Positions 1-64,000 of a stretch of 64,000 bases of DNA are shown here, one piece after another. The first letter of the stretch is position 1, and each line of letters starts with the position of its first letter. The stretch is from Puniceicoccales bacterium. GTDB taxonomy: Bacteria > Verrucomicrobiota > Verrucomicrobiia > Opitutales > JAIRLG01. The stretch is from the NCBI GenBank assembly GCA_031288595.1, contig JAITRB010000004.1, forward strand, positions 9,491-73,490. Direction: 5' to 3'. The translations under genes and the position numbers were made by a program. The notes beneath the pieces were generated by a model that did not search any database, was not told the origin of the DNA, and saw nothing but the letters and a program-made list of their open reading frames with translations.

Positions 1-1
1 G

Positions 2-1054
2 CCTCGGGAGCCTCAGGAGCCCATCAACGCCCTGCAATTTGCGATCAACGCTGTGAACAAACAGTTCGGAGAAGGTTCTCTGATGCGCATGGGAGATGCC
101 AAAAAGCTCAACGTATCGGTCATCTCGAGCGGATCGATTTCGCTCGACCTGGCCCTGGGGGCTGGCGGACTTCCCCGGGGGCGCATCTGCGAGATCTTCG
201 GGCCGGAATCTTCGGGAAAGACGACCCTCTGCCTGAGCGTCATCGCTGAAGCCCAGCGCCGCGGTGGAAGTGCGGTTTTCATCGACGTCGAACACGCCAT
301 CGATCCGCGCTACGCGAAGATCGTGGGAGTCGACCTCGATAACCTCATGATCGCTCAGCCCGAGAGCGGCGAGGATGCGCTCAATATCACGGAGACCCTC
401 ATCCGTTCCGGCGCCATCGATGTCATCGTCGTGGATTCCGTGGCGGCCCTGGTCTCGAAGGCGGAGCTGGAGGGGCAGATGGGCGATGTGACCGTCGGCG
501 CCCAGGCGAGGCTGATGAGTCAGGCAATGCGCCGCCTGACCTCGGTGATCAACCGCACCCAGTGCGTGTGCATCTTCACGAACCAGATCCGTGAGAAGAT
601 CGGGGTGATGTTCGGCAATCCGGAGACGACCCCCGGGGGAAGGGCCCTGAAGTTCTTCGCCTCCATCCGCATGGACATTCGCCGTGTGGGGCAGCTGAAG
701 GACAGCAGCGGCCGGGTGATCGGGAACCGTACTCGGGTTAAGGTGGTGAAGAACAAGATCGCTCCGCCGTTCACGGAATGCGAGTTCGACATCATGTACA
801 ATGAGGGGATCTCCCGCACTGGCTCGCTGCTGGACCTGGGGCTCGAGTACCAGATCTTCGAAAAGAAGGGTTCTTGGTTAGCCTACAAGGGCAAGATGCT
901 GGGTCAGGGACGGGAGGCAGCCAGACAGGTATTGGCCAAAGATGAGGCTATGATGGAGGAGGTCCAGGCGGCGATCTACCAAAAGGTCAAGGTGGCCGGA
1001 GGAACGGTACTCGGGGAATCTTCCCGAGATGCGACCAATGGCGATGAGCTCTGA
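2..1054 (+). CDS. recA: Recombinase RecA, 5' end cut by the window edge
   Basis: The frame is open to the window edge, and [22 protein letters not shown] matches the RecA N-terminus. Walker A is [19 protein letters not shown] and the L2 loop [20 protein letters not shown] are present. The ATG at 53 is internal. Confidence 0.97.
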
Positions 1055-1098
1055 GGAGCGCCCAGAGGTCATTGTCGGCGGAGTTGGCCTTATGCCCG

Positions 1099-2082
1099 AT
1101 GTCGAGAGAAGACCGGACTAAGAAAGTGGCTCGGCCATTCTCCAAAGAAAAGTCTCGTTTCAGGGGAGAGCTATGGCGTTTTGGCGAACGGGATGCTTTT
1201 GAAGTTCAGTGGCAGAAGCTCTTGGAGCGGGAAGAGGGGAGGAGGGAAAAATCATCTCCTGCCTCGGCCGGAACAGCTCCCGAAGAACCGTCGTCGTCCT
1301 GGGGCTCCTACGCCCATTTCGACCAATACACTAGCGGAGCTTGGAGGGAACGGGAGCTGCTGATATCGCAGTCCGGCAGCCGGGAACTGTCCCTCGATGG
1401 AGGGCAGATTCACAAGGATATGGTGGTGGTAGCAGAAGACGTGGATCTCTCCCTGCAACGCCGCATCCGGTCAGACCATTCCTTCCTGGCCCAGCGCTTG
1501 CGCATCGATCTATGCCGGGGCTCACGGCTGAAGTTCATCCTTCAGCTGGAGAGCGGGAGGGCGATTTTATCGGCTCTGCGCTTCGTCCTGGCCGAAGGAG
1601 CTCTTTTGGAAATCATCCTCTCGCAGCGGGAGCTAGAGATGAGCCGTCTGGAACTGGATCTGCAGCTGCAGGGCGAGGGGAGTTCCGCTGCGGCTTTCCT
1701 CACCTGTTTCGGCCACGGAGGACAGCACCTCGATTGTCGAGTCCGCCAGTACCACCAGGCAGGCTCTACAGAATCTCGATTGAGGCTTAAAACCGCTCTC
1801 GAGGGTCGGGCGTATTCGGTTTTCGGTGGTCGGATTGTGATGGAGGAATCGGCGATGAATGGCAGGGCTTCGCAGAAAGCGGAGCATCTGATGCTCTCGC
1901 CGGAAGCATTGGCCCACAGTATGCCGGAATTGGATATCCGGACGGACGAAGTATCCTGCTCCCACGGAGCGACGGTGGCCCCTTTGGATGAGGCGGCTCT
2001 GTTCTACCTGGGCACCAGAGGCATTCGTCGCGCTGCGGCCAAGCAGGTCCTGAGAGAGGCATTTTTGGGCTGGATTTCCTGA
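1099..2082 (+). CDS. SufD/SufB-family Fe-S assembly scaffold-like protein, stand-alone
   Basis: The C-terminal half carries the SufD signature (ELDIRTDEVSCSHGATVAPLDEAALFYLGTRGI...AKQVLREAF). The track ORF opens with TTG at 1072, and the first ATG is at 1099. No sufB/sufC/sufS is adjacent. Confidence 0.6.
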   Translation: MSREDRTKKVARPFSKEKSRFRGELWRFGERDAFEVQWQKLLEREEGRREKSSPASAGTAPEEPSSSWGSYAHFDQYTSGAWRERELLISQSGSRELSLDGGQIHKDMVVVAEDVDLSLQRRIRSDHSFLAQRLRIDLCRGSRLKFILQLESGRAILSALRFVLAEGALLEIILSQRELEMSRLELDLQLQGEGSSAAAFLTCFGHGGQHLDCRVRQYHQAGSTESRLRLKTALEGRAYSVFGGRIVMEESAMNGRASQKAEHLMLSPEALAHSMPELDIRTDEVSCSHGATVAPLDEAALFYLGTRGIRRAAAKQVLREAFLGWIS

Positions 2083-2140
2083 TCTTCTGGAGAAATATTT
2101 TCTGGAGAAACATTGGGATAGATGGGAAAAGGTGCATCCG

Positions 2141-2248
2141 CGCGCAACGGCCCCCGTCAGAAGGACAGCGAGGCTTCGCTGTCCTTCCGACGGGGCCTTC
2201 CTGCTCCGCAGGAAGGCCTCCTTTGCTTTGCAAAGGGGCCGTTGCGCG
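2141..2248. repeat. Intergenic four-helix palindromic element, variant (type 2) copy
   Basis: A 14-bp outer stem CGCGCAACGGCCCC/GGGGCCGTTGCGCG encloses three hairpins. They are GAAGGACAGCG-loop-CGCTGTCCTTC, GGCCTTCCTGC-TCC-GCAGGAAGGCC and TTTGC-TTT-GCAAA. The first hairpin is built from the type-1 terminal sequences in swapped order. The copy lies between convergent sufD-like and membrane-protein genes. Confidence 0.7.
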
Positions 2249-2281
2249 GAGAAAGCATAAGAGAGCCGAACCGGGACCTTG

Positions 2282-2818
2282 TCAGTACAGGGTCGAGAGG
2301 ACGACACATCCGTAGAGACTGAAGAGCGCGCCCAGGAGGCGGGGATAGAAGAATCCCCTTTTCTCCTGTAGCCAGAGGACGAGGTCCCTGAAGCGATAGG
2401 GCCAGATGCCAAGGTAAATGGCCAAAACGATCAGCACATAGGTCCCTGAGACCATCCACAGCCTGGAAATGGGCAATTCCAGGTAGGCGGACTTCAGCAG
2501 CTCATGGGCACTGAGGAGGATTAAGATGCAAACCCCGCGGACGGCAAGGAAGTCACGGATGTGGAATAGGGCGATGAGACCGATCATGGCGAAGAAGCCG
2601 AAGAAGAAGGTTCGGTACTGTCCAAAGTCAGCCTCGCCCAGATGGGAGATATTGTACAGGAACCAGCCCATCGCCAACCCAAAGCAGAGAATATTGGCCC
2701 AGGTCGCGCGCAGCTTGCGCCCTAGAAAGGAGAGGACGCGGCCTGGAAAACAGAGCCAAGCCACTCCCAGGAGGAGAAAGGTCGCTCCGAAGAGGAATGT
2801 GCCTTCCGCTAGCAACAT
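2282..2818 (-). CDS. Hypothetical polytopic membrane protein
   Basis: The 178-aa ORF has about 5-6 hydrophobic segments and an ATG start. The start overlaps the miaA stop by 10 nt on the same strand. I recognise no family. Confidence 0.5.
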   Translation of the reverse strand: MLLAEGTFLFGATFLLLGVAWLCFPGRVLSFLGRKLRATWANILCFGLAMGWFLYNISHLGEADFGQYRTFFFGFFAMIGLIALFHIRDFLAVRGVCILILLSAHELLKSAYLELPISRLWMVSGTYVLIVLAIYLGIWPYRFRDLVLWLQEKRGFFYPRLLGALFSLYGCVVLSTLY

Positions 2819-3762
2819 GGTGCCCGATACTGAAAGAAGGCACTCAAAATGTCAAAGCTTTCATCAGGGCTCTGCTGGTCCAGGTTCAGCCTTCGGTCGA
2901 TGGGGATCTGATGGCGGAACCAGCTGCGCTGCTTGTGGATCAGTTGCTTCGTGTGCAGGAGAATGTGGGCCTTCAGTATCGCCTCGTCCCTGCATCCGCT
3001 CTGCAGCCATTGCAGGGTTTCTCGGTATCCGATGCTCCGGCCGGCCGGGCCGTTGGGGTTCAGGCCCTGGCGCTGCAATTGCCGGACTTCTTCGACCAGG
3101 CCCTGCGCCAGCATGTCATCGATGCGTCGGGCCGCGCGTTCCTGAAGATTTTCCGCTTCCCGCTCGAGCAGACAGCTGCGTTTTCTCCAGGACTGGAAGA
3201 GCGAAGCTTTCATCTCGAAATTCCTCTGCAATTCCGGAATACTTTGGCCAGAGGCGAGGCATCGGGCCAGGGCTCGCATCACCCGCTGGGGATTGCGAAG
3301 GTCGAGCGTGCCGGTCTGAGGACTGAGCTGGAGTAGTGCCTCCCTTAGGCCTGCAAGTCCGCGGCAGCGGAAGAGCTCGCTCACCTCTTCTCGAATGCCT
3401 GAAGAGATGATGATATCGTCTGTAACGGCTTTGTAAAAGCTTTGGAGATAGAATCCGGAGCCGCCTACGATGAGGACGGGATGGCCGCGGTACTGGATGT
3501 CCGCGATCCTTTCAAGGGCATAGCGCTGATAGCGGTCGACGTCGCACTGTTCGGAAATCGAACAGAAGTCGAGGCCGTGGTGCGGAACCCGGGCCTGTTC
3601 TTCCGGAAGGGGCTTGGCCGTTCCGATGTCCATCCCGCGGTAGACGAGCCGCGAATCACAGGAGAGGATTTCGGCCGAGTATTTTTCGGCAATGCGCAGC
3701 GATAGTTCCGTTTTCCCCATCGCCGTGCAGCCCGTCAAAATCCATAGTTCTGGCTGTTCCAT
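2809..3762 (-). CDS. miaA: tRNA dimethylallyltransferase MiaA
   Basis: P-loop GCTAMGKTELS is followed by SCDSRLVYRGMDIGTAKP. I placed the start at the internal ATG (MEQPELWILTG), which removes the overlap with the upstream lptD-like ORF. Confidence 0.9.
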   Translation of the reverse strand: MEQPELWILTGCTAMGKTELSLRIAEKYSAEILSCDSRLVYRGMDIGTAKPLPEEQARVPHHGLDFCSISEQCDVDRYQRYALERIADIQYRGHPVLIVGGSGFYLQSFYKAVTDDIIISSGIREEVSELFRCRGLAGLREALLQLSPQTGTLDLRNPQRVMRALARCLASGQSIPELQRNFEMKASLFQSWRKRSCLLEREAENLQERAARRIDDMLAQGLVEEVRQLQRQGLNPNGPAGRSIGYRETLQWLQSGCRDEAILKAHILLHTKQLIHKQRSWFRHQIPIDRRLNLDQQSPDESFDILSAFFQYRAPCC

Positions 3763-3766
3763 GAGA

Positions 3767-5923
3767 TTACCAGCGGATGAGATTACAGCTGATGAAAAAC
3801 CGCACGTGCTTCTTCCAGGCATCGCGGTGCCGAATGCTCAGTCCGGCCTCCAAATTCCAGGTCTGTGAAATCTGACGGACCAGGCGGTATCCGTGCTCGT
3901 CGAGACGATGCCGGCGGGCATCCCATTGAAAAAAAAACTTCCACCGAGTGACGGCATCGAGACAGCCCGAAAGCTCTGCGGAATAGCTCCGGGTGCGCTG
4001 CCTCAGGTACTGCTGTTCGATTTGGAGCTGCCAGCGCTCTCCGCTGAGAATTCGACAGGAATTTCGGCATTCCTCCCAGATCTTGGCGACGGGATCGAAG
4101 CGCAGGTCGTTCTGAAACTGCAAAAACTCGGCCGGATGGAGCTGCAGATGGAGATAGGTATGGGAAAGATGCTGGGAGTGGGGAGAAGGCGAATGGGGCG
4201 AGGGTGGTGGAGCGATCGGCCGCTGCGGATAGAGGTCTTGGTAGAGGTGGCACTGAAGCAGGTCGCGGGCCAGATGAGGGCTTTGGCCTGCGGTCTGGAG
4301 AAAATTCTCTATCCCGAGGCGCAGGACGTGGGAGCGGTAGGGCCGATCCGTGTCGCGCCGCTCCAGCAGATCCAGGATCGGGAGATGCTTGTCTCGGCTG
4401 AAGTCATCGATGCCCGGGATCTCGTCCCAGTGGCGCTCGGCGTGAGGAATCCAGCGATACTGCAGCATCGGGTGAATCACGTGCCGCAGGCCGTGGATTC
4501 CCCATCGCTCCTGCTCGACGTCCATCGGATAATGGGCCTGAAGGTCGAGGTCGAAGCCGACCTGGCCCAGCACGCGCCGAAAGGATTTTTGGGGAGAGGA
4601 GGAGCAGCTATAGCTCGTCCCGCGCAGGCCCAGAATAGGGGTCCAGCCGATACCACTTCCCCAAGAGACGGGGCAGAATAGCTGATAGGCTAACTCCGCC
4701 CGTCGGGTGCGGAGGGAATTTTTTTCCCGCGTCCGGAGAAAGGTCTCTCCACGATCCTCCCGCGATAGATGGGAGAGGTCGATGAATCCCTGTTGGTAGA
4801 GAGATGTCTCACCGATAAGCGCGGGGAAGTACTCGAATCTCAGGGAAGGAAGGCGTTGGGTAGCACTTCGGAAGCGGTGTGGCGGAACGCGCAGGAACAG
4901 GGTCGTCAGGGCATGCCGGTGCCGATAATTCGCCTCCGCGAAGGAATCAGGAAAGGGATTTTTTTTGTAATCGCCGTAATGGAAATCGCTGAAGATTTCC
5001 GAATCGCTCCACCGCTGGACATGGCTCGTGACGTGGAAATGTTCGGAAAGGCACTGCCGGTGGGCGATCCGGCATCGTCCCCTTCTTTTTGGAAGAGGAC
5101 TGGAAAAGAAATCATTTCCCCGCTTCCCGTGGTCTCGGATGAAATAGCCCTGGGCATCGAGGGCCCATGGAAGCTCGGCATCGGCGGGCGCTGCGGCGGA
5201 GAATTCCATTCCCCCTCCACAGCCTCGACGGCTGCTGCTGTCGAAGAGCGCGCCGAGGTGACTGTGAGGGCCGATATGGAGGGGCCATTGGGACTGGACA
5301 AAGGTCCCTAGCGAGGAGTCGTGCCCCAGTTTCATCTTTACATGGAGACTGCTGCCCTCGACGTCCCAGCGGCAGTGGCGGGCATAGAAGAGAGGCAGGC
5401 GGCCCAGGAAGAAGAGGGCCTGTCGGGCCTCGAGGTAGCGGGACTGCGAAAGGCTGATCTCCTTGGCTCGGACGCTGAGCGATAAGGAAGCCGGTTCGTG
5501 GAGATAGAGCGTGGCCTGGCGGGCCAAGATCCAGTCAGTCTTGGCCTCGACATCGGTCGCCTTGAGGTAAAAGGAGGAGCCGCCCAGGCGCAGATTTTTT
5601 CCCCGCAGATGGGCCCGGTGTAGGTCGCAGTGCAGTTCCTCTGCTCTGAGATAGAAGGGAGGATAGAGGGCCGATACCCGATGCGATGCATGGGCCTGGC
5701 CATCCTCCTGTCGGTAGCGGATTTCATCGGCCCTGAGCCGCAGAGAATCGGTTTGGAGATGAGCCTTTCCGCTCGCGAGCATTTCTCCGGACTCCTGTCC
5801 GCTGAGCTTGATCCGCTCGGCGCTGATTTCCGGCCCGATCCTCTCCGCTTCCGTGTTGCCGGTACCGGCTCCATGGGAAAAACAGGCGAGGACGGGAAGA
5901 AAGCCGCAGAAGAGGCGCTTCAT
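3767..5923 (-). CDS. lptD: LPS-assembly outer-membrane protein LptD/OstA-like
   Basis: There is a signal peptide (MKRLFCGFLPVLACFSHG). The N-terminus is OstA-like (SGKAHLQTDSLRLRADEIRYRQEDGQAHASHRV). It is followed by a long aromatic- and Gly-rich region consistent with a beta-barrel. The call rests on pattern only. Confidence 0.6.
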   Translation of the reverse strand: MKRLFCGFLPVLACFSHGAGTGNTEAERIGPEISAERIKLSGQESGEMLASGKAHLQTDSLRLRADEIRYRQEDGQAHASHRVSALYPPFYLRAEELHCDLHRAHLRGKNLRLGGSSFYLKATDVEAKTDWILARQATLYLHEPASLSLSVRAKEISLSQSRYLEARQALFFLGRLPLFYARHCRWDVEGSSLHVKMKLGHDSSLGTFVQSQWPLHIGPHSHLGALFDSSSRRGCGGGMEFSAAAPADAELPWALDAQGYFIRDHGKRGNDFFSSPLPKRRGRCRIAHRQCLSEHFHVTSHVQRWSDSEIFSDFHYGDYKKNPFPDSFAEANYRHRHALTTLFLRVPPHRFRSATQRLPSLRFEYFPALIGETSLYQQGFIDLSHLSREDRGETFLRTREKNSLRTRRAELAYQLFCPVSWGSGIGWTPILGLRGTSYSCSSSPQKSFRRVLGQVGFDLDLQAHYPMDVEQERWGIHGLRHVIHPMLQYRWIPHAERHWDEIPGIDDFSRDKHLPILDLLERRDTDRPYRSHVLRLGIENFLQTAGQSPHLARDLLQCHLYQDLYPQRPIAPPPSPHSPSPHSQHLSHTYLHLQLHPAEFLQFQNDLRFDPVAKIWEECRNSCRILSGERWQLQIEQQYLRQRTRSYSAELSGCLDAVTRWKFFFQWDARRHRLDEHGYRLVRQISQTWNLEAGLSIRHRDAWKKHVRFFISCNLIRW

Positions 5924-6005
5924 GTTCTGTCACTGTGAATAGGAATCGCTGAAATGGCGACAAGTCCATTTCGTTCTCGAGATGCGGGGAGGGCCAGTGG
6001 CAGGA

Positions 6006-6114
6006 TTTGGCGCCTTTGGAGGCCTTTGGGCTCCGGCCCGCGGCGCGGGCCGCGGCCGAGGGAGAGGGAGAGCTGTCCCAGCTCTCCCTCTCCCTCGGGC
6101 GCAAAGGCGCCAAA
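6006..6114. repeat. Intergenic four-helix palindromic element, type 1 (order a-b-c on + strand)
   Basis: The closing stem is TTTGGCGCCTTTG/CAAAGGCGCCAAA. Arm a is imperfect (GGAGGCC-TTT-GGGCTCC). Arm b is GGCCCGC-GGC-GCGGGCC. Arm c is a perfect 20-bp stem (CCGAGGGAGAGGGAGAGCTG-TCC-CAGCTCTCCCTCTCCCTCGG). It lies in the divergent lptD/recD2 spacer. Confidence 0.85.
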
Positions 6115-6201
6115 CCGAAGAAAGGCGAGGGGCATCGTCCCGTTCTGAGCTTTGGGATTGAAGAGCGCGGGCAGGAGCACAGACTGCTCCCAAAACCTCC
6201 C

Positions 6202-8400
6202 ATGTCCGTCATCGTACAGGGTAATCTGGAACGCATTCTCTTCCGCTGCGAAGAAAATGCCTATATGGTCGGCCGGCTACGCCCATCGGGACCAGAGCAG
6301 GGAGAGGCCGTTGTTTTCTGCGGGACCTTCCCCAGCGTCCAGTGCGGAGAACGGCTTTCCCTAAAGGGTGAGTGGAAGGAACATCCCACCTACGGCCGTC
6401 GTCTGGAGGTAAATGCCTTCGAAGTCCAGCTCCCATCGGACTTATATGGCCTCGAGCGCTATCTGGCGAATGGATTTGCCAGTGGCATTGGCAAATCCTA
6501 TGCCGCGAGAATCGTCCAACATTTCGGTCCCGAGACCTTCGAAGTGCTCTCCCGTGACATCGGCCGCCTGAATGAGGTGCCGGGTATTGGGGCACGGCGG
6601 GTAGCCCTGATACGCAAGGCCTGGGAGGATCAGGTTCAGATGCGCGACCTCTCCATCTTCCTCCAGAGCTACGAAATTTCCCAGTCGCTCTGCCAAAAGC
6701 TCCACAAGACCTATGGCGACCAGGCGCGCTCGGTGCTGGAAAAGGATCCCTATCGCGTCGCTCGCGAGGTCGCGGGCATCGGCTTCAAAACGGCCGACCG
6801 CATGGCCAGGAACCTCGGCATTTCGGACGAAGCCTCGGTGCGTCTGGAGGCCGGACTCTTCTACAGCTTCGAGACGGAGGAAATGAATGGGCATACCTGT
6901 CTCGAGCGCAGTACTTTGATTCACACTGCCCAGAATCTGCTAGGAGTAGGGGAGGATCTCATCGAGGCCCAGCTCGACCTCCTGCAGCAGTACGGTAAAA
7001 TCCATCTCCTTCCCAGTGGCCGTCTGCAGTTGGCACATTTCAAGGTCGCCGAGGAGACGATTGCCTTCCTCTTGAAACGACTCCTACAGAGAAAATCTCC
7101 CTCTCTGGGGACCATCGATGGGGACGCGGCCGTGGCCTGGGCCCAGCGTCGGGAGGGATTCGTCTTCGCCGAGGAACAACTGCTCGGCCTGCGCTCGGCG
7201 CTGACGAAAAAGGTTTCGGTCCTGACCGGTGGGCCCGGGACGGGCAAGACCACGCTGCTGCGCGCCCTGGTCGCCATTCTACGGGCGAAGCACATCGCCG
7301 TCGCCCTGGCCGCCCCTACTGGCCGCGCGGCCCAGCGCCTGGCCGAAGCGACGGGCACTCCGGCCAAAACCATCCACAAGCTCCTGCAATTCCGAACGGA
7401 TGTGGAGGAGCGCCGGTTCATGCACAACGAGGGATGTCCGCTGAACCTGGACTATCTCATCGTGGACGAGATGAGTATGCTCGACACGCGCCTGGCTGCC
7501 TCGCTGCTGCGGGCGGTGCCGGAAACCGCCTGCGTACTCTTTGTCGGAGACAGCGACCAGTTGCCTTCGGTGGGGGCTGGCAATGTCCTCAGCGACCTGA
7601 TGCAATCCGGAGTCCTACCCGTCGTTCGCCTCCGGAAGGTCTTTCGCCAGGACGATGTGAGCTCCATCGTGCACGTGGCCCATGCCGTCATTGCTGGTAA
7701 TACGACCCTGAGCGGGATCAGTGCTGATCTGTCGGCCATCCAGCCTCGGGACGATTTCCATTTCATCCTGGCGGATTCGCCTGAAGATTGCATCGAGAAG
7801 ACGAAGCAGCTCTGCCTGCTCTGCCTACCGAGCTGGTACGACATCTGCCCGCAGCGGGACGTCCAAATCCTGGTCCCCCTCTACAGGGGCAGCGTTGGCA
7901 TCGATCGTTTTAACGAGATCTTTCAGTCTCTCTATGCCCAGGAGGGCACACAGGTGCCTTGGATGCACCTGCGCCTGGGGGACAAGGTGCTCCAGACACG
8001 CAACAACTACGAAAAGGGCATTTTCAACGGTGATCTCGGGTTCATCCGAGAACTACGGGCATCGGAGAGGAAAATCGTCGTGGATTTCGACGGAGGGGAT
8101 GTCGAGCTGGGCGCGGCGGAAATCGGGGATCTCTCCCTGGCCTATGCGATCAGCATTCACAAATCGCAGGGCAGCGAATTCCCCATCGTCGTGATGCCGC
8201 TCCTCTTCCAGCATTTCATCATGCTCCAGCGCAACCTGCTCTACACCGGTATTTCCCGCGGACGCCACAAGGTCTTCATCATCGGTGACCCGAAGGCCTA
8301 TGCGGCAGCCGTCAGAAATCAAGGGAGTGTCCAGCGCTCGACGGGCCTGCAGGATCTCCTTCGCTCGATAGGCTCTCCGTCCGAAGGGCATGGGTCATGA
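6202..8400 (+). CDS. recD2: RecD2-type SF1 ATP-dependent DNA helicase
   Basis: Helicase motifs are present: LTGGPGTGKTT, LIVDEMSMLD, VGDSDQLPSVGAG and AISIHKSQGSEFP. I placed the start at the ATG at 6202 (MSVIVQGNLERI). The track extension from 6007 runs through repeat copy 6006-6114 and is low-complexity. Confidence 0.9.
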   Translation: MSVIVQGNLERILFRCEENAYMVGRLRPSGPEQGEAVVFCGTFPSVQCGERLSLKGEWKEHPTYGRRLEVNAFEVQLPSDLYGLERYLANGFASGIGKSYAARIVQHFGPETFEVLSRDIGRLNEVPGIGARRVALIRKAWEDQVQMRDLSIFLQSYEISQSLCQKLHKTYGDQARSVLEKDPYRVAREVAGIGFKTADRMARNLGISDEASVRLEAGLFYSFETEEMNGHTCLERSTLIHTAQNLLGVGEDLIEAQLDLLQQYGKIHLLPSGRLQLAHFKVAEETIAFLLKRLLQRKSPSLGTIDGDAAVAWAQRREGFVFAEEQLLGLRSALTKKVSVLTGGPGTGKTTLLRALVAILRAKHIAVALAAPTGRAAQRLAEATGTPAKTIHKLLQFRTDVEERRFMHNEGCPLNLDYLIVDEMSMLDTRLAASLLRAVPETACVLFVGDSDQLPSVGAGNVLSDLMQSGVLPVVRLRKVFRQDDVSSIVHVAHAVIAGNTTLSGISADLSAIQPRDDFHFILADSPEDCIEKTKQLCLLCLPSWYDICPQRDVQILVPLYRGSVGIDRFNEIFQSLYAQEGTQVPWMHLRLGDKVLQTRNNYEKGIFNGDLGFIRELRASERKIVVDFDGGDVELGAAEIGDLSLAYAISIHKSQGSEFPIVVMPLLFQHFIMLQRNLLYTGISRGRHKVFIIGDPKAYAAAVRNQGSVQRSTGLQDLLRSIGSPSEGHGS

Positions 8401-9475
8401 GTCCCAGAAGGGCGTAGACAGCGATGAGGTTAGAACCTCCATAGCTGAGGAAGGGGAGGGAAATGCCCTTGGTCGGGAAGCAGGCGGTGACGACGCCCAT
8501 ATTGAGGATGGACTGGTAAACGATCATGAAAATGGTCCCATAACCCAGGATGCGGGCGAAGAGGGATTCCTGTCGCTGCAGACCGGACAAAACGCTCAGG
8601 AAAAGGAGAGAGAAGAGGCCGATGATGAGCATTCCGCCGATGCAGCCCAGCTCTTCGACCAGTACGGCATAGATGAAATCCGTATGGGCCTCAGGTAGAT
8701 AGGTGAGCTGCTGCCGCCCATGGCCGATGCCCCGTCCCCAGGGCCCACCGGAGACGAAGGCGAGGATGGCTTGCCACAACTGGTAGGAGCCATCGCTGCG
8801 GTTCCCCTCCAGGTCGAGAAAGGAGATGATGCGCTTGAGCCGAGGAGGGTTTCGCCACACGAGCAGGGTGAAGAGGAGCAGGAAAGCAGCAGCCGATAGG
8901 AGCAGGTGCCTGATTTTGGCTCCGCCCAGAAAGAGCAGCGTTACGGCTACGGCCAGGAGAAGGACGGCTGTGCCGTAGTCCGGTTCGAGCAGAACAAGAC
9001 CAGCCCAGAACGAACAGAAGAGAATGGGCTTAAAAAATCCCTTCCAGAAACTATCCATCCATTCCGCATTTTTCTCGATGTAGTCCGCGAGCCAGAGGAC
9101 GAGGGCGATCTTGCTCAATTCCGATACCTGAATGCTGACGAAGCAGTGAATCCAGCGCCGCGAGCCGTTGACTTTTGTCCCTAAGCCTGGGATCAGCACC
9201 GCCACTAAAAGGCCGAGCGAAATCCAGACCCAGAAGGGGAGGGATTTCCTCAGCTTTTCCACTGGGATGAGGGCCGTTAGGCAGAAGGCATTCAGGGCCA
9301 AAACTAACCAGGCGAGCTGCTTGAGGGCGTAATTCTCCGACTTGAGAAAGGCAAGGCTAGCGCTGGAGAGGATGACGAAGCCCATGACGTTCAGGAGCAG
9401 CGCCAGCAGAATGCAGAAGCATTCCCTTTTCCTCTTTCTAAAAAAAAGGCCGCTCGAGAGAAATTCGAAGTTCAT
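8312..9475 (-). CDS. ftsW: SEDS-family peptidoglycan polymerase FtsW/RodA
   Basis: About 10 TM segments are present, with LPEAHTDFIYAVLVEELG and SYGGSNL motifs. The gene follows murD on the same strand. Its start overlaps the LysM gene stop as ATGA. Confidence 0.85.
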   Translation of the reverse strand: MNFEFLSSGLFFRKRKRECFCILLALLLNVMGFVILSSASLAFLKSENYALKQLAWLVLALNAFCLTALIPVEKLRKSLPFWVWISLGLLVAVLIPGLGTKVNGSRRWIHCFVSIQVSELSKIALVLWLADYIEKNAEWMDSFWKGFFKPILFCSFWAGLVLLEPDYGTAVLLLAVAVTLLFLGGAKIRHLLLSAAAFLLLFTLLVWRNPPRLKRIISFLDLEGNRSDGSYQLWQAILAFVSGGPWGRGIGHGRQQLTYLPEAHTDFIYAVLVEELGCIGGMLIIGLFSLLFLSVLSGLQRQESLFARILGYGTIFMIVYQSILNMGVVTACFPTKGISLPFLSYGGSNLIAVYALLGLMTHALRTESLSSEGDPAGPSSAGHSLDF

Positions 9476-10518
9476 CCCTCAGGGCAGACCTGCACGACCG
9501 GAATCGCATCGATGTCCTCCTTGAAAAAATCGGGGTCTTCCATGAGCCTGGTGTAGCTGGACTGAGGCGCGCGGGAGGCCACATTGCCCGATGTAGTCGG
9601 TATACAGCCCACCGTTTCAAGGGCTTGGGTCGTTTCCGTGAAGGTCGTTTCCGTCGAAGGGCCAGCCGGATGGATGAGAAGCTTCTGCCCGATTTGGAGA
9701 TTTTTCGGATCGCTGATGTGGTTGAGCTCCTGCAGTTCAGAAAAGGTGGTGCCGGTCTTCTTGGCGATGGAAAAAAGCGAATCGCCCCGCTTGACGGTAT
9801 AGCTCCCGTTGGCATCGCTGTAGGCCTGAGCCAGTGGCGCAGGATCTTTATGCTTGATGAATTCTGTCTTTCTAGAGGCACTACAAGCCGCTGCCGTTTC
9901 CGCCTGGCTCGGGATCTTCAGCACTTTCCCGACCAGGATACGGTCATTCCGGAGATGATTGACGCTCTTGAGGGAGGCCACCGTCGTAGCGTGGCGCTGG
10001 GCGATTTTGAAGAGCGTATCCCCTGGTCGGACCGTGTACTTTCCGTCGATGGCCAGCGCCTCGAGGGCGTCAATCTGGACACCCGGGAGGATGATTCTCT
10101 GGCCAGGGTAAATGGGGACGCCCTTACCCAGATGGTTCTCCTCGATGAGCTCTTGCAGGGAAAGCTTGAAGCGGCGGGCAATACCACAGAGCGTATCTCC
10201 CTTCTGGACGACGTAGTCCGTCTGCGGCCTGAGGACTTTCGGCTCCGGAGCCGATGGAGCGATCTCCTCTTTGAGTTCCGGTTCCGGGTAGTACCAAATG
10301 GGACGTAGGGGCTCTGCGCGCACAGCGGGGGCCGGAGCGGATACCACCAGAGTCGATGGGACAGCAGTACTCCTCTCCGGAGGGAGTGTATCCTCCGGGC
10401 AGGGTCCTTTTTCCTGTGAATTGAATGGAAGTTGCAGGGTATCGCATCCGCCCAGGCCCAAGAGGAGCAGCAGGATGGGGCCCCGTCTGAGCGAACGATA
10501 AGGCGCGAAAGACTTCAT
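9472..10518 (-). CDS. Triple-LysM domain lipoprotein
   Basis: A signal peptide and lipobox are present (MKSFAPYRSLRRGPILLLLLGLGGCD). There are three LysM repeats: YVVQKGDTLCGIARRF, YTVRPGDTLFKIAQRH and YTVKRGDSLFSIAKKT. The start is set at the internal ATG at 10518. Confidence 0.8.
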   Translation of the reverse strand: MKSFAPYRSLRRGPILLLLLGLGGCDTLQLPFNSQEKGPCPEDTLPPERSTAVPSTLVVSAPAPAVRAEPLRPIWYYPEPELKEEIAPSAPEPKVLRPQTDYVVQKGDTLCGIARRFKLSLQELIEENHLGKGVPIYPGQRIILPGVQIDALEALAIDGKYTVRPGDTLFKIAQRHATTVASLKSVNHLRNDRILVGKVLKIPSQAETAAACSASRKTEFIKHKDPAPLAQAYSDANGSYTVKRGDSLFSIAKKTGTTFSELQELNHISDPKNLQIGQKLLIHPAGPSTETTFTETTQALETVGCIPTTSGNVASRAPQSSYTRLMEDPDFFKEDIDAIPVVQVCPEG

Positions 10519-10575
10519 TGGATACTCAGAAAAAGGTGATGAAAGAACGGCGGAAGCAATTAACACAAAGAGCTT

Positions 10576-11856
10576 TCATGACAAACTTAAAATGAGTTTT
10601 TCAAACGTTTTCCCGCGCTCCGCGAAATCCTTGAACTGGTCAAAGCTCGGATAGCCCGGGCTGAAGAGAACGGTGTTGCCCTGTGGCTCGAGCAGAGGAT
10701 GGGCCATGGCATCGTCCAGGGCCCGTTCGAGTGTTTTGGAAAGAGTGGTCATTACACCCCTCTCTTGCAGGAGAGGGGTGAGCACGGCACCCTCCTCGCC
10801 GATGAGGAAGGCATGGGCGACATGGAGATGGATTTCCCGCAAAAATGCCTCTTTGGGCTCTCCCTTATCCCGCCCACCGCCGATCCAGAGGATGGGCGAT
10901 GGGAACTGGCGGAAGGCGGCAATGGTAGAGGCAAAAGTGGTCGACTTGGCATCGTTCCAGAAAGTTCTGTTGTCCCGAGTGATCAGGCGCTGGAGCCGGT
11001 AGGGCAGTGGCTGAAAGCTAAGGGCAGCCCGTAATAAGGTTTCGACGGGCAAGGACCATTGCCGCCAAAACGCCTGGATGAGGGCGATGTTCTCCCTCTG
11101 CGGGGCGAGCTCGAAGACGGTATTTTGCCAGCGCAGGTCATCCCGCACAGGCGGACAGATTTGGGTGAAATCCGGCAGAGTACAGCGGAATTCCCGCGCG
11201 TGCTGGGCCACGCTCTCGCCGCAGAAAAACTGCGAAGTTCTCAGGGAAGAGAGCAGGTGGTATTTCGCCAAAAAGTAGCGCTGCAGGTTGCCGTGCTCAT
11301 GGAGGTGATTGGGCGCAAAATTCGTCCAGAGAAGCGCCTGCAGTGGCGTGCTCCGCATGTGCTCTGCCTGGGCCGAACTGATCTCGCAGATGACCCAATC
11401 CTCCTCGGCTGGCGGACATTCGGAGGCGATGAGCTCCGAAAGGGCCTGGCCGATGTTGCCCGCTGTGAAGCTGCGCAGGCCCAGGGATTGGAGAGCGTGG
11501 GCCAGGAAGGCGACAGTGGTCGTCTTGCCATTGGTCCCCGTGACCCCTATCAGTTTTGCCCGGGTAAAGCGCGAGGCGAAGTCGAACTCCTGAAGACATT
11601 GGCAGCCGGAGCTTTCAGCCAATTGTACCCAGGGGTGCTGGGAGAGAAAGCTCGGGCTGCAGAGGATCAAGCGGTGTTGCCGAGCCCGTTCCTCATCGAA
11701 GAGAAGGGCCCGAGAGGGATTTTGGTCATAGAGCTCGTAGGAGATGCTGTGGCGCTTGAGGAACTGAACGATGCCCCTCGCCGTCACACCGGCCCCGAAG
11801 ATTCCGATAGGGTGGCCACCGGAAATCTGAATAATGCTCTCTCTTGCGTTCGACAT
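10576..11856 (-). CDS. murD: UDP-N-acetylmuramoyl-L-alanine--D-glutamate ligase MurD
   Basis: The N-terminus is Rossmann-like (GIFGAGVTARG). The Mur ligase P-loop GVTGTNGKTTTVAFL is present. The gene sits in dcw context upstream of ftsW. Confidence 0.9.
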   Translation of the reverse strand: MSNARESIIQISGGHPIGIFGAGVTARGIVQFLKRHSISYELYDQNPSRALLFDEERARQHRLILCSPSFLSQHPWVQLAESSGCQCLQEFDFASRFTRAKLIGVTGTNGKTTTVAFLAHALQSLGLRSFTAGNIGQALSELIASECPPAEEDWVICEISSAQAEHMRSTPLQALLWTNFAPNHLHEHGNLQRYFLAKYHLLSSLRTSQFFCGESVAQHAREFRCTLPDFTQICPPVRDDLRWQNTVFELAPQRENIALIQAFWRQWSLPVETLLRAALSFQPLPYRLQRLITRDNRTFWNDAKSTTFASTIAAFRQFPSPILWIGGGRDKGEPKEAFLREIHLHVAHAFLIGEEGAVLTPLLQERGVMTTLSKTLERALDDAMAHPLLEPQGNTVLFSPGYPSFDQFKDFAERGKTFEKLILSLS

Positions 11857-12023
11857 GTCAGCGGGGCAGCTTTCTTTCTATCCTTTAGCCGAGAAAAGGC
11901 AAATTTCAAAGAAGGAGGAAGCCCCGGATTTTTAGAAAAATGCCCCTCGGGACTCTCACAGTTCAGGGGAAAATGTTTGGGAGGATGGAAGGCGGCCATT
12001 GGCATCCGTCCTCGCATGGGCCT

Positions 12024-12602
12024 CTATACGGGATTGCCAAAGCTCTCCGGATGCTCCTCCATATGGAGTTTCAGAGAGAGAAGCGCATGGAGGGTGACGC
12101 CGCTGTCGATGCGGCCATCGCGGACATGGGCCCAGAGCTTTTCCAGGGGGATGGAGCGATAGCTGATCTCTTCCATCGGATCCAGTTGCTGGGGACCGAC
12201 GGAGTGGCACTGGCGGACGAGAACCGTGAAGAGCCGATGCTTGATGAGGGCAGGATTCGGGTAAATTGCCGAGAGGAGCTTGGGTTGAAGGCCGGCATAG
12301 CCCGTTTCCTCCCGTAATTCTCGGGCCGCTGCGGTGAGAGGGTCCTCATCGGGATCCACGATCCCGCCCGGGAGTTCCAGCGAGAGGCATTTGCTTGCGA
12401 AGCGAAACTGTTGCACGAGCAGGATTTCTTCCCCCGGTGTCAGGGCGATGACCTGGACGCAGTCCGGGCATTCCAGGGTGAAGAAATCGCCTTCCCGACC
12501 ATCTGTCGGATGGATGCAGTGTTCGCTGTAAGCTTTGAAAACAGGGATATCGGCGATCAATTGGCGCCGAGCGACCCTCCAGATGGCGGGAGGATGAGAC
12601 AT
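12024..12602 (-). CDS. Nudix hydrolase (ADP-ribose pyrophosphatase-like)
   Basis: The Nudix box is GGIVDPDEDPLTAAARELREETGY. Confidence 0.8.
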   Translation of the reverse strand: MSHPPAIWRVARRQLIADIPVFKAYSEHCIHPTDGREGDFFTLECPDCVQVIALTPGEEILLVQQFRFASKCLSLELPGGIVDPDEDPLTAAARELREETGYAGLQPKLLSAIYPNPALIKHRLFTVLVRQCHSVGPQQLDPMEEISYRSIPLEKLWAHVRDGRIDSGVTLHALLSLKLHMEEHPESFGNPV

Positions 12603-12680
12603 GGCCGAGAGGAGATGGGATCCTCCCGAGCTCTGTCAATCGTCGGTGAGGGAAAAATGATCATGGGCTTGGTTTGTGCA

Positions 12681-12792
12681 GCGCGATGACCCCTTTGCGA
12701 AGCAAAGGGGAAGACAGGCATCTCGCCGGGGCGAGATGCCTGTCTTCCGGTGGGAGCCCGAATGACCTTCGGGCTCCCACCGGTCATCGCGC
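12681..12792. repeat. Intergenic four-helix palindromic element, variant (type 2) copy
   Basis: The outer stem GCGCGATGACC/GGTCATCGCGC encloses three hairpins. They are CCCCTTTGC-GAA-GCAAAGGGG, a 17-bp GAAGACAGGCATCTCGC-CGGG-GCGAGATGCCTGTCTTC, and GGTGGGAGCCC-11 nt-GGGCTCCCACC. The copy lies in the divergent nudix/accA spacer. It is followed by AAAAAAACACCTCC, the same tail as copy 48459-48555. Confidence 0.7.
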
Positions 12793-12942
12793 AAAAAAAC
12801 ACCTCCACTACAGCACTTCTCCCCTTCCCCAAAACAGATCATCCATAACAAAACATCCTCATTTTTCAGTTGCTGTGCTCCTGTCGACCCCTTGGATGCC
12901 CCTCCGACCTTCGGAAAGAGGATCGATACTTGGAGATCTGAA

Positions 12943-13884
12943 ATGAGTCCGGACAAAATACTCCTGGAAAAATCCGAACCCTGCGTCTGGAATCCATCTG
13001 AGGCATCCCTCGCTGAGAGGGAGACACCTCCCTTCAGTGCCTGGGAGAATGTACGGCTCGCACGGCATCCGGAGCGGCCACAGGCTTTGGATTTCATCCA
13101 TGCACTTTTCGAAAACTTTCAGGAACTGCACGGCGATCGCCATTTCGGTGACGACGGCGCGATGCTGGCCGGCACGGCCTATTTTCAGGGCGAGCCGGTG
13201 ATGCTCATCGGGGAACAGAAGGGGCGTACGATCCAGGAAAAGCTGAAGCACCGCTTCGGCTCTCCCCAAGCGGAGGGTTACAGAAAAGCGCTGCGCCTGA
13301 TGCAGCTGGCCGACAGATTTCATCTGCCCATCGTCAGCTTCGTCGACAGCCCGGGTGCCTACCCAGGTATCGGGTCGGAGGAACGCCATGTCGCCGAGGC
13401 CATCGCGCTCAATTTAAGGGAGATGATGGGATTCTCCGTCCCCATCATCGCCATTGTGATCGGCGAGGGCGGTTCCGGTGGTGCCCTGGGCATCGCTGTG
13501 GCCGACCGCGTCCTGGTTTTGGAACATGCTTATTACTCGGTCATCTCCCCCGAGGCCTGTGCGGCTATTTTGTGGCGGGACCGTTCCCTCGCGCCGGAGG
13601 CGGCGGAGGCCCTCCAGCTCTCATCCGAACATCTCACTACCTGGGGGGTGGCGGACGAAATTATTGCCGAGAGCTCCGAGGCTGCCCATGTAAGCCCAAC
13701 CGAGAGTTTCGAAGCTGTCAGGACAGCATTGCTCAAATGTCTTGCCGAAGTCTCGGCCTGGCCAGCCGAGGAGCGAATGGAACGGCGCTATCGGCGCTTC
13801 CGCGCCCTGGGATGCTATGCCTCTAAGGATTACCCAGATTTTCAGGAAATCGGGAGGAAGAGCCCTGACTCCCCTGGGAACTAA
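12943..13884 (+). CDS. accA: Acetyl-CoA carboxylase carboxyltransferase alpha subunit AccA
   Basis: The sequence RLARHPERPQALDFI...HGDRHFGDDGAMLAGTAYFQGEPVMLIGEQKGR and SFVDSPGAYPG matches AccA. The track ORF starts at TTG 12892, and the first in-frame ATG is 12943. Confidence 0.9.
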   Translation: MSPDKILLEKSEPCVWNPSEASLAERETPPFSAWENVRLARHPERPQALDFIHALFENFQELHGDRHFGDDGAMLAGTAYFQGEPVMLIGEQKGRTIQEKLKHRFGSPQAEGYRKALRLMQLADRFHLPIVSFVDSPGAYPGIGSEERHVAEAIALNLREMMGFSVPIIAIVIGEGGSGGALGIAVADRVLVLEHAYYSVISPEACAAILWRDRSLAPEAAEALQLSSEHLTTWGVADEIIAESSEAAHVSPTESFEAVRTALLKCLAEVSAWPAEERMERRYRRFRALGCYASKDYPDFQEIGRKSPDSPGN

Positions 13885-13905
13885 GGAGATCAGGAATTTT
13901 CTTGT

Positions 13906-14002
13906 TTTCGCTGTCTTTGGATTCCGAAGGAATTGCCCGCTGCGCGGGCTACGAGGAGGCGCTGGCGCAAGCGCCAGCACCTCCTCACCAAAGACAGCGA
14001 AA
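13906..14002. repeat. Intergenic four-helix palindromic element, type 1 (a-b-c)
   Basis: The closing stem is TTTCGCTGTCTTTGG/CCAAAGACAGCGAAA. Arm a is GATTCC-GAA-GGAAT. Arm b is GCCCGC-TGC-GCGGGC. Arm c is 16 bp (GAGGAGGCGCTGGCGC-AA-GCGCCAGCACCTCCTC) with one C:A mismatch on the + strand, which is G:U on the - strand. It lies in the convergent accA/rbfA spacer. Confidence 0.85.
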
Positions 14003-14084
14003 AATGATGCTGCGCCCTCGGGAACGGTCCACCATGGGGCTCGTCGCGAAGACCGAAGGACCCAAGAATACGGAGTTTTCTCCC

Positions 14085-14234
14085 TCAGAACCCACCCATC
14101 ATCGGCAGGGGCGAGGCCTCCCAGGCGCTGGGCCTAGCCCAGGGGATGGCGCTCTCCTTGGAGCGCGAGGAACTGCAGGCATTCAGGCCAAGTACCAGCA
14201 GGGCTACGAGAAGAAGTGGCAGTCGTACCGTCAT
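14085..14234 (-). CDS. Putative small lipoprotein (49 aa), below the ORF-track size cutoff
   Basis: My own translation gives MTVRLPLLLVALLVLGLNACSSSRSKESAIPWARPSAWEASPLPMMGGF. It has a hydrophobic signal peptide and an L-N-A-C lipobox-like site. Its ATG overlaps the rbfA TGA as ATGA, which suggests translational coupling. Confidence 0.35.
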   Translation of the reverse strand: MTVRLPLLLVALLVLGLNACSSSRSKESAIPWARPSAWEASPLPMMGGF

Positions 14235-14608
14235 GTCTGTGGACTGGAGTTGAGGTTCCCATCTACCTGATCTTCAGCGGCGATTTCCGCCAATAGGGAG
14301 GAGACCCGCAGCTCCTCTTGATGGGAATCGTCGATGGCAAACTGCAGTTCCGGTGAGAATTTGAGCACGACCTCCCGACTGAGCCGCCGTCGCAGCTCCG
14401 ATTTCTTACACCGCAGCCAGCGCCACACCTTCTTCTGAGCATTTTCATCGCCCAGGAGGCTGACATAGATATTCACGTGGCGCAGGTCATTGGAACTCAC
14501 GACTCGGGTCAGGGTAATGGCCATCGCTTCCTCGCGGTAATACTTCCTCAAAATGCCGCCAAGCGCGGACTGCAGGAGAGCATTGACCCGTTCCACCCGG
14601 AAGTGCAT
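14231..14608 (-). CDS. rbfA: Ribosome-binding factor A
   Basis: The sequence RVNALLQSALGGILRKYY...ITLTRVVSSNDLRHVNIYVS matches RbfA. The gene lies directly after infB. Confidence 0.9.
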   Translation of the reverse strand: MHFRVERVNALLQSALGGILRKYYREEAMAITLTRVVSSNDLRHVNIYVSLLGDENAQKKVWRWLRCKKSELRRRLSREVVLKFSPELQFAIDDSHQEELRVSSLLAEIAAEDQVDGNLNSSPQT

Positions 14609-14613
14609 GAGGC

Positions 14614-17166
14614 TTAAAGCGAAGGCCTCCGTTCGACGAGCTCATAACACTTGATCTCGTCATGGATTTCGAAGGCGGAAAATCCCTGAACTTGTATGCC
14701 GCACTCGAGTCCGGCCCGCAGCTCGGCTAAGTCTTCCTTGAGATGCTTGAGGGAAGCCATACGCCCCTCAAAAATCGTCTCCCGCCCGCGCTGGATGCGG
14801 AGGGGCTTGTCCCTCAAAATCCGGCCATCGGTTACCATGCAGCCGGCCACGACGTATTTGGAGAATTGAAAGACCTGGCGCACCTGGGCGGAACCTAGGT
14901 AATTTTCACTCCACTCCGGCTCCAGAAGGCCGACCATCGCTCCGCGAACCTGCTCCACCAATTCATAAATAATCTCGTGCCGGATTACTGGCACACCGAG
15001 ATTTTTTACGAGCGCTCCGGCACCGGAATCGTAGGCAACGTTGAAGCCCAGGAGGGTAGCACCGGAGGAATGCGCCCGTTCGACATCATTCTTGCCGATA
15101 TGACCGACGGATTGATCGAGTACCTCGAGTCGCACCTTGTTGCTGCGAATCGTGGCCAGGCACAGATTTACCGCCTCGAGACTCCCCTGTACATCGGCCT
15201 TGATGAGGATCCGGAGCACTTTCTCCTGGGACTCCGTGCCCAGGGAGGCGAGGGCATCCTGCCGGCTCTTTCCATGGGCAGCGGCGGACACTTCTTCCCG
15301 CGATTGCTTTTCGACCAAAGCACTTTCCTCAGCAGCTTGGCGGGCACGCTTCTCGTCCTTCTCCGCCCGGGCGATACTTCCGACCTCGGGAAGCGCCGAC
15401 CAGCCCGTGATGCGTACCGGCGTGGAAGGGGACGCTGAGCGGATGGCCTGGCCGTGGTCGTCGAAGAGAGAACGCACGCGGCCGTACTGCGAGCCGCAGA
15501 CCAGGGCGGTGCCGACAGACAGGGTCCCTTCCCGGACGATGGCCGTCGCGACCGCGCCACAACCGGGATCGATTTGGGATTCGATGATAACCGCTTCGGC
15601 CTTGGCTTTTGGATTCGCCTTCAGCTCCAGCATTTCCGCCTGAAGGAGCAGCAGTTCCAGAAGCTCCTGAATGTGGGTTTTCTGGGCAGCGGAAATGCCG
15701 AGGCAGAGGGTTTCCCCTCCCCAATCTTCCGGTGCGATGCCGCGCTGCTGCATCTGCTGCTTGACCCGCTCGACATTGGCCGACTTCAGATCGACTTTGT
15801 TGATCGCTACGACGACAGGCACGCCGGCCTTCTGGGCACATTTCAGCGCCTCGTCGGTCTGAGGCATGAAACCATCATCGGCGGCCACAACGAGAATGGC
15901 GATGTCGGTCACATCCGCTCCTCGTTGGCGCATGTTCGCAAAGGCGGCATGGCCCGGAGTATCGAGAAAGGTGATTTTCTTCCCCTGCACTTCGACCTGG
16001 TAGGCGGCGATGTGCTGCGTGATACCACCGGCTTCGCCGGAGGCGACATTCGCCTGGCGAATCGCATCTAACAGGGTCGTCTTACCGTGGTCGACGTGAC
16101 CCAACACGCAGACGATGGGCGGACGGGTCTCCCGTTTGGCGGAAATATCGACGGCAGGGCTCTTCTCCTTCTTCTCAGCCTGACGGACATCGCCTTCTTC
16201 GCCGCGCCGGCGGATTTCCAGCTGAAATCCGTACTTTTGGGCCATCGTCACCGCTACGTCCTCCGCGATGGACTGGTTCATGGAGACGAATAAGCCTATA
16301 TGCATCAATTCAGAGATGAGCTGGAAGGGCTTGAGTCCAATGGCCAATGCGAACTCGTGGACGATGATGGGAACCCTGATCTTCAGAAGCTTGAGCGGCT
16401 TTCCCGACTCAATCCCTTTTTTTTCTGGCGATGGGTGAAGTTTCGGAGGAGGTAAGGGGGCCGGACTTTTATATGCCCTCGGCGGCAGCGGCGGAAGATG
16501 GGGAGGCATGGGGGAGCTTGGCCGCGAGGAGTTCGCCACAGCGGATAAAGGGGAGACTTTGGGACTGGACTCCCTGTTTACGTCTCTCCCGGATTCCTTC
16601 CCGGGCTGGTGGATGAAGGGCTTTAGCCCGTTCGAAAAGGAGACCATGGATTCAAGAGCAGAGGGCTGCTTCCTCTCGAAGTGAAAGAGCGGCGGCCGTG
16701 GTGCCGGCTTTCCGCGATTGGCCGGAGCCCCCGTCAGCGGAGTGCTTAGAGCTGAAACTGCTCCGGTGGAGGACGCAGCCGAGGCTGTCGCCGTCCCAAG
16801 AGCCGAAAATGGGGGCGTCTTCGTCGCGGGAGGCATACTGTTCTCGGCAGGCGAAAGGGCTCCTATGCCGGAACCGCGGGGCGCAGGGGTCCCTTCGGTT
16901 TCTGTTTTCGGTTCTTCTCTCTGGGCTTTAGCCGGAAGGGGAGTCTGATGAGGCTGGGACTTCAAGGTGCCTGGAGTCCCCTGCCCATCGGGGCATTCCG
17001 GCTTAGAAGCTCCTGCTGCAAGTGTTTTCAAAAAAGCCTCGGCCTCGGCCTCGGAGATGGAGCTGGAGGCACTCTGGACGGACAATCCATGTGCCTGTAG
17101 AAGGACGATCAGTTCCTTATTGGTCTTGCCTACTCGCTTGGATAATTGATGGACCCTAACGCTCAT
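14614..17166 (-). CDS. infB: Translation initiation factor IF-2
   Basis: The G domain carries [17 protein letters not shown] and NKVD. The N-terminus [13 protein letters not shown] is typical of IF-2. The start is set at the internal ATG at 17166. Confidence 0.97.
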
Positions 17167-17253
17167 GCCTTCCTCGAATGATGAAAACATCGGCGATGGC
17201 AATGACTTCCGTTACCAGGAGCCGAAACCAGAACTGTCCTCCCATTGCATGGA

Positions 17254-18516
17254 TTACACGGCTGTCTGGGCGCGGAAGGCCTGCACGGAAGAGAGGATGC
17301 TCTCGGCCTCTTCGGCTTCGAACCCGGAGGCTTGCAGATCCTCGGCAGTGACTCCTTCGAAGACATCGAGACCCGTGATGCCGATGGCGACGAGTTTCTG
17401 GGCCATTTCATCCGAAATGCCCGGTATGCCGTTGAGACCCTCGGTGGCCTTTTGGATGCGCTGAGACAGGGCTATATCCGCCTGCGGCGCTGCCCGGTTG
17501 ATGCTCAACTTCCAGTTCATGAGCTTGGAGGTGAGCTTGGCGTTGAGTCCGCGCTTCCCTATGGCCGTGGCGAGATCATCCTCACTGACCTCGAAACAGA
17601 GGCGGCGATCCCGCTCATCGATCTGGATGTTCCGGGGAATGGCTGGGCGAATGGCCTCGATTAGAAATTCGACCGGATCTGGGTAGTAGCGCAGGATGTC
17701 GATCTTTTCATTGCCGAGCTCCTTGCAGATGCTGCGGATGCGGACACCCCGAGCACCGATGCAGGCCCCAACAGGGTCGACATTCAGCTCCCGACTCTCG
17801 ACGGCGACCTTCGTCCGGTAGCCAGCTTCACGGGCAAGGCTGTGAACGGCAATAGTTCCATCGGCGATTTCCGAGATTTCCAGCTCGAGCAGTTTGTGGA
17901 CGAACTGGTCGCAGGAGCGGCTGAGGATGATCTCGGGGCCGTTAGGTGTGGATTCGATGCGCAGGAGGAGGCACCGAACCGGATCACCTGGGCGATAATC
18001 CTCCCCCGGGGTGCGCTCGCGGTGGGGCATGATGCCCTCGGCCTTCCCAAGGTCGATGAAGAGATGACCTCGGTCTTCCGCCCGCACGATGCCGGTGACA
18101 AATTTCCCCACCTGGTTCCTGAAATCCTCGTAGATGCGTCCTTTTTCGAAGTGGCGGACGCTCTGGTTGATGGCCTGGAGCGTGCTCTGGGCGGCGATGC
18201 GCCCCAGGGCGGATGGCGGTATTTCCTTCTCAACGGTAGTCCCCAGTTGCGCCTGGGGATCGAGTTCCTGAGCCTTGAGAAGGTGCATCTGGGACGCGGG
18301 ATCAGCGACGGAATCCACCACTTCGTAGATAGCCCAGGCCTGGAGATGCCCCGTTTTGGGATGGATATGGACGCGCACGTCACGGCCGAAGTGGATGCTC
18401 TTGAGCGCAGCGCTGCGAATGGCTTCCTGAATTGCCTCGATCATGTCGCTCCGGGCAATGCCCTTCTCCTTTTCCATGTACTCCAACACGGCGATGATCT
18501 CGGTTCCACTATTCAT
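17254..18516 (-). CDS. nusA: Transcription termination/antitermination factor NusA
   Basis: The N-terminus is IIAVLEYMEKEKGI. An S1 domain and two KH domains are present (GACIGARGVRIRSI, AIGKRGLNAKL). The start is set at the internal ATG at 18516. No rimP-like ORF lies upstream. Confidence 0.95.
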   Translation of the reverse strand: MNSGTEIIAVLEYMEKEKGIARSDMIEAIQEAIRSAALKSIHFGRDVRVHIHPKTGHLQAWAIYEVVDSVADPASQMHLLKAQELDPQAQLGTTVEKEIPPSALGRIAAQSTLQAINQSVRHFEKGRIYEDFRNQVGKFVTGIVRAEDRGHLFIDLGKAEGIMPHRERTPGEDYRPGDPVRCLLLRIESTPNGPEIILSRSCDQFVHKLLELEISEIADGTIAVHSLAREAGYRTKVAVESRELNVDPVGACIGARGVRIRSICKELGNEKIDILRYYPDPVEFLIEAIRPAIPRNIQIDERDRRLCFEVSEDDLATAIGKRGLNAKLTSKLMNWKLSINRAAPQADIALSQRIQKATEGLNGIPGISDEMAQKLVAIGITGLDVFEGVTAEDLQASGFEAEEAESILSSVQAFRAQTAV

Positions 18517-18853
18517 ACGACACAGTCCTCGGCGGAAAATTTTCGCTACACCAAGCCCTTCCGGAAGGGTAAAATCAACGCCCATTTGTCAAGGGAGAAT
18601 GCGCCCAGCACCTCATCCCAGAGAAATAGAGCTGAAGGGGTTCTTGAGTGATGTGATTGAGGCTGCTTGACCTATTTTGAAATGGACAGCCATTCCGCTC
18701 TGTGGGCGAGCCCTTCCAGCCAGGGAGACCGGAGACGCGTTCCCTGGAGAGAAGAGAGAAATTCCTCCCTCCTGATTCCCCAAGGCACTGAGGCGCTCGC
18801 GAAAAAAGATTTGCCAGTTTTAAAATACAGAATAAATGTGGCGGGAGAGCAAA

Positions 18854-20209
18854 ATGAGCCCTCAAGATTTTTCCTCACCCCAGAAGGCTTCCATGAGCCC
18901 TAGGACGACACCCGCCAGGGACTTGAAGGACGATGTCCGCCAGACCTTTCTCTACTGGCGTTCCCGCATTTTGTATGCCCTGATCCTCGGCTACACCACG
19001 TTCTACATCGTGCGGCAGAATTTTCAAGTAGCGGCCCCTTCGATGCTGCACGAGCTGGGCTATACCCGCTGTCAGATTGGCTGGGCCTTCAGCTCCTTCG
19101 CCCTCATCTACGGCCTCGGGAAATTCATCAGCGGTGTGATCTGTGACCGCACGAGTGCCCGCTATTTCATGGTCATCGGCCTCCTGGGAGCCTCTCTCTG
19201 CAGCCTGCTCATCGGCTGCAGCCATTCCATCACCCTGCTGGCGCTATTCTACGCACTCAATGGGGTCTTCCAGTCGATGGGTTGGCCCCCCGTCGCCCGC
19301 CTGATGGTCCACTGGTACTCACCTCGAGACTTGGGGACGCACTGGGGAATCGTCAATGCCTCCCATCAGGTCGGCAGTGTCATCATCCTGCTCGGAGGTT
19401 CTTGGCTACTCATCCACTGGGGTTGGCGGTCGGTCTTCATCCTTCCGGCGGGGCTGGCTCTTCTCATCTCGGCTGTTCTCTTCCAACGCCTGCGCGACAT
19501 TCCCGAATCCATGGGATTGCCCTCCATCGAGGAGATGGAGGGTCTAGATCCTAGCTCCGGCCATGAGGAAGGCGAGAGCGTGACCCTGCGCGAGATTCTC
19601 CTGGAGCACATCCTGCCCAATCCCTCGCTGTGGTACGTCTGCTGTGCCAATTTCTTCCTCTATATCGTCCGCATGGGATTCTTCAACTGGGCACCCACCT
19701 TTCTGCAGGAGGCACGAGGTGCTTCGGTCATGATGTCCGGAGTTCAGTCCATGGGGTTTGAGCTGATGGGGGCTCTGGGAGGGGTCTTTGCCGGCTGGGT
19801 TTCGGACAAGTTCCTGCAGGGGAAACGGAACCGCGCCTGTGTCTATTTCACGTCAGCACTGATCGTCGTCCTGCTCCTCTTCTGGTGGCTGCCGTTACGG
19901 TCAACGGCCCTGAATACGCTATTCCTCTTCATCCTAGGCTTTCTGGTCTACGGCCCCCAGATGCTGGCGGGTTGCGCTGGAGCGGAGTTCGGCTCCAAAC
20001 GGGCAGCCGCCGCCGGCAATGGACTGACCGGTCTTTTCGGTTACCTCGGGGCTGCGTTCTCCGGTTGGGGAATTGGAAAAATCGTCGATGTCTGGGGATG
20101 GAATGCGATGATCCTCTTCTTTTCGCTCTGCACTGCTATCAGCATGGGATTCTTCATGCTCAACGGCCAACAGGCGAGGAAGAAACTCAGAGTAGCTCAA
20201 GGGAAATAG
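18854..20209 (+). CDS. MFS organophosphate:phosphate antiporter (UhpC/GlpT family)
   Basis: Twelve TM segments are predicted. An OPA-family signature is present (FYIVRQNFQVAAPSM...GWAFSSFALIYGLGKFISGVICDR). I prefer the second ATG at 18854 because GGGAGAG lies upstream. An alternative ATG is at 18836. Confidence 0.8.
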   Translation: MSPQDFSSPQKASMSPRTTPARDLKDDVRQTFLYWRSRILYALILGYTTFYIVRQNFQVAAPSMLHELGYTRCQIGWAFSSFALIYGLGKFISGVICDRTSARYFMVIGLLGASLCSLLIGCSHSITLLALFYALNGVFQSMGWPPVARLMVHWYSPRDLGTHWGIVNASHQVGSVIILLGGSWLLIHWGWRSVFILPAGLALLISAVLFQRLRDIPESMGLPSIEEMEGLDPSSGHEEGESVTLREILLEHILPNPSLWYVCCANFFLYIVRMGFFNWAPTFLQEARGASVMMSGVQSMGFELMGALGGVFAGWVSDKFLQGKRNRACVYFTSALIVVLLLFWWLPLRSTALNTLFLFILGFLVYGPQMLAGCAGAEFGSKRAAAAGNGLTGLFGYLGAAFSGWGIGKIVDVWGWNAMILFFSLCTAISMGFFMLNGQQARKKLRVAQGK

Positions 20210-20283
20210 AAGGGTCTCCCCTCTGTCCCTATCCCCAAAAAAATACCTTTCCCCTACCAAATCCTTTTCTGCCAGGGGGGACC

Positions 20284-20360
20284 TGGCGAGGTGGACGGGA
20301 CTTGAACCCGCGACCTTCGGCGTGACAAGCCGACGCTCTAGCCAACTGAGCTACCACCCC
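20284..20360 (-). tRNA. tRNA-Asp (anticodon GTC), CCA encoded
   Basis: The reverse complement reads GGGGTGGTAGCTCAGTTGGCTAGAGCGTCGGCTTGTCACGCCGAAGGTCGCGGGTTCAAGTCCCGTCCACCTCGCCA. The 7-bp acceptor stem has one G:U pair. The D-loop is AGCTCAGTTGG. The anticodon loop TTGTCAC gives GTC. The T-arm is GGTTCAAGTCC. Confidence 0.9.
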
Positions 20361-20367
20361 CTTGGGG

Positions 20368-20397
20368 AAAATCTGCGCGCCCTCCGATTGAAGTCAA
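20368..20397 (-). promoter_or_regulatory. Candidate sigma70-type promoter for tRNA-Asp
   Basis: On the - strand the sequence reads TTGACT, an 18-nt spacer, then GATTTT. The -10 ends about 7 nt before the mature tRNA 5' end. The -10 is weak, so this is only a pattern match. Confidence 0.25.
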
Positions 20398-20480
20398 GGG
20401 ACAAAATCGCTGGCCGAAAGAAGGACAAAATCACTGATGGAAAAAAAGTTATCCGGGCGGAAGGAGGATGTATCGGGAAC

Positions 20481-20578
20481 CTGCGCTGTCTTTGCAGGTG
20501 CGAAATGGCCTGAAAGGCCATTTCGCACCTGGGGCTCGCGGAGCGAGCTGAGCCCTGTGGGCTCCAAAGACAGCGCAG
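20481..20578. repeat. Intergenic four-helix palindromic element, type 1 (c-b-a)
   Basis: The closing stem is CTGCGCTGTCTTTG/CAAAGACAGCGCAG. Arm c is a perfect 16 bp (CAGGTGCGAAATGGCC-TGAAA-GGCCATTTCGCACCTG). Arm b is a variant (GCTCGC-GGA-GCGAGC). Arm a is GAGCCC-TGT-GGGCTC. It lies between clpC and tRNA-Asp. Confidence 0.85.
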
Positions 20579-20614
20579 CGGGAGCAACGGAGAACGTTGA
20601 GATTTCTGAGTCCC

Positions 20615-23167
20615 TCAGGCCTCGGCCGTAGTCACCGCCGAGCGCACCGAGTGTCTGGACCGAAAAAAAGTACGGCCGTCGGGATCCAGAGCGACCTGGA
20701 CCGACATATCCTCGCGAAGGCTTCCCTGGAGAAAGGCTTCGGCCAAAGGGTCTTCGACATGGCGCTCGATGGCCCGCCGCAGCGGCCGTGCCCCATATTT
20801 AGGGTCATAGCCCTTCTGGATGAGAAAATCCTGCATCTCCTGGCTCAGCCGGATGGAAATTCTCCTCGCCTCCAGGCGCCGGTTGAGGGCAGCCAGTTCC
20901 AGGCGGACGATAGCCTCCAGCGCGCTGCGGGAGAGCGGTCGGAAGACGATGATCTCGCTCAGACGGTTGAGAAACTCTGGCCGAAAGGCCTTTTTCACCT
21001 CTTCTAATACCCGAGCTTTAGTCGCCTCGAAATCACCGAATTCCCGGTGCCCCGAGGAAGGAAAGCCCAGACTGCCATTTTTCTGAAAGAGCTCGGCACC
21101 GACATTGCTGGTCATGAGAAGCAGAGTGTTCCGAAAATCGACCTTGCGGCCGAGGCTGTCCATCAAACGGCCCTCTTCGAGAATCTGAAGGAAAAGGGGC
21201 AAGATCTCCTGGTGCGCCTTTTCGATCTCGTCGAAGAGCAGCAGGCTGTAGGGCTTGCGCCGAACCGCTTCTGTGAGCTGGCCGCCCTCCTCATGACCGA
21301 TGTAACCCGGGGGCGAGCCGATCAGGCGGGAGGCGGAAAATTTTTCCAAATACTCCGTCATGTCGACCGAGATGAGCGCATCGGCGGAGCCGAACACCTT
21401 TTCCGCCAGCGCTTTGGCCAAATGGGTCTTGCCCACACCGCTGGGGCCCAGGAAGAGAAAGGAGGCAATGGGCCGCTTCGGGTCGCGGAAATCGGCCTGG
21501 GCACGCCGAAGGGAGCGGGAAATAGCGGCAATGGCTTCGGATTGGCCGACGACAGAGGACTGCAGTTCCTCCTCGATGGAGAGCCAGGATTCGCCCTCCT
21601 TGGGCTCCACGCGCTCGAGAGGAATGCCCGTGTAGTTCGACACCGTGTGGTAGATGCATGCCTCGTCGATGGGGATGGCCGAAGTGGACTGGAGCTGCTC
21701 GCGCCAGCCGTGCAGGGCGGAGGCCCGCTGTTCGCGGAGCTGCTTCTCCTTATCCCTTAACTGGGCCGCCTCCTCGAAGCGCTGTTCGCGGATCGCCCTT
21801 TCCTTCTGTCCGATGATCTCTTCCAACTCCTGCTGTAGGGAGTCGACGAGTGCCGGTGGTCGCGGGTGGACATGCAGATGGGCATAGGAACCGGCCTCGT
21901 CCAGGATGTCGATGGCCTTGTCGGGAAGGGAACGGCCCTGTATGTAACGGTCGGAGAGCCGCACAGCCAACTCGACGGCCTGGGGAGTATAGGTGACGGA
22001 GTGATGGGCCTCGTAGCAGGACTGAATTCCCTGGAGGATGTAAATGCTTTGCTGGACACTGGGAGCCTCGACAACGATCGATTGGAATCGCCGTTCCAAG
22101 GCTGTATCCTTCTCGATATTCTTCCGGTACTCCGCAAAGGTCGTGGCGCCGATACACTGGATCTCCCCACGGGAAAGCGCCGGCTTTAGCATATTAGAGG
22201 CATCCATCGAGCCCTCCGAGGCACCGGCTCCGACCAGGGTGTGCAGCTCATCGAGGAAGAGGATGATGTTCTGGGCCCGCCGAACCTCCTCCATAAGCGC
22301 CTTGAAGCGCTCCTCGAACTGTCCGCGATACTTGGTGCCAGCCACCATGAGGGCTAGGTCGAGCGAGAGGATGCGCTTGTCCTGCAGGGACAGCGGAACT
22401 CTTTTGGCGACGATGGCCTGGGCCAGGCCTTCGACGATGGCGGTCTTTCCCACACCGGCCTCACCGATGAGCGCCGGATTGTTCTTCGTACGCCGGCAGA
22501 GAATCTGAAGACTGCGCTCGATTTCCCTGTCGCGGCCGATGACCGGATCCAGGTGCTTGCCCTGGGCCAGGGCGGTGAGGTCGCGGCTAAAGGCCCGAAG
22601 GGCAGGCGTTTTCAGCTCCACCCGCATGACCTCTTCGTGGGCTGGCAAAGGATCCAAAGGATGGCCATCGCCCCCTTCCGCAGACCTGCGCACATCGCCG
22701 GTAAACTGGGGATCCAGCTCGGAGAGAATGGCCTGGCGGCACTCCTGAGCATCCAGGTGGATCTCGCGCAGTACTTCCGAGGCAATCCCTTCACTCTCGC
22801 ACAGAAGGGCCAGGAGAAGGTGCTCCGTTCCGATGTAGGAGTGCTGGAGTCCGCGCGCCTCCTTGGCCGCCAGGATGAGGACCTTCTTCACCTGAGGGGT
22901 GAAGGGGACTTGGGGAGAAGTTTTAAAAAGAGGCTGTACCGGCTCGCGGAGGAGGGCGGAGATCCTCTGTTCGATGCGCTCCCGAATGACCGCATTATCC
23001 ACACCGAGCCGTTCCAGGGTGTTGAAGGCAATGCCCTGACCCAGCTCCAGAATCCCGAGCAAGAGGTGTTCGGTGCCTACATAGGGTTGGCGGAAGCGGT
23101 CCGCTTCCTGTCGGGCTAAGACCAGTACCTGCTGGGCCCTGGGCGTGAAATTGTTGATGGGATCCAT
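20615..23167 (-). CDS. clpC: AAA+ chaperone ClpC (Clp protease ATP-binding subunit)
   Basis: Two Clp_N repeats are present. Walker A motifs are GEAGVGKTA and [13 protein letters not shown]-like linker ([17 protein letters not shown]) lies between the modules. The start is set at the internal ATG at 23167 ([12 protein letters not shown]). Confidence 0.9.
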
Positions 23168-23268
23168 GTAGGGCAGCTTTGAAGAGAAATTATAGACTGG
23201 TTTTGGAAATGACAATGCCTTTGTGCATGGGAGCTGTGGGTTTGCGAGGGTTTGTCGCTGGCGTGCTT

Positions 23269-23369
23269 GGGGCTGTCTTTGGATCCCTCACGGGATCGCC
23301 CGCGAAGCGGGCCCCAGCACTGGAAGGGAAAAGTTTCCTTTTCCCTTCCAGTGCTGCAAAGACAGCCCC
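23269..23369. repeat. Intergenic four-helix palindromic element, type 1 (a-b-c)
   Basis: The closing stem is GGGGCTGTCTTTG/CAAAGACAGCCCC. Arm a is GATCCC-TCAC-GGGATC. Arm b is GCCCGC-GAA-GCGGGC. Arm c is a perfect 19 bp (CAGCACTGGAAGGGAAAAG-TTTC-CTTTTCCCTTCCAGTGCTG). It lies in the divergent clpC/rpsO spacer. Confidence 0.85.
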
Positions 23370-23584
23370 TCTAAAAAACCTTTCCCAATTTCAGGGAAAA
23401 TCTCTCCCTCCGTCTCTAAAAATCCTTGTGGAATGTTGGGAATTGCCCAAGGTCGATGCCCACGCCAGCAAAAGCATTTGCCGCAGCTCTCGGGACTTCC
23501 GAGTAGAGCGATGTCTTGGCCGGTAGGCGAAGGCAGGAGGAACAGAAGGCTGTCCCTCTAAAAGTTGCGAGTGGATAGAATAAC

Positions 23585-23857
23585 ATGTCTAAAGCGGAAT
23601 ACCTCGAAAAGGGGCCGGTCATCGATGCATTTAGAATGCACGAGAAAGATACGGGGTCCTGTGAAGTTCAGGTCGCCATTCTGACAGCCCGCATCCAGCA
23701 CATCACAGAACATCTGCGCTCCCATAAAAAGGACTATCACAGCCGTCGGGGACTGATCGCGATGGCCAATCGCCGGCGGAAGCTTCTGGATTACCTTCAG
23801 AAGCACAGTCTGTCGCGTTACGAGGCCCTCATCCAGCGCCTGAACCTGCGCCGCTGA
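23585..23857 (+). CDS. rpsO: 30S ribosomal protein S15
   Basis: The ORF is 90 aa. The sequence [35 protein letters not shown] matches S15. It lies upstream of pnp. Confidence 0.97.
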
Positions 23858-23994
23858 GTCTCGGTAAGGGGGAAATGGTTTTGGCAATGGCAAGAGGATG
23901 GGAAGTTTGGTTTTTTCACAAGAGAGTGGGGTTTATGAACGGGAAAGAGGAAGAGAGGGGCCATGAAGGACTGGCCTGAGCGAAAGAGAAGAAT

Positions 23995-26196
23995 ATGAAG
24001 CAGTTATACAATGTGGAGGTGCCCGAGCGGGGCCTGAGATTTTCCACCGGCAGTTTGGCGAAACAGGCCAATGGAGCGGTGACGGTGCAGCTGGGGGACA
24101 CCTGTGTCTTCGTCAGTGCGGTGGCGGCGGAGAGCCCTCGATCGGGACAGGATTTCTTTCCCCTGAGCGTCGACTACCGCGAGAAATTCTCGGCGGCCGG
24201 ACGGATTCCCGGGGGTTATTTCAAGCGTGAGGGCCGGCCATCGGAAAAGGAAGTCCTGAGCTCGCGGCTCTGCGACCGCCCGCTGCGACCGCTCTTCCCC
24301 AAGGGCTTCATGAATGAGGTACAGATCATCGGCTACCTCCTGTCGGCCGACCTGCAGAACGACGGCGATATCCTGATGATCAACGGCGCATCAGCGGCAT
24401 TGCTCTGTTCCGACATTCCCTGGGGCGGCCCCATCGGGGCGATCCGTCTAGCGGACATCGGTGGCGAATGGGTCGTGAACCCCACCCATGAGCAGATGCT
24501 GGACTCTCGACTGGACATGGTCTATGTCGGCAACGGGCGCCATCTGCTGATGATCGAAGGGAATGCCGACCAGCTGCCGGAGGAGCGATTTCTGGAAGCC
24601 CTTCGCTTCGCCCAGGAGAGCATTCAGCCGATTCTGCGGGCTCAGCGGGAATTGGCCACCCTGGCGGGCAAGCCCAAGAGGGACTTCCCGCTGGTACAGC
24701 CCGACGAACGCGTCTTGTCCCTCTGCTCGCACTTTGAAGAGCGTCTTCGGGAAGCCATTGCCCTGCCGGAAAAGATTTCCCGCAATGCCGCCATTGCCGC
24801 CGTTAAAGAGGAGATAAAAGCGAGCATAGACGAGAAACTGGGCGAGGACTTGGAGGAGCCTGAAACGGCGCTGTCCGTTGCCTTCGAAGAGCTGCTCGAA
24901 AGAACCCATCGGCATCGCCTTCTGGAAGAGGGAAAACGCTCGGATGCTCGGGCATGCGATGAGATCCGTCCCATCGAGTGCGCCACCGGCATCCTGCCCT
25001 GTGTGCATGGTTCTGCCCTTTTTCAACGGGGCGAGACCCAGGCATTGGTGACCACGACGCTGGGCTCCTCGCGGGATGTCCAGGAGATCGACGCGGTTTC
25101 CGGCGGTATCCACTCCAAGACCTTTGTGCTGCACTACAACTTCCCGCCCTTTTCGGTCGGCGAGACGGGCCGCATGGGCTCGACCGGCCGGCGGGAAATC
25201 GGCCATGGGGCATTGGCGGAGCGCTCGCTGACGCCGGTGTTACCGGGTGAGGAGGAATTTCCCTACGCCATCCGCGTACTGTCCGATATTCTGGAATCCA
25301 ACGGCTCCTCCTCCATGGCTACCGTCTGCGGCGGCTGCCTGGCCCTGATGGACGCCGGTGTCAAAATCACAGCACCGGTGGCCGGCATCTCGCTTGGACT
25401 GGTCAGCGCCACCGATGAGAATGGGGAGATCCAAAAGCACCTCATTCTGACCGACATCATCGATGCCGAGGATCATTTCGGCGATATGGACTTCAAGATT
25501 GCCGGAACGCAGAAGGGCATCACCGGCTTCCAGCTGGATCTGAAGATCCATGGTCTACCGCTGAGCGTCGCGGAGGAGGCGGTAATCCGCAGCCGTGCGG
25601 CGAGGCTGAAGATCCTGGAACTCATGCGGGCCGTTCAAGCGGATCCGAGAGAAGAGCTGAGGGAAAATGCACCGCGTTACGAGCGGGTGAAGATTGATCC
25701 CGAGAAGATCGGCGCCCTCATCGGCCCTGGAGGGAAGAACATCAAGCGGATCACGGAGATCTCCGGTGCCCAGATCGACATCCACGAGGATAACAGTGGA
25801 TGGGTATCGATCTTCGCTACAGGCCGCGAGTCGCTGGAGCGCGCGCTGCAGGAGATCCAGCTCATCTCGGCGGAGATCGAGCCCGGAAAGGTCTATCGCG
25901 GCATCGTGCGTTCGGTGAAGGACTTCGGTATCTTCGTGGAGTGCATCCCGGGCAAGGAGGGCATGGTGCACGTCTCGGAACTCTCCGATATCCGCATCGA
26001 GCGGCCGGAAGATGTCTGCCGGATCGGCGATGAGATAGTCGTCAAGTGCGTCGGCATCGACGAGCGCGGACGGGTGCGCCTGAGCCGCAAGGCGGCGCTC
26101 TGCGAGGCCCGAGGCGATCCCTATGAGGCGAAAATGCCCTCCAGTCGCCCACGAGGTGCTCCGCGGGAGCGGACCTCCTCCCATCGAGAGCGCTAG
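23995..26196 (+). CDS. pnp: Polyribonucleotide nucleotidyltransferase (PNPase)
   Basis: Two RNase PH domains are present. There is a KH domain ([11 protein letters not shown]) and an S1 domain ([20 protein letters not shown]). Confidence 0.97.
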
Positions 26197-26264
26197 ACTC
26201 TCCCAGACCATCCTCTTTCCCAAGCCCATTGGGCGAGTTTTCCAAACTCAGGTCTGGGCATTGT

Positions 26265-26361
26265 CCGCTGTCTTTACGGGGTGAAGATGAAAAGGGACTT
26301 TTCATTTTCACCCCGCGGCCCGCGAAGCGGGCCAAATCCCTCTGGGATTTAAAGACAGCGG
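26265..26361. repeat. Intergenic four-helix palindromic element, type 1 (c-b-a)
   Basis: The closing stem is CCGCTGTCTTTA/TAAAGACAGCGG. Arm c is 17 bp (GGGGTGAAGATGAAAAG-GGA-CTTTTCATTTTCACCCC) with one G:T on the + strand. Arm b is GGCCCGC-GAA-GCGGGCC. Arm a is AAATCCC-TCT-GGGATTT. It lies between pnp and glgC. Confidence 0.85.
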
Positions 26362-26434
26362 CAAAGAACATCCACCTTCCTCCGGTGGAACACGGTTTGA
26401 CTTCGGGACCAGAGGCACTAGACTGAGGGATGGA

Positions 26435-27718
26435 GTGGATGGTTCGAAGGTATTGTGCGTCATCATGGGAGGAGGACGGGGCCGGCGCCTAGATCCGCTG
26501 ACGAGATGCCGCTGCAAACCGGCCGTGCCGCTAGCGGGGAAGTACCGCCTGGTCGACATCCCCATCAGCAACTGTCTGAATTCGGGCTTCAACCGCATCT
26601 ACATCCTGACCCAATTCAACACCCGCTCGCTGCACCGCCACATCGAGAACAGCTACCGTTTCGACAGCTTCGGTGGAGGAAAGATCGAGATCTTTTCGGC
26701 CGAACAGACTCAGGATAGTTCCGACAGTTGGTACGAGGGTACCGCCGATGCAGTTCGCAAGAACATGCGTTACTTCCACACCTCGGAGGACGACCTGATG
26801 ATCATCCTCTCCGGTGACCAGCTCTACCGCATGAACATCGCCGACCTGGTGGAGCAGCACCGACTCCACGGTTCTGATGTGACGATTGCTGCCAAGGCCA
26901 TCCCCAATGAGCGGATCTCTTCCTTCGGCGTCATGCGCGTTCTACCGGATCTCTCCATCGCGGAGTTCTTCGAAAAACCGGATGATCCGGAACTCATCGA
27001 ACAACTGACCCTGGCTGGCGAGTGGCGTAGCCGCTTAAAAGATCAATCCTCCAAAAAATACAGCCTGGCCTCGATGGGCATCTACGTCTTCAGGGCGGAA
27101 ATCCTGAAACGGGCTCTGGCGAGCTGTGGATCCGATTTCGGAAAGGAGATCATCCCGGGGCTTTTGGGAAAAGTCGCGATGCGGGCCTATATCTTCGACG
27201 ACTACTGGGAGGATATCGGAACGGTGCGCTCCTTCTTCGATGCCAACCTAGGCCTGACCTCGCCACAGCCGGAATTCAACTTCTACGATGCACTGGCGCC
27301 GATCCATACACATCCGAGCATCCTGCCCGCGTCGAAAGCAAACCACTGCGAGCTGGAAGAGGTTCTGATCTCGGATGGCTGTCTTCTGGAAGAGGTCCAT
27401 CTGAAGCGCTGCGTGCTGGGCCTCTGCTCTGTCGTCCGTGAGGGAACGCGTATGGAAAATGTCCTCATGATGGGTTCCCGCCACTACGAATCGCTGGAGG
27501 AAGGGCCGACGTCTGAGAGCGAGGTACCGCCCATCGGCGTGGGCTGTCACAGCTACGTTCGGGACTGCATCATCGATAAAGGTGCTCGCATCGGGAACCA
27601 TGTGCATCTGAGTCCCGAAGGCAAGGAGGACGGATTTGAGTACAATGGGCTCTATGTCCGCGATGGTATTCTCTGCATCGGTCGGGATGCCGTCGTTCCG
27701 GACCACACCGTGCTCTAG
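26435..27718 (+). CDS. glgC: Glucose-1-phosphate adenylyltransferase
   Basis: The sequence VIMGGGRGRRLDPLTRCRCKPAVPLAGKYRLVDIPISNCLNSG matches GlgC. The start is GTG. The C-terminus is a left-handed beta-helix region. Confidence 0.9.
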   Translation: MDGSKVLCVIMGGGRGRRLDPLTRCRCKPAVPLAGKYRLVDIPISNCLNSGFNRIYILTQFNTRSLHRHIENSYRFDSFGGGKIEIFSAEQTQDSSDSWYEGTADAVRKNMRYFHTSEDDLMIILSGDQLYRMNIADLVEQHRLHGSDVTIAAKAIPNERISSFGVMRVLPDLSIAEFFEKPDDPELIEQLTLAGEWRSRLKDQSSKKYSLASMGIYVFRAEILKRALASCGSDFGKEIIPGLLGKVAMRAYIFDDYWEDIGTVRSFFDANLGLTSPQPEFNFYDALAPIHTHPSILPASKANHCELEEVLISDGCLLEEVHLKRCVLGLCSVVREGTRMENVLMMGSRHYESLEEGPTSESEVPPIGVGCHSYVRDCIIDKGARIGNHVHLSPEGKEDGFEYNGLYVRDGILCIGRDAVVPDHTVL

Positions 27719-27898
27719 CCCTCCTCTGGGTCCGCAGAGCGGATATCCCTTCCCCGGGAATGAAAAGACTTGAAAATGTCCGCCGCGCGCTTTCCGTCAC
27801 CCCCATGCCCGCGATTTTTGAGGTTCCCACCGGGCCGAAAATCTGTATAATTCTAATCATAGAGAACTGGGCGAGGAGATTTCCGTAGTCAGCAAAAC

Positions 27899-28675
27899 GT
27901 GTCCCAAGAAGAGGAAAGTTCAGAAAAGGTCTCTGCCTCGTCGATTCCGGAGGAGCGGGAAGAGGATGCGGATCGGCGCTGCGGGCAGATTTTAGAAGAA
28001 CTCTGGGAAGAGTTCCCTCTCTCTCCCAGTACGCCCTTACCATGGCCGGTGATCTGGGTGAGTGGCGCACCGGGATCTGGAAAAGGGGTCAATGCCGGCT
28101 ACGTGAAGCGTGTTCTCGGAATATCCGCGGAACCGGTGGTCATCAGCGAGCTCTTGCAATCGCAGGATTCGAGAAGCCGCATCGACCACGGAGACCTGGT
28201 CGACGATCTCAGCGTCATTCGGGCGAGCCTGAAGGCTCTGCTGCAGGCCAGAGGCGGTGAAGGCCTGCTGATGGACGGCTATCCGCGCTCCCTGCTCCAG
28301 GCGAAATTCCTGCACCGGTTGGAGGAGAAATGGCGGGCTTTGGGACTTGGAATGCTCCAATTTCGGATGCTCGTCTTTTCCGTCGACGAGGCGACGAGCC
28401 TGGAACGGCAGCTCTCCCGTGGCCGCAAGGCGATGGCCCACAATCAGGAAGTCAAGCGGACCGGGAAGGGGGTACTGCGCGAGGTACGCCCGACGGACAT
28501 CGATGAAACGCTGGCCCGCCGGCGCTACCATACCTTTCTCCAGGAGACCGATGCGGCCCTGCGCCATCTCCAATCGACTGGCATGCCTTTTGTCGAAATC
28601 GACAGCCGCGGCCCTTTCGAGGTCGTCCAAAGGCGCATCGAGCAGAAACTCAGGCCCTGGATTTCCAATTCCTGA
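27899..28675 (+). CDS. Adenylate/nucleoside-monophosphate kinase-like protein with acidic N-terminal extension
   Basis: It has a P-loop GAPGSGKG, DGYPR, and RPTDIDETLARRRY, which resembles the adenylate kinase R-x-D-D segment. The canonical NMP-binding TGD(L/M)LR motif is absent. The first 50 aa or so are rich in E and S. The start is GTG. Confidence 0.5.
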   Translation: MSQEEESSEKVSASSIPEEREEDADRRCGQILEELWEEFPLSPSTPLPWPVIWVSGAPGSGKGVNAGYVKRVLGISAEPVVISELLQSQDSRSRIDHGDLVDDLSVIRASLKALLQARGGEGLLMDGYPRSLLQAKFLHRLEEKWRALGLGMLQFRMLVFSVDEATSLERQLSRGRKAMAHNQEVKRTGKGVLREVRPTDIDETLARRRYHTFLQETDAALRHLQSTGMPFVEIDSRGPFEVVQRRIEQKLRPWISNS

Positions 28676-28847
28676 GACCTTTTCGGGCGGATAGATGCTG
28701 AGGATAGGTATCGCACCGGGGAGGAGATCTATCGGGAAGCGAGGAGGGGCGATCCCTGCACTTCCGGTGCGCCCTTTGTCCCCATGGGGAATCGCTTTGC
28801 CCGGGGGACAGAAACTTGGCCCGGGCTCAGGGTTCCCTGGGCTTGTG

Positions 28848-28958
28848 TTTTTGGGGGCTGTCTTTGCCGCGGGAGGAATGAAAGGGAATTTTTCATTCCT
28901 CTCGCGGGGGCCCGCTTCGCGGGCGAGCCCTCCGGGCTCCAAAGACAGCCCCCAAAAA
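28848..28958. repeat. Intergenic four-helix palindromic element, type 1 (c-b-a)
   Basis: The 19-bp closing stem is TTTTTGGGGGCTGTCTTTG/CAAAGACAGCCCCCAAAAA. Arm c is 16 bp (CGCGGGAGGAATGAAA...TTTCATTCCTCTCGCG) with one G:T on the + strand. Arm b is GCCCGC-TTC-GCGGGC. Arm a is GAGCCC-TCC-GGGCTC. It lies between the adk-like gene and prfA. Confidence 0.85.
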
Positions 28959-29082
28959 TTTCCACCGAGACCGAGATGGACCTGCCCGCAGCATACCCTA
29001 TCCTTCCCTTCGTCCTAAACCCGCTCAGCACTTGACGAAAAGAGCCCAGTCCCTTAAAGCTCAGGGGATTCACGGATGAGCC

Positions 29083-30174
29083 ATGGCCCCAATTCCGAGC
29101 ATCGATCCATTCCGCCGCCGCCATGAGGATTTGGAAAGGGCGATGGCGGAAGCGGGCTTTTTTTCCGACCCACGCCAGGCTGCCTGTATCGCGAAGGAAC
29201 ACCAGCAATTGGCCCAGCTCCTGGAAAAATACAGCCGCTACGAACGGCGGCAGTCCGAACTGGCCGATTGCCAGCGCCTCTTGGATGAATCGGAGGGAGA
29301 TGGTGAGCTGAAGGCTTTGGCCGAGGAGGAACGGCAACGGATTCTGGAAGAAGTGGAACAGCTCGAACAGGCAATTCTGCTGGACATGATCCCACAGGAA
29401 TCCTCGGATTCGCGCCATACGGTCATGGAAATTCGGGCCGGTACAGGCGGAGACGAGGCGAGCCTGTTTGCCGGCGATCTCTTTCGCCTCTATATGCGCT
29501 ACGCAGAACGGAGGGGCTGGCAGCTGGAACTGCTCAGCTCCAGCCCATCGGCCTGTGGCGGATTCAAGGAGATCATCTTTCTGATTCGCGGAGAAGGGGC
29601 CTACCGCCATCTGAAACTGGAGAGCGGTGGACATCGGGTACAGCGCATCCCCGCTACTGAAGCCAATGGGCGCATCCATACCTCGGCGGCAACGGTGGCC
29701 GTTCTGCCGGAGGCGGAAGAGGTGGACATTCAAATCGCGCCGGAGGATTTGGAAATTTCCATCTGCCGGGCCAGTGGCCCTGGGGGCCAGGGGGTGAACA
29801 CGACCGATTCGGCCGTCCAGATTCTTCATCGCCCGAGCGGGATGATCGTCTACTGTGCAGATGAGCGCTCTCAGCAGAAGAACCGGGCAAAGGCGATGAC
29901 TGTTCTGCGCTCACGGCTCCTGCAGAAGAGGGAGGAGGAGGAACGGGCCCAGTATGCGGCGGTTCGCAAGCGACAGGTAGGTACCGGCGACCGTTCCGAA
30001 CGCATCCGGACCTATAACTTTCCCCAAAACCGCCTGACGGACCACCGCATCGGCCTGACGCTCTACACCTTGCCCCAGATCATGGATGGGGATCTGGATA
30101 CCCTGCTGGAGGCATTGGAACTGGCCGACCGGCGGGCAAAAATTCAGGCCCTACTGGAGAAGGAACCCGCATGA
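29083..30174 (+). CDS. prfA: Peptide chain release factor 1
   Basis: The GGQ motif is present (SGPGGQGVNTTDSAV). The RF1-type tripeptide P-A-T is present (RIPATEANGRIHTS). Confidence 0.95.
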   Translation: MAPIPSIDPFRRRHEDLERAMAEAGFFSDPRQAACIAKEHQQLAQLLEKYSRYERRQSELADCQRLLDESEGDGELKALAEEERQRILEEVEQLEQAILLDMIPQESSDSRHTVMEIRAGTGGDEASLFAGDLFRLYMRYAERRGWQLELLSSSPSACGGFKEIIFLIRGEGAYRHLKLESGGHRVQRIPATEANGRIHTSAATVAVLPEAEEVDIQIAPEDLEISICRASGPGGQGVNTTDSAVQILHRPSGMIVYCADERSQQKNRAKAMTVLRSRLLQKREEEERAQYAAVRKRQVGTGDRSERIRTYNFPQNRLTDHRIGLTLYTLPQIMDGDLDTLLEALELADRRAKIQALLEKEPA

Positions 30175-30218
30175 GGGAAGCTATGGGTATCGAGGAAAAG
30201 AGTTCAGGGGTCTTGTTT

Positions 30219-30313
30219 CCCCGCTGTCTTTGCGACAAGAAAAAATGTTTTTTTTCATGTCGGGACCCATGGCTAGCCATGGGCGAGCCCTTCGGGCTCC
30301 AAAGACAGCGGGG
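30219..30313. repeat. Intergenic four-helix palindromic element, type 1 (c-b-a), divergent arms
   Basis: The closing stem is CCCCGCTGTCTTTG/CAAAGACAGCGGGG. Arm c is A/T-rich and imperfect (CGACAAGAAAAAA-TG-TTTTTTTTCATGTCG). Arm b is replaced by CCCATGG-CTAG-CCATGGG. Arm a is GAGCCC-TTC-GGGCTC. It lies between prfA and tilS. Confidence 0.8.
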
Positions 30314-30374
30314 CAGAAGCTCAAGGGATGGCATGAGGGGCCTTTGGCAATGGGTTTGAGGAGGACTTGGGTCC

Positions 30375-31820
30375 ATGCCGTCGGATGAAATTTTTCCCCG
30401 AGAGGATGAAAATTTTTCGGCCGGCCTCTGGGCGCAACGGGCGGCAGACTTAGGCCGGCATATACCTCGGACGCTCTTGGATGAGCAGGTCGTCGCGCGG
30501 CTCTCCGAAAAGGGCAATCGGGCACTTGGCATCGCCTGCTCGGGGGGGATCGATTCGCTCTGCCTCCTGTTGCTGTCCGTCGCCCACTTTCCAGAGTGTT
30601 CGTTCTTCATCCTGCACTACAACCACGCCCGACGGGGAGAGGAATCCGATGGCGACGAGGTCTGGCTGCGTCGGGTTGTCGCGAACCTGGGACTGCCCTT
30701 TTTTTCGGAAAAGCGTTCGGAATTGGGGCATCCCTCGGAGGCGGATCTGCGCCGAGACCGCTACGCCTTTTTCGAAAGAATCCTGTCGCAGGAACGAGCT
30801 CAGCAGCTCCTGCTGGGGCATCAATTGGATGATGTCTGCGAAGCCTGGATGATGAACACTGTCCGTGGAGCCTCCCTGGGGGCGTTGGTGTCTCCACTGT
30901 CCGTACAGAGAATTGGCCCCTTCTGGCGCCTGCGACCCCTGATCCATCTGGAGCGCCGACGGCTGGCCGAGGCCATGTGCTCGGCCGGCATTCCCTGGCG
31001 CGAGGACAGCAGCAACCGCAGCGATGCCTTTCTGCGGAATCGCGTCCGCCATCATCTCCTGGCGGTAATGGGAGAAGTATTTCCCCGACGCCCGTGGAAG
31101 GCCGGCTGGCAGCATACCTGGAAACAGATTCGGGAGGCCGACGCGTTCCTGCGATTTCACGCCGAAAGGTTTTCGAATCTTCTCCAGGATCCATCGCCGG
31201 ACTTCTCCCCCCTGCGTGGCCAGCCTCGGGCGCTGTGGCGCTTTCTTCTCAATGCCTGGCTGGGGCAGCAGGGTCTGCGGGCGCAGGTGTGTGCGGGGAA
31301 TTTTGAGAATATGCTCCAAGCCCTTTCGGAGGGCGGACAATTCTCCTGCAGCCTCGGGACGAAAAAAGTGCTCCGGGTAAAAGCCCAACATCTGGAGCTG
31401 GTCGAGAAATTCTCAGCTGAAGGGGAAGGGTTTTCACTGCTATGGAATTCTTCTCGGGTGGCAGTGGCAGGGGGCTTTCTGGAGAGAAGACCGTGCTCGT
31501 GGAAGGACGGGCGAGGAGAGCTGAGCATGGAGAAAAATATCCTCAGGGTTAGGCTCGATCTGCCGGGGCAGCAACCGCTCCTGTTGAGGAACTGGCAGGC
31601 CGGAGATGTCTACCGCCCCTTCGGGTTATTGGGAACGAAGAAGTTGAAAAAAATGTTTCAGGAACGGAGGGTGCCACCGGAAAAACGGAGGCAGCTGCCG
31701 GTCATCGTACTGCCCGAATCCGGAAAGATCGTCTGGGTACCCTTTCTGCCTCTCGGCGAGGACTTTCGGGTGCCGGAGGGAAGTAAGTCGGCTCTTGAGT
31801 TGACATTCCACGAGTTTTGA
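30375..31820 (+). CDS. tilS: tRNA(Ile)-lysidine synthase TilS
   Basis: The PP-loop motif is GIACSGGIDSLCLL. The C-terminus is TilS-like (KLKKMFQERRVPPEKRRQLPVIV). The gene lies directly upstream of ftsH. Confidence 0.85.
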   Translation: MPSDEIFPREDENFSAGLWAQRAADLGRHIPRTLLDEQVVARLSEKGNRALGIACSGGIDSLCLLLLSVAHFPECSFFILHYNHARRGEESDGDEVWLRRVVANLGLPFFSEKRSELGHPSEADLRRDRYAFFERILSQERAQQLLLGHQLDDVCEAWMMNTVRGASLGALVSPLSVQRIGPFWRLRPLIHLERRRLAEAMCSAGIPWREDSSNRSDAFLRNRVRHHLLAVMGEVFPRRPWKAGWQHTWKQIREADAFLRFHAERFSNLLQDPSPDFSPLRGQPRALWRFLLNAWLGQQGLRAQVCAGNFENMLQALSEGGQFSCSLGTKKVLRVKAQHLELVEKFSAEGEGFSLLWNSSRVAVAGGFLERRPCSWKDGRGELSMEKNILRVRLDLPGQQPLLLRNWQAGDVYRPFGLLGTKKLKKMFQERRVPPEKRRQLPVIVLPESGKIVWVPFLPLGEDFRVPEGSKSALELTFHEF

Positions 31821-31841
31821 CGATCCCTTTTGTCCCAGGTC

Positions 31842-33923
31842 ATGGCAAAAAAACACGCGTTTTTCAACCGATTCCAGCTGCGAGTTTTGGCAATTTGGAC
31901 CCTGCTCATCGCGGGTATCTTCTCCCTCTGGTCGGGCTACTCGCCCTACCGTGGCCAGACGCAGAAGTGGACGACGCGGCAGGTGTTGCAGGCTTCGCAG
32001 GAGGGAAGAATTCTGCAGGGGCTGATTCAGTCCGATCCGACCCGTGGCGCGGAGTGGTATCGACTGAGGGGAAAGGCCAGGCTGGACAAGCCCGTCGTGA
32101 CGGAGAGCGGCGAGACGAAAGACAGCATTCTCTTCGAGGCCCAGGGCCGGCTGACAAGTGACCTCTTCAATGCCCTGCTGAACTCCTCCATCAATTGGCG
32201 AGAACGGCCGTCGCATACCCTATGGACGGACATTCTGCTGAGCGTACTGCCCATCCTGGTCATCTTTGGCTTTTTCTACTTCGCTTTCGCCCGCCAGCTG
32301 CGGAATGCGGGCCGCAACGCGATGGGCTTTTCGCGGAGTCGGGCGCGGATGTTGGCGCCGAACAACAAGAAGAAGACACTCCAGGATGTGGCCGGCTGCG
32401 ACGAGGCGAAGGAGGAGGTCGCCGAGATCATCGACTTTCTCAAAACCCCAAAGAAGTTTCAGGACATCGGCGGCCGGATTCCCAAGGGTTGTCTGATGGT
32501 GGGCCCCCCTGGGACGGGCAAGACCTTGCTGGCCCGCGCCATCGCCGGCGAGGCAGATGTGCCTTTCTTCAGCATCAGCGGTTCCGATTTCGTCGAGATG
32601 TTCGTCGGTGTGGGAGCAGCTCGGGTGCGCGACATGTTCGAACAGGCGAGGAAAAATGCTCCCTGCATCCTCTTCATCGACGAGATCGACGCGGTCGGTC
32701 GCCACCGCGGAGCGGGTCTAGGAGGAGGCAATGATGAGCGGGAGCAGACTCTGAATTCCCTGCTGGTCGAGATGGATGGGTTCGATGGCCGCGAAGGCGT
32801 CATCATCATCGCCGCGACCAATCGACCCGATGTTTTGGACAATGCCCTACTGCGCCCGGGGCGCTTCGACCGCCAGGTGGTGATCGATCTACCAGACCTG
32901 CATGGCCGCTGTGATATCCTGAAAGTCCATGCCCAGAAGATCAAGATGCGTTCCGAGGTCATTTTGGAGGACATCGCCCGCACGACGTCCGGATTTTCCG
33001 GTGCGGATTTGGAAAACCTTCTGAATGAATCGGCCCTTCTGGCGGCCAGATACAATAAAGCGGAAGTCGGACGTCAGGATGTCGAGGAGGCCCGGGAGAA
33101 AATCGCCTATGGCCGCGAGCGCAAGAAGCTGATGGACGACAAGGATAAGAAGGTGACCGCCTATCACGAGGCGGGCCATGCCATCATCCAGGCGGTGGTC
33201 GATGACGGGGATTTGCCGGTGCACAAGGTGACCATCATTCCGCGCGGGCAGAGCCTGGGCAGCACGATGTTTCTGCCGAGAAAGGATATTTTGAACGTGT
33301 CTAAACAGGGGGCTCTCGCCCGTATCTGCTCCTCCATGGGCGGCCGCGTGGCGGAGGAACTGGTCTTCGGCGAGGCGGCGATGACGAGTGGTGCGTCGAT
33401 GGACATCAAAATGGCGACGAAAACGGCCCGCAGCATGGTCTGTGACTGGGGCATGAGTTCCTTGGGAACGGTGGCCTACGGGGATAACCGCGACCACATT
33501 TTCCTGGGCCGAGAGATCTCCCGCGAACAGAACTATAGCGAGGAAACGGCGAAAAAAATCGATGCGGAAATCATGAAAATCGTCTCCGGGGAAAAGGAAA
33601 GGGCCCAGCATATCTTGTCGGGAAGGCGCGACTCACTGGAAAAGCTGGCCGCGGCACTGCTGCAGTACGAGACCATCGATGGTCGCTCGGTCTATGAACT
33701 GGTCCAGACCGGAGACTTTCAGACCGCAATCGAGATTCGCAAACCGGAACCAGTCACTGATCCGGCCAGTGAAGGTGAGATGAAGACCGAGGCTGCTGTT
33801 GTGGAGGAGCTTTCAGCCGCGAGCCAGACAGAAGGCGGCCAGACAGAAGGCGAAAAGACGAAGCAAAGGGCTGAGCTTTCCGAAACAACCGAAGAGGAAG
33901 GGCCAAAGGAAGCGGACAAATGA
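31842..33923 (+). CDS. ftsH: ATP-dependent zinc metalloprotease FtsH
   Basis: The AAA Walker A is [13 protein letters not shown]. The SRH region and the HEAGHA zinc motif are present. The track start at 31830 is TTG, and the first ATG is 31842. Confidence 0.97.
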
Positions 33924-34095
33924 GCTGCAGCAAAAGCAAAGGTGGGCCAGGGAAATCCTCCGAAACTTCAGGTCCACAGAGCAAAACCTTCCCAATGGTC
34001 TTCCATGGGATCCTTCCTCGGAAAAACTCGAGATGTTCGGTGGAGTGCATGGCCTTATCCCCTTCCCCGGAGAACATCTTGAGGGTGCCGTATTT

Positions 34096-34671
34096 ATGGA
34101 TATAGAAAATACGACAGAAATGCAGCTGCCCAGCGTGCTGCCGAGTTCCTCCCTCACCATGCCCCAATGGCTGAAACTGGCCTACGGAGTATTCTTCCTC
34201 TACCTCAGCGCCCAGATTATGATTCCTCTGCCCTGGACACCGGTGCCGATTAGTGGACAGACCTTTGGAGTAGCCTGCGTGGCGCTATCTCTGGGTTCTC
34301 TGGCAACGCCGGCGGTGGCACTCTATTGGCTCCTGGGCCTCTGTGGCTTCCCTGTTCTGGCCGGTGCCGCGAGTGGAGTTAGTCCGGCATCAGGCTATCT
34401 CCTGGGCATGGTTCTCGCGACGGAAGTCATGAGGCGGCTGAAGGCGAAGGGGTTTGCCCGAACCTGGTGGAGTAATTTTTCCGTCCTCTGTGCCGGACAG
34501 GTGATTATTTTTGCTTTGGGAATTCTCGTCCTATCCTACTTCGTTCCACGTGAAAAACTCCTGATGGCTGCCCTATGGCCCTTTATTCCGGGAGATCTTC
34601 TAAAAGTGCTCGCCGCGGCCACCGTGTCTCTTCACTGGACGCGTTATGTGGACTCGAAGGATTCGAAGTAA
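34096..34671 (+). CDS. bioY: Biotin transporter BioY-like (ECF S component)
   Basis: The sequence IPLPWTPVPISGQTFGVACVALSLG...GFPVLAGAASG...GYLLGMV matches BioY. The start is set at the internal ATG at 34096. The track extension back to 33799 overlaps the ftsH 3' end and is Lys/Arg-rich junk. Confidence 0.75.
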   Translation: MDIENTTEMQLPSVLPSSSLTMPQWLKLAYGVFFLYLSAQIMIPLPWTPVPISGQTFGVACVALSLGSLATPAVALYWLLGLCGFPVLAGAASGVSPASGYLLGMVLATEVMRRLKAKGFARTWWSNFSVLCAGQVIIFALGILVLSYFVPREKLLMAALWPFIPGDLLKVLAAATVSLHWTRYVDSKDSK

Positions 34672-34736
34672 AGGAAAGAGGTTTTCGCGTCCTGCGAAAA
34701 TGAAAGGGGGATTCTTCCTAGATTTCCCCTTGAATC

Positions 34737-35330
34737 TCAGAGCTTTCTCCGCGCAAGGATGGCCGTGTGCAGCGTATCGGCATCGGCCAGAGCGATGCCA
34801 CTGCCGGAGGGAAGACCGAAGCCGATTCGCGTGACCTCTTTACCCAGCGGCTGGAGAATTTCCCTGAGAATGTATTGGCAGGTCGCCTCGCTCTCGGTGT
34901 CGCCGCCGAGGGCCAAAATGACCTCGCGGGTTTTCTCCTGCTCCAGGCGATGGCGCAGGTGAGCGAGCGGAAGATTTTGGGGAAGAACGCCACGGATGGG
35001 CGAGAGCTTGCCGCCGAGCACCTGGTAGCGCCCGCGAAAATCTCCGCTGCGCTCGATCGCATAGAGGTCGGGAATCGTCTCGACGAGACAGAGAAGGGAG
35101 CTGTCCCGTGCCGGATCCGAGCAGATGGAGCAGCGCTCCGCTTCGGCCAGGTTGCCGCAGAGGGAACACATTTGCAGGGCATCGAGGGAGGATGAAAGGC
35201 CCCGGATGAGCTCCTGTGCCTGTTCTCTCCCCTCCAGCAGGAGATAGAGTGCCATGCGCTCGGCCGAGCGGTAGCCGATACCAGGTAGGCGGCGAAGGAT
35301 TTTTTTCAGCGCATCGAAGGAAGCTAACAT
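34737..35330 (-). CDS. recR: Recombination protein RecR
   Basis: A helix-hairpin-helix is present (LPGIGYRSAERMALYLL). The zinc finger is CSLCGNLAEAERCSIC. A Toprim region follows. The start overlaps the upstream ABC gene stop by 7 nt. Confidence 0.93.
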   Translation of the reverse strand: MLASFDALKKILRRLPGIGYRSAERMALYLLLEGREQAQELIRGLSSSLDALQMCSLCGNLAEAERCSICSDPARDSSLLCLVETIPDLYAIERSGDFRGRYQVLGGKLSPIRGVLPQNLPLAHLRHRLEQEKTREVILALGGDTESEATCQYILREILQPLGKEVTRIGFGLPSGSGIALADADTLHTAILARRKL

Positions 35331-37183
35331 AAACGACTCGGATGGTTCAAAATGCCCTGGTGTTTGCGGTAGAGCTCGCGGTAGAGACCGCCTGGATGGG
35401 TCATCAACTCGTCATGCGTGCCGCGCTCGGTCATATGCCCATGTCGGAGGACGAGGATCTCATCGACGATGGCCATCATGCCGAGGCGGTGCGAGATGAT
35501 GAGGACGGTCTTGTTCCGCACGAGCTGGCGAATCGCCTGCTGAATGGCGTGTTCGCTGTGTGCATCGAGGGCCGAGGTGACCTCGTCCAGGACGAGAATT
35601 GGAGCCTGTTTCAGAAAGGCCCGAGCCAGAGCGATGCGCTGCCGCTGTCCGCCGGAGAGAAAATTTCCATTCTCACCGATATCCGTCCGATAGCCCTGTT
35701 CGAGCTGGCAGATGAACTCGTGGGCATGAGCACTTTGAGCGGCTGCGATGACCTCCTCCTCGCTGGCCTCCCACTTACCCCAGCGGATATTATCTCCTAT
35801 ACTGCCGCTCAGAAGCGTGGGGTTCTGGGGGACGAAGGCCATGTGGGCCCGCAGGTCTTCAAGGGCTAGCTCGCGGATGTCGAGGCCATCGATGCAGATT
35901 TTTCCCTGCCGCACATCGTAGAACCTCATGAGCAGATTGATCAGAGTCGTCTTGCCGGCACCGCTGCTGCCCACCAGGGCATAGATTTTCCCCGTTTCGA
36001 GTCGCCAGTCAAGGTCGTGGATGACGGTTTGCTCCGGAGTGTATCCAAAAGAGATGTGCTGGAAATGCACCTCTCCGCGGAGCTCGCGTATGGGCACGGG
36101 ACTTTTGGGATTCTGAATGCTTTCCGGAATTTCCAGCAGCGACTGTATCCGGCTGAGCCCGGCAAACCCAGTCTGGATACGGGTAGCCAACCAGCCCAGT
36201 TTTTTGATGGGGTCATAGCTGAAGTAGAGGGCACCGGTTAGGGCGATGAAGGTGTCGATGGGAATGCGATGCCGGTAGGAAAAGTACATGGAGAGGCTGA
36301 CCCCGACGGCGGCGATGATTTCGATGATAGGAGAGACGAGGATATTGTACTTGAGGGACTGCAAGGAGGCCCTGGAGAAGAGGCGACAAGCTTCTGCGAA
36401 ACGCGCCGTTTCGCGCTGCTCCATGCAGAAGGCCCGGATCTCCTGGACAGCCGAGAGGTTGCGGCTCAGGCGCTCGGTGAGAGTGGCCGCTTCGCCCTGG
36501 ACCTGGCCGGCCTTGAACCTGAGGCGGCGGTTCAGCGCACGGACGGGTAGGATGATCAGCGGAAAGGCGGCAGCATAGAGGATCAACACGAAGACTTGGG
36601 ATTGCTGGAGGCAGAGGTAGAGGAGGGCCCCCACCGAGGCGAGGAAGGTAATGGGCTGCGTGAGGATATTTTCAGCGATGTCCAGCAATGCCCCTTGCAG
36701 AAGGGCAGTGTCGTTCATCGCCCGGGATATGATTTCACCGGCCGAGGTTTTGTGGAAAAATTCCAGCGGTAGGCGCTGAATCTTGGCGAAGACCTGGACA
36801 CGGATATTTTCCAGCAGGCGCTGCCCGCAGAAACCGGTGTAATAGGCACTGCAGAAGCCGGAAATTCCCCGTAGGCCCATCATGAGGAATGGACAGGCGC
36901 AGAAGAGAAGGATACAGAGGGGAGACTGGTGCGCAGCCGTAAAGACGTACTTGGCGGCTACTTTCAAGATGAAAGGCACGCCGAAACCACTGGAAAGTCC
37001 GCAGAGAATACCGCAGGCGATGGCGAAGAAGAGCTGCCTTCTCAGCTCCCTCAAGTAGCGGAAATAGGAGAACAGGGAACAGGAACGCTGCCAGAGGGAT
37101 GGATTGCTCGCCGTTCGCGCTTTCATCAGGCCTTCAGCTAAGCGGCAATTTCGATGCGGTAAAGGGAATTGGCACTGGGTCAT
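35324..37183 (-). CDS. ABC exporter, fused permease and ATPase (MsbA-like lipid flippase family)
   Basis: A six-TM N-terminal domain is present. The ATPase motifs are Walker A GSSGAGKTT, signature LSGGQRQRIALARA and Walker B ILVLDEVTSALD. An alternative ATG lies at 37126. Confidence 0.8.
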   Translation of the reverse strand: MTQCQFPLPHRNCRLAEGLMKARTASNPSLWQRSCSLFSYFRYLRELRRQLFFAIACGILCGLSSGFGVPFILKVAAKYVFTAAHQSPLCILLFCACPFLMMGLRGISGFCSAYYTGFCGQRLLENIRVQVFAKIQRLPLEFFHKTSAGEIISRAMNDTALLQGALLDIAENILTQPITFLASVGALLYLCLQQSQVFVLILYAAAFPLIILPVRALNRRLRFKAGQVQGEAATLTERLSRNLSAVQEIRAFCMEQRETARFAEACRLFSRASLQSLKYNILVSPIIEIIAAVGVSLSMYFSYRHRIPIDTFIALTGALYFSYDPIKKLGWLATRIQTGFAGLSRIQSLLEIPESIQNPKSPVPIRELRGEVHFQHISFGYTPEQTVIHDLDWRLETGKIYALVGSSGAGKTTLINLLMRFYDVRQGKICIDGLDIRELALEDLRAHMAFVPQNPTLLSGSIGDNIRWGKWEASEEEVIAAAQSAHAHEFICQLEQGYRTDIGENGNFLSGGQRQRIALARAFLKQAPILVLDEVTSALDAHSEHAIQQAIRQLVRNKTVLIISHRLGMMAIVDEILVLRHGHMTERGTHDELMTHPGGLYRELYRKHQGILNHPSRLC

Positions 37184-37196
37184 CGCGGCGTGTCCT

Positions 37197-38087
37197 CTAG
37201 CGCCGCTTGCGAATGTAGGCGATCTCTGCCCAGTCGCCGGATGTCCGCAGAGAGGAGTAGAATTCCTGCCAGTATTTCTTGGCCAGAGGGTCGAAGACGG
37301 ACTGAATCTCGGACCCTTCCTCCTTCAGGATGCCGCTCAGGGACAGCGTGCCGCCGGGCAGCACCGCGCGCAGCAGGAGGCCGGCGTGCAACTTCAGCAC
37401 CGGCGCCAGGATATTGACGGATAGGAGATCGGCTTGGCGACCGAGTAAGCCATAGGCGATGTCGGCCTCCTGGAAGTCGATGGCGGAATCCGGAATGCCA
37501 TTGGACCTCGCATTCTCGCGGCTGACGCTAATGGCCTGTGGGTCGTGATCAAAGCCGAAAATTTTGCGAAAACCCAGCTTATAGGCGGCGATGGAGAGGA
37601 TGCCCGATCCGCAACCGGCATCGATGTAACTCTGGGTATCGAGAAACTGGGGATGGAAGGTGATGGTGTCGACCAACCGTGCCAGGCAGAGCTGTGTCGT
37701 CTCGTGTGCTCCCGTTCCAAAGGCCAGGCCGGCGTCCAGATAAATGCCCTGCTGGCCGTTAGGAATTCTGTAGTCCTTTCTCATCCACTCCGGCACGATG
37801 TGCAGGGGACCGATGGCGAAAGGCTTGATGAATTCCTTGTAGTGATTTTTCCAATCCGTTTCCTTCAGGACTTCCCTGGTGGGACTATAGAGCTTCAGGC
37901 GGGGGAGATGCCGGCAGAGCAATTGCCAGGCGGGTTCGATGGAGGATTCGTCGGGAAAGTAGGCGCAGAGATGGACGGATTCTCCCGGCCTCTGCTCGAG
38001 GCTCCATTCCATGCCTTTCACTTGAATCAGGGCCTCCTCCACAAGCGCCGTATCGGCCATCCCCAGCTCAACCCAGAATCGGTACAT
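37197..38087 (-). CDS. prmA: Ribosomal protein L11 methyltransferase PrmA
   Basis: The SAM motif is IDAGCGSGILSIAA. The GLAFGTGAHETT motif is typical of PrmA. Confidence 0.85.
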   Translation of the reverse strand: MYRFWVELGMADTALVEEALIQVKGMEWSLEQRPGESVHLCAYFPDESSIEPAWQLLCRHLPRLKLYSPTREVLKETDWKNHYKEFIKPFAIGPLHIVPEWMRKDYRIPNGQQGIYLDAGLAFGTGAHETTQLCLARLVDTITFHPQFLDTQSYIDAGCGSGILSIAAYKLGFRKIFGFDHDPQAISVSRENARSNGIPDSAIDFQEADIAYGLLGRQADLLSVNILAPVLKLHAGLLLRAVLPGGTLSLSGILKEEGSEIQSVFDPLAKKYWQEFYSSLRTSGDWAEIAYIRKRR

Positions 38088-38151
38088 GCGAGATGATCCA
38101 AGCTAAATCATGAGACTTCGCAACGGTCACCTGCTACTTCCCCTACACCCT

Positions 38152-38253
38152 CCCTCCGTTGTCTTTGGATTCCGAAGGAATCCGGCCCGCTTCGCGGGCC
38201 GCAAGCTAAGAACAAAATCACTTTTGTTCTTAGCTTGCAAAGACAACGGAGGG
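38152..38253. repeat. Intergenic four-helix palindromic element, type 1 (a-b-c), twin of 39117-39214
   Basis: The closing stem is CCCTCCGTTGTCTTTG/CAAAGACAACGGAGGG. Arm a is GATTCC-GAA-GGAATC. Arm b is GGCCCGC-TTC-GCGGGCC. Arm c is a perfect 16 bp (CAAGCTAAGAACAAAA-TCAC-TTTTGTTCTTAGCTTG). It lies just downstream of rpe. Confidence 0.9.
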
Positions 38254-38280
38254 CACTTCGCGCAAGTGCGAATATTCCTA

Positions 38281-39024
38281 TCAGACATGGAGAGGAAAAA
38301 GTTTTCTCAGAGCTTCTCGCTGAGCAGGATCGAAAAAACTACTTCCAGAGACCAATAGATCCGCTCCATGCTGGAGGCAGTCTTGAGCCGTAGTTACATT
38401 AATCCCTCCATCAACCGCTATGAAAAAGGGAAGCTTATGCTGCCGCCGCAGCTTACCGATGCGATCGATCTTCATCAAGACATCAGGGTTAAAGCTCTGC
38501 CCACAGAATCCAGCTTGTACAGCCATGAGGAGCACGACATCGACCTGTTCCAGCCATGGCACTAATCTTTCGGGAGATGTACCCAAGTCACAGGCCAAGC
38601 CGACTAGAACGTTCTCCTCCCGCACATACTGCAGCATGTCTCTGCTTGTCCCTTGCGATTCGATATGAAAGGAGATGAGGTCTGCTCCGGCTTCGATGAA
38701 GCTTTCTAGAAAAATCTCCGGATGTTCCAGCATGAGATGGACATCAAAGAGAAGAGAACTGCCTTTCTTGAGGGCTTTCAGGGTTTGTGCCCCGAAGCTG
38801 AGGTTCGATACGAAATGCCCGTCCATGATATCCATATGAACCCAAGGAAGCTGATGGAGCTCGATGATTTTTTGACTGGATCGCAGATCTCCCTGATCAC
38901 CGCTGAGCAGAGAAGGGATGAGCAGCGGAGAGGAAAGTTTTTGGATTGCGGACCTTGGAGTAATAATGGTACCTCTAGGAGATTTTTCTTGAATGACGCT
39001 CTTCTTATCCTGGGTTGACCTCAT
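38281..39024 (-). CDS. rpe: Ribulose-phosphate 3-epimerase
   Basis: The motifs IPSLLSGD, VHMDIMDGHFVSNLSFG and VDGGIN are present. An N-terminal extension of about 30 aa precedes the conserved core, so the true start is uncertain. Confidence 0.88.
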   Translation of the reverse strand: MRSTQDKKSVIQEKSPRGTIITPRSAIQKLSSPLLIPSLLSGDQGDLRSSQKIIELHQLPWVHMDIMDGHFVSNLSFGAQTLKALKKGSSLLFDVHLMLEHPEIFLESFIEAGADLISFHIESQGTSRDMLQYVREENVLVGLACDLGTSPERLVPWLEQVDVVLLMAVQAGFCGQSFNPDVLMKIDRIGKLRRQHKLPFFIAVDGGINVTTAQDCLQHGADLLVSGSSFFDPAQREALRKLFPLHV

Positions 39025-39116
39025 CTCTTTTCATCCCTGCGGGATTTTAAGACTCATTCAAATCAAGGGCGAGAGTTTTCGATGGATTTCTGTGCTTCCT
39101 TTCCCCTGTATATTCT

Positions 39117-39214
39117 CTCCGCTGTCTTTGGATTCCGCAGGAATCCGGCCCGCTTCGCGGGCCGCAAGCTAAGAACAAAACTACTTTTGTTCTTAGCTTG
39201 TAAAGACAGCGGAG
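39117..39214. repeat. Intergenic four-helix palindromic element, type 1 (a-b-c), twin of 38152-38253
   Basis: It matches copy 38152-38253 except for about 6 positions. These include a compensatory pair in the closing stem (CGCTGTC...GACAGCG versus CGTTGTC...GACAACG). It lies just upstream of rpe. Confidence 0.9.
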
Positions 39215-39288
39215 GACACAAAACCCTTGAGCTCTTCTCCCAATATCGCGGATGAAGAGCCGGGAGAATCGACTAAGGAGAGGGGTCT

Positions 39289-39852
39289 TTAGCGAGATGG
39301 CGGCTTGGCGTTCTGCTTTTTCTGAACTTCTGGCAAAGGCCATGAATGGGTCACCGCGCGTCCGACCAGCTCGGCTAAATCTCGCGTCAAAATCGGAAGG
39401 ATGGCATGATGGATATCCTCTGTTTCAGAAACTTCGCTGAGCGTATCGGTGCCGATGCACAGGCCTTGGAAAAGATAAGCATTGCTCTTCGTACTTCTGA
39501 GAGCAGCCGAGGCCTGTAGCGACAGCTTCAGCGACTGGGGCCGCTCATCCTGCTGGCTCTCCAAGTGAGTATCAAAAGACTCCAGGGTGATTTCCAGAAC
39601 GACGTCGGCCTGGGACTCCTCCACTAATTTCCACCCGGAGGTGCGGATGAAATAACGCTGCAGCTGCTCGTTGAAAATGCCCTCGGCCTGAGGGGCGAGG
39701 GATAGGTTGCGAACCGGCGTGATGGCGATGCGGATGGCTCTCTTGGGAACCCCCAAAGTAGAACCTATCTCCCCCATACCCATCCGGTAGGCACATCCGG
39801 AGAACAGGATCATCGAACCCAGAAAGCAGAACGCGAAAAATCGTCCCTTCAT
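39289..39852 (-). CDS. Lipoprotein, possibly LptE-like
   Basis: A lipoprotein signal is present (MKGRFFAFCFLGSMILFSGC). The size of about 187 aa and the segment IAITPVRNLSLAPQAEGIFNEQLQRYF resemble LptE. The assignment is weak. Confidence 0.35.
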   Translation of the reverse strand: MKGRFFAFCFLGSMILFSGCAYRMGMGEIGSTLGVPKRAIRIAITPVRNLSLAPQAEGIFNEQLQRYFIRTSGWKLVEESQADVVLEITLESFDTHLESQQDERPQSLKLSLQASAALRSTKSNAYLFQGLCIGTDTLSEVSETEDIHHAILPILTRDLAELVGRAVTHSWPLPEVQKKQNAKPPSR

Positions 39853-39866
39853 TTTCGCAGAAAGGA

Positions 39867-41153
39867 TCAGAATCCCGAGCTCAGCTGCACTTGAGTCGGC
39901 TTAATGTCCAGAGCTGAATCCGTCGATTTAGGAGATGGCGGCAGAAAATCCTCCACCTTTTGCTCCTGCAATCGGCGGGAATGGCCTATTCTAGTTCCAC
40001 TTCTTTCCGTCTGTTCCTCGGGAAAAGGCCTATTGGGCCCTTCTGGGTCTGGTTCTGGGAAAATACTGTCATCAGGGCCTTTAGGAGCAACTGGAGAGGA
40101 GAGCGAAGCCAGCCAACGCTGATTTTTCGCGTCCTGCTTGCGGGAATCGAAGAGAAAGTCGACGGGGGACTTCGGGGCCGCCTGACCCTGGCGGAGTCGT
40201 TGGCGCTTCCCTTCGACTTCCTCGATGATCTCTCTCGAGGAATGGATAGCCAAGGCCTCGCCGTAAAGGAGGTCGGCTGCTGGCCAGTTATTCTGAGAAA
40301 AGTAATAAAAGTCTCCCATATAAATTTTGGCCCGGGCCAGAGAGGCCTTGAGATGCTCGATCTGGCCCTGGGCCCAACGGCATCTTTCGTGCTCCGGAAA
40401 GAGGAAAATAAAATCCTCGTAGTAGCTCAGGGCTTCCCTCAGCGCCCCTTGGTCGTATTCCGGCGAGAGGACAAGGCTTTCATAGATCTCCGCCGTGAGA
40501 AGATAGGCCTCTGGGGTGAGCTCGGACTGGGGATAGCGGTCGATCAGCCGATCGAGGGTTTCGATGGCCTTGTCGGGACGTTTCTGCTCCTTTTCGATCT
40601 GGGCGATGCACAGGAGGGCCTGCGCTGCCCCTGGTGACGAGGGCGCCTTCTGGACGACATTTTGATAGAAATCGATGGCGGATTTGGGATCCCGAAATCC
40701 AGGGATGAGGCCGAAGTAATGGGGCCTTTGGCCGGACTGCAGCCGGGCTGCGATTTGAAAGATCCGTTCGACGACATCGTTAAAATACCCATAGTCCGGA
40801 TACTGATCCAATATCTTTCTGAGCTGCTTGACGGCATAGAGGTACTGATGCGATGCCTCGTAGATCGCGGCGATTTGCCACAGTGCCAAGGGCGACCAGC
40901 TCGCATCACGGGCATTCTCCACCTCTTGGAATAGCCGGCGGGCGCGGCGTGACTCTCCCCGTTTCTGGAGGCGACAGGCCTCGTCGTAGCTCCTCTGCAA
41001 ACTCTCTTCCCGCGCGGCCGCATCCGCGAGAGCTTGCCAGCTGCGGTCACCCCCTCTGGCTCGCCGGTGTGCCCCAGGGCGGGAATACGCCTCGGAGTCA
41101 TGGATGAGGGCCAAGAGGCCGATGCCGATGAAAACGGAAGAGAGGACTCGCAT
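39867..41153 (-). CDS. TPR-repeat outer-membrane assembly factor, BamD-like, with Pro/charged C-terminal tail
   Basis: There is a signal sequence. Repeated TPR-like units contain YP motifs (ILDQYPDYGY, LIDRYPQSEL, FLFPEHERC). The segment AKIYMGDFYYFSQNNWPAADLLY resembles the BamD C-terminal helix pair. Confidence 0.5.
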   Translation of the reverse strand: MRVLSSVFIGIGLLALIHDSEAYSRPGAHRRARGGDRSWQALADAAAREESLQRSYDEACRLQKRGESRRARRLFQEVENARDASWSPLALWQIAAIYEASHQYLYAVKQLRKILDQYPDYGYFNDVVERIFQIAARLQSGQRPHYFGLIPGFRDPKSAIDFYQNVVQKAPSSPGAAQALLCIAQIEKEQKRPDKAIETLDRLIDRYPQSELTPEAYLLTAEIYESLVLSPEYDQGALREALSYYEDFIFLFPEHERCRWAQGQIEHLKASLARAKIYMGDFYYFSQNNWPAADLLYGEALAIHSSREIIEEVEGKRQRLRQGQAAPKSPVDFLFDSRKQDAKNQRWLASLSSPVAPKGPDDSIFPEPDPEGPNRPFPEEQTERSGTRIGHSRRLQEQKVEDFLPPSPKSTDSALDIKPTQVQLSSGF

Positions 41154-41171
41154 GAAAAATTCTCTGTCTTT

Positions 41172-42185
41172 CTATTCGGATTGAAGGAGGGCTGCACCCC
41201 ATGTCAATCCGGCGCCGAAGGCGAGGGTCAGTAACTTTTTTCCCCGAGCAATCCTCTCGGATCGGACGGCCTCGTCGAGGGCGATGGGGATGGCGGAGGT
41301 GGAAGTATTGCCGTAGCGATCCAGGGTGATGGTGATTCTGTCCTGCGGGATTTGCAGGTGCTGGGCGACCGCATTGATGATTCGGATATTGGCTTGATGC
41401 GGGATGAGATAATCGATCTCGCCTGAACTCAGCCCATTGCGCCGCAAAATTTCCTCCGCACATTCGCCCATAACCTGGACCGCTTCTCGGAAAACCCTTT
41501 TCCCATCCATGCGAAAAAAGTGTTCGCGCCCCTCCACGGTTTGCGGCGAGGCCGGTCGGCGAGAACCTCCGGCGGGCATGATGATTTGGTCGGCCCCCAG
41601 GCCATCGGCTCCGAGGAGAATATCGCTAATCTGCAATCTCAGCCCCTCTGGGGGAGAATTTCCCTCCGAATCCTCCGAGCGGCCAACGATGACAGCTCCG
41701 GCTCCATCACCCAGCAGGACGCAGCTGCTGCGGTCCTGCCAGTCGGTGACGGAAGACATCTTATCTCCGCAGACGAAGAGGATGTGGCGGCAATGCGGAT
41801 CTCCCAACAGGCATTGCCGGGCCAGGTGCAAGCCATAGGGAAATCCCGAACAGGCGGCGTTGATGTCCAGAGCCGGAATAGGACGGCAATTCAGGCACCG
41901 TTGCAGGTAACAGGCCGTCGCCGGAAAGGGCGTGTCGGGGGTGATGGTGGCAACGAGAATCAGGTCGATGGCCTCCGGCCCGAGTCGGGCGGCCTCGAGG
42001 GCCCGGAGCGAAGCGTGATAGCAGAGATCGGAGCTCGCCTCTTCCTCCGACGCGATACGCCTTTCCCGAATGCCGGTACGGGTTCGAATCCACTCGTCAT
42101 TCGTGTCCACCCGAAGGGATAGCTCGTCGTTCGTCAAGACCTTTTTCGGCACGTAGGATCCCGTCCCACAGATGAAGATAGGCAT
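41172..42185 (-). CDS. fabH: 3-oxoacyl-ACP synthase III
   Basis: The active-site Cys context is NAACSGFPYGL. The motifs HQANIRII and GNTSTSAIP are present. The gene sits in rpmF-plsX-fabH order. Confidence 0.93.
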   Translation of the reverse strand: MPIFICGTGSYVPKKVLTNDELSLRVDTNDEWIRTRTGIRERRIASEEEASSDLCYHASLRALEAARLGPEAIDLILVATITPDTPFPATACYLQRCLNCRPIPALDINAACSGFPYGLHLARQCLLGDPHCRHILFVCGDKMSSVTDWQDRSSCVLLGDGAGAVIVGRSEDSEGNSPPEGLRLQISDILLGADGLGADQIIMPAGGSRRPASPQTVEGREHFFRMDGKRVFREAVQVMGECAEEILRRNGLSSGEIDYLIPHQANIRIINAVAQHLQIPQDRITITLDRYGNTSTSAIPIALDEAVRSERIARGKKLLTLAFGAGLTWGAALLQSE

Positions 42186-42268
42186 GTGGGGTGCTTATGA
42201 AGCTCCTACAAGCCAAGTGGCAAGTTTTAACGTTCTATGAGTTCTAAATGGGGAGCGTTCCCTACGTG

Positions 42269-42360
42269 TTGGCTGGCTTTGCAAGGGACAAATGGCTTCT
42301 GCCATTTGTCCCTTGCGGCCCGCGCAGCGGGCCCGATGCTTTGCCTCGAAAGCCAGCCAA
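42269..42360. repeat. Intergenic four-helix palindromic element, type 1 (c-b-a)
   Basis: The closing stem is TTGGCTGGCTTTG/CGAAAGCCAGCCAA. Arm c is a perfect 15 bp (CAAGGGACAAATGGC-TTCT-GCCATTTGTCCCTTG). Arm b is CGGCCCGC-GCA-GCGGGCCG. Arm a is weak (CGATGC-TTT-GCCTCG, one mismatch). It lies inside the plsX-fabH spacer. Confidence 0.8.
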
Positions 42361-42407
42361 CAAAATTAACAATTCACCCTTTCCCCAAAGAGATCGGGCC
42401 TCCGGCA

Positions 42408-43463
42408 TCACTTCAGCAGGGACTTCGTCTGTTGGAGAAGCGCCATCTCCTCATCCTGCAGGCCCATTCGGGACAGGTCGGAGGCCATGTGGATGGCATG
42501 ACTGATGGCCCGGGCACGGCTGGAACCGTGGGCCTTGAAGACGGTGCCATTGAGGCCCAGGAGTGGAGCTCCGCCGTAGATCTCAGCATTGAGCTTGGCG
42601 CTCAGAGCTTCAAAGGCTCCCCGGGCACAGAAGGCACCGAAGAGGCGCAGAGGATTTTTGGAAAATTCTTTTCTGGAAAATTTTCTGAGATAGAGGGCCA
42701 TCGATTCCAGCGATTTCAGGAGAATATTGCCCGTGAAACCATCGCAGAGGACGACATCGACGCCGCTACCGAAGAGGTGGAAGCCCTCGATGAGACCGAT
42801 GTAATCGATAAAGGACGACAGTTGTTTCAGCTTCTCGTGTGCCTTCTGGATGAGCTCGTTCCCCTTGCCCTCTTCTGTCCCGATGCTGAGCAGTCCGATC
42901 CGCGGCGAAGGGATTTTCAGCACCTTCTGGGCATAGACGCTGGCCAGCAGCGCATTGTGGGCTATGTGCAGTGGGGTCGATTGGGGATTGGCCCCCACAT
43001 CGACCAGGACGAAATGACCCTCACTGGAGGGGATGATGCTGGCCAGTGCAGGGCGTTCGATGCCGGCGATGGGGCGCAATTTGAGTGTACTGCCGGCCAT
43101 CAGACTACCGGTATTGCCGCAGCTCAGAACTGCGGATGCGGCACCGGCCTGAATGAGCTCGATGGCCCGAATCATGGAAGCATCCTTCTTCTGCTTCAGA
43201 CTTTGAACCGGTTTATCGTCCATCTCGATGACCTGCGAGGTGTGGAAGATCGATAGCCTGGAGTTGTCTTCCAATCTGTGCTTTTCGAGAAGGGCCGTGA
43301 GCAAATCCCCGTCACCGACAAGGATGAGCGGGGCAAGGTCAGGGAATTGCCGAAGGGCCAGGCACACGCCTTCGAAAATCTCCTCCGGCCCACGGTCTGA
43401 CCCCATCATGTCGATGGCGACGGCCCCATGGGCAGCGGGCATGGACGGAGAGATTTTCGACAT
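42408..43463 (-). CDS. plsX: Phosphate acyltransferase PlsX
   Basis: The N-terminus is VAIDMMGSD. The motifs AVLSCGNTGSLMA and FKAHGSS are typical of PlsX. The gene follows rpmF. Confidence 0.93.
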   Translation of the reverse strand: MSKISPSMPAAHGAVAIDMMGSDRGPEEIFEGVCLALRQFPDLAPLILVGDGDLLTALLEKHRLEDNSRLSIFHTSQVIEMDDKPVQSLKQKKDASMIRAIELIQAGAASAVLSCGNTGSLMAGSTLKLRPIAGIERPALASIIPSSEGHFVLVDVGANPQSTPLHIAHNALLASVYAQKVLKIPSPRIGLLSIGTEEGKGNELIQKAHEKLKQLSSFIDYIGLIEGFHLFGSGVDVVLCDGFTGNILLKSLESMALYLRKFSRKEFSKNPLRLFGAFCARGAFEALSAKLNAEIYGGAPLLGLNGTVFKAHGSSRARAISHAIHMASDLSRMGLQDEEMALLQQTKSLLK

Positions 43464-43575
43464 AGAATGCCCTAATCCAGAAAATTTTTCATGGGCTCCA
43501 AGCGTATAATGCCCTCAGTTCGGCGGTGAAAAACTCATCTCCACTCCGCCGTGCTCAAGGCCTGCCACCCGGCTC

Positions 43576-43758
43576 TCAGCTCACCTTGGGGTCGATGACC
43601 TGGCGACCGCGATAGACGCCCGTCGTCGGATGGACGTGATGGGGAAGGAAAAAGCTGCCGTCCTGGGGATCCTTGTCGAACTGCGGCATCGCAAAACGAT
43701 TAGCCCCGCGGCGTTTGCGGCTTCTCTGCTTGGACTGCTTGCGCTTTGGAACGGCCAT
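43576..43758 (-). CDS. rpmF: 50S ribosomal protein L32
   Basis: The ORF is 60 aa and begins MAVPKRKQSKQRSRKRRGANRF. Confidence 0.95.
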   Translation of the reverse strand: MAVPKRKQSKQRSRKRRGANRFAMPQFDKDPQDGSFFLPHHVHPTTGVYRGRQVIDPKVS

Positions 43759-43832
43759 TTTCGGAATCTACTGCAACCGGAATATATCTCCATACGCTGC
43801 GCGCCGGAGGCCCTGCGTCAAGAAATTACTGT

Positions 43833-43872
43833 AAAAATAAAAAGGACGGCCCCTGCCATTCCGAGTCCGTCC
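43833..43872 (-). terminator. Candidate rho-independent terminator (- strand)
   Basis: The - strand reads GGACGGACTCGGAATGGCAGGGGCCGTCC followed by TTTTTATTTTT. The stem is 6 bp plus 3 further pairs. It lies 244 nt downstream of the topB stop and upstream of rpmF. Confidence 0.4.
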
Positions 43873-44115
43873 CTATGGGCGAAGGGCTGATGCGAGGATT
43901 CCCTGAGAATTTTTAGCGCCGCCCAAAGCGCTCATGAATGATGCAGATTGTGGGAGCAGAGGATGGGCGAGGAATAACAGGAATTCCCTCATTTGAGGGG
44001 AAAGCATCGGCTAAAAATCCCTCCATCCTAAACCAGGATGGACCGTAAAGCTCAAATCCTCCTCAAATTCATTTCACCCGAGCTCTCCAGACTGAATGCT
44101 AGTACGAGAGAAGGT

Positions 44116-46629
44116 TTACGAAGCCTCTTCGGATGGGTTGCTCTTGGCCGCGGCCCTGGTTCGGGGTGGGAAGACGAAACGGAGCCCTCCATCGGATTTG
44201 AGGGCGAGCGTGGCGGCAAAGGGCTTGCCGGTACGGCGGGAAATGAAGCCCTCGATGAGTTCCGTCTTTTTTTTCTGAAGGAGCTGCCGTATATGCTCGG
44301 GAGCAATGGGCGCACCCAGCATCGTCTTAGCAATCCGGAAGCGACAGGCGGGCTTTTTCTCCGCAAAGGTCCGTTCGCAGAGGTAGTAGTTCTCGATTTC
44401 GAAGATGCGATTCCCCTCTTTGTGGAAGGGACAAGCACCGATGATAGGGTAAGTTTCCAGCTCTTGGAGCGAGGGAATGCCGGGAGACTCCTCCTTCTTC
44501 CTGTTCTCCTCGAAGGCGAAGTGAACATGCCAGTCCTCGTCGAGGGTCAGGTAGGCGTTGAAAGGACGGCCGGCCTTGGAGTGGAATTTCTCCAGTAGGG
44601 GTGTCTTGCGATCTCGGAGGAGCTGCTGGTATTCCTCCAGCGCCATGCGTCGGCCGGCCACAGTCTTGTAGAGCGTCAGGAGCCCATCCTGGGAGCGGTA
44701 GCAGCGCAGCATTTCCAGCATGGGCTTTTGGTCGCTGGGAGAGAGGAGTTCCGACGGACTGGCGTCGCTCTCGCTCTCCTGGAATTGCCGGATGCTGGCG
44801 ATCATCTGCCGGGTCATGTCGGCGATGCCCTGGCGAAAATGTTCAGGCGGGAGCTGGCGATTTTCTATCTGCCGGAGGCGGAATTCCCATTCGCCGGTCA
44901 TGGCCGGGCTCGTGATGGGGCCAACCTGGACCTTTTCGAGGAAGCAGAGCAGGTCTTCCGCTTTAGCCGTCGGAATGAGGTCTTTCTGCTCGCGCTCCAT
45001 GTACTGGAAGTCGATGAGGTGCTCGATGATCTGCGCCCGGGTGGCCGGCGTGCCCAAGCCGCGCTCCTTCATCGCTTCGGCCAGTTCCTCATCCTCGACG
45101 ACCTTGCCCGCTCCCTCCATCATGGCCAACAGGGTCGCCTCGTTGTAGCGGGCCGGTGCTTTGGTGACTTCCGAAACGGCGCCCACTTCGAGCATCTTTC
45201 CGGAGGGCGGCTGTCCGTCCCGTTCATGGAGCGCGACGAGCGTTTCATCCGCCTCTTTCCCCACTTCTCGACCGTAGACCTCCAACCAACCGGCCTTTAC
45301 CAAGACCTTGCCCTCGGTCTTGAATCCGTGGGGCCCGACAAAGGTCATTCGGGTCGTGACGTCGAACTCGGCCGCCGGAAAGAAGACGGCCAGGAATCTC
45401 CGGACGACCATCTCGTAGACCTTTTCCTCGCTCTCGCTCAAACCGGTCGGCTGCTTGCCGGTCGGGATGATGGCGAAGTGATCGCTGATACCCTTATTGT
45501 TGAAAATCTTCCGATTCTTGCCATCGACGCCGTGGTGCTCGAGGATCTTTTGGGCCAGCGGCATATACTCCCCTGACAAGGAGGCGAGCAGTTCCCGACA
45601 GGTCGCGACATAATCCTCCGGCAAGGCCTGGGAATCGGTGCGTGGGTAGGTGATGCACTTGTGTCTCTCATAGAGCGATTGGGCGATTTTCAGGGTCATG
45701 CCAGCCGGCAGGTGGAAGCGAGCATTGGCCTCCCTCTGCAAGAGGGTCAGGTCGTAGAGCTTAGGGGCGCCCTGTGAGCTGCGCTTTTTCTTTTCCTCGA
45801 TGCGGATTTCCTCCGAATGGGCTCGGAGGTCCACCAGCAGGGCTTCGACCTCGGAAAAGTTCCAGAGGCGCTCGATGCGGTCGTGAGCATCATTGGGATT
45901 TTTCCTGAAATCTTTCCTCTGGAAGACCCCTTCGTAGTTCCCGTTGTGGATTTGAAACTGCCCGACGATTCTCCAGTAGTCCCTGGCTTGGAAGTTCCGG
46001 ATTTCCCGCTCCCGAGCGACGATCATCGCCAAAGTGGGGGTCTGGACCCGGCCGACGCTGACTACGCGGCGGGTGCCACGGCCGGCAATGCGCAGGGTCA
46101 GGGCCCGTGTCCCGTTGATGCCGACGATCCAGTCCGCTTCGGAGCGGCAGCGGGCGGCGGCTTGCAGGGCCTGCATCTCCTCTGAGGAACGCAGATGGGC
46201 AAAGGCCGTTCGGATCGATTCTGGGGTCATCGAGGAGAGCCAGAGGCGTTGGAAGGGCTTCTTGTTGCCGGCCAGTTCACAGATATAGGAGAAGATCAGC
46301 TCGCCCTCTCGACCGGCGTCGCAGGCATTGATGAGCCCGTCGATGTCGCGGCGATGGAGCAGCTTCTTGAGCTCGCCGAAACGTTTCTTGCTCGCCTCGA
46401 TGACCTGGAGACCGAATTTTTCCGGAATGATGGGCAGGGATTCCAATGTCCAGCGCTTGTAGCGCGCATCGATGTCCTCCGGCATGGACAGCTCGACCAG
46501 GTGGCCAACGGCCCAGCTCACGACGTAGTCCTCGTTCTCGAAGCAGTCCTCCTTCGCCTGAAACTTCCCCAACACCTTGACCAGATCTCGAGCGACGCTG
46601 GGTTTCTCGGCGATGACCAGTTTCTTCAT
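44116..46629 (-). CDS. topB: DNA topoisomerase III (type IA)
   Basis: The Toprim N-terminus LVIAEKPSVARDL is TopB-type, not the TopA LVIVESP form. The catalytic Tyr context is ITYPRTDS. The C-terminus has two repeats (GRPFNAYLTL and GKPFAATLAL) and a Cys-containing segment. Confidence 0.88.
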   Translation of the reverse strand: MKKLVIAEKPSVARDLVKVLGKFQAKEDCFENEDYVVSWAVGHLVELSMPEDIDARYKRWTLESLPIIPEKFGLQVIEASKKRFGELKKLLHRRDIDGLINACDAGREGELIFSYICELAGNKKPFQRLWLSSMTPESIRTAFAHLRSSEEMQALQAAARCRSEADWIVGINGTRALTLRIAGRGTRRVVSVGRVQTPTLAMIVAREREIRNFQARDYWRIVGQFQIHNGNYEGVFQRKDFRKNPNDAHDRIERLWNFSEVEALLVDLRAHSEEIRIEEKKKRSSQGAPKLYDLTLLQREANARFHLPAGMTLKIAQSLYERHKCITYPRTDSQALPEDYVATCRELLASLSGEYMPLAQKILEHHGVDGKNRKIFNNKGISDHFAIIPTGKQPTGLSESEEKVYEMVVRRFLAVFFPAAEFDVTTRMTFVGPHGFKTEGKVLVKAGWLEVYGREVGKEADETLVALHERDGQPPSGKMLEVGAVSEVTKAPARYNEATLLAMMEGAGKVVEDEELAEAMKERGLGTPATRAQIIEHLIDFQYMEREQKDLIPTAKAEDLLCFLEKVQVGPITSPAMTGEWEFRLRQIENRQLPPEHFRQGIADMTRQMIASIRQFQESESDASPSELLSPSDQKPMLEMLRCYRSQDGLLTLYKTVAGRRMALEEYQQLLRDRKTPLLEKFHSKAGRPFNAYLTLDEDWHVHFAFEENRKKEESPGIPSLQELETYPIIGACPFHKEGNRIFEIENYYLCERTFAEKKPACRFRIAKTMLGAPIAPEHIRQLLQKKKTELIEGFISRRTGKPFAATLALKSDGGLRFVFPPRTRAAAKSNPSEEAS

Positions 46630-47178
46630 GAAGCTCTGACCAATGCGAAGTCTTCCAAAAGGTCAATTTTTCTTTCGGGAGATGAAAAATCCAGCGGCAA
46701 AAATACCTCGCAGCAGTGGTGTTCATCCCTCGGATCCCTCAGTCATTCCGCTTCATCCGGTGAATCCGCCAGCAGCCGGCATCGGCTCTGTTATCACTCA
46801 GAAGCTCTCCGAGCCCCTCCACCTCAGCTCGAAGACCGTTCCGACATCCTCTACGTCCATCCAAGCCAGTCGCGCTGTGTCCCTCCAGGCTTGAGATCTG
46901 GGGCTAGAAAAACCGGAGTGAGCCCTTAGCGCCGCTGCCGACGGAAGAGCTCCCGATCGCTTGTGAATCGCGAGCCTATCGTCTGCTGGACCGTAGATTG
47001 GCCTTCTACGTATCCTACAAGTTTTATCCTGAAGTTCAACGCCGTTTGGCTCCTGGAGAATGGAGGAATGCTTTCCCGAGCTCGATTTTCCGGGGGAGGA
47101 TAAAAAAGAACTCGAGGACATTGACCGCTAGCTCTGGCTTGTGTTCGGATACATTTTTCCTTTAATAGGAAGGTGAGT

Positions 47179-48414
47179 ATGGGCGTATTTTACTACGAGG
47201 TTCTCGATCGGGCGAAAGGGAAGGAAAGCGGCACGCTGGAGGCGAACGACAAGAAACAGGCCGTACAGCTGCTGATCCAAAAAGGCTGGCATGTCCTCGT
47301 TCTGAAGGAAAAAAAGTTCCGTGTGAAACGCGCCCAGATGAAACACCCAGGCGTGCCTGCGCTGGGCCGCTTCTGGGTCAATAAGCAGAAGATCCACTTC
47401 AATTTTCTCTACAAATTCCTGCAGCTGCACAGCGGGGGACTATCCCCTGGAGATGCGCTGAAGGTCATGCGCACCCGCCTAAAATCACCGGCGGAACAGG
47501 CGCTGGCCGAGGCGGTACATAAGCAGCTCTGCGAGGGTAAAACATTGGCAACAGCCATGAAGCTCTATCCGGATATTTTTCCCGAGGGCACGGTTTACAT
47601 GATCGAGGCCGGCGAAAAGACCGGAAACCTCATCCCTATTATCGGTAATTTGATCCGCTTCATGGAGGTGCAGGCAGAGGTGAAGAAGCGCTTCATCGCA
47701 GGGATATCCTATCCGCTCCTGGTCTGTAGTATCGCGATGGCAGTGGTGGTCCTGTTCATCTTCTACCTCCTGCCGCGAATCCAGAAGATGATGACTTCGA
47801 TGGGTGGAGAATTGCCCCTGCTAACCCGTCTTCTCCTGGGAGGGGCGCACTTTCTCCAGGACTGGGGGCTCTCCATCCTCGCCATCATCGGCGTCGGCAG
47901 CCTTGCTCTCCTGCGCTTCCGCCAGACGGCGATGGGCCGCGTGTGGACGGACCGCTGGCTGACCTATTTACCGCTCCTGAGGGGCATCGTCAACGGCTCC
48001 TACTACTGCCAGACGGCGAATCTGCTGGCTACGCTTTTAGGGAGTGGCATCAATACCACCGAGGCCATGCAGCTGGCCGAACAGGCTACGTCGAACCGCT
48101 ACCACCGCCTGCACTTCGCCGAGGCGCGGCGCAAGGTCCTGGATGGCGTGGCCATAACCCAGGCCTTCGACAAGCACCATGTGCTTCCGGTGGAGGCACT
48201 GGATATCCTCTCGGTCGGGGAAAACACAGGTGACCTGGCCTCCTCCTTCCGGGAGATCTTTAAAATCCACAACGGCGAGCTGAGCGAGAAGCTGCACTCC
48301 CTAACGGTGACGGTTTCCTCCATCGCCCTGGGCTTCGCCTTCTCTCTGGTCGCCATCCTAGCCATGAGCATCGTCATGAGCGTCATGAAGTTCAGTGCGA
48401 CAGTGGTGGGCTAG
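47179..48414 (+). CDS. gspF: Type II secretion / type IV pilus platform protein (GspF/PilC family)
   Basis: The N-terminus MGVFYYEVLDRAKGKESGTLEANDKKQAVQLL is typical of the family. Two T2SSF repeats and 3 TM segments are present. The ATG at 47179 is preceded by GGAAGG. The track start at 47173 is GTG. Confidence 0.8.
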   Translation: MGVFYYEVLDRAKGKESGTLEANDKKQAVQLLIQKGWHVLVLKEKKFRVKRAQMKHPGVPALGRFWVNKQKIHFNFLYKFLQLHSGGLSPGDALKVMRTRLKSPAEQALAEAVHKQLCEGKTLATAMKLYPDIFPEGTVYMIEAGEKTGNLIPIIGNLIRFMEVQAEVKKRFIAGISYPLLVCSIAMAVVVLFIFYLLPRIQKMMTSMGGELPLLTRLLLGGAHFLQDWGLSILAIIGVGSLALLRFRQTAMGRVWTDRWLTYLPLLRGIVNGSYYCQTANLLATLLGSGINTTEAMQLAEQATSNRYHRLHFAEARRKVLDGVAITQAFDKHHVLPVEALDILSVGENTGDLASSFREIFKIHNGELSEKLHSLTVTVSSIALGFAFSLVAILAMSIVMSVMKFSATVVG

Positions 48415-48458
48415 GGGTGTTGGGCCTGCAGGGCAGACGGGTGCTAGCGTCGGGGTAC

Positions 48459-48555
48459 TTGCCGGCTTTCCCCCGGAGGGCCCAGGACATCTGTCCTGGG
48501 CCCTCCGGGGAGCCCGCAGAGCGGGCATGATTCCTTTGGAATCGAAAGCCGGCAA
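48459..48555. repeat. Intergenic four-helix palindromic element, type 1 (c-b-a)
   Basis: The closing stem is TTGCCGGCTTTC/GAAAGCCGGCAA. Arm c is about 17-19 bp (CCCCGGAGGGCCCAGGACA-TC-TGTCCTGGGCCCTCCGGGG). Arm b is GCCCGC-AGA-GCGGGC. Arm a is GATTCC-TTT-GGAATC. It lies in the convergent gspF/thrS spacer. It is followed by AAAAAAACACCTCC. Confidence 0.85.
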
Positions 48556-48605
48556 AAAAACACCTCCCTGAACCGCCAGCGCATAAGCTCAGGAAGGCCT
48601 CTCTC

Positions 48606-50450
48606 TCAATGGCCAGCCGTTTGGAGCTCGGGCAATGTCCTGTTTTGAACCAGTGCGACAATTTTAGCCACGGCCTCTTCCTGCGGATGACTACCTTCCA
48701 GGCCCTTGTGGATTCTCGAGCGAATCGAAACCGCCGACATCCCGGCCTCCTTGGGACCCAGGATGAAGAGGTGTGGTACTCGCTCCAGTTCTGCCCGACG
48801 GATCTTGGCTCCCAGCGGTTCGGAATGCCCATCCAGGCTGGCTCGGATTTTCCTGGCCTTCAGCTGCGACAATACCCGAGAGGCTTCCGGTAAAAGGCTG
48901 TCGCTGAGGCTAAGGATACGCACCTGTTCTGGGGCCAGCCAGGTCGGAAAATCCCCACCGAAATGCTCGATGAGCAGGCCGCAGAAGCGCTCGAAGGAGC
49001 CCAGCGGCGCCCGATGGATCATGATGGGCCGATGCGGCTGGTTGTCGTTACCGGTGTAGCTGAGCTGAAAGCGCTGCGGGAGGTTATAATCCACTTGAAT
49101 GGTCCCCAGCTGCCACTCGCGGCCGATAACATCGCGGATGACGAAGTCGATCTTCGGGCCGTAGAAGGCAGCTTCTCCGGCCTCGAGCGAAACCGGCACG
49201 CCTAGTGCTTCTGCGGCTTTTTGCAGAATCGCCTCTGCCGAATCCCAGTTCTCCGCCTCGCCGACATATTTGGTGGAATCTGGATCTCGAAGGCCGATGC
49301 GCACCCGAAAGTCCGACATGCGCAAAGTAGCAAATACCTTTTGCACGATTTGGAGACAGCGGTTGATCTCGTCCTCCAGCTGCTCCTCGGTGCAGAAAAT
49401 ATGCGCATCATCTTGGGTAAATCCGCGAGAACGCGTCAGACCGCTGAGCTCGCCCGACTGTTCCCAGCGGTAGACAGTGCCGAACTCCGCCAGGCGCAGA
49501 GGTAGCTCGCGGTAGGAGCGCGTTTGGGAGCGGTAGATCTGAATGTGGCCGGGACAGTTCATGGGCTTGAGCAGAAATCCGTCGAAATCGCCCCTCTCCA
49601 GTCCCTGTACCACCTCTCCGCAGGAAAGATGGCTCTGGGTGAGCTTTCCCAGAACATCGCGATCGGGCAGGGGAGGGTATTGGGACTCCCTGTAATAGGG
49701 AAAATGTCCGGAAGTACGGAACAGCTCCAGTCTGGCGATGTGGGGGGTGAAGACCTGCTCATAGCCCTGCTGCTCCAACTCCTCCAGGAGAAATTTCTGC
49801 AACTCATGCCGGATGATGGCTCCGCGGGGCAGCCAGAGGATGAGGCCCTGCCCAAAGTTCTCGTCGATCAGAAAGAGCTGCATCTCCTTCCCAATCCGGC
49901 GGTGGTCGCGCTTCTTGGCCTCTTCGAGCCGGAAAAGATGGGCATCGAGCTCATTCTGAGAGGCGAAAGCGCTGCCGTAAATCCGCTGCAGTTGCCTGTT
50001 TTTCTCGTCTCCGCGATAGTAGGCGCCGGCAATGCTCAGCAATTTGAATGCCTTGATCTCCGAACTGCGCCCCACATGTCCCCCGCGGCAGAGGTCGATG
50101 AATTCCCCATTGCGGTAGAGCGTAATCGTCTCATCAGAGGGGATGTCGGCCAAGCGCTCCAATTTATAGGGCTGCCCCTTTTCCCGGAACAGGTGGGCCG
50201 CTTCCTCGCGAGATACGACCTGGCACTCGAAGACCTGATCTTCGGCGATGATTTTTCGCATTTCCTCCTCCAGGCGCGGGAGATCTTCCGCAGTCAGGGG
50301 GCTCGCCAGGTCGATGTCGTAGTAAAATCCCTGCGATGTGGTCGGACCAATGTCCAGTTTAGCCCCCGGGAAGAGGCGCAGGACGGCGGCTGCCAGCACA
50401 TGGGCAGCTGAATGCCGTATGGCCAAGAGCTCGGATTCGGAATTCGTCAT
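48606..50450 (-). CDS. thrS: Threonine--tRNA ligase, lacking the N-terminal TGS domain
   Basis: The protein begins at the editing/second additional domain (RHSAAHVLAAAV, GFYYDIDL). Class II motifs are present (KPMNCPGH, FTQDDAHIF). An in-frame stop 33 nt upstream of the ATG prevents any N-terminal extension. Confidence 0.95.
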   Translation of the reverse strand: MTNSESELLAIRHSAAHVLAAAVLRLFPGAKLDIGPTTSQGFYYDIDLASPLTAEDLPRLEEEMRKIIAEDQVFECQVVSREEAAHLFREKGQPYKLERLADIPSDETITLYRNGEFIDLCRGGHVGRSSEIKAFKLLSIAGAYYRGDEKNRQLQRIYGSAFASQNELDAHLFRLEEAKKRDHRRIGKEMQLFLIDENFGQGLILWLPRGAIIRHELQKFLLEELEQQGYEQVFTPHIARLELFRTSGHFPYYRESQYPPLPDRDVLGKLTQSHLSCGEVVQGLERGDFDGFLLKPMNCPGHIQIYRSQTRSYRELPLRLAEFGTVYRWEQSGELSGLTRSRGFTQDDAHIFCTEEQLEDEINRCLQIVQKVFATLRMSDFRVRIGLRDPDSTKYVGEAENWDSAEAILQKAAEALGVPVSLEAGEAAFYGPKIDFVIRDVIGREWQLGTIQVDYNLPQRFQLSYTGNDNQPHRPIMIHRAPLGSFERFCGLLIEHFGGDFPTWLAPEQVRILSLSDSLLPEASRVLSQLKARKIRASLDGHSEPLGAKIRRAELERVPHLFILGPKEAGMSAVSIRSRIHKGLEGSHPQEEAVAKIVALVQNRTLPELQTAGH

Positions 50451-50597
50451 GGCCTCCAGTAAAACAGATTTCTCCTGAAAAAATCAATCCCATTCCCTCA
50501 AGCTATCCCGCGGAACATCCTCCTCCGGCTGTCGGGAGCTCTCCGGGAAAACCTCAGGAAAGCCCCTAGGGATTCCTGTGCGGAGGGCTCAATCGAC

Positions 50598-50996
50598 TCA
50601 ATTCTCTTCCTTCTCTTCCTCCGGAGCTTCCTCGGTATTTTTCTCCTTTCGGAGGCTGTCCCAATACTTCCAGAACGAGCTGTGCTGCTCCAGCATCATG
50701 GCTTCCGAAACGGGTAGTTTGAAGCGAAGGATGAAGTCGGAAAGTGAGTGTTCCGGGAGGACGTAGTGGCAGAAGAGACTGCCGTCCTCACGGCGCTCGA
50801 AATAGACCCGCCAGCGCTCGCTGCGGTAGCGGTAGAGCAGGTATCCGTCCCGCCGGAAGCAGCTGAAGTCGCCGGATGGGTCCTGCAGGTCCTCTTCCGA
50901 AATGCGGCCGATACTCTCCATCAGCCGCAGCTGTTCCTCCATCGCCAGTTTCTGAAATTCGTGGAGGCTCTGTTCACTGAAGTTCACCTGCCGCAT
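50598..50996 (-). CDS. Hypothetical protein with RelE/ParE-like core and acidic C-terminal tail
   Basis: The start is at the internal ATG (MRQVNFSEQSLHEFQKL). The segment YLLYRYRSERWRVYFERREDGSLFCHYVLP resembles the RelE/ParE beta-sheet core. No antitoxin-like ORF is adjacent. The assignment is weak. Confidence 0.3.
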   Translation of the reverse strand: MRQVNFSEQSLHEFQKLAMEEQLRLMESIGRISEEDLQDPSGDFSCFRRDGYLLYRYRSERWRVYFERREDGSLFCHYVLPEHSLSDFILRFKLPVSEAMMLEQHSSFWKYWDSLRKEKNTEEAPEEEKEEN

Positions 50997-51106
50997 GGGG
51001 GCGATTGACGGAACTCGTGCGCCGCTGGCAAGAGCGAAAGAGAAGAGGGTAGGGGAGTGCCTCTCTCTTCCCGCTCCCTGCACTTGACACCTGGGGACAT
51101 CGCCCG

Positions 51107-52102
51107 ATGCTCGCCGGAGTGAGCGAAGCGAGGAACATCTCCCCTGCGGAAGGGTCGATTTTCTTTCGGCAGGAGGTCTTTTCCTGCCCATCCATCGTTT
51201 GCCTCTACTTCAGCTCCCTTTTCCTGGCAGCACTTCTCACGCCTCTGTTCATCCACCTGCTCCTGCTCTGGAATGTCAGGGCACCGAACGGCATTGGCTC
51301 CTACCTGCTGTCGAAAAACTTCGGGGTGATTTTCGACCGCGTGCACCTGTTCCTCTTCGCGCTGATGCTCGGCATAGGGGGCCTTCGGGCCTGCCGGACA
51401 GCGAAGCTCTGGGCCTCTGTTCGGGAAAGGCTGAAGCGGGATGGAAGTTCGCAAATCGCTCTTTTCTGGAAATTCTTCGCCATCGGTGTGGCGATGGATC
51501 TGTGCCTGATGGGCCTGCAGATGTCTTTCTTCCCCTTTACGCTCGTGCCCTGGACGCTGAAGGCGGTGAGATGGCCCCTCTATTATGGCCTGAGCGCGGG
51601 CTGTATCGCCCTTCTGGAGGAGACTTTTTTTCGCGGATGCCTCTTGGGGTCCCTGTTGCGCCTTCTGCGGGAGCGGTGGGCCATTTTTGCCAGCGCCCTG
51701 ATCTTCGCCTATGCTCATTTCAGGGTTTCGCATTCCTCTTGGGAAGCACCAGAAGCAGTGACGTTGAGGAGCGGATTCCAGGCCCTATACCGGCACGTTT
51801 TCGGTGTTTTTCAAACTGCTCCTCCGCTGTCCCTAGCGATTCTCTTCCTCTTGGGTCTCGTGCTGGCCCAGGTGGCACTCCGCCATCGCTCCCTTGCCCC
51901 AGCCATGGGTCTGCATGCAGGCATAGTCTGGATGCTCATGCTCTATAAAAAGGGTGTCGATGTGAGCGTAAATTTGCCACATCCCTTCCTGGGCACTTGG
52001 CGCCTGACGGATGCACCGGTGACCCTTTGCCCTCTTCTTTTGATGGCGTGTGGCCTGCGGTATTTGGCCCGAAGAGGGGAAGAAAGCGTCCCGGTGGATT
52101 AG
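51107..52102 (+). CDS. CPBP-family intramembrane glutamic endopeptidase (CAAX protease/Abi-like)
   Basis: The protein is a multi-TM protein. Motif 1 is LLEETFFRGCLLG (EExxxR). Motif 2 is IFAYAHF (FxxxH). Confidence 0.7.
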   Translation: MLAGVSEARNISPAEGSIFFRQEVFSCPSIVCLYFSSLFLAALLTPLFIHLLLLWNVRAPNGIGSYLLSKNFGVIFDRVHLFLFALMLGIGGLRACRTAKLWASVRERLKRDGSSQIALFWKFFAIGVAMDLCLMGLQMSFFPFTLVPWTLKAVRWPLYYGLSAGCIALLEETFFRGCLLGSLLRLLRERWAIFASALIFAYAHFRVSHSSWEAPEAVTLRSGFQALYRHVFGVFQTAPPLSLAILFLLGLVLAQVALRHRSLAPAMGLHAGIVWMLMLYKKGVDVSVNLPHPFLGTWRLTDAPVTLCPLLLMACGLRYLARRGEESVPVD

Positions 52103-52154
52103 GGTTTTAGGGTTGCGGACTCGGGGAGATCTTGCATGAGATCCAATCACCGAT

Positions 52155-53105
52155 ATGGCCCAATCTGAAGAGGAAAAACTGATCATCGTCGGCAGCGGTT
52201 GTGCCGGGCTGAGCGCGGCCATCTATGCGGCCCGAGCCGGTCTGGAACCCCTGGTCATCGATGGGATCCAGCCGGGGGGGCAATTGACGACCACGAACCA
52301 CGTGGAGAACTTTCCCGGCTTTCCGGATGGCATTTCTGGGTCAGAGCTCGTCTGGAACATGCGCCGGCAGGCCGAGAACTTCGGTGCGCGCTTCCGCTCA
52401 GATAACATCCGACAGTTACAGTTTTCAGCGGAGAGGAAATACTTGATAGGGGAGAGAGAGCCCCTGTCAGCCCAAACGGTCATCATGGCGGTGGGAGCGA
52501 CCCCTCGGAAACTGGGCATTCCAGGGGAGGAAAAATTTTTCGGCGGCAGAGGCGTCAGCACCTGTGCCACCTGCGACGGGGCATTTTACCGCCATCGGGA
52601 GGTGGTCGTTATCGGTGGCGGTGATACCGCCTGTGAGGATGCGCTGTTCCTCGCACGCCTCTGCTCGCGCGTCCACCTCGTGCACCGCCGTGACCGACTG
52701 CGGGCCTCAAAAATCATGGCAGAGCGGGTGATGGCCCACGAAAAGATCGCGGTTCTGTGGAACAGCATTCCCATTCGCATGGATGGGGAAGAGAGGCTCG
52801 CTTCCCTGCAGCTTCGACATGGGGAGACGCAGGAGGAGAAAGCCTTGCCCTGTAGTGCCGCCTTTCTGGCCATAGGCCAGGTACCCAATACGGCCCATTT
52901 CCGCAGCGACCTCCCACTCGATGAACGGGGCTACATTCTGGGAGAAGGGGTGAGGATTTCGAGACGGGAAGACCCGCAGAGCTACTTCGAAGGGATTTTT
53001 CGTGCCGGAGATTGTGCTGATCCATCCTACCGCCAGGCCATTACGGCGGCGGCCATGGGTTGCCAGGCGGCGCTTGAGGCCGAACGCACTCTCGCCGGAT
53101 TCTAG
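52155..53105 (+). CDS. trxB: Thioredoxin reductase
   Basis: The FAD site is IIVGSGCAGLSAAIYAARAG. The redox-active site is CATCDG. The NADPH site is VIGGGDTACEDALFL. Confidence 0.93.
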   Translation: MAQSEEEKLIIVGSGCAGLSAAIYAARAGLEPLVIDGIQPGGQLTTTNHVENFPGFPDGISGSELVWNMRRQAENFGARFRSDNIRQLQFSAERKYLIGEREPLSAQTVIMAVGATPRKLGIPGEEKFFGGRGVSTCATCDGAFYRHREVVVIGGGDTACEDALFLARLCSRVHLVHRRDRLRASKIMAERVMAHEKIAVLWNSIPIRMDGEERLASLQLRHGETQEEKALPCSAAFLAIGQVPNTAHFRSDLPLDERGYILGEGVRISRREDPQSYFEGIFRAGDCADPSYRQAITAAAMGCQAALEAERTLAGF

Positions 53106-53113
53106 ATCATCCT

Positions 53114-54136
53114 ATGGAGGCCAAACTGTCACTGAAAAAGGCCGCGGAAGCGGCAATAGACCCCTCTCTGAGACCGAAGGGCTTTGATGAGTTCATCGGC
53201 CAGAGGCGTACTCTGGAACGCCTGCGGGTCATGACCGGTGCGGCGCGGCAGCGCGGCGAGTCCTTGCGGCACGTGCTGCTGAGCGGCCCGCCGGGGCTAG
53301 GCAAGACGACCCTAGCGATGATTCTCGGTCGCGAGATGGGGACACAAACCCGCATCACCTCGGGACCGGTGATTGAAAAAGCTGGCGATTTAGCCGGATT
53401 GCTGACGAGTTTGGAGTCGGGCAATGTGCTGTTCATCGACGAGATCCATCGCCTGCCACGAGCGGTAGAGGAATACCTCTATTCCGCGATGGAGGACTTC
53501 TGCATCGACATCCTGATCGATCAGGGGCCCCAGGCCCGCTCGATTCGCCTGGACCTGCCGAGATTTACCCTCGTCGGAGCGACGACCCGCACCGGCCTTC
53601 TGACCCCGCCGCTGCGCAGCCGCTTCACGCTCCAGACCCGTCTGGGCTATTACGAGGTCGGTGATCTGACCCAAATCGTCCGGCGCAGTGCCCGGCTCCT
53701 GCCGGTTGAAATCGACCAGGCCAGTGCCGAGGAAATTGCCCGCCGCTCGCGGGGAACGCCGAGGATAGCCAATAATCTCCTGGGCTTCGTCCGCGACTAC
53801 TGCCAGCAACGGGAAAACCCTTCGATCGTTGTAACCCTGACCCGGGAGGCTTTGGAGCTGCTGGAAATCGACGCTTCTGGTCTCGATGAGATGGACAAGC
53901 AGATCCTGAACTGCCTGGCGGAAAACTACAACGGGGGGCCGGTCGGCATCGGCACCCTGGCCGCCGCGATTGGCGAGGACCGGCACACGCTGGAGGAGGT
54001 ACACGAGCCCTATCTGGTGCAGGAGGGCTATCTGCAGCGGACACCGCAGGGACGCCTCCTGAGTGCCAAGGCCTGGGAAAAACTAGGACTGGAACCGCTG
54101 TCGCGGAGCTCGACCCAATCCGAGATTCACTTCTGA
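53114..54136 (+). CDS. ruvB: Holliday junction branch migration helicase RuvB
   Basis: The sequence RPKGFDEFIGQ is present. Walker A is GPPGLGKTTLA and Walker B is LFIDEIHRL. The sequence RGTPRIANNLL is present. No ruvA is adjacent. Confidence 0.96.
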   Translation: MEAKLSLKKAAEAAIDPSLRPKGFDEFIGQRRTLERLRVMTGAARQRGESLRHVLLSGPPGLGKTTLAMILGREMGTQTRITSGPVIEKAGDLAGLLTSLESGNVLFIDEIHRLPRAVEEYLYSAMEDFCIDILIDQGPQARSIRLDLPRFTLVGATTRTGLLTPPLRSRFTLQTRLGYYEVGDLTQIVRRSARLLPVEIDQASAEEIARRSRGTPRIANNLLGFVRDYCQQRENPSIVVTLTREALELLEIDASGLDEMDKQILNCLAENYNGGPVGIGTLAAAIGEDRHTLEEVHEPYLVQEGYLQRTPQGRLLSAKAWEKLGLEPLSRSSTQSEIHF

Positions 54137-54204
54137 GGGGTGCTAAAGAACTTGACAGTGGCTGCTTTCTGCCCTCCTTAGGGAGGATAGGAAGGCTTAT
54201 ACAT

Positions 54205-54453
54205 TTGACCATGACCGGAGAGGAAATTCACAAGGTGATTTTGGACATCATTCGGGAAATCGCACCGGATCAGGATCTCTCACGGGTAAAGCCGGAGCTT
54301 CCACTGCGGGAGCAGTTGGATTTGGATTCGATGGATTTTCTGGACATCGTGATGGAGCTGCGCAAGCGCCATAACATCGAGGTTCCGGAAGCGGATTACC
54401 CACGCCTGGAGTCCCTGGATTCCTGCGCGGAATATTTGGCAGACAAGTTCTAG
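54205..54453 (+). CDS. Acyl carrier protein-like (phosphopantetheine attachment site)
   Basis: The ORF is 82 aa with an LDLDSMDFLDIVMEL attachment motif (DSM serine). The start is TTG, with an ATG 2 codons in. No fab or polyketide genes are adjacent. Confidence 0.7.
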   Translation: MTMTGEEIHKVILDIIREIAPDQDLSRVKPELPLREQLDLDSMDFLDIVMELRKRHNIEVPEADYPRLESLDSCAEYLADKF

Positions 54454-54509
54454 CTCTAGCTCTTCCCCGAGGGAAAATTTCAGGAGACCCAAGGGCTAGG
54501 GAGGCTTAA

Positions 54510-54609
54510 GGTCGCCTTTGGAGCCTTCGGCTCCGGCCCGCTGCGCGGGCCCCGCCGAGGGGAAAGGGAAGAGAAATCTCTTCCCTTTCCCCTCGGCGTA
54601 AAGGCGACC
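54510..54609. repeat. Intergenic four-helix palindromic element, type 1 (a-b-c)
   Basis: The closing stem is GGTCGCCTTTG/TAAAGGCGACC, with the innermost pair G:T on the + strand. Arm a is GGAGCC-TTC-GGCTCC. Arm b is GGCCCGC-TGC-GCGGGCC. Arm c is a perfect 20 bp (GCCGAGGGGAAAGGGAAGAG-AAAT-CTCTTCCCTTTCCCCTCGGC). It lies between the ACP and the lolD-like gene. Confidence 0.85.
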
Positions 54610-54720
54610 GACAAACAACGAAGCCTTTAGTATCCCACCATTGCCTGAAGCAGCATCCATCGAGGCATTTCTCATTCCTTTGGGCTGGCCGATGGGAAAA
54701 TTTTCCGAATTTTCCTAAAA

Positions 54721-55419
54721 ATGTTCGAAACTCCCGATTCGCTTCCCTGTATCGCGCTGCGCAGAATCCGGAAGGGATTTCGCATGCCCCAGGGACGGAC
54801 GGAAATTTTACGCGACCTGTCCTTCTCCCTCTTTCCCCGCGACTCCGTTGGGATCAGCGGGACTTCCGGTGCCGGCAAGAGCACCTTTCTCAACATCCTG
54901 GCCGCCCTGGAGCTACCGGACAGCGGTGAGGTCCTCTGGAATGGCGAGTCTATCCACACCTGGCCTAGCCGTGCGTTGGCCCGACGTCGGGCCTCTCAAA
55001 TTGGCTTCGTCTTCCAGAGCTGCCACCTGGTACCGGAGCTGGATTTGCTGGAAAATCTTCTCCTGCCCTGCCGGATTTCCGGCCGGTGCCTTTCGGCCGA
55101 TGGTTCCAAGAGGGCAGAATATCTCCTGGAGCGTCTGGGCCTCTCATCTCACCGGCACTCTCTGCCGATGGGCCTTTCCGGTGGTGAGCGCCAGCGGGTG
55201 GCCATTGCCCGGGCCTTCATGAACCATCCCCGCCTCATCGTCGCCGACGAGCCGACCGGCAATCTGGATGAATCCACCGGCGAACAGGTCATGCAGCTAT
55301 TGGAAGACATGCGCCAAGAGGAGCAGACGGCGCTCCTCCTGGTCACGCACCATCTGCCCTTTTCTCGCCGCATGCAGCGCCAATATCAGCTGCATCAGGG
55401 CGTTCTCGCTCCTCTATGA
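54721..55419 (+). CDS. ABC transporter ATP-binding protein (LolD/MacB-ATPase-like)
   Basis: Walker A is GTSGAGKST. The signature is LSGGERQRVAIARA. Walker B is LIVADEPTGNLD. No permease gene is adjacent. Confidence 0.75.
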   Translation: MFETPDSLPCIALRRIRKGFRMPQGRTEILRDLSFSLFPRDSVGISGTSGAGKSTFLNILAALELPDSGEVLWNGESIHTWPSRALARRRASQIGFVFQSCHLVPELDLLENLLLPCRISGRCLSADGSKRAEYLLERLGLSSHRHSLPMGLSGGERQRVAIARAFMNHPRLIVADEPTGNLDESTGEQVMQLLEDMRQEEQTALLLVTHHLPFSRRMQRQYQLHQGVLAPL

Positions 55420-55484
55420 ACCCTGTCGATTAAAGAACAGGTCGATTTCAATTGGAGGACAAAGTCTGGAAATAATCATAGGAC

Positions 55485-56249
55485 TCACATGTACCTCCTC
55501 AAGAAGCGCCGGGTACGCTCGTCTTTGGGGGAGACGAAGATCTCATCCTCGTCGGAAATCTCGACGATCTGTCCCTCTTCTATGTAGATGATGTAATCCG
55601 AGGCATCGCGGGCGAAGCGCATCTCATGCGTGACGATGATCTGGGTCATCCCCTCGTGATCGAGATGACGCATGACCTCCAGAACCTCTTCCACCATACC
55701 AGGATCCAAGGCCGAGGTCGGCTCGTCGTAGAGCATCACCTTCGGCTGCATGGCCAGGGCCCGGGCGATGGCGGCCCGCTGCTTCTGCCCACCGGACAGG
55801 CTCCAGGGGCGGCGATGGGATAGACCGGACAGGCCGACTTTTTCCAGGAGCTCCATGGCCTTTTGCCTGGCGGTTTCATGGGCTTCCTTTTTGACGACGA
55901 GGGGAGCCAGCATGATATTTTCCAGCAGCGTCTTGTTGGGGAAAAGGTTGAAGGATTGGAAGACCATGCCGACCTGTTGGCGCAGAGTGTGGGCCCGATC
56001 GAAAAAATGCGCGTCGAGGGCCGAGCTCCTGTCGGGTCGCGAGAGCGTGATGCCGTCGATGCGGATGCTGCCGGCATCGAGGATGTCGAGGCAGTTCAGA
56101 CAGCGCAGCAGCGTCGATTTTCCACAGCCGGATGGCCCGATGATCGAGACGAGGTCGCCGGTCTCGATGACGAAGCTGACATCATCGAGGATGAGGCATT
56201 CGTCGTGGTACTTCTGAAGGTGCTGGACCGAGATCAGAGTTTCTGTCAT
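55485..56249 (-). CDS. Polar amino acid-type ABC transporter ATP-binding protein (GlnQ/HisP-like)
   Basis: Walker A is GPSGCGKSTLLRC. The signature is LSGGQKQRAAIARA. Walker B is MLYDEPTSALDP. The segment THEMRFARDASD is present. No permease or binding-protein gene is adjacent. Confidence 0.8.
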   Translation of the reverse strand: MTETLISVQHLQKYHDECLILDDVSFVIETGDLVSIIGPSGCGKSTLLRCLNCLDILDAGSIRIDGITLSRPDRSSALDAHFFDRAHTLRQQVGMVFQSFNLFPNKTLLENIMLAPLVVKKEAHETARQKAMELLEKVGLSGLSHRRPWSLSGGQKQRAAIARALAMQPKVMLYDEPTSALDPGMVEEVLEVMRHLDHEGMTQIIVTHEMRFARDASDYIIYIEEGQIVEISDEDEIFVSPKDERTRRFLRRYM

Positions 56250-56258
56250 GTCGGATGT

Positions 56259-56753
56259 CTAGGAAACCGAAGGGACATTTGGAGAAACTGCGGCACGGGA
56301 AGGAAGGAGCAGAAGGGCAGCGACGGCAATGCAGATGGCAGTGTCGGCAAGATTGAAGCTCGGCCAGCGATAGAAGGGCAGGTGGATGTCGATGAAATCC
56401 GTAACGCAGCCATAGCGCAGTCGGTCGAGAACATTTCCCAGGACTCCACCGCTCAGCAATCCGTAGATGAGGGGATGCGTCTTGATCGTCTTGGCATACT
56501 GCCAGAAAATCGCGGCGATGACCAGAAGGCCCAGAATGGCGAGTCCGCAGCTACAGCCCTGGCACAGTCCCCAGGCCGCACCGGTGTTTTGGGTATGGCC
56601 GATGGAGAACCAGTGTCCGAAAACCCGAAGGGGGTTCAGGTCCAATGCCTTGGAATGGGTCCTGATGTAGTGCTTGGTGATCCCATCAGCACTGAGCACA
56701 CCTAGCAGGGTGAGGATGAAAGGAAAAAGGGGGCGCTTCAGAAGAAAGCTCAC
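56259..56753 (-). CDS. lspA: Lipoprotein signal peptidase II
   Basis: The motifs NTGAAWGL and FNLADTAICIA are present. There are 4 TM segments. The start is GTG. The gene sits in classic ileS...lspA linkage. Confidence 0.88.
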   Translation of the reverse strand: MSFLLKRPLFPFILTLLGVLSADGITKHYIRTHSKALDLNPLRVFGHWFSIGHTQNTGAAWGLCQGCSCGLAILGLLVIAAIFWQYAKTIKTHPLIYGLLSGGVLGNVLDRLRYGCVTDFIDIHLPFYRWPSFNLADTAICIAVAALLLLPSRAAVSPNVPSVS

Positions 56754-56756
56754 GTC

Positions 56757-57485
56757 CTAAACCTCGGCTTCCTCTTCCTCATCGAAGAGGGCAGATTCCT
56801 CCAGGTCACCTGAGGAAATACTCTCGGTCACGTGGACGCGCTGCAGCCGAGCGTCTTGCCGTTCTTTTTCGTCCTTACCCTCCAGCGAGTAGCGCGTGAA
56901 CGGAATGGCGAGCAGGCGTTCCGCCGCAATCGGTTTACCGGTGATCTCGCAGCGGCCGTAAGTGCCTTCGAATATGCGCCCGATGGCCCTGTCGATTTCC
57001 TTCAGAACTTCCGTCTCGTCCTCCATCAGGCTGAGGGCAAAATCCATATCGAAGTCGTCGATGGGCTCGACGGGTTCCTGTCCCTGAAGCTTCTGCTTCA
57101 GAGCGAACAGGCGTTCGTAGTGCTTCCTGAATGCCTCCGGCACCTCTTTCTCCTTTCCAGAAGAAGAAAGCGCTGAGTTCATCTGTGGATTGAAGCCGAG
57201 GAGCTCGGCGATGCCCGCGGCGGCGACGACCTTCGCCCGCACGGCCGGAGGAGCAGGCGGTGGGACGTTTGCCGGCACCTTGGGCATAAAACGGCTCTCC
57301 TCGCCAGCTTCCGAATCGAGCTGTTGCGCTTCGGCGATGGCGGCGCGCACATCTTCCATCGTGAAGACCAATAAGTCCCGATGGCTGCGGTATTCCTGAA
57401 CCTGTTTTCGTCGCCGCAGGATGCCGCTGACCGTGTCGCGATGAAGGTTTTTTTTCAGATGAGAGGTGATCATGTGCAGGGACAT
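56757..57485 (-). CDS. DksA/TraR-family protein with degenerate (Cys-poor) zinc finger and long N-terminal extension
   Basis: The C-terminus GTYGRCEITGKPIAAERLLAIPFTRYSLEG aligns to the DksA C4 finger. Only the first Cys is kept (C-x2-T-x17-S-x2-G). The start is set at the internal ATG at 57485, just after the ileS stop. Confidence 0.6.
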   Translation of the reverse strand: MSLHMITSHLKKNLHRDTVSGILRRRKQVQEYRSHRDLLVFTMEDVRAAIAEAQQLDSEAGEESRFMPKVPANVPPPAPPAVRAKVVAAAGIAELLGFNPQMNSALSSSGKEKEVPEAFRKHYERLFALKQKLQGQEPVEPIDDFDMDFALSLMEDETEVLKEIDRAIGRIFEGTYGRCEITGKPIAAERLLAIPFTRYSLEGKDEKERQDARLQRVHVTESISSGDLEESALFDEEEEAEV

Positions 57486-57499
57486 GGGACTGTACTTGG

Positions 57500-60316
57500 T
57501 TAAGAAAGACTGGCCTCTTCCAGCACTCGAAGACAGCGGCTGCAGATACTGGTGAATTTTCCAGCCGGGGCAAGATCTTCCCCACGGCGCCAACAGCGCG
57601 GGCAGCGCTCGCCAGGAGCTGGATAAATCTCAATTTCCGGTGCGTCGAGGCCCGGAGCTTCCTCGCAGTTGACCTTCGAGACGATGAAGTATTCCGACAA
57701 ATCGGCTGCGTTTTCCTTTAAAAGGCGGAAGAGCTCCTCTTCGGCCGAACCGCGGATGAGCACCTGGGCATCGAGGGACTGGCCGATGATTTTCTCCTGC
57801 CGCATCCGCTCGAGCTTCTCGTGGATTTGGGAGCGGAAGTCCAAAATACGGTCGATGAGGCCTTCGATGGCCCTGTCTTCCGGGATGTCTTCCTCTTGCG
57901 GCCATTCGCTCAGGTGGATGGACTCCGTCTTGGGCCCGGTCTGGGCCTCGTGGGCCTCATCGCAGGTGAAACTGAGGATAGGGGCTAGCAGGCGAATCAG
58001 TATGTGGAAAATCTGCTGAATCGTGCTCTGGGAGGAGCGCCGCTTCGGCCATCGGCGGCCCAGGGTATAGAGCCGGTCTTTCAGGATGTCGTGGTACCGG
58101 GCCGATAGCTCGACGTGGCAGAAGTAACGGATATGTTGGTAGGCGCGGTGAAATTCGTAGTTCTCGAAGGCATCCGTCACCTGTCGGATGAGCCTCCTCG
58201 CCTTTTGGAGTATCCAGCGGTCGAGGGGCGTCCGATCGAGAAGGGCGACCGTATCTCTGGCCGCTTCGAAGTCGAAGAGATTGCCCAGTTGGAAGCGCAG
58301 CGTATTGCGAATCGTCCGATAGGTGGCGGTAACATGGCTGAAAATGTCATCGGAAAGCGGGATGTCGTCCCGAAAGTCCTCAGAGGCGATCCACAGGCGA
58401 ACGACGTCGGCACCAAATCGCCGGACATAATCGTCGGCGGTCTGGGGCTTGCCATCGCTCTTGGAGATTTTCTTCCGGTCATCACCGACGACGAAGCCGT
58501 GGGTCAAAACGCTTCGATAGGGAGCTTGACCGTCGTTCGCGATGAGGCTTGTCCAGAGCGAGGATTGGAACCAGCCGCGGTGCTGGTCACTGCCTTCCAG
58601 GTAGAGGTCAGCCGGAAACTGCAGCGTCTCGTTCTTTTTCAGCACGGCATAGTGGCTGCTGCCGGAATCGATCCAGACGTCGAGGGTATCCTCCCCTTTG
58701 CGCAGATGCTCTCGGGACCAGGGCTTCGGGAGCTCGATGCCTTCCAGGATTTCCTCCGCGCTGGAGCGGAACCAGAAATCACTGCCGTACCGGCGGATCC
58801 TGTGGGCGACGGCGCGAATGACAGATGCATCCAGCAGTGCCTCGTCCTGCTCATTGAAAAAGACGGGGAGGGGAATCCCCCAGTTGCGCTGACGGCTGAT
58901 GCACCAGTCCGGCCGCGAGCCTACGGCCCCGCGAATGCGGTTCTCTCCCCAGGGGGGAAGCCAGCGCACCTGCCCAATCGCCTCCAACGCCCGTTGCCGG
59001 AGATCCAGGTGATCGACGGAGAAAAACCATTGCTGCATGGCCCGAAAGATGAGCGGTGTTTTCGAGCGCCAACAGTGCGGATAGGAATGAGTGATCCTCT
59101 CGCAGGCCAGCAGATGAGCGTTGTCGCGCAATTTTTGGACAACCGCTTCGTTGGCCGGAGAGCTATTTCCGGTTTCCAGAACGGAGAGACCGACCCAATC
59201 CGCTGGGATTTGCCCATCAGCGACATAACACCCCTCGTCGTCGATAGGGCTGTAGATCTCCAGCTGATAGCGCAGGCCGGTCTGGTAGTCCTCCAAGCCA
59301 TGCCCAGGTGCGGTGTGGACGCAGCCACTGCCGGCCTCGGTCGTGACGTAATCCGCCAGAACGACAGGACTCTCCCGCACTAGAAAAGGATGCCGTGTGC
59401 GCAGGCCCTCAGCATCTTTTCCGGAAAACTTTTGGCCGATGCGGTAGTTCGGAAGGGAACAGGCCTGGGCAAAGGAGGACGTGAGGGCCTCCGCGACGAT
59501 GAATTTTCCCCTTTCGGAAACGATTTCGACGTAGTCGAGCGAGGGATGGAGGGCGATGGCCAGGTTGGCGGGGATCGTCCAGGGCGTAGTCGTCCAGATG
59601 ACAAAGGCAGCCTCGTCAGAAATTCCGAGTTTCCGTGAGCGCTCGTCAGCGATGAGGGGGAAGGAGACCCAGAGGGCAAGGCTGTGGTGTGCCCTGTGCT
59701 CGACCTCCGCCTCCGCGAGGGCAGTCCTGCAGGGAATCGACCAGTAGACGGGCTTCTGGCGGCGGTAGATGTAGCCCTGCTCCACCGCCTGGGCAAAAAT
59801 TTCGAGAACGGAGGCCTCGTAGGCAGGATCCATCGTGCGGTACTCATGTTCCCAGTCCGCCAGAATACCGAGCCGTGAAAACTGCTGTCGCTGTCTGTCC
59901 CGAAACTTTTGGGAGAAGTCGGCACAGGCCCACCGCAGCTCGACGGCGGAGAGCTCGCGCTTTTCCTCGCGGATTTGTCGGGTCACTTTGTGCTCAATCG
60001 GCAGGCCGTGGCAATCCCAGCCTGGGACATAAGGCGTCCGAAAGCCCCGCATGGACTTGTAACGCAGGAGGATGTCCTTGAGAATTTTGTTCAGCGCGGT
60101 GCCGATATGAACATCCCCATTCGTGAAGGGAGGCCCGTCGTGCAGGACGAAGAGCGGGCCCTGCCGGTTCTTCTCCTGAATCTTCTCGTAGAGTCCTATG
60201 GCCTCCCAGCGGGCGATGCGCCTGGGCTCCTGCTCGGTTAGACTGGCCCGCATCGCGAAATTCGTCTGCGGAAGATTAAGGCTCTCCTTATGGTCCACAA
60301 GTCCCCCAAAATGCAA
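57500..60316 (-). CDS. ileS: Isoleucine--tRNA ligase
   Basis: The HIGH motif is GDVHIGTALN. The KMSKS motif is KISKS. The C-terminal zinc motifs are CPRCW and CSRC. The track start at 60316 is TTG. GTG at 60298 (M-DHKESLNLPQT) aligns better with known IleS N-termini. Confidence 0.96.
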   Translation of the reverse strand: MHFGGLVDHKESLNLPQTNFAMRASLTEQEPRRIARWEAIGLYEKIQEKNRQGPLFVLHDGPPFTNGDVHIGTALNKILKDILLRYKSMRGFRTPYVPGWDCHGLPIEHKVTRQIREEKRELSAVELRWACADFSQKFRDRQRQQFSRLGILADWEHEYRTMDPAYEASVLEIFAQAVEQGYIYRRQKPVYWSIPCRTALAEAEVEHRAHHSLALWVSFPLIADERSRKLGISDEAAFVIWTTTPWTIPANLAIALHPSLDYVEIVSERGKFIVAEALTSSFAQACSLPNYRIGQKFSGKDAEGLRTRHPFLVRESPVVLADYVTTEAGSGCVHTAPGHGLEDYQTGLRYQLEIYSPIDDEGCYVADGQIPADWVGLSVLETGNSSPANEAVVQKLRDNAHLLACERITHSYPHCWRSKTPLIFRAMQQWFFSVDHLDLRQRALEAIGQVRWLPPWGENRIRGAVGSRPDWCISRQRNWGIPLPVFFNEQDEALLDASVIRAVAHRIRRYGSDFWFRSSAEEILEGIELPKPWSREHLRKGEDTLDVWIDSGSSHYAVLKKNETLQFPADLYLEGSDQHRGWFQSSLWTSLIANDGQAPYRSVLTHGFVVGDDRKKISKSDGKPQTADDYVRRFGADVVRLWIASEDFRDDIPLSDDIFSHVTATYRTIRNTLRFQLGNLFDFEAARDTVALLDRTPLDRWILQKARRLIRQVTDAFENYEFHRAYQHIRYFCHVELSARYHDILKDRLYTLGRRWPKRRSSQSTIQQIFHILIRLLAPILSFTCDEAHEAQTGPKTESIHLSEWPQEEDIPEDRAIEGLIDRILDFRSQIHEKLERMRQEKIIGQSLDAQVLIRGSAEEELFRLLKENAADLSEYFIVSKVNCEEAPGLDAPEIEIYPAPGERCPRCWRRGEDLAPAGKFTSICSRCLRVLEEASLS

Positions 60317-60646
60317 TCAGCGAGCGCAAGCTGTGCCTTTTGCTTTCCCTGTCAAGAAGAGAGACCTGTCCCTGCGCATTCTAACTAAATGGAGAAAATG
60401 AGCTTGTACTTTACTCGAACAAATCATTCAGAATAAGCTTTGCAATAGAAGATTCACGGTGGAGTTGTGCGAAAATATCCAGGCGCATTTAGGGAAACTT
60501 GCGATTGGAAAGAAGGGTGGCGCGCTCATAAAATGTACAATTTTCCCGGAGAACGGGTAGAATCGAGAAATGGCATTGTCTTGACGGAAGAACTTCCTTG
60601 TTTTTCTGGAAAATACAACGGAATAGCAAAACGGCGAGAGGAAGCG

Positions 60647-61273
60647 ATGAAAACAGGAGCAGGGTCATATTTCCAAAATAAGGCCGAGGAAGAGGATGAG
60701 GAGGAAGAGAGGCCCGTGCCGGAGGCGGCGGCGGCCATGATCCAGAAATGTTTCCTTCAGGAGAGAAAGATCTTTCTCTGGGGCAGAATCGACGATGCAT
60801 CGGCGAAGGATGTGACGGAAAAGATGCTCTATCTGGAGCTGAAGGAGCCGGGCAAACCCATCCAGTTCTTCATCGATACGCCCGGGGGCTCGGTCACCTC
60901 CGGCATGGCGATCTACGACACGATGCAGTTGATCCGCTCGCCCATTCAGGTCGTCGTCACGGGATTAGCGGCCAGCATGGGATCCATCCTCCTGTCGGGA
61001 GCGCCCAAGGGCCAGCGCCTGTTGTACCCGAGTGCTCGGGTTCTGATCCATCAACCTTTGATCGCGGGGCGCTTCCGGGCCCAGGCTGTCGACATCCACA
61101 TCCAGGCGCAGGAGATGGAGAAGACCCGCGACGAGTGCAACCGCATCCTGGCTGCGGCTTCCGGTCAGCCACTGGAGAAAATCCAAAGAGATACGGATCG
61201 CGACTTCTACATGAACGCCAAAGAGGCCATTGCCTATGGTCTGGCCGACGCCATCGTCGAACGCCTGTGGTGA
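60647..61273 (+). CDS. clpP: ATP-dependent Clp protease proteolytic subunit ClpP, with acidic N-terminal extension
   Basis: The catalytic Ser context is TGLAASMGS and the His context is LIHQP. The ATG at 60647 is preceded by GAGAGGAAG. The track extension from 60467 is not supported. Confidence 0.9.
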   Translation: MKTGAGSYFQNKAEEEDEEEERPVPEAAAAMIQKCFLQERKIFLWGRIDDASAKDVTEKMLYLELKEPGKPIQFFIDTPGGSVTSGMAIYDTMQLIRSPIQVVVTGLAASMGSILLSGAPKGQRLLYPSARVLIHQPLIAGRFRAQAVDIHIQAQEMEKTRDECNRILAAASGQPLEKIQRDTDRDFYMNAKEAIAYGLADAIVERLW

Positions 61274-61297
61274 TGTGGTAATTCGATGGCGAGAAGC

Positions 61298-61327
61298 TGA
61301 GACTTTGGGGAGTGAGACTTTGGGGAG
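61298..61327. repeat. Tandem direct repeat, 2 x 15 nt (TGAGACTTTGGGGAG)
   Basis: I read two exact adjacent copies directly from the sequence. They lie 25 nt downstream of the clpP stop. Confidence 0.9.
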
Positions 61328-61381
61328 CTTTTTCACGAAGCCCAGAGGCTCGTCCTAAATCTGAGGGAAAAGCATAGCCGC

Positions 61382-61413
61382 CACGAGAATAATCTGTCAC
61401 GAGAATAATCTGT
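61382..61413. repeat. Tandem direct repeat, 2 x 16 nt (CACGAGAATAATCTGT)
   Basis: Two exact adjacent copies lie in the lower-GC convergent clpP/sctU spacer. Confidence 0.9.
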
Positions 61414-61522
61414 CGACACCCAGAAAATCCTTCTCGCCCAGTTGCGGAGAGGAGAAACACGACAGAGAGGAAAAATACGAAATAATCGCATCCACTCCAC
61501 GCATCCATGCGCCCATACCAGA

Positions 61523-61538
61523 CATAATATATATTATG
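61523..61538. repeat. Perfect 16-nt AT-rich palindrome CATAATATATATTATG
   Basis: I read it directly from the sequence. It is the most AT-rich spot of the window. Confidence 0.9.
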
Positions 61539-61665
61539 CGAAATGGATTTAAGGGCCTCCACCGCAACAGCTTTGCGCCGAAGCCCACTCTGGGGACTCC
61601 GGGTACAGGACCCTGCTTCGGGACTGGCTGCTCAGCACCATGGGATTGATCTGAGGCGTCTCTCC

Positions 61666-62748
61666 CTACTCCGCTTCTCCTTCCAATTCTAGGCCTTGGG
61701 CATGGCGTCCGCGAGAGATGTAGACCCAGCGCAGAACTTCGGCCACCGGTTCCATAAGCTCCCGGGGGATATACTCCAGAACCGTGCCCATGTCCATCAG
61801 CGCATGGGCGAGCGGTACATGGCGCATGATGGGAATACCCTCTTCCCGAGCAATGGCGATCATGCGTTCCGCCACAAGACCTATGCCCTTGGCCAGGACA
61901 AGGGGGAAGGGACATACCTGCTTTTCCGGTTCGTAGAGCAGGGCGATGGCGATATGAGACGGATTGCTCACGAGCACACTTGCTCCCCTCGTCCGCTGGG
62001 GGGGATCCTGCTCGATCATCTCGCGGTGGATCTGCTTCCGCTTGCTCTTGATCTGGGGATCGCCCTCGGATTCCTTGTACTCCCGCTTCACCTCATCCTT
62101 GCTCATCTTGAGCTGGTTCATCCAGTTGCGCCGCTGGAAGACATAGTCCGCTACGGCGAAGAGGACATAGACGAAGATGACGCTATTGGAAAAGCGCTTC
62201 AGAACCGCAGGCAGCAGCTCCATGACGCCCTCGATGCCGCTCAGTGGCAGTACGAGCAGGTCGCGGATGACATCTTTGATGACGAGGAAGATGAGGATCG
62301 AGAGGCAGAGGATCTTGATGATCGATTTCCCGAGCTCGAAGAGATTTTTTTTGGAAAAAATCTGTTTCAGCTTCGAGGCAGGATTGATCCGGTTGAGATC
62401 AGGTTTCAGGGGTTGCGTCGTGAAGAGCACGCCCACCTGGGCGAAATTGGCCACCAGGGCTAGCAGGACGACCACCCCTCCCACCGCCAGGATGATGGAG
62501 AGCATCTGCCAGAGAATGTCCCAGAGGATCGCCTCATAGGTCTCGTCGAAATCTCTCGCGAAGAAATAGGATGGGATGAGGAGGAGTTGGCAGAGTTTTT
62601 GGAAGATCTCTTCCCAGTTCATACTGATGTAGCTGAAGAGACCGATGACGAGAACGGCTGAGTTGAGATCCGTACTCTTGGCGACATTGCCCTTAGCCCG
62701 CGCATCGCGGAGACGCTTGGGGGAAGGCGCTTCGGTCTTCTCGCTCAT
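61666..62748 (-). CDS. sctU: Type III secretion export apparatus switch protein SctU (YscU/FlhB family, injectisome-like)
   Basis: The N-terminus MSEKTEAPSPKRLRDARAKGNVAKS is closer to YscU (KKLRDARKKGQVVKS) than to FlhB. There are 4 TM segments. The autocleavage site variant is NPSH (VLVSNPSHIAIAL). The start overlaps the sctT stop as ATGA. Confidence 0.85.
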   Translation of the reverse strand: MSEKTEAPSPKRLRDARAKGNVAKSTDLNSAVLVIGLFSYISMNWEEIFQKLCQLLLIPSYFFARDFDETYEAILWDILWQMLSIILAVGGVVVLLALVANFAQVGVLFTTQPLKPDLNRINPASKLKQIFSKKNLFELGKSIIKILCLSILIFLVIKDVIRDLLVLPLSGIEGVMELLPAVLKRFSNSVIFVYVLFAVADYVFQRRNWMNQLKMSKDEVKREYKESEGDPQIKSKRKQIHREMIEQDPPQRTRGASVLVSNPSHIAIALLYEPEKQVCPFPLVLAKGIGLVAERMIAIAREEGIPIMRHVPLAHALMDMGTVLEYIPRELMEPVAEVLRWVYISRGRHAQGLELEGEAE

Positions 62749-63539
62749 AGCTGAAAGAAATGGTTGATGAACTGAGCCATCTTGCCCTTGCCGTAGAAAT
62801 AGTGCCGGAAGAGCTGACCCAGGAAGGAGAAGTAGAGCAGCAGGAAGAACATCGACAGCCAGCTCTTGATCGGCATCGCCAGGACGAAGACATTGAGCTG
62901 CGGCGCGAAGCGGCTCACCATGCCCAGGCCGAATTCCGCCAGAAATAGGACGATCAGCACCGGCGCGCAGAGACAGAAGCTCACCTCCATCAGCTCATCG
63001 GCGAAGAGCAGGAAGTAGCGTGAGAGATCCGATTCTATGGTGATTGTCAGCTGAAAGACCGGCCAGATCTCGTAGGTCTTGTAGATCAGCATCATGAAGA
63101 ATAGAAATCCACCGGTGGAGAAGAAGAACACGGTCAGCATTTGGAGGAGAAAGCTGCCCAGGAGAGAGGTCTGGGTACCGGCAATCGCGTCGAAGGTGGT
63201 GGCCATGGAGGCCCCACGCTGGATGTCGATGATGAAACCGACGCTTTCCCCGACGAAGAAGATGAAGGTGCCCACAAAACCCAGCATCAGGCCGATCACG
63301 ACCTCCTTGAAGAGGATCGCGAAGAGCATCAGCAGGGGCAGTTCCTCTTTAGGGAGGGCAGGATAGAGGAAGTAGAAGAGCGGCAGTGCCATGCCCAGGA
63401 TGATCGCGTTGCGCCCCGTTCCGACGATGAACTGCTTGGAGAAGACGGGGATGATGCTCAGGGCAGCGGCCAGGCGGACGATGGAGATGAGGAGTAGGAA
63501 GCAGATACGGGTCAACTCACTCAGGGCCAAAGAATCCAT
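62745..63539 (-). CDS. sctT: Type III secretion export apparatus protein SctT (YscT/FliR family)
   Basis: The ORF is 264 aa and polytopic. It sits between sctS and sctU. The N-terminus ICFLLLISIVRLAAALSIIPVFS is typical of the family. Confidence 0.8.
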   Translation of the reverse strand: MDSLALSELTRICFLLLISIVRLAAALSIIPVFSKQFIVGTGRNAIILGMALPLFYFLYPALPKEELPLLMLFAILFKEVVIGLMLGFVGTFIFFVGESVGFIIDIQRGASMATTFDAIAGTQTSLLGSFLLQMLTVFFFSTGGFLFFMMLIYKTYEIWPVFQLTITIESDLSRYFLLFADELMEVSFCLCAPVLIVLFLAEFGLGMVSRFAPQLNVFVLAMPIKSWLSMFFLLLYFSFLGQLFRHYFYGKGKMAQFINHFFQL

Positions 63540-63551
63540 CGCCGCTGTCGC

Positions 63552-63824
63552 TTATTTCTTGATCAGGATGGAAAAGGTCGAGAAGAGCTGGTCGGCGAAG
63601 CGCAGCAATTGTCCCCCGATCCAATAGGAAGATAGGGAGAGGATGATGACGATGCAGAAGAGCTTGATGGCGAAGCCTAAAGTCTGTTCCTGTATCTGCG
63701 TCAGAGCCTGGATGAGGCTCATGCCAAGACCTACAAAGGTCGCCACGAGGATCGGCGGCATGCTCAGCATGAGCACCAGGATCATCGCCTGCGCCGTCAA
63801 ATTGATGATGTCGCTCTGATTCAT
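63552..63824 (-). CDS. sctS: Type III secretion export apparatus protein SctS (YscS/FliQ family, injectisome-like)
   Basis: The sequence MNQSDIINLTAQAMILVLMLSMPPILVATFVGLGMSLIQALTQIQEQTLGFAIKL matches the YscS pattern (SMPP..LVA, SL.QALTQIQEQTLGF), not the FliQ pattern (QAATQINEMTLSF). The start is set at ATG 63824. The track start at 63836 is TTG. Confidence 0.88.
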   Translation of the reverse strand: MNQSDIINLTAQAMILVLMLSMPPILVATFVGLGMSLIQALTQIQEQTLGFAIKLFCIVIILSLSSYWIGGQLLRFADQLFSTFSILIKK

Positions 63825-64000
63825 CACATCCCCCAAATCCTCCGAGACCAGTGGTCAGTGTAGTGCCCTTGGGTAAATGTTCAAGCTTCCTTTCAGTCTT
63901 CAGCCTCCCTGGAGATTTTCAGCTCTTCGGAGATTCTCCGGCTCTTTCAAGTTTTCGCTTCAATTTTTTGGAAGTATTTTTTCTTGGCGCGATGGCCCCT

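Follow-up and report, generated by a model that had tools for sequence, protein, structure and literature searches.

An isolated sctS-sctT-sctU triad in Puniceicoccales is probably one unit of a scattered Ysc-like injectisome

Introduction

Why should three genes for the export gate of a type III secretion system (T3SS) stand alone among housekeeping genes? The question is raised by a 64 kb stretch of bacterial DNA (the window, i.e. the whole sequence analysed here), in which an earlier note had recognized contiguous sctS, sctT and sctU genes without their usual neighbours. The genes of the Ysc injectisome are contiguous on a plasmid or island: yscRSTU ends the yscN-U operon, and yscV lies in the yopN-tyeA-sycN-yscX-yscY-yscV operon. 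In Chlamydia trachomatis, cdsU is found with cdsV and copN, and cdsR-S-T with cdsJ/L. For a gate that contains SctS and SctT, sctR is indispensable.

The host of the window belongs to the Puniceicoccales (Verrucomicrobiota), and its closest relatives are metagenome-assembled genomes (MAGs) from the guts of flagellate-bearing lower termites. The earlier suggestion of a host-associated PVC organism is therefore correct as to PVC membership, and the termite-gut relatives fit a host-associated life. No relevant work on type III secretion in Puniceicoccales or Opitutales emerged from full-text literature searches.

Results

The features of the locus are listed here by coordinates in the window.

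63857-63884, minus strand: candidate promoter TTGAAC-N16-TACACT upstream of sctS; weak, with 8 of 12 consensus positions
63838-63843, minus strand: Shine-Dalgarno-like GGAGGA, recognized by eye; its end lies 13 nt ahead of the sctS ATG
63552-63824, minus strand: sctS, a 90-aa export-gate subunit of the FliQ/SctS family with two hydrophobic helices
62745-63539, minus strand: sctT, a 264-aa export-gate subunit of the FliR/SctT family
61666-62748, minus strand: sctU, a 360-aa switch/autoprotease subunit of the FlhB/SctU family
61954-61965, minus strand: NPSH codons (AAT CCG TCT CAT; N262-P263-S264-H265 of SctU), the NP(T)H autocleavage loop
61274-61665, no strand: 392-nt spacer that separates sctU from the convergent clpP, the 3ʹ boundary of the operon
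60467-61273, plus strand: clpP, convergent with sctU

The three contiguous open reading frames (ORFs) are real and lie on the minus strand, which had not been specified before, and the strings SMPPILVA, SLIQALTQIQEQTLGF and KRLRDARAKGNVAKS occur in their translations as quoted. The sctS stop is 12 nt from the sctT start, and the sctT stop and the sctU ATG overlap in the ATGA that the earlier note had described, which we located at 62745-62748. S-T-U is probably a compact, translationally coupled mini-operon. We count the 90 residues of SctS from the ATG; the ORF list extends the gene to a TTG at 63836, and an identical short contig (L001) yields the same 90-aa product. The hydrophobic segments of SctS span residues 6-44 and 44-74, and SctT is polytopic, with at least six such segments.

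Are these genes of an injectisome or of a flagellum? The flagellar gate proteins FliP, FliQ, FliR and FlhB belong to a homologous superfamily and have Pfam families in common with the injectisome gate; SctS, SctT and SctU match PF01313 (4e-23), PF01311 (2e-50) and PF01312 (1e-105), respectively. By the curated NCBIfam equivalog thresholds, however, all three proteins pass the injectisome model and fail the flagellar one. SctS scores 96.5 against TIGR01403 (cut-off 76.5; model positions 1-80 of 81) and 72.4 against the FliQ model TIGR01402 (cut-off 88.9). The corresponding scores of SctT are 196.9 for TIGR01401 (cut-off 163.05; positions 5-234 of 253) and 125.2 for the FliR model (cut-off 168.6), and those of SctU are 384 for TIGR01404 (cut-off 358; positions 1-338 of 341) and 304.2 for the FlhB model (cut-off 349.25). 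Sequence identities agree: SctS, SctT and SctU are 54, 37 and 47% identical to the injectisome proteins of Prosthecobacter, and 32, 28 and 33% identical to those of one flagellar set. Among solved structures, SctT is matched best by SpaR (104 bits; FliR at most 66), and the C-terminal domain of SctU by YscU (114 bits) rather than by that of FlhB (45 bits). Two observations would favor reading the triad as fliQ-fliR-flhB: full-length SctU matches FlhB in the PDB slightly better than SpaS (149 and 136 bits), and one relative encodes a FliO-like protein two genes upstream of its triad. Against this, the SctV protein of the clade scores above the cut-off of the SctV model but below that of the FlhA model, it is encoded alongside SctX, SctY and TyeA, and no flagellar gene was seen at any examined clade locus. 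We consider the flagellar reading effectively refuted, and the original assignment to the injectisome type stands.

The flanks of the triad contain few recognizable signals. The sequence TTGAAC-N16-TACACT may be the sctS promoter; it lies within a 39-nt block that has only four differences from the related genome L002 and whose flanks diverge. A consensus promoter scan did not list the 63857-63884 candidate, and we found no upstream motif common to the order beyond the closest relative. An Rfam search of the window returned one tRNA only, with no match in the sct region. Downstream, clpP converges on sctU, as had been reported. No terminator-like site was detected in the 392-nt spacer between the two genes, which contains two perfect tandem duplications (61298-61327 and 61382-61413). 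Each of the three frames across the 164 nt upstream of sctS is interrupted by a stop, and one of them reads ...KKLKRKLERAGESPKS before its stop; the claim that no SctR-like C-terminus is encoded there is thus confirmed. L001 extends the upstream sequence by 57 nt, in which there is a perfect palindrome of 24 nt but no SctR coding sequence.

The rest of the window was searched for further secretion genes. Pfam was run on 34 ORFs (the ten largest, 20 of intermediate size, clpP and the three sct genes), and 29 of the 31 non-sct ORFs matched housekeeping families only, the other two having no Pfam match; roughly ten others were identified by visual inspection alone. A tblastn search of the window with SctJ/K/L/N/O/P/Q/R, FlhA and SctW/X/Y queries gave no match. 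Apart from S-T-U, no core gene of type III secretion was found in the 64 kb, which are otherwise housekeeping, and the isolation that the earlier note had described is real. A lone gspF/pilC-like gene, which would encode part of another multi-component machine, is also solitary in the window and points to a general scrambling of gene order.

The isolation of the triad is not peculiar to this genome. A compact, contiguous S-T-U triad is present in 31 species-level Puniceicoccales/Opitutia genomes, with SctU identities of 47-92%; the closest homologs outside the clade are only ~50% identical. The surroundings are housekeeping contexts that differ across lineages, with at least six distinct neighbourhoods, and no uncharacterized gene was found to be conserved beside the triad from one lineage to another. 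Homologs of SctR, SctN, SctQ, SctJ and SctL were not found in the examined flanks of the clade triads (up to 10 kb or the contig end). In single lineages, the triad abuts a Mu-like prophage or has a gene for a CesT-family effector chaperone nearby.

Relatives carry a second unit apart from S-T-U, consisting of sctW/tyeA, a sycN-like gene, sctX, sctY and sctV. The proposal that the T3SS is split is thereby confirmed for the clade. In L037, the second unit lies divergently upstream of S-T-U with comM in between; SctV scores 904 against TIGR01399 (cut-off 692), SctY 70.2 (cut-off 70), SctX 51.7 (cut-off 30) and TyeA 34.7 in Pfam (cut-off 21.1), and the SycN-like protein is below its cut-off. The Ysc-type hallmark set of SctX, SctY, a TyeA gatekeeper and a SycN-like gene beside sctV was found in the relatives L037 and L046, not in the window. 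The two units are 7 kb apart in one genome. In Gsp477_bin29, the W-SycN-X-Y-V unit lies among clpB, thyA, folA and lpxK, and both units are probably on one contig, 55-70 kb apart, a reading that is based on two 159,084-nt records of equal size from the same project. For three more SctU/SctV pairs, the longest contigs are equally long.

About 35 SctV proteins are labelled as Puniceicoccales bacterium. The best counterpart of clade SctV is Yersinia LcrD (822 bits, compared with 468 for SsaV and 417 for FlhA), and its C-terminal domain scores 401 bits with Yersinia and 318 bits with the chlamydial LcrD-like chain. The subclades of SctU and SctV mirror one another (A with V2, B with V3, C with V1 and D with V4/5). 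This correspondence suggests that the window's own genome also encodes an SctV, for which P0479 is a candidate. When the likely SctV of the window lineage was searched against a metagenome collection without termite samples, the best match was 57% identical.

Could the triad be an orphan relic of a decayed T3SS, either non-functional or only transiently retained? Its position alone amid housekeeping genes would fit such a history, as would the outcome of the searches of the window and the clade flanks, which detected neither sctR nor most of the core genes. The condition of the genes themselves speaks against decay. The triad is under strong purifying selection (dN/dS relative to the L002 ortholog, which is 92% identical, is 0.026 for sctS, 0.082 for sctT and 0.10 for sctU), and the genes are full-length with intact frames. 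Furthermore, the triad is intact in all 31 species despite the wide range of SctU identity, and SctV, SctW, SctX and SctY are retained in the clade on the same contigs. We regard a relic as quite unlikely.

An alternative explanation for the varied neighbourhoods is recent horizontal acquisition, with the triad as a transferred fragment or a mobile cassette. The lineage-specific flanks, the Mu-like prophage beside one triad, the tandem duplications in the spacer and the upstream palindrome could be taken as traces of mobility. However, GC content and GC3 match those of host genes (GC3 is 0.75-0.83 for the triad and 0.67-0.76 for adjacent housekeeping genes), and no integrase, transposase or repeat boundary was seen. 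The matching subclades of SctU and SctV are those expected under vertical descent, the nearest homologs outside the clade are only ~50% identical, and the solitary gspF/pilC-like gene suggests that gene order is scrambled in general. Recent acquisition is thus very unlikely.

The earlier note had allowed that sctR might lie immediately upstream once the sequence was extended. It is absent from the 57-nt extension, from L002 out to 9 kb, and from 30 other clade genomes out to 10 kb or the contig end. Nor were sctN, sctQ, sctJ, sctC, sctD or needle genes of the clade located in the sequences and matches covered here. A query with Prosthecobacter SctR returned no Puniceicoccales protein among its best 120 matches, all of which are ~60% or more identical. 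Likewise, 30 of 150 clusters from a profile search of 50%-identity representatives were checked, and these came from Dyella, Succinatimonas, Paracoccus, Bdellovibrionota and similar groups, with none from Puniceicoccales. A FliO-FliP fusion recovered by the SctR search belongs to an ordinary flagellar cluster. Candidates for SctN were also rejected: the ATPase fragment near S-T-U in L009 and L010 has the C-terminus of Rho, and the tblastn matches in L005, L030 and L034 are weak (~27-30% identity), that in L005 falling inside a gene annotated as an F1 ATP-synthase subunit.

Discussion

The conservation of the triad in isolation, the second unit elsewhere and the LcrD-like SctV together argue that S-T-U is a piece of a scattered Ysc-like machine. 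We conclude that the triad is probably one unit of a Ysc-like injectisome that is dispersed across the Puniceicoccales as small groups of genes among housekeeping genes. Of the five inner-membrane export-gate proteins of this non-flagellar T3SS, it would encode three. By analogy with well-established members of these families, SctS, SctT and SctR would together build an SctR5S4T1 channel, one SctU would wrap the channel, and a nonamer of SctV would sit beneath it. We infer that sctR, sctN, sctQ, sctJ and sctC are present in the clade genomes, and that the system does secrete proteins into a target host.

How does this arrangement compare with known systems? The Ysc systems of Yersinia and Pseudomonas share the protein families and the S-T-U order, with genes that overlap or nearly abut, and the order gatekeeper-SycN-X-Y-V is that of the second unit in the relatives. 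Ysc proteins are also the closest counterparts of the clade SctV (Yersinia LcrD) and of the C-terminal domain of the window SctU (YscU). In contrast to Ysc, S-T-U of Puniceicoccales is detached from sctR and from sctN-Q, and the W-X-Y-V unit lies amid housekeeping genes at a distance of 7 kb in one genome and probably over 55 kb in another. The SctU motif of the clade is NPSH, NPAH or NPEH rather than NPTH, and identity is only ~45-50%. The injectisome of Verrucomicrobiales (Prosthecobacter and Verrucomicrobium) comes from the same phylum and comprises the same protein families. Prosthecobacter has its genes in a single uninterrupted block, sctD...J-K-L-N-O-P-Q-R-S-T-U, which in Puniceicoccales is broken up.

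Chlamydial injectisome genes are dispersed in several clusters, with no single island (bioRxiv 10.64898/2026.05.06.723290). This “pathogenicity archipelago” resembles the arrangement described here in that the apparatus genes are dispersed, the lineage is host-associated and the superphylum is PVC. The likeness to chlamydiae drawn in the earlier note holds for the dispersal among unrelated genes, but not for the partition of the genes or their sequence family. Here, U is with S-T, and V is with W/X/Y; moreover, the clade sequences are Ysc-like, and SctV is nearer to Yersinia than to the chlamydial chain. Since both partition and sequence affinity differ, dispersal of the injectisome genes probably arose independently of Chlamydia.

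A different possibility is that the gate serves a non-classical type III machine, without secretin or needle, that exports proteins to the periplasm or cell surface rather than injecting them. Secretin-less or needle-less derivatives have been proposed for some Myxococcales systems. Consistent with such a machine, secretin, needle, translocon and sorting-platform genes were unseen in the examined clade loci, where the documented parts are those of the inner membrane and the gatekeeper (S, T, U, V, W, X and Y). However, absence from windows of ~20 kb says little, because the genes are scattered. The relatives also possess SctX, SctY, a YopN/TyeA-type gatekeeper and a SycN-like chaperone, which in complete Ysc injectisomes govern the release of translocators and effectors, and the CesT-family chaperone near S-T-U in one lineage is of the effector type. 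We consider a non-classical machine unlikely.

If the genes do belong to a scattered Ysc-like injectisome, a more far-reaching scenario can be sketched. The termite-gut Puniceicoccales, including or neighbouring the “Nucleococcus cluster” of protist endosymbionts, may have a fully functional Ysc-type injectisome that is atomised into mini-operons across the order, forming a second, independent PVC “pathogenicity archipelago”. In this scenario, sctR would be detached from sctSTU, a FliO-like assembly factor would be kept by the gate genes in at least one lineage, and the system would be used on gut flagellates. We put this forward tentatively, as a serious possibility whose likelihood falls somewhat short of even.

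What is the significance of a scattered injectisome? The locus points to an undescribed injectisome-bearing lineage among the Verrucomicrobia of termite guts, and suggests that these bacteria manipulate eukaryotic cells, most plausibly gut flagellates. The break-up of an injectisome cluster into separately placed small units would not be unique to Chlamydiae. Because the genes are scattered in this way, automated detection with tools that rely on gene clusters, such as TXSScan, will underestimate the number of such systems. The arrangement also bears on the regulation of stoichiometric assembly when the genes are not linked in an operon.

The autocleavage loop of SctU had been highlighted for its NPSH in place of the canonical NPTH. 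By family knowledge, the cytoplasmic domain would cleave itself between N262 and P263, allowing the switch from early to late substrates. The NPSH motif is present, with T replaced by S and with the essential Asn and Pro in place, but it is not a distinctive anomaly: N, P and H are conserved in the clade, and the third position is freely S, A, E or T according to subclade. In HrcU, the T266A substitution affects cleavage only slightly (PMC3040844). Given this tolerance and the variation within the clade, we reject NPSH as a sign of a defective or special switch. The varying third residue, in genes under purifying selection, amounts to a natural mutational scan of the autocleavage loop.

Three export genes of the injectisome type

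The three sct genes lie together on one strand, with a gap of 12 nt between sctS and sctT. The sctU start overlaps the sctT stop in an ATGA at 62745-62748, an overlap that the earlier note had described.

Features of the triad
63552-63824, minus: sctS, 90 aa from its ATG; Bac_export_3 (Pfam, 4e-23)
62745-63539, minus: sctT, 264 aa; Bac_export_1 (Pfam, 2e-50)
61666-62748, minus: sctU, 360 aa; Bac_export_2 (Pfam, 1e-105)

Injectisome and flagellar families were distinguished with NCBI equivalog models, which have curated cut-offs. All three proteins score above the injectisome cut-offs (SctS, 96.5 against 76.5; SctT, 196.9 against 163; SctU, 384 against 358) and below those for FliQ, FliR and FlhB. 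Sequence identities concur: S, T and U are 54, 37 and 47% identical to their Prosthecobacter injectisome counterparts, versus 32, 28 and 33% for one flagellar FliQ/FliR/FlhB set. The SctU C-terminal domain scores 114 bits with YscU and 45 bits with the FlhB C-domain, and SctT is nearer to SpaR than to FliR. The window proteins are typical representatives of the SctS, SctT and SctU families, and their orthologs in metagenome-assembled genomes (MAGs) already carry these names from NCBI's pipeline. Hence, the assignment to an injectisome rather than a flagellum, previously made by reading the sequence, holds, and every peptide string quoted for it was found in the translations.

The close spacing of the genes, first 12 nt and then the ATGA overlap, suggests a single transcript with coupled translation. 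In L002, a relative with a 92% identical SctU, the gene upstream of the triad is on the opposite strand, so the triad there must have a promoter of its own. A 39-nt block that includes TTGAAC-N16-TACACT (63857-63884) has four differences between the window and L002, at a synonymous divergence of ~0.3; this candidate promoter agrees with the consensus at only 8 of 12 positions, and a consensus scan did not list it. By analogy with the wider family, SctS and SctT would form an R5S4T1 helical channel together with SctR. SctU would wrap this channel and, once self-cleaved, contribute to substrate switching. Access of substrates would be controlled by an SctV nonamer, its assembly factors SctX and SctY, and the gatekeeper SctW/TyeA.

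The triad is isolated among housekeeping genes

Pfam was run on 34 window ORFs, namely sctS, sctT and sctU plus 31 others: clpP, the ten largest and 20 of middle size. Among these 31, 29 matched housekeeping families only and two had no match. The families are SufBD, MiaA, LptD, RecD2, FtsW, a LysM protein, Mur ligase, NUDIX, AccA, IF-2, an organophosphate:phosphate-antiporter-type MFS protein, ClpB/C, PNPase, GlgC, Adk, TilS, FtsH, BioY, an ABC exporter, PrmA, Rpe, LptE, a BamD-like TPR protein, TopA, a lone GspF/PilC-like protein, ThrRS, an Rce1-like protease, an ABC ATPase and ClpP. About ten more ORFs, including those for RecA, NusA, RecR, FabH, PlsX, TrxB, RuvB and IleRS, were identified by eye, without Pfam. 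No further type III secretion system (T3SS) gene was found in the window by tblastn with Prosthecobacter SctJ/K/L/N/O/P/Q/R, Robbsia proteins, flagellar FlhA and the clade's own SctW/X/Y. Together, the housekeeping families and the empty searches bear out the isolation of the triad that the earlier note had proposed.

The flanks are also as that note had them. A convergent clpP (60467-61273, plus) lies 3ʹ of sctU across a 392-nt spacer, and the 164 nt upstream of sctS contain stops in all frames and no SctR end. A 2.4-kb contig identical to this end of the window (L001) adds 57 nt, which hold a palindrome and no SctR C-terminus; sctR is thus not immediately upstream. The palindrome is perfect, 24 nt long (TTGCCCGCTCCGCGGAGCGGGCAA), and lies 33-56 nt past position 64000, at the extreme end of L001 (1-24). 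It could be the upstream gene's terminator or an assembly-breaking repeat. The sctU-clpP spacer has two perfect tandem duplications, of 15 nt (TGAGACTTTGGGGAG, twice, 61298-61327) and 16 nt (CACGAGAATAATCTGT, twice, 61382-61413), and no terminator-like hairpin was detected in it. The clpP ORF as listed encodes 268 aa from a GTG, with ~90 residues preceding the Clp domain; the L002 ortholog has 225 aa, and translation probably begins at a site further downstream.

Other window genes deserve mention. A lone GspF/PilC-type platform gene (47173-48414, plus; PF00482; 202 bits with the GspF model, below its cut-off of 424) is flanked by topA and thrS, and no further type II secretion or type IV pilus gene is nearby. 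As the window's second solitary gene from a multi-component machine, it suggests genome-wide operon scrambling. The antiporter at 18836-20209 (plus), earlier described as UhpC/GlpT-type, belongs to the MFS organophosphate:phosphate antiporter group; that family-level assignment stands, but its best models, PgtP, UhpC and GlpT, all fall under their cut-offs. Two ORFs without a Pfam family, at 28729-29829 (minus, 366 aa) and 2282-2818 (minus, 178 aa), have coding-like GC3.

Conservation of the triad in a termite-gut clade

The best SctU homologs, from 92% to ~47% identity, are nearly all labelled Puniceicoccales bacterium, and a scan of species-representative genomes gave 31 Puniceicoccales/Opitutia MAG loci with the triad. 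By accession (JAIR.. to JAIT..) and by sample code (Pcl387, Gsp477, Nm470, Roe453 and others), these MAGs belong to the termite-gut collection of Mies et al. 2024 (PMC11257099). There, the hosts coded Pcl387 and Gsp477 are two lower termites, Procryptotermes leewardensis and a Glyptotermes species, respectively. The verrucomicrobial "Nucleococcus cluster" consists of protist endosymbionts of termite guts (PMC8204192).

S, T and U are adjacent and in constant order in all 31 genomes, two apparent exceptions being contig ends that cut the locus. The flanking genes vary by lineage, and the flanks fetched for each triad (up to 10 kb) lack homologs of SctR, N, Q, J and L.

Neighbours of the triad by lineage
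92% relative (L002): clpP and two unknown genes
Another lineage: hisS and a 5ʹ-3ʹ exonuclease
L005 lineage: trmD-rplS-(FliO-like)-prmC and marC
Another lineage: a deaminase, a Mu-like prophage and pheT
Another lineage: tsaE and ksgA
L037, an Opitutales MAG: comM

GC3 of the window's sct genes (0.75-0.83) is similar to that of adjacent housekeeping genes. Between the window and the 92% ortholog, dS is 0.25-0.38 and dN/dS only 0.026 (S), 0.082 (T) and 0.10 (U). These low ratios and the intact order in 31 genomes argue against the triad being a decaying relic, which we consider very improbable.

Several neighbours are of separate interest. In L005, the second gene upstream of sctS is of the FliO family (7750-8058, plus; PF04347, 38.7 bits against 22; order trmD-rplS-fliO-like-prmC-sctS), and downstream of sctU, at a distance of 7 kb, there is a CesT-family type III chaperone gene (18081-18578, minus; 24.1 bits against 22). 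FliO is considered specific to the flagellum. In a deep-branching Puniceicoccales MAG (L009/L010), sctS is preceded, at ~2.4 kb, by a Mu-like prophage (1-6500) with portal, terminase and Mu protease. Directly 3ʹ of sctU in L003, a 617-aa gene (11106-12959, minus), adjoined by a 701-aa paralog, has a sub-threshold ankyrin-repeat signal (E ~1e-3). Ankyrin proteins are typical effectors aimed at eukaryotes, and the signal hints weakly at such a role here.

In relatives, a second unit carries sctV and gatekeeper genes

A flagellar FlhA query matched L037, whose SctU is 56% identical to that of the window. Upstream of its S-T-U, on the opposite strand, are, in this order, comM, a 358-aa gene, and genes for TyeA, a SycN-like protein, SctX (TIGR02502, 51.7 against 30), SctY (NF052415, 70.2 against 70) and SctV (TIGR01399, 904 against 692; the FlhA cut-off is not reached). 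The comM/Mg-chelatase-like housekeeping gene (5409-6929, minus) separates the divergent sctS-T-U from sctW-tyeA-sycN-sctX-sctY-sctV; since it immediately precedes sctW in the same orientation, the gatekeeper unit may share its transcript.

A homolog search with this SctV returned ~35 Puniceicoccales proteins labelled SctV. One of these, P0460, has the same operon layout amid clpB, ferredoxin, PAP2, thyA, folA and lpxK, at 70.7-72.8 kb on a 159,084-nt contig. The S-T-U genes of the termite-gut MAG Gsp477_bin29 are at ~143 kb on a contig likewise of 159,084 nt. From the equal size and shared project we infer that the two are one sequence; if so, the units are ~55-70 kb apart, depending on orientation. 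Three more SctU/SctV pairs have longest contigs of equal length (756,918, 37,531 and 9,350 nt). SctU subclades A (that of the window), B, C and D correspond to SctV groups V2, V3, V1 and V4/5: their sizes, source patterns and relative distances run in parallel, which makes the five V2 proteins the probable SctV in the lineage of the window.

A 309-aa family without a Pfam match occurs ~7 kb downstream of sctV at the P0460 locus (L046, 19493-20422, minus) and, in the same subclade, ~4-9 kb downstream of S-T-U (L041, 15402-16070; L043, 20320-21069; L022, 7525-8283). Its members share 24-32% identity and could be paralogous effectors or an accessory family.

Completeness and relationship to known systems

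The clade's sctR, sctN, sctQ, sctJ, sctC and needle genes were not located at the loci fetched or in SctR searches. The matches listed in the SctR homolog search are from closer lineages, with no Puniceicoccales sctR; in the SctR profile search, none of the 30 of 150 representatives checked by name is from Puniceicoccales. The metagenome collection scanned is one without the termite samples. Given the genes not located, the machine could be a needle-less or incomplete T3SS derivative; this is an unlikely reading, since S/T/U are under strong selection, V/W/X/Y are kept, and in one lineage a CesT-family chaperone is encoded close to the triad.

In Prosthecobacter, of the same phylum, the genes have the classical layout, a single contiguous sctD...J-K-L-N-O-P-Q-R-S-T-U block. 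The L037 gatekeeper-to-SctV order is that of Yersinia, yopN-tyeA-sycN-yscX-yscY-yscV. The clade's SctV scores 822 bits with Yersinia LcrD, versus 468 with SsaV and 417 with FlhA, and its C-domain 401 bits with Yersinia versus 318 with the chlamydial chain. As judged by sequence, the Puniceicoccales injectisome is Ysc-like. Chlamydiae also have dispersed injectisome genes, in four clusters termed a "pathogenicity archipelago" (bioRxiv 10.64898/2026.05.06.723290). In Puniceicoccales, the genes are partitioned differently. The different partition and the Ysc-like sequences indicate that dispersal in Puniceicoccales was probably independent. Full-text searches gave no relevant paper on type III secretion in Puniceicoccales, Puniceicoccaceae, Opitutae or Opitutales. 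These observations are relevant to T3SS evolution, detection of scattered systems and termite-gut symbiosis.

A relaxed position in the SctU autocleavage loop

The window's SctU has NPSH rather than NPTH (61954-61965), as had been read from the sequence. Across 120 SctU homologs, the third residue tracks the subclade.

NPxH motifs among SctU homologs
NPAH: four closest relatives
NPEH: ~50 members, two main subclades
NPTH: deep-branching Puniceicoccales and most outgroups
NPSH: window and two others

N, P and H are kept in all but eight of the 120, those eight being without a matched NPxH. In HrcU, T266A has a slight effect on cleavage and secretion, whereas N264A abolishes both (PMC3040844). 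Given the mildness of T266A and the retention of N, P and H in the clade, NPSH is expected to be cleavage-competent. The point of interest is instead the clade-wide relaxation of the third position, a natural mutational scan of that residue: in homologs P0001-P0072 it is A, E, T or S according to subclade; Q, G, D and K are rare.
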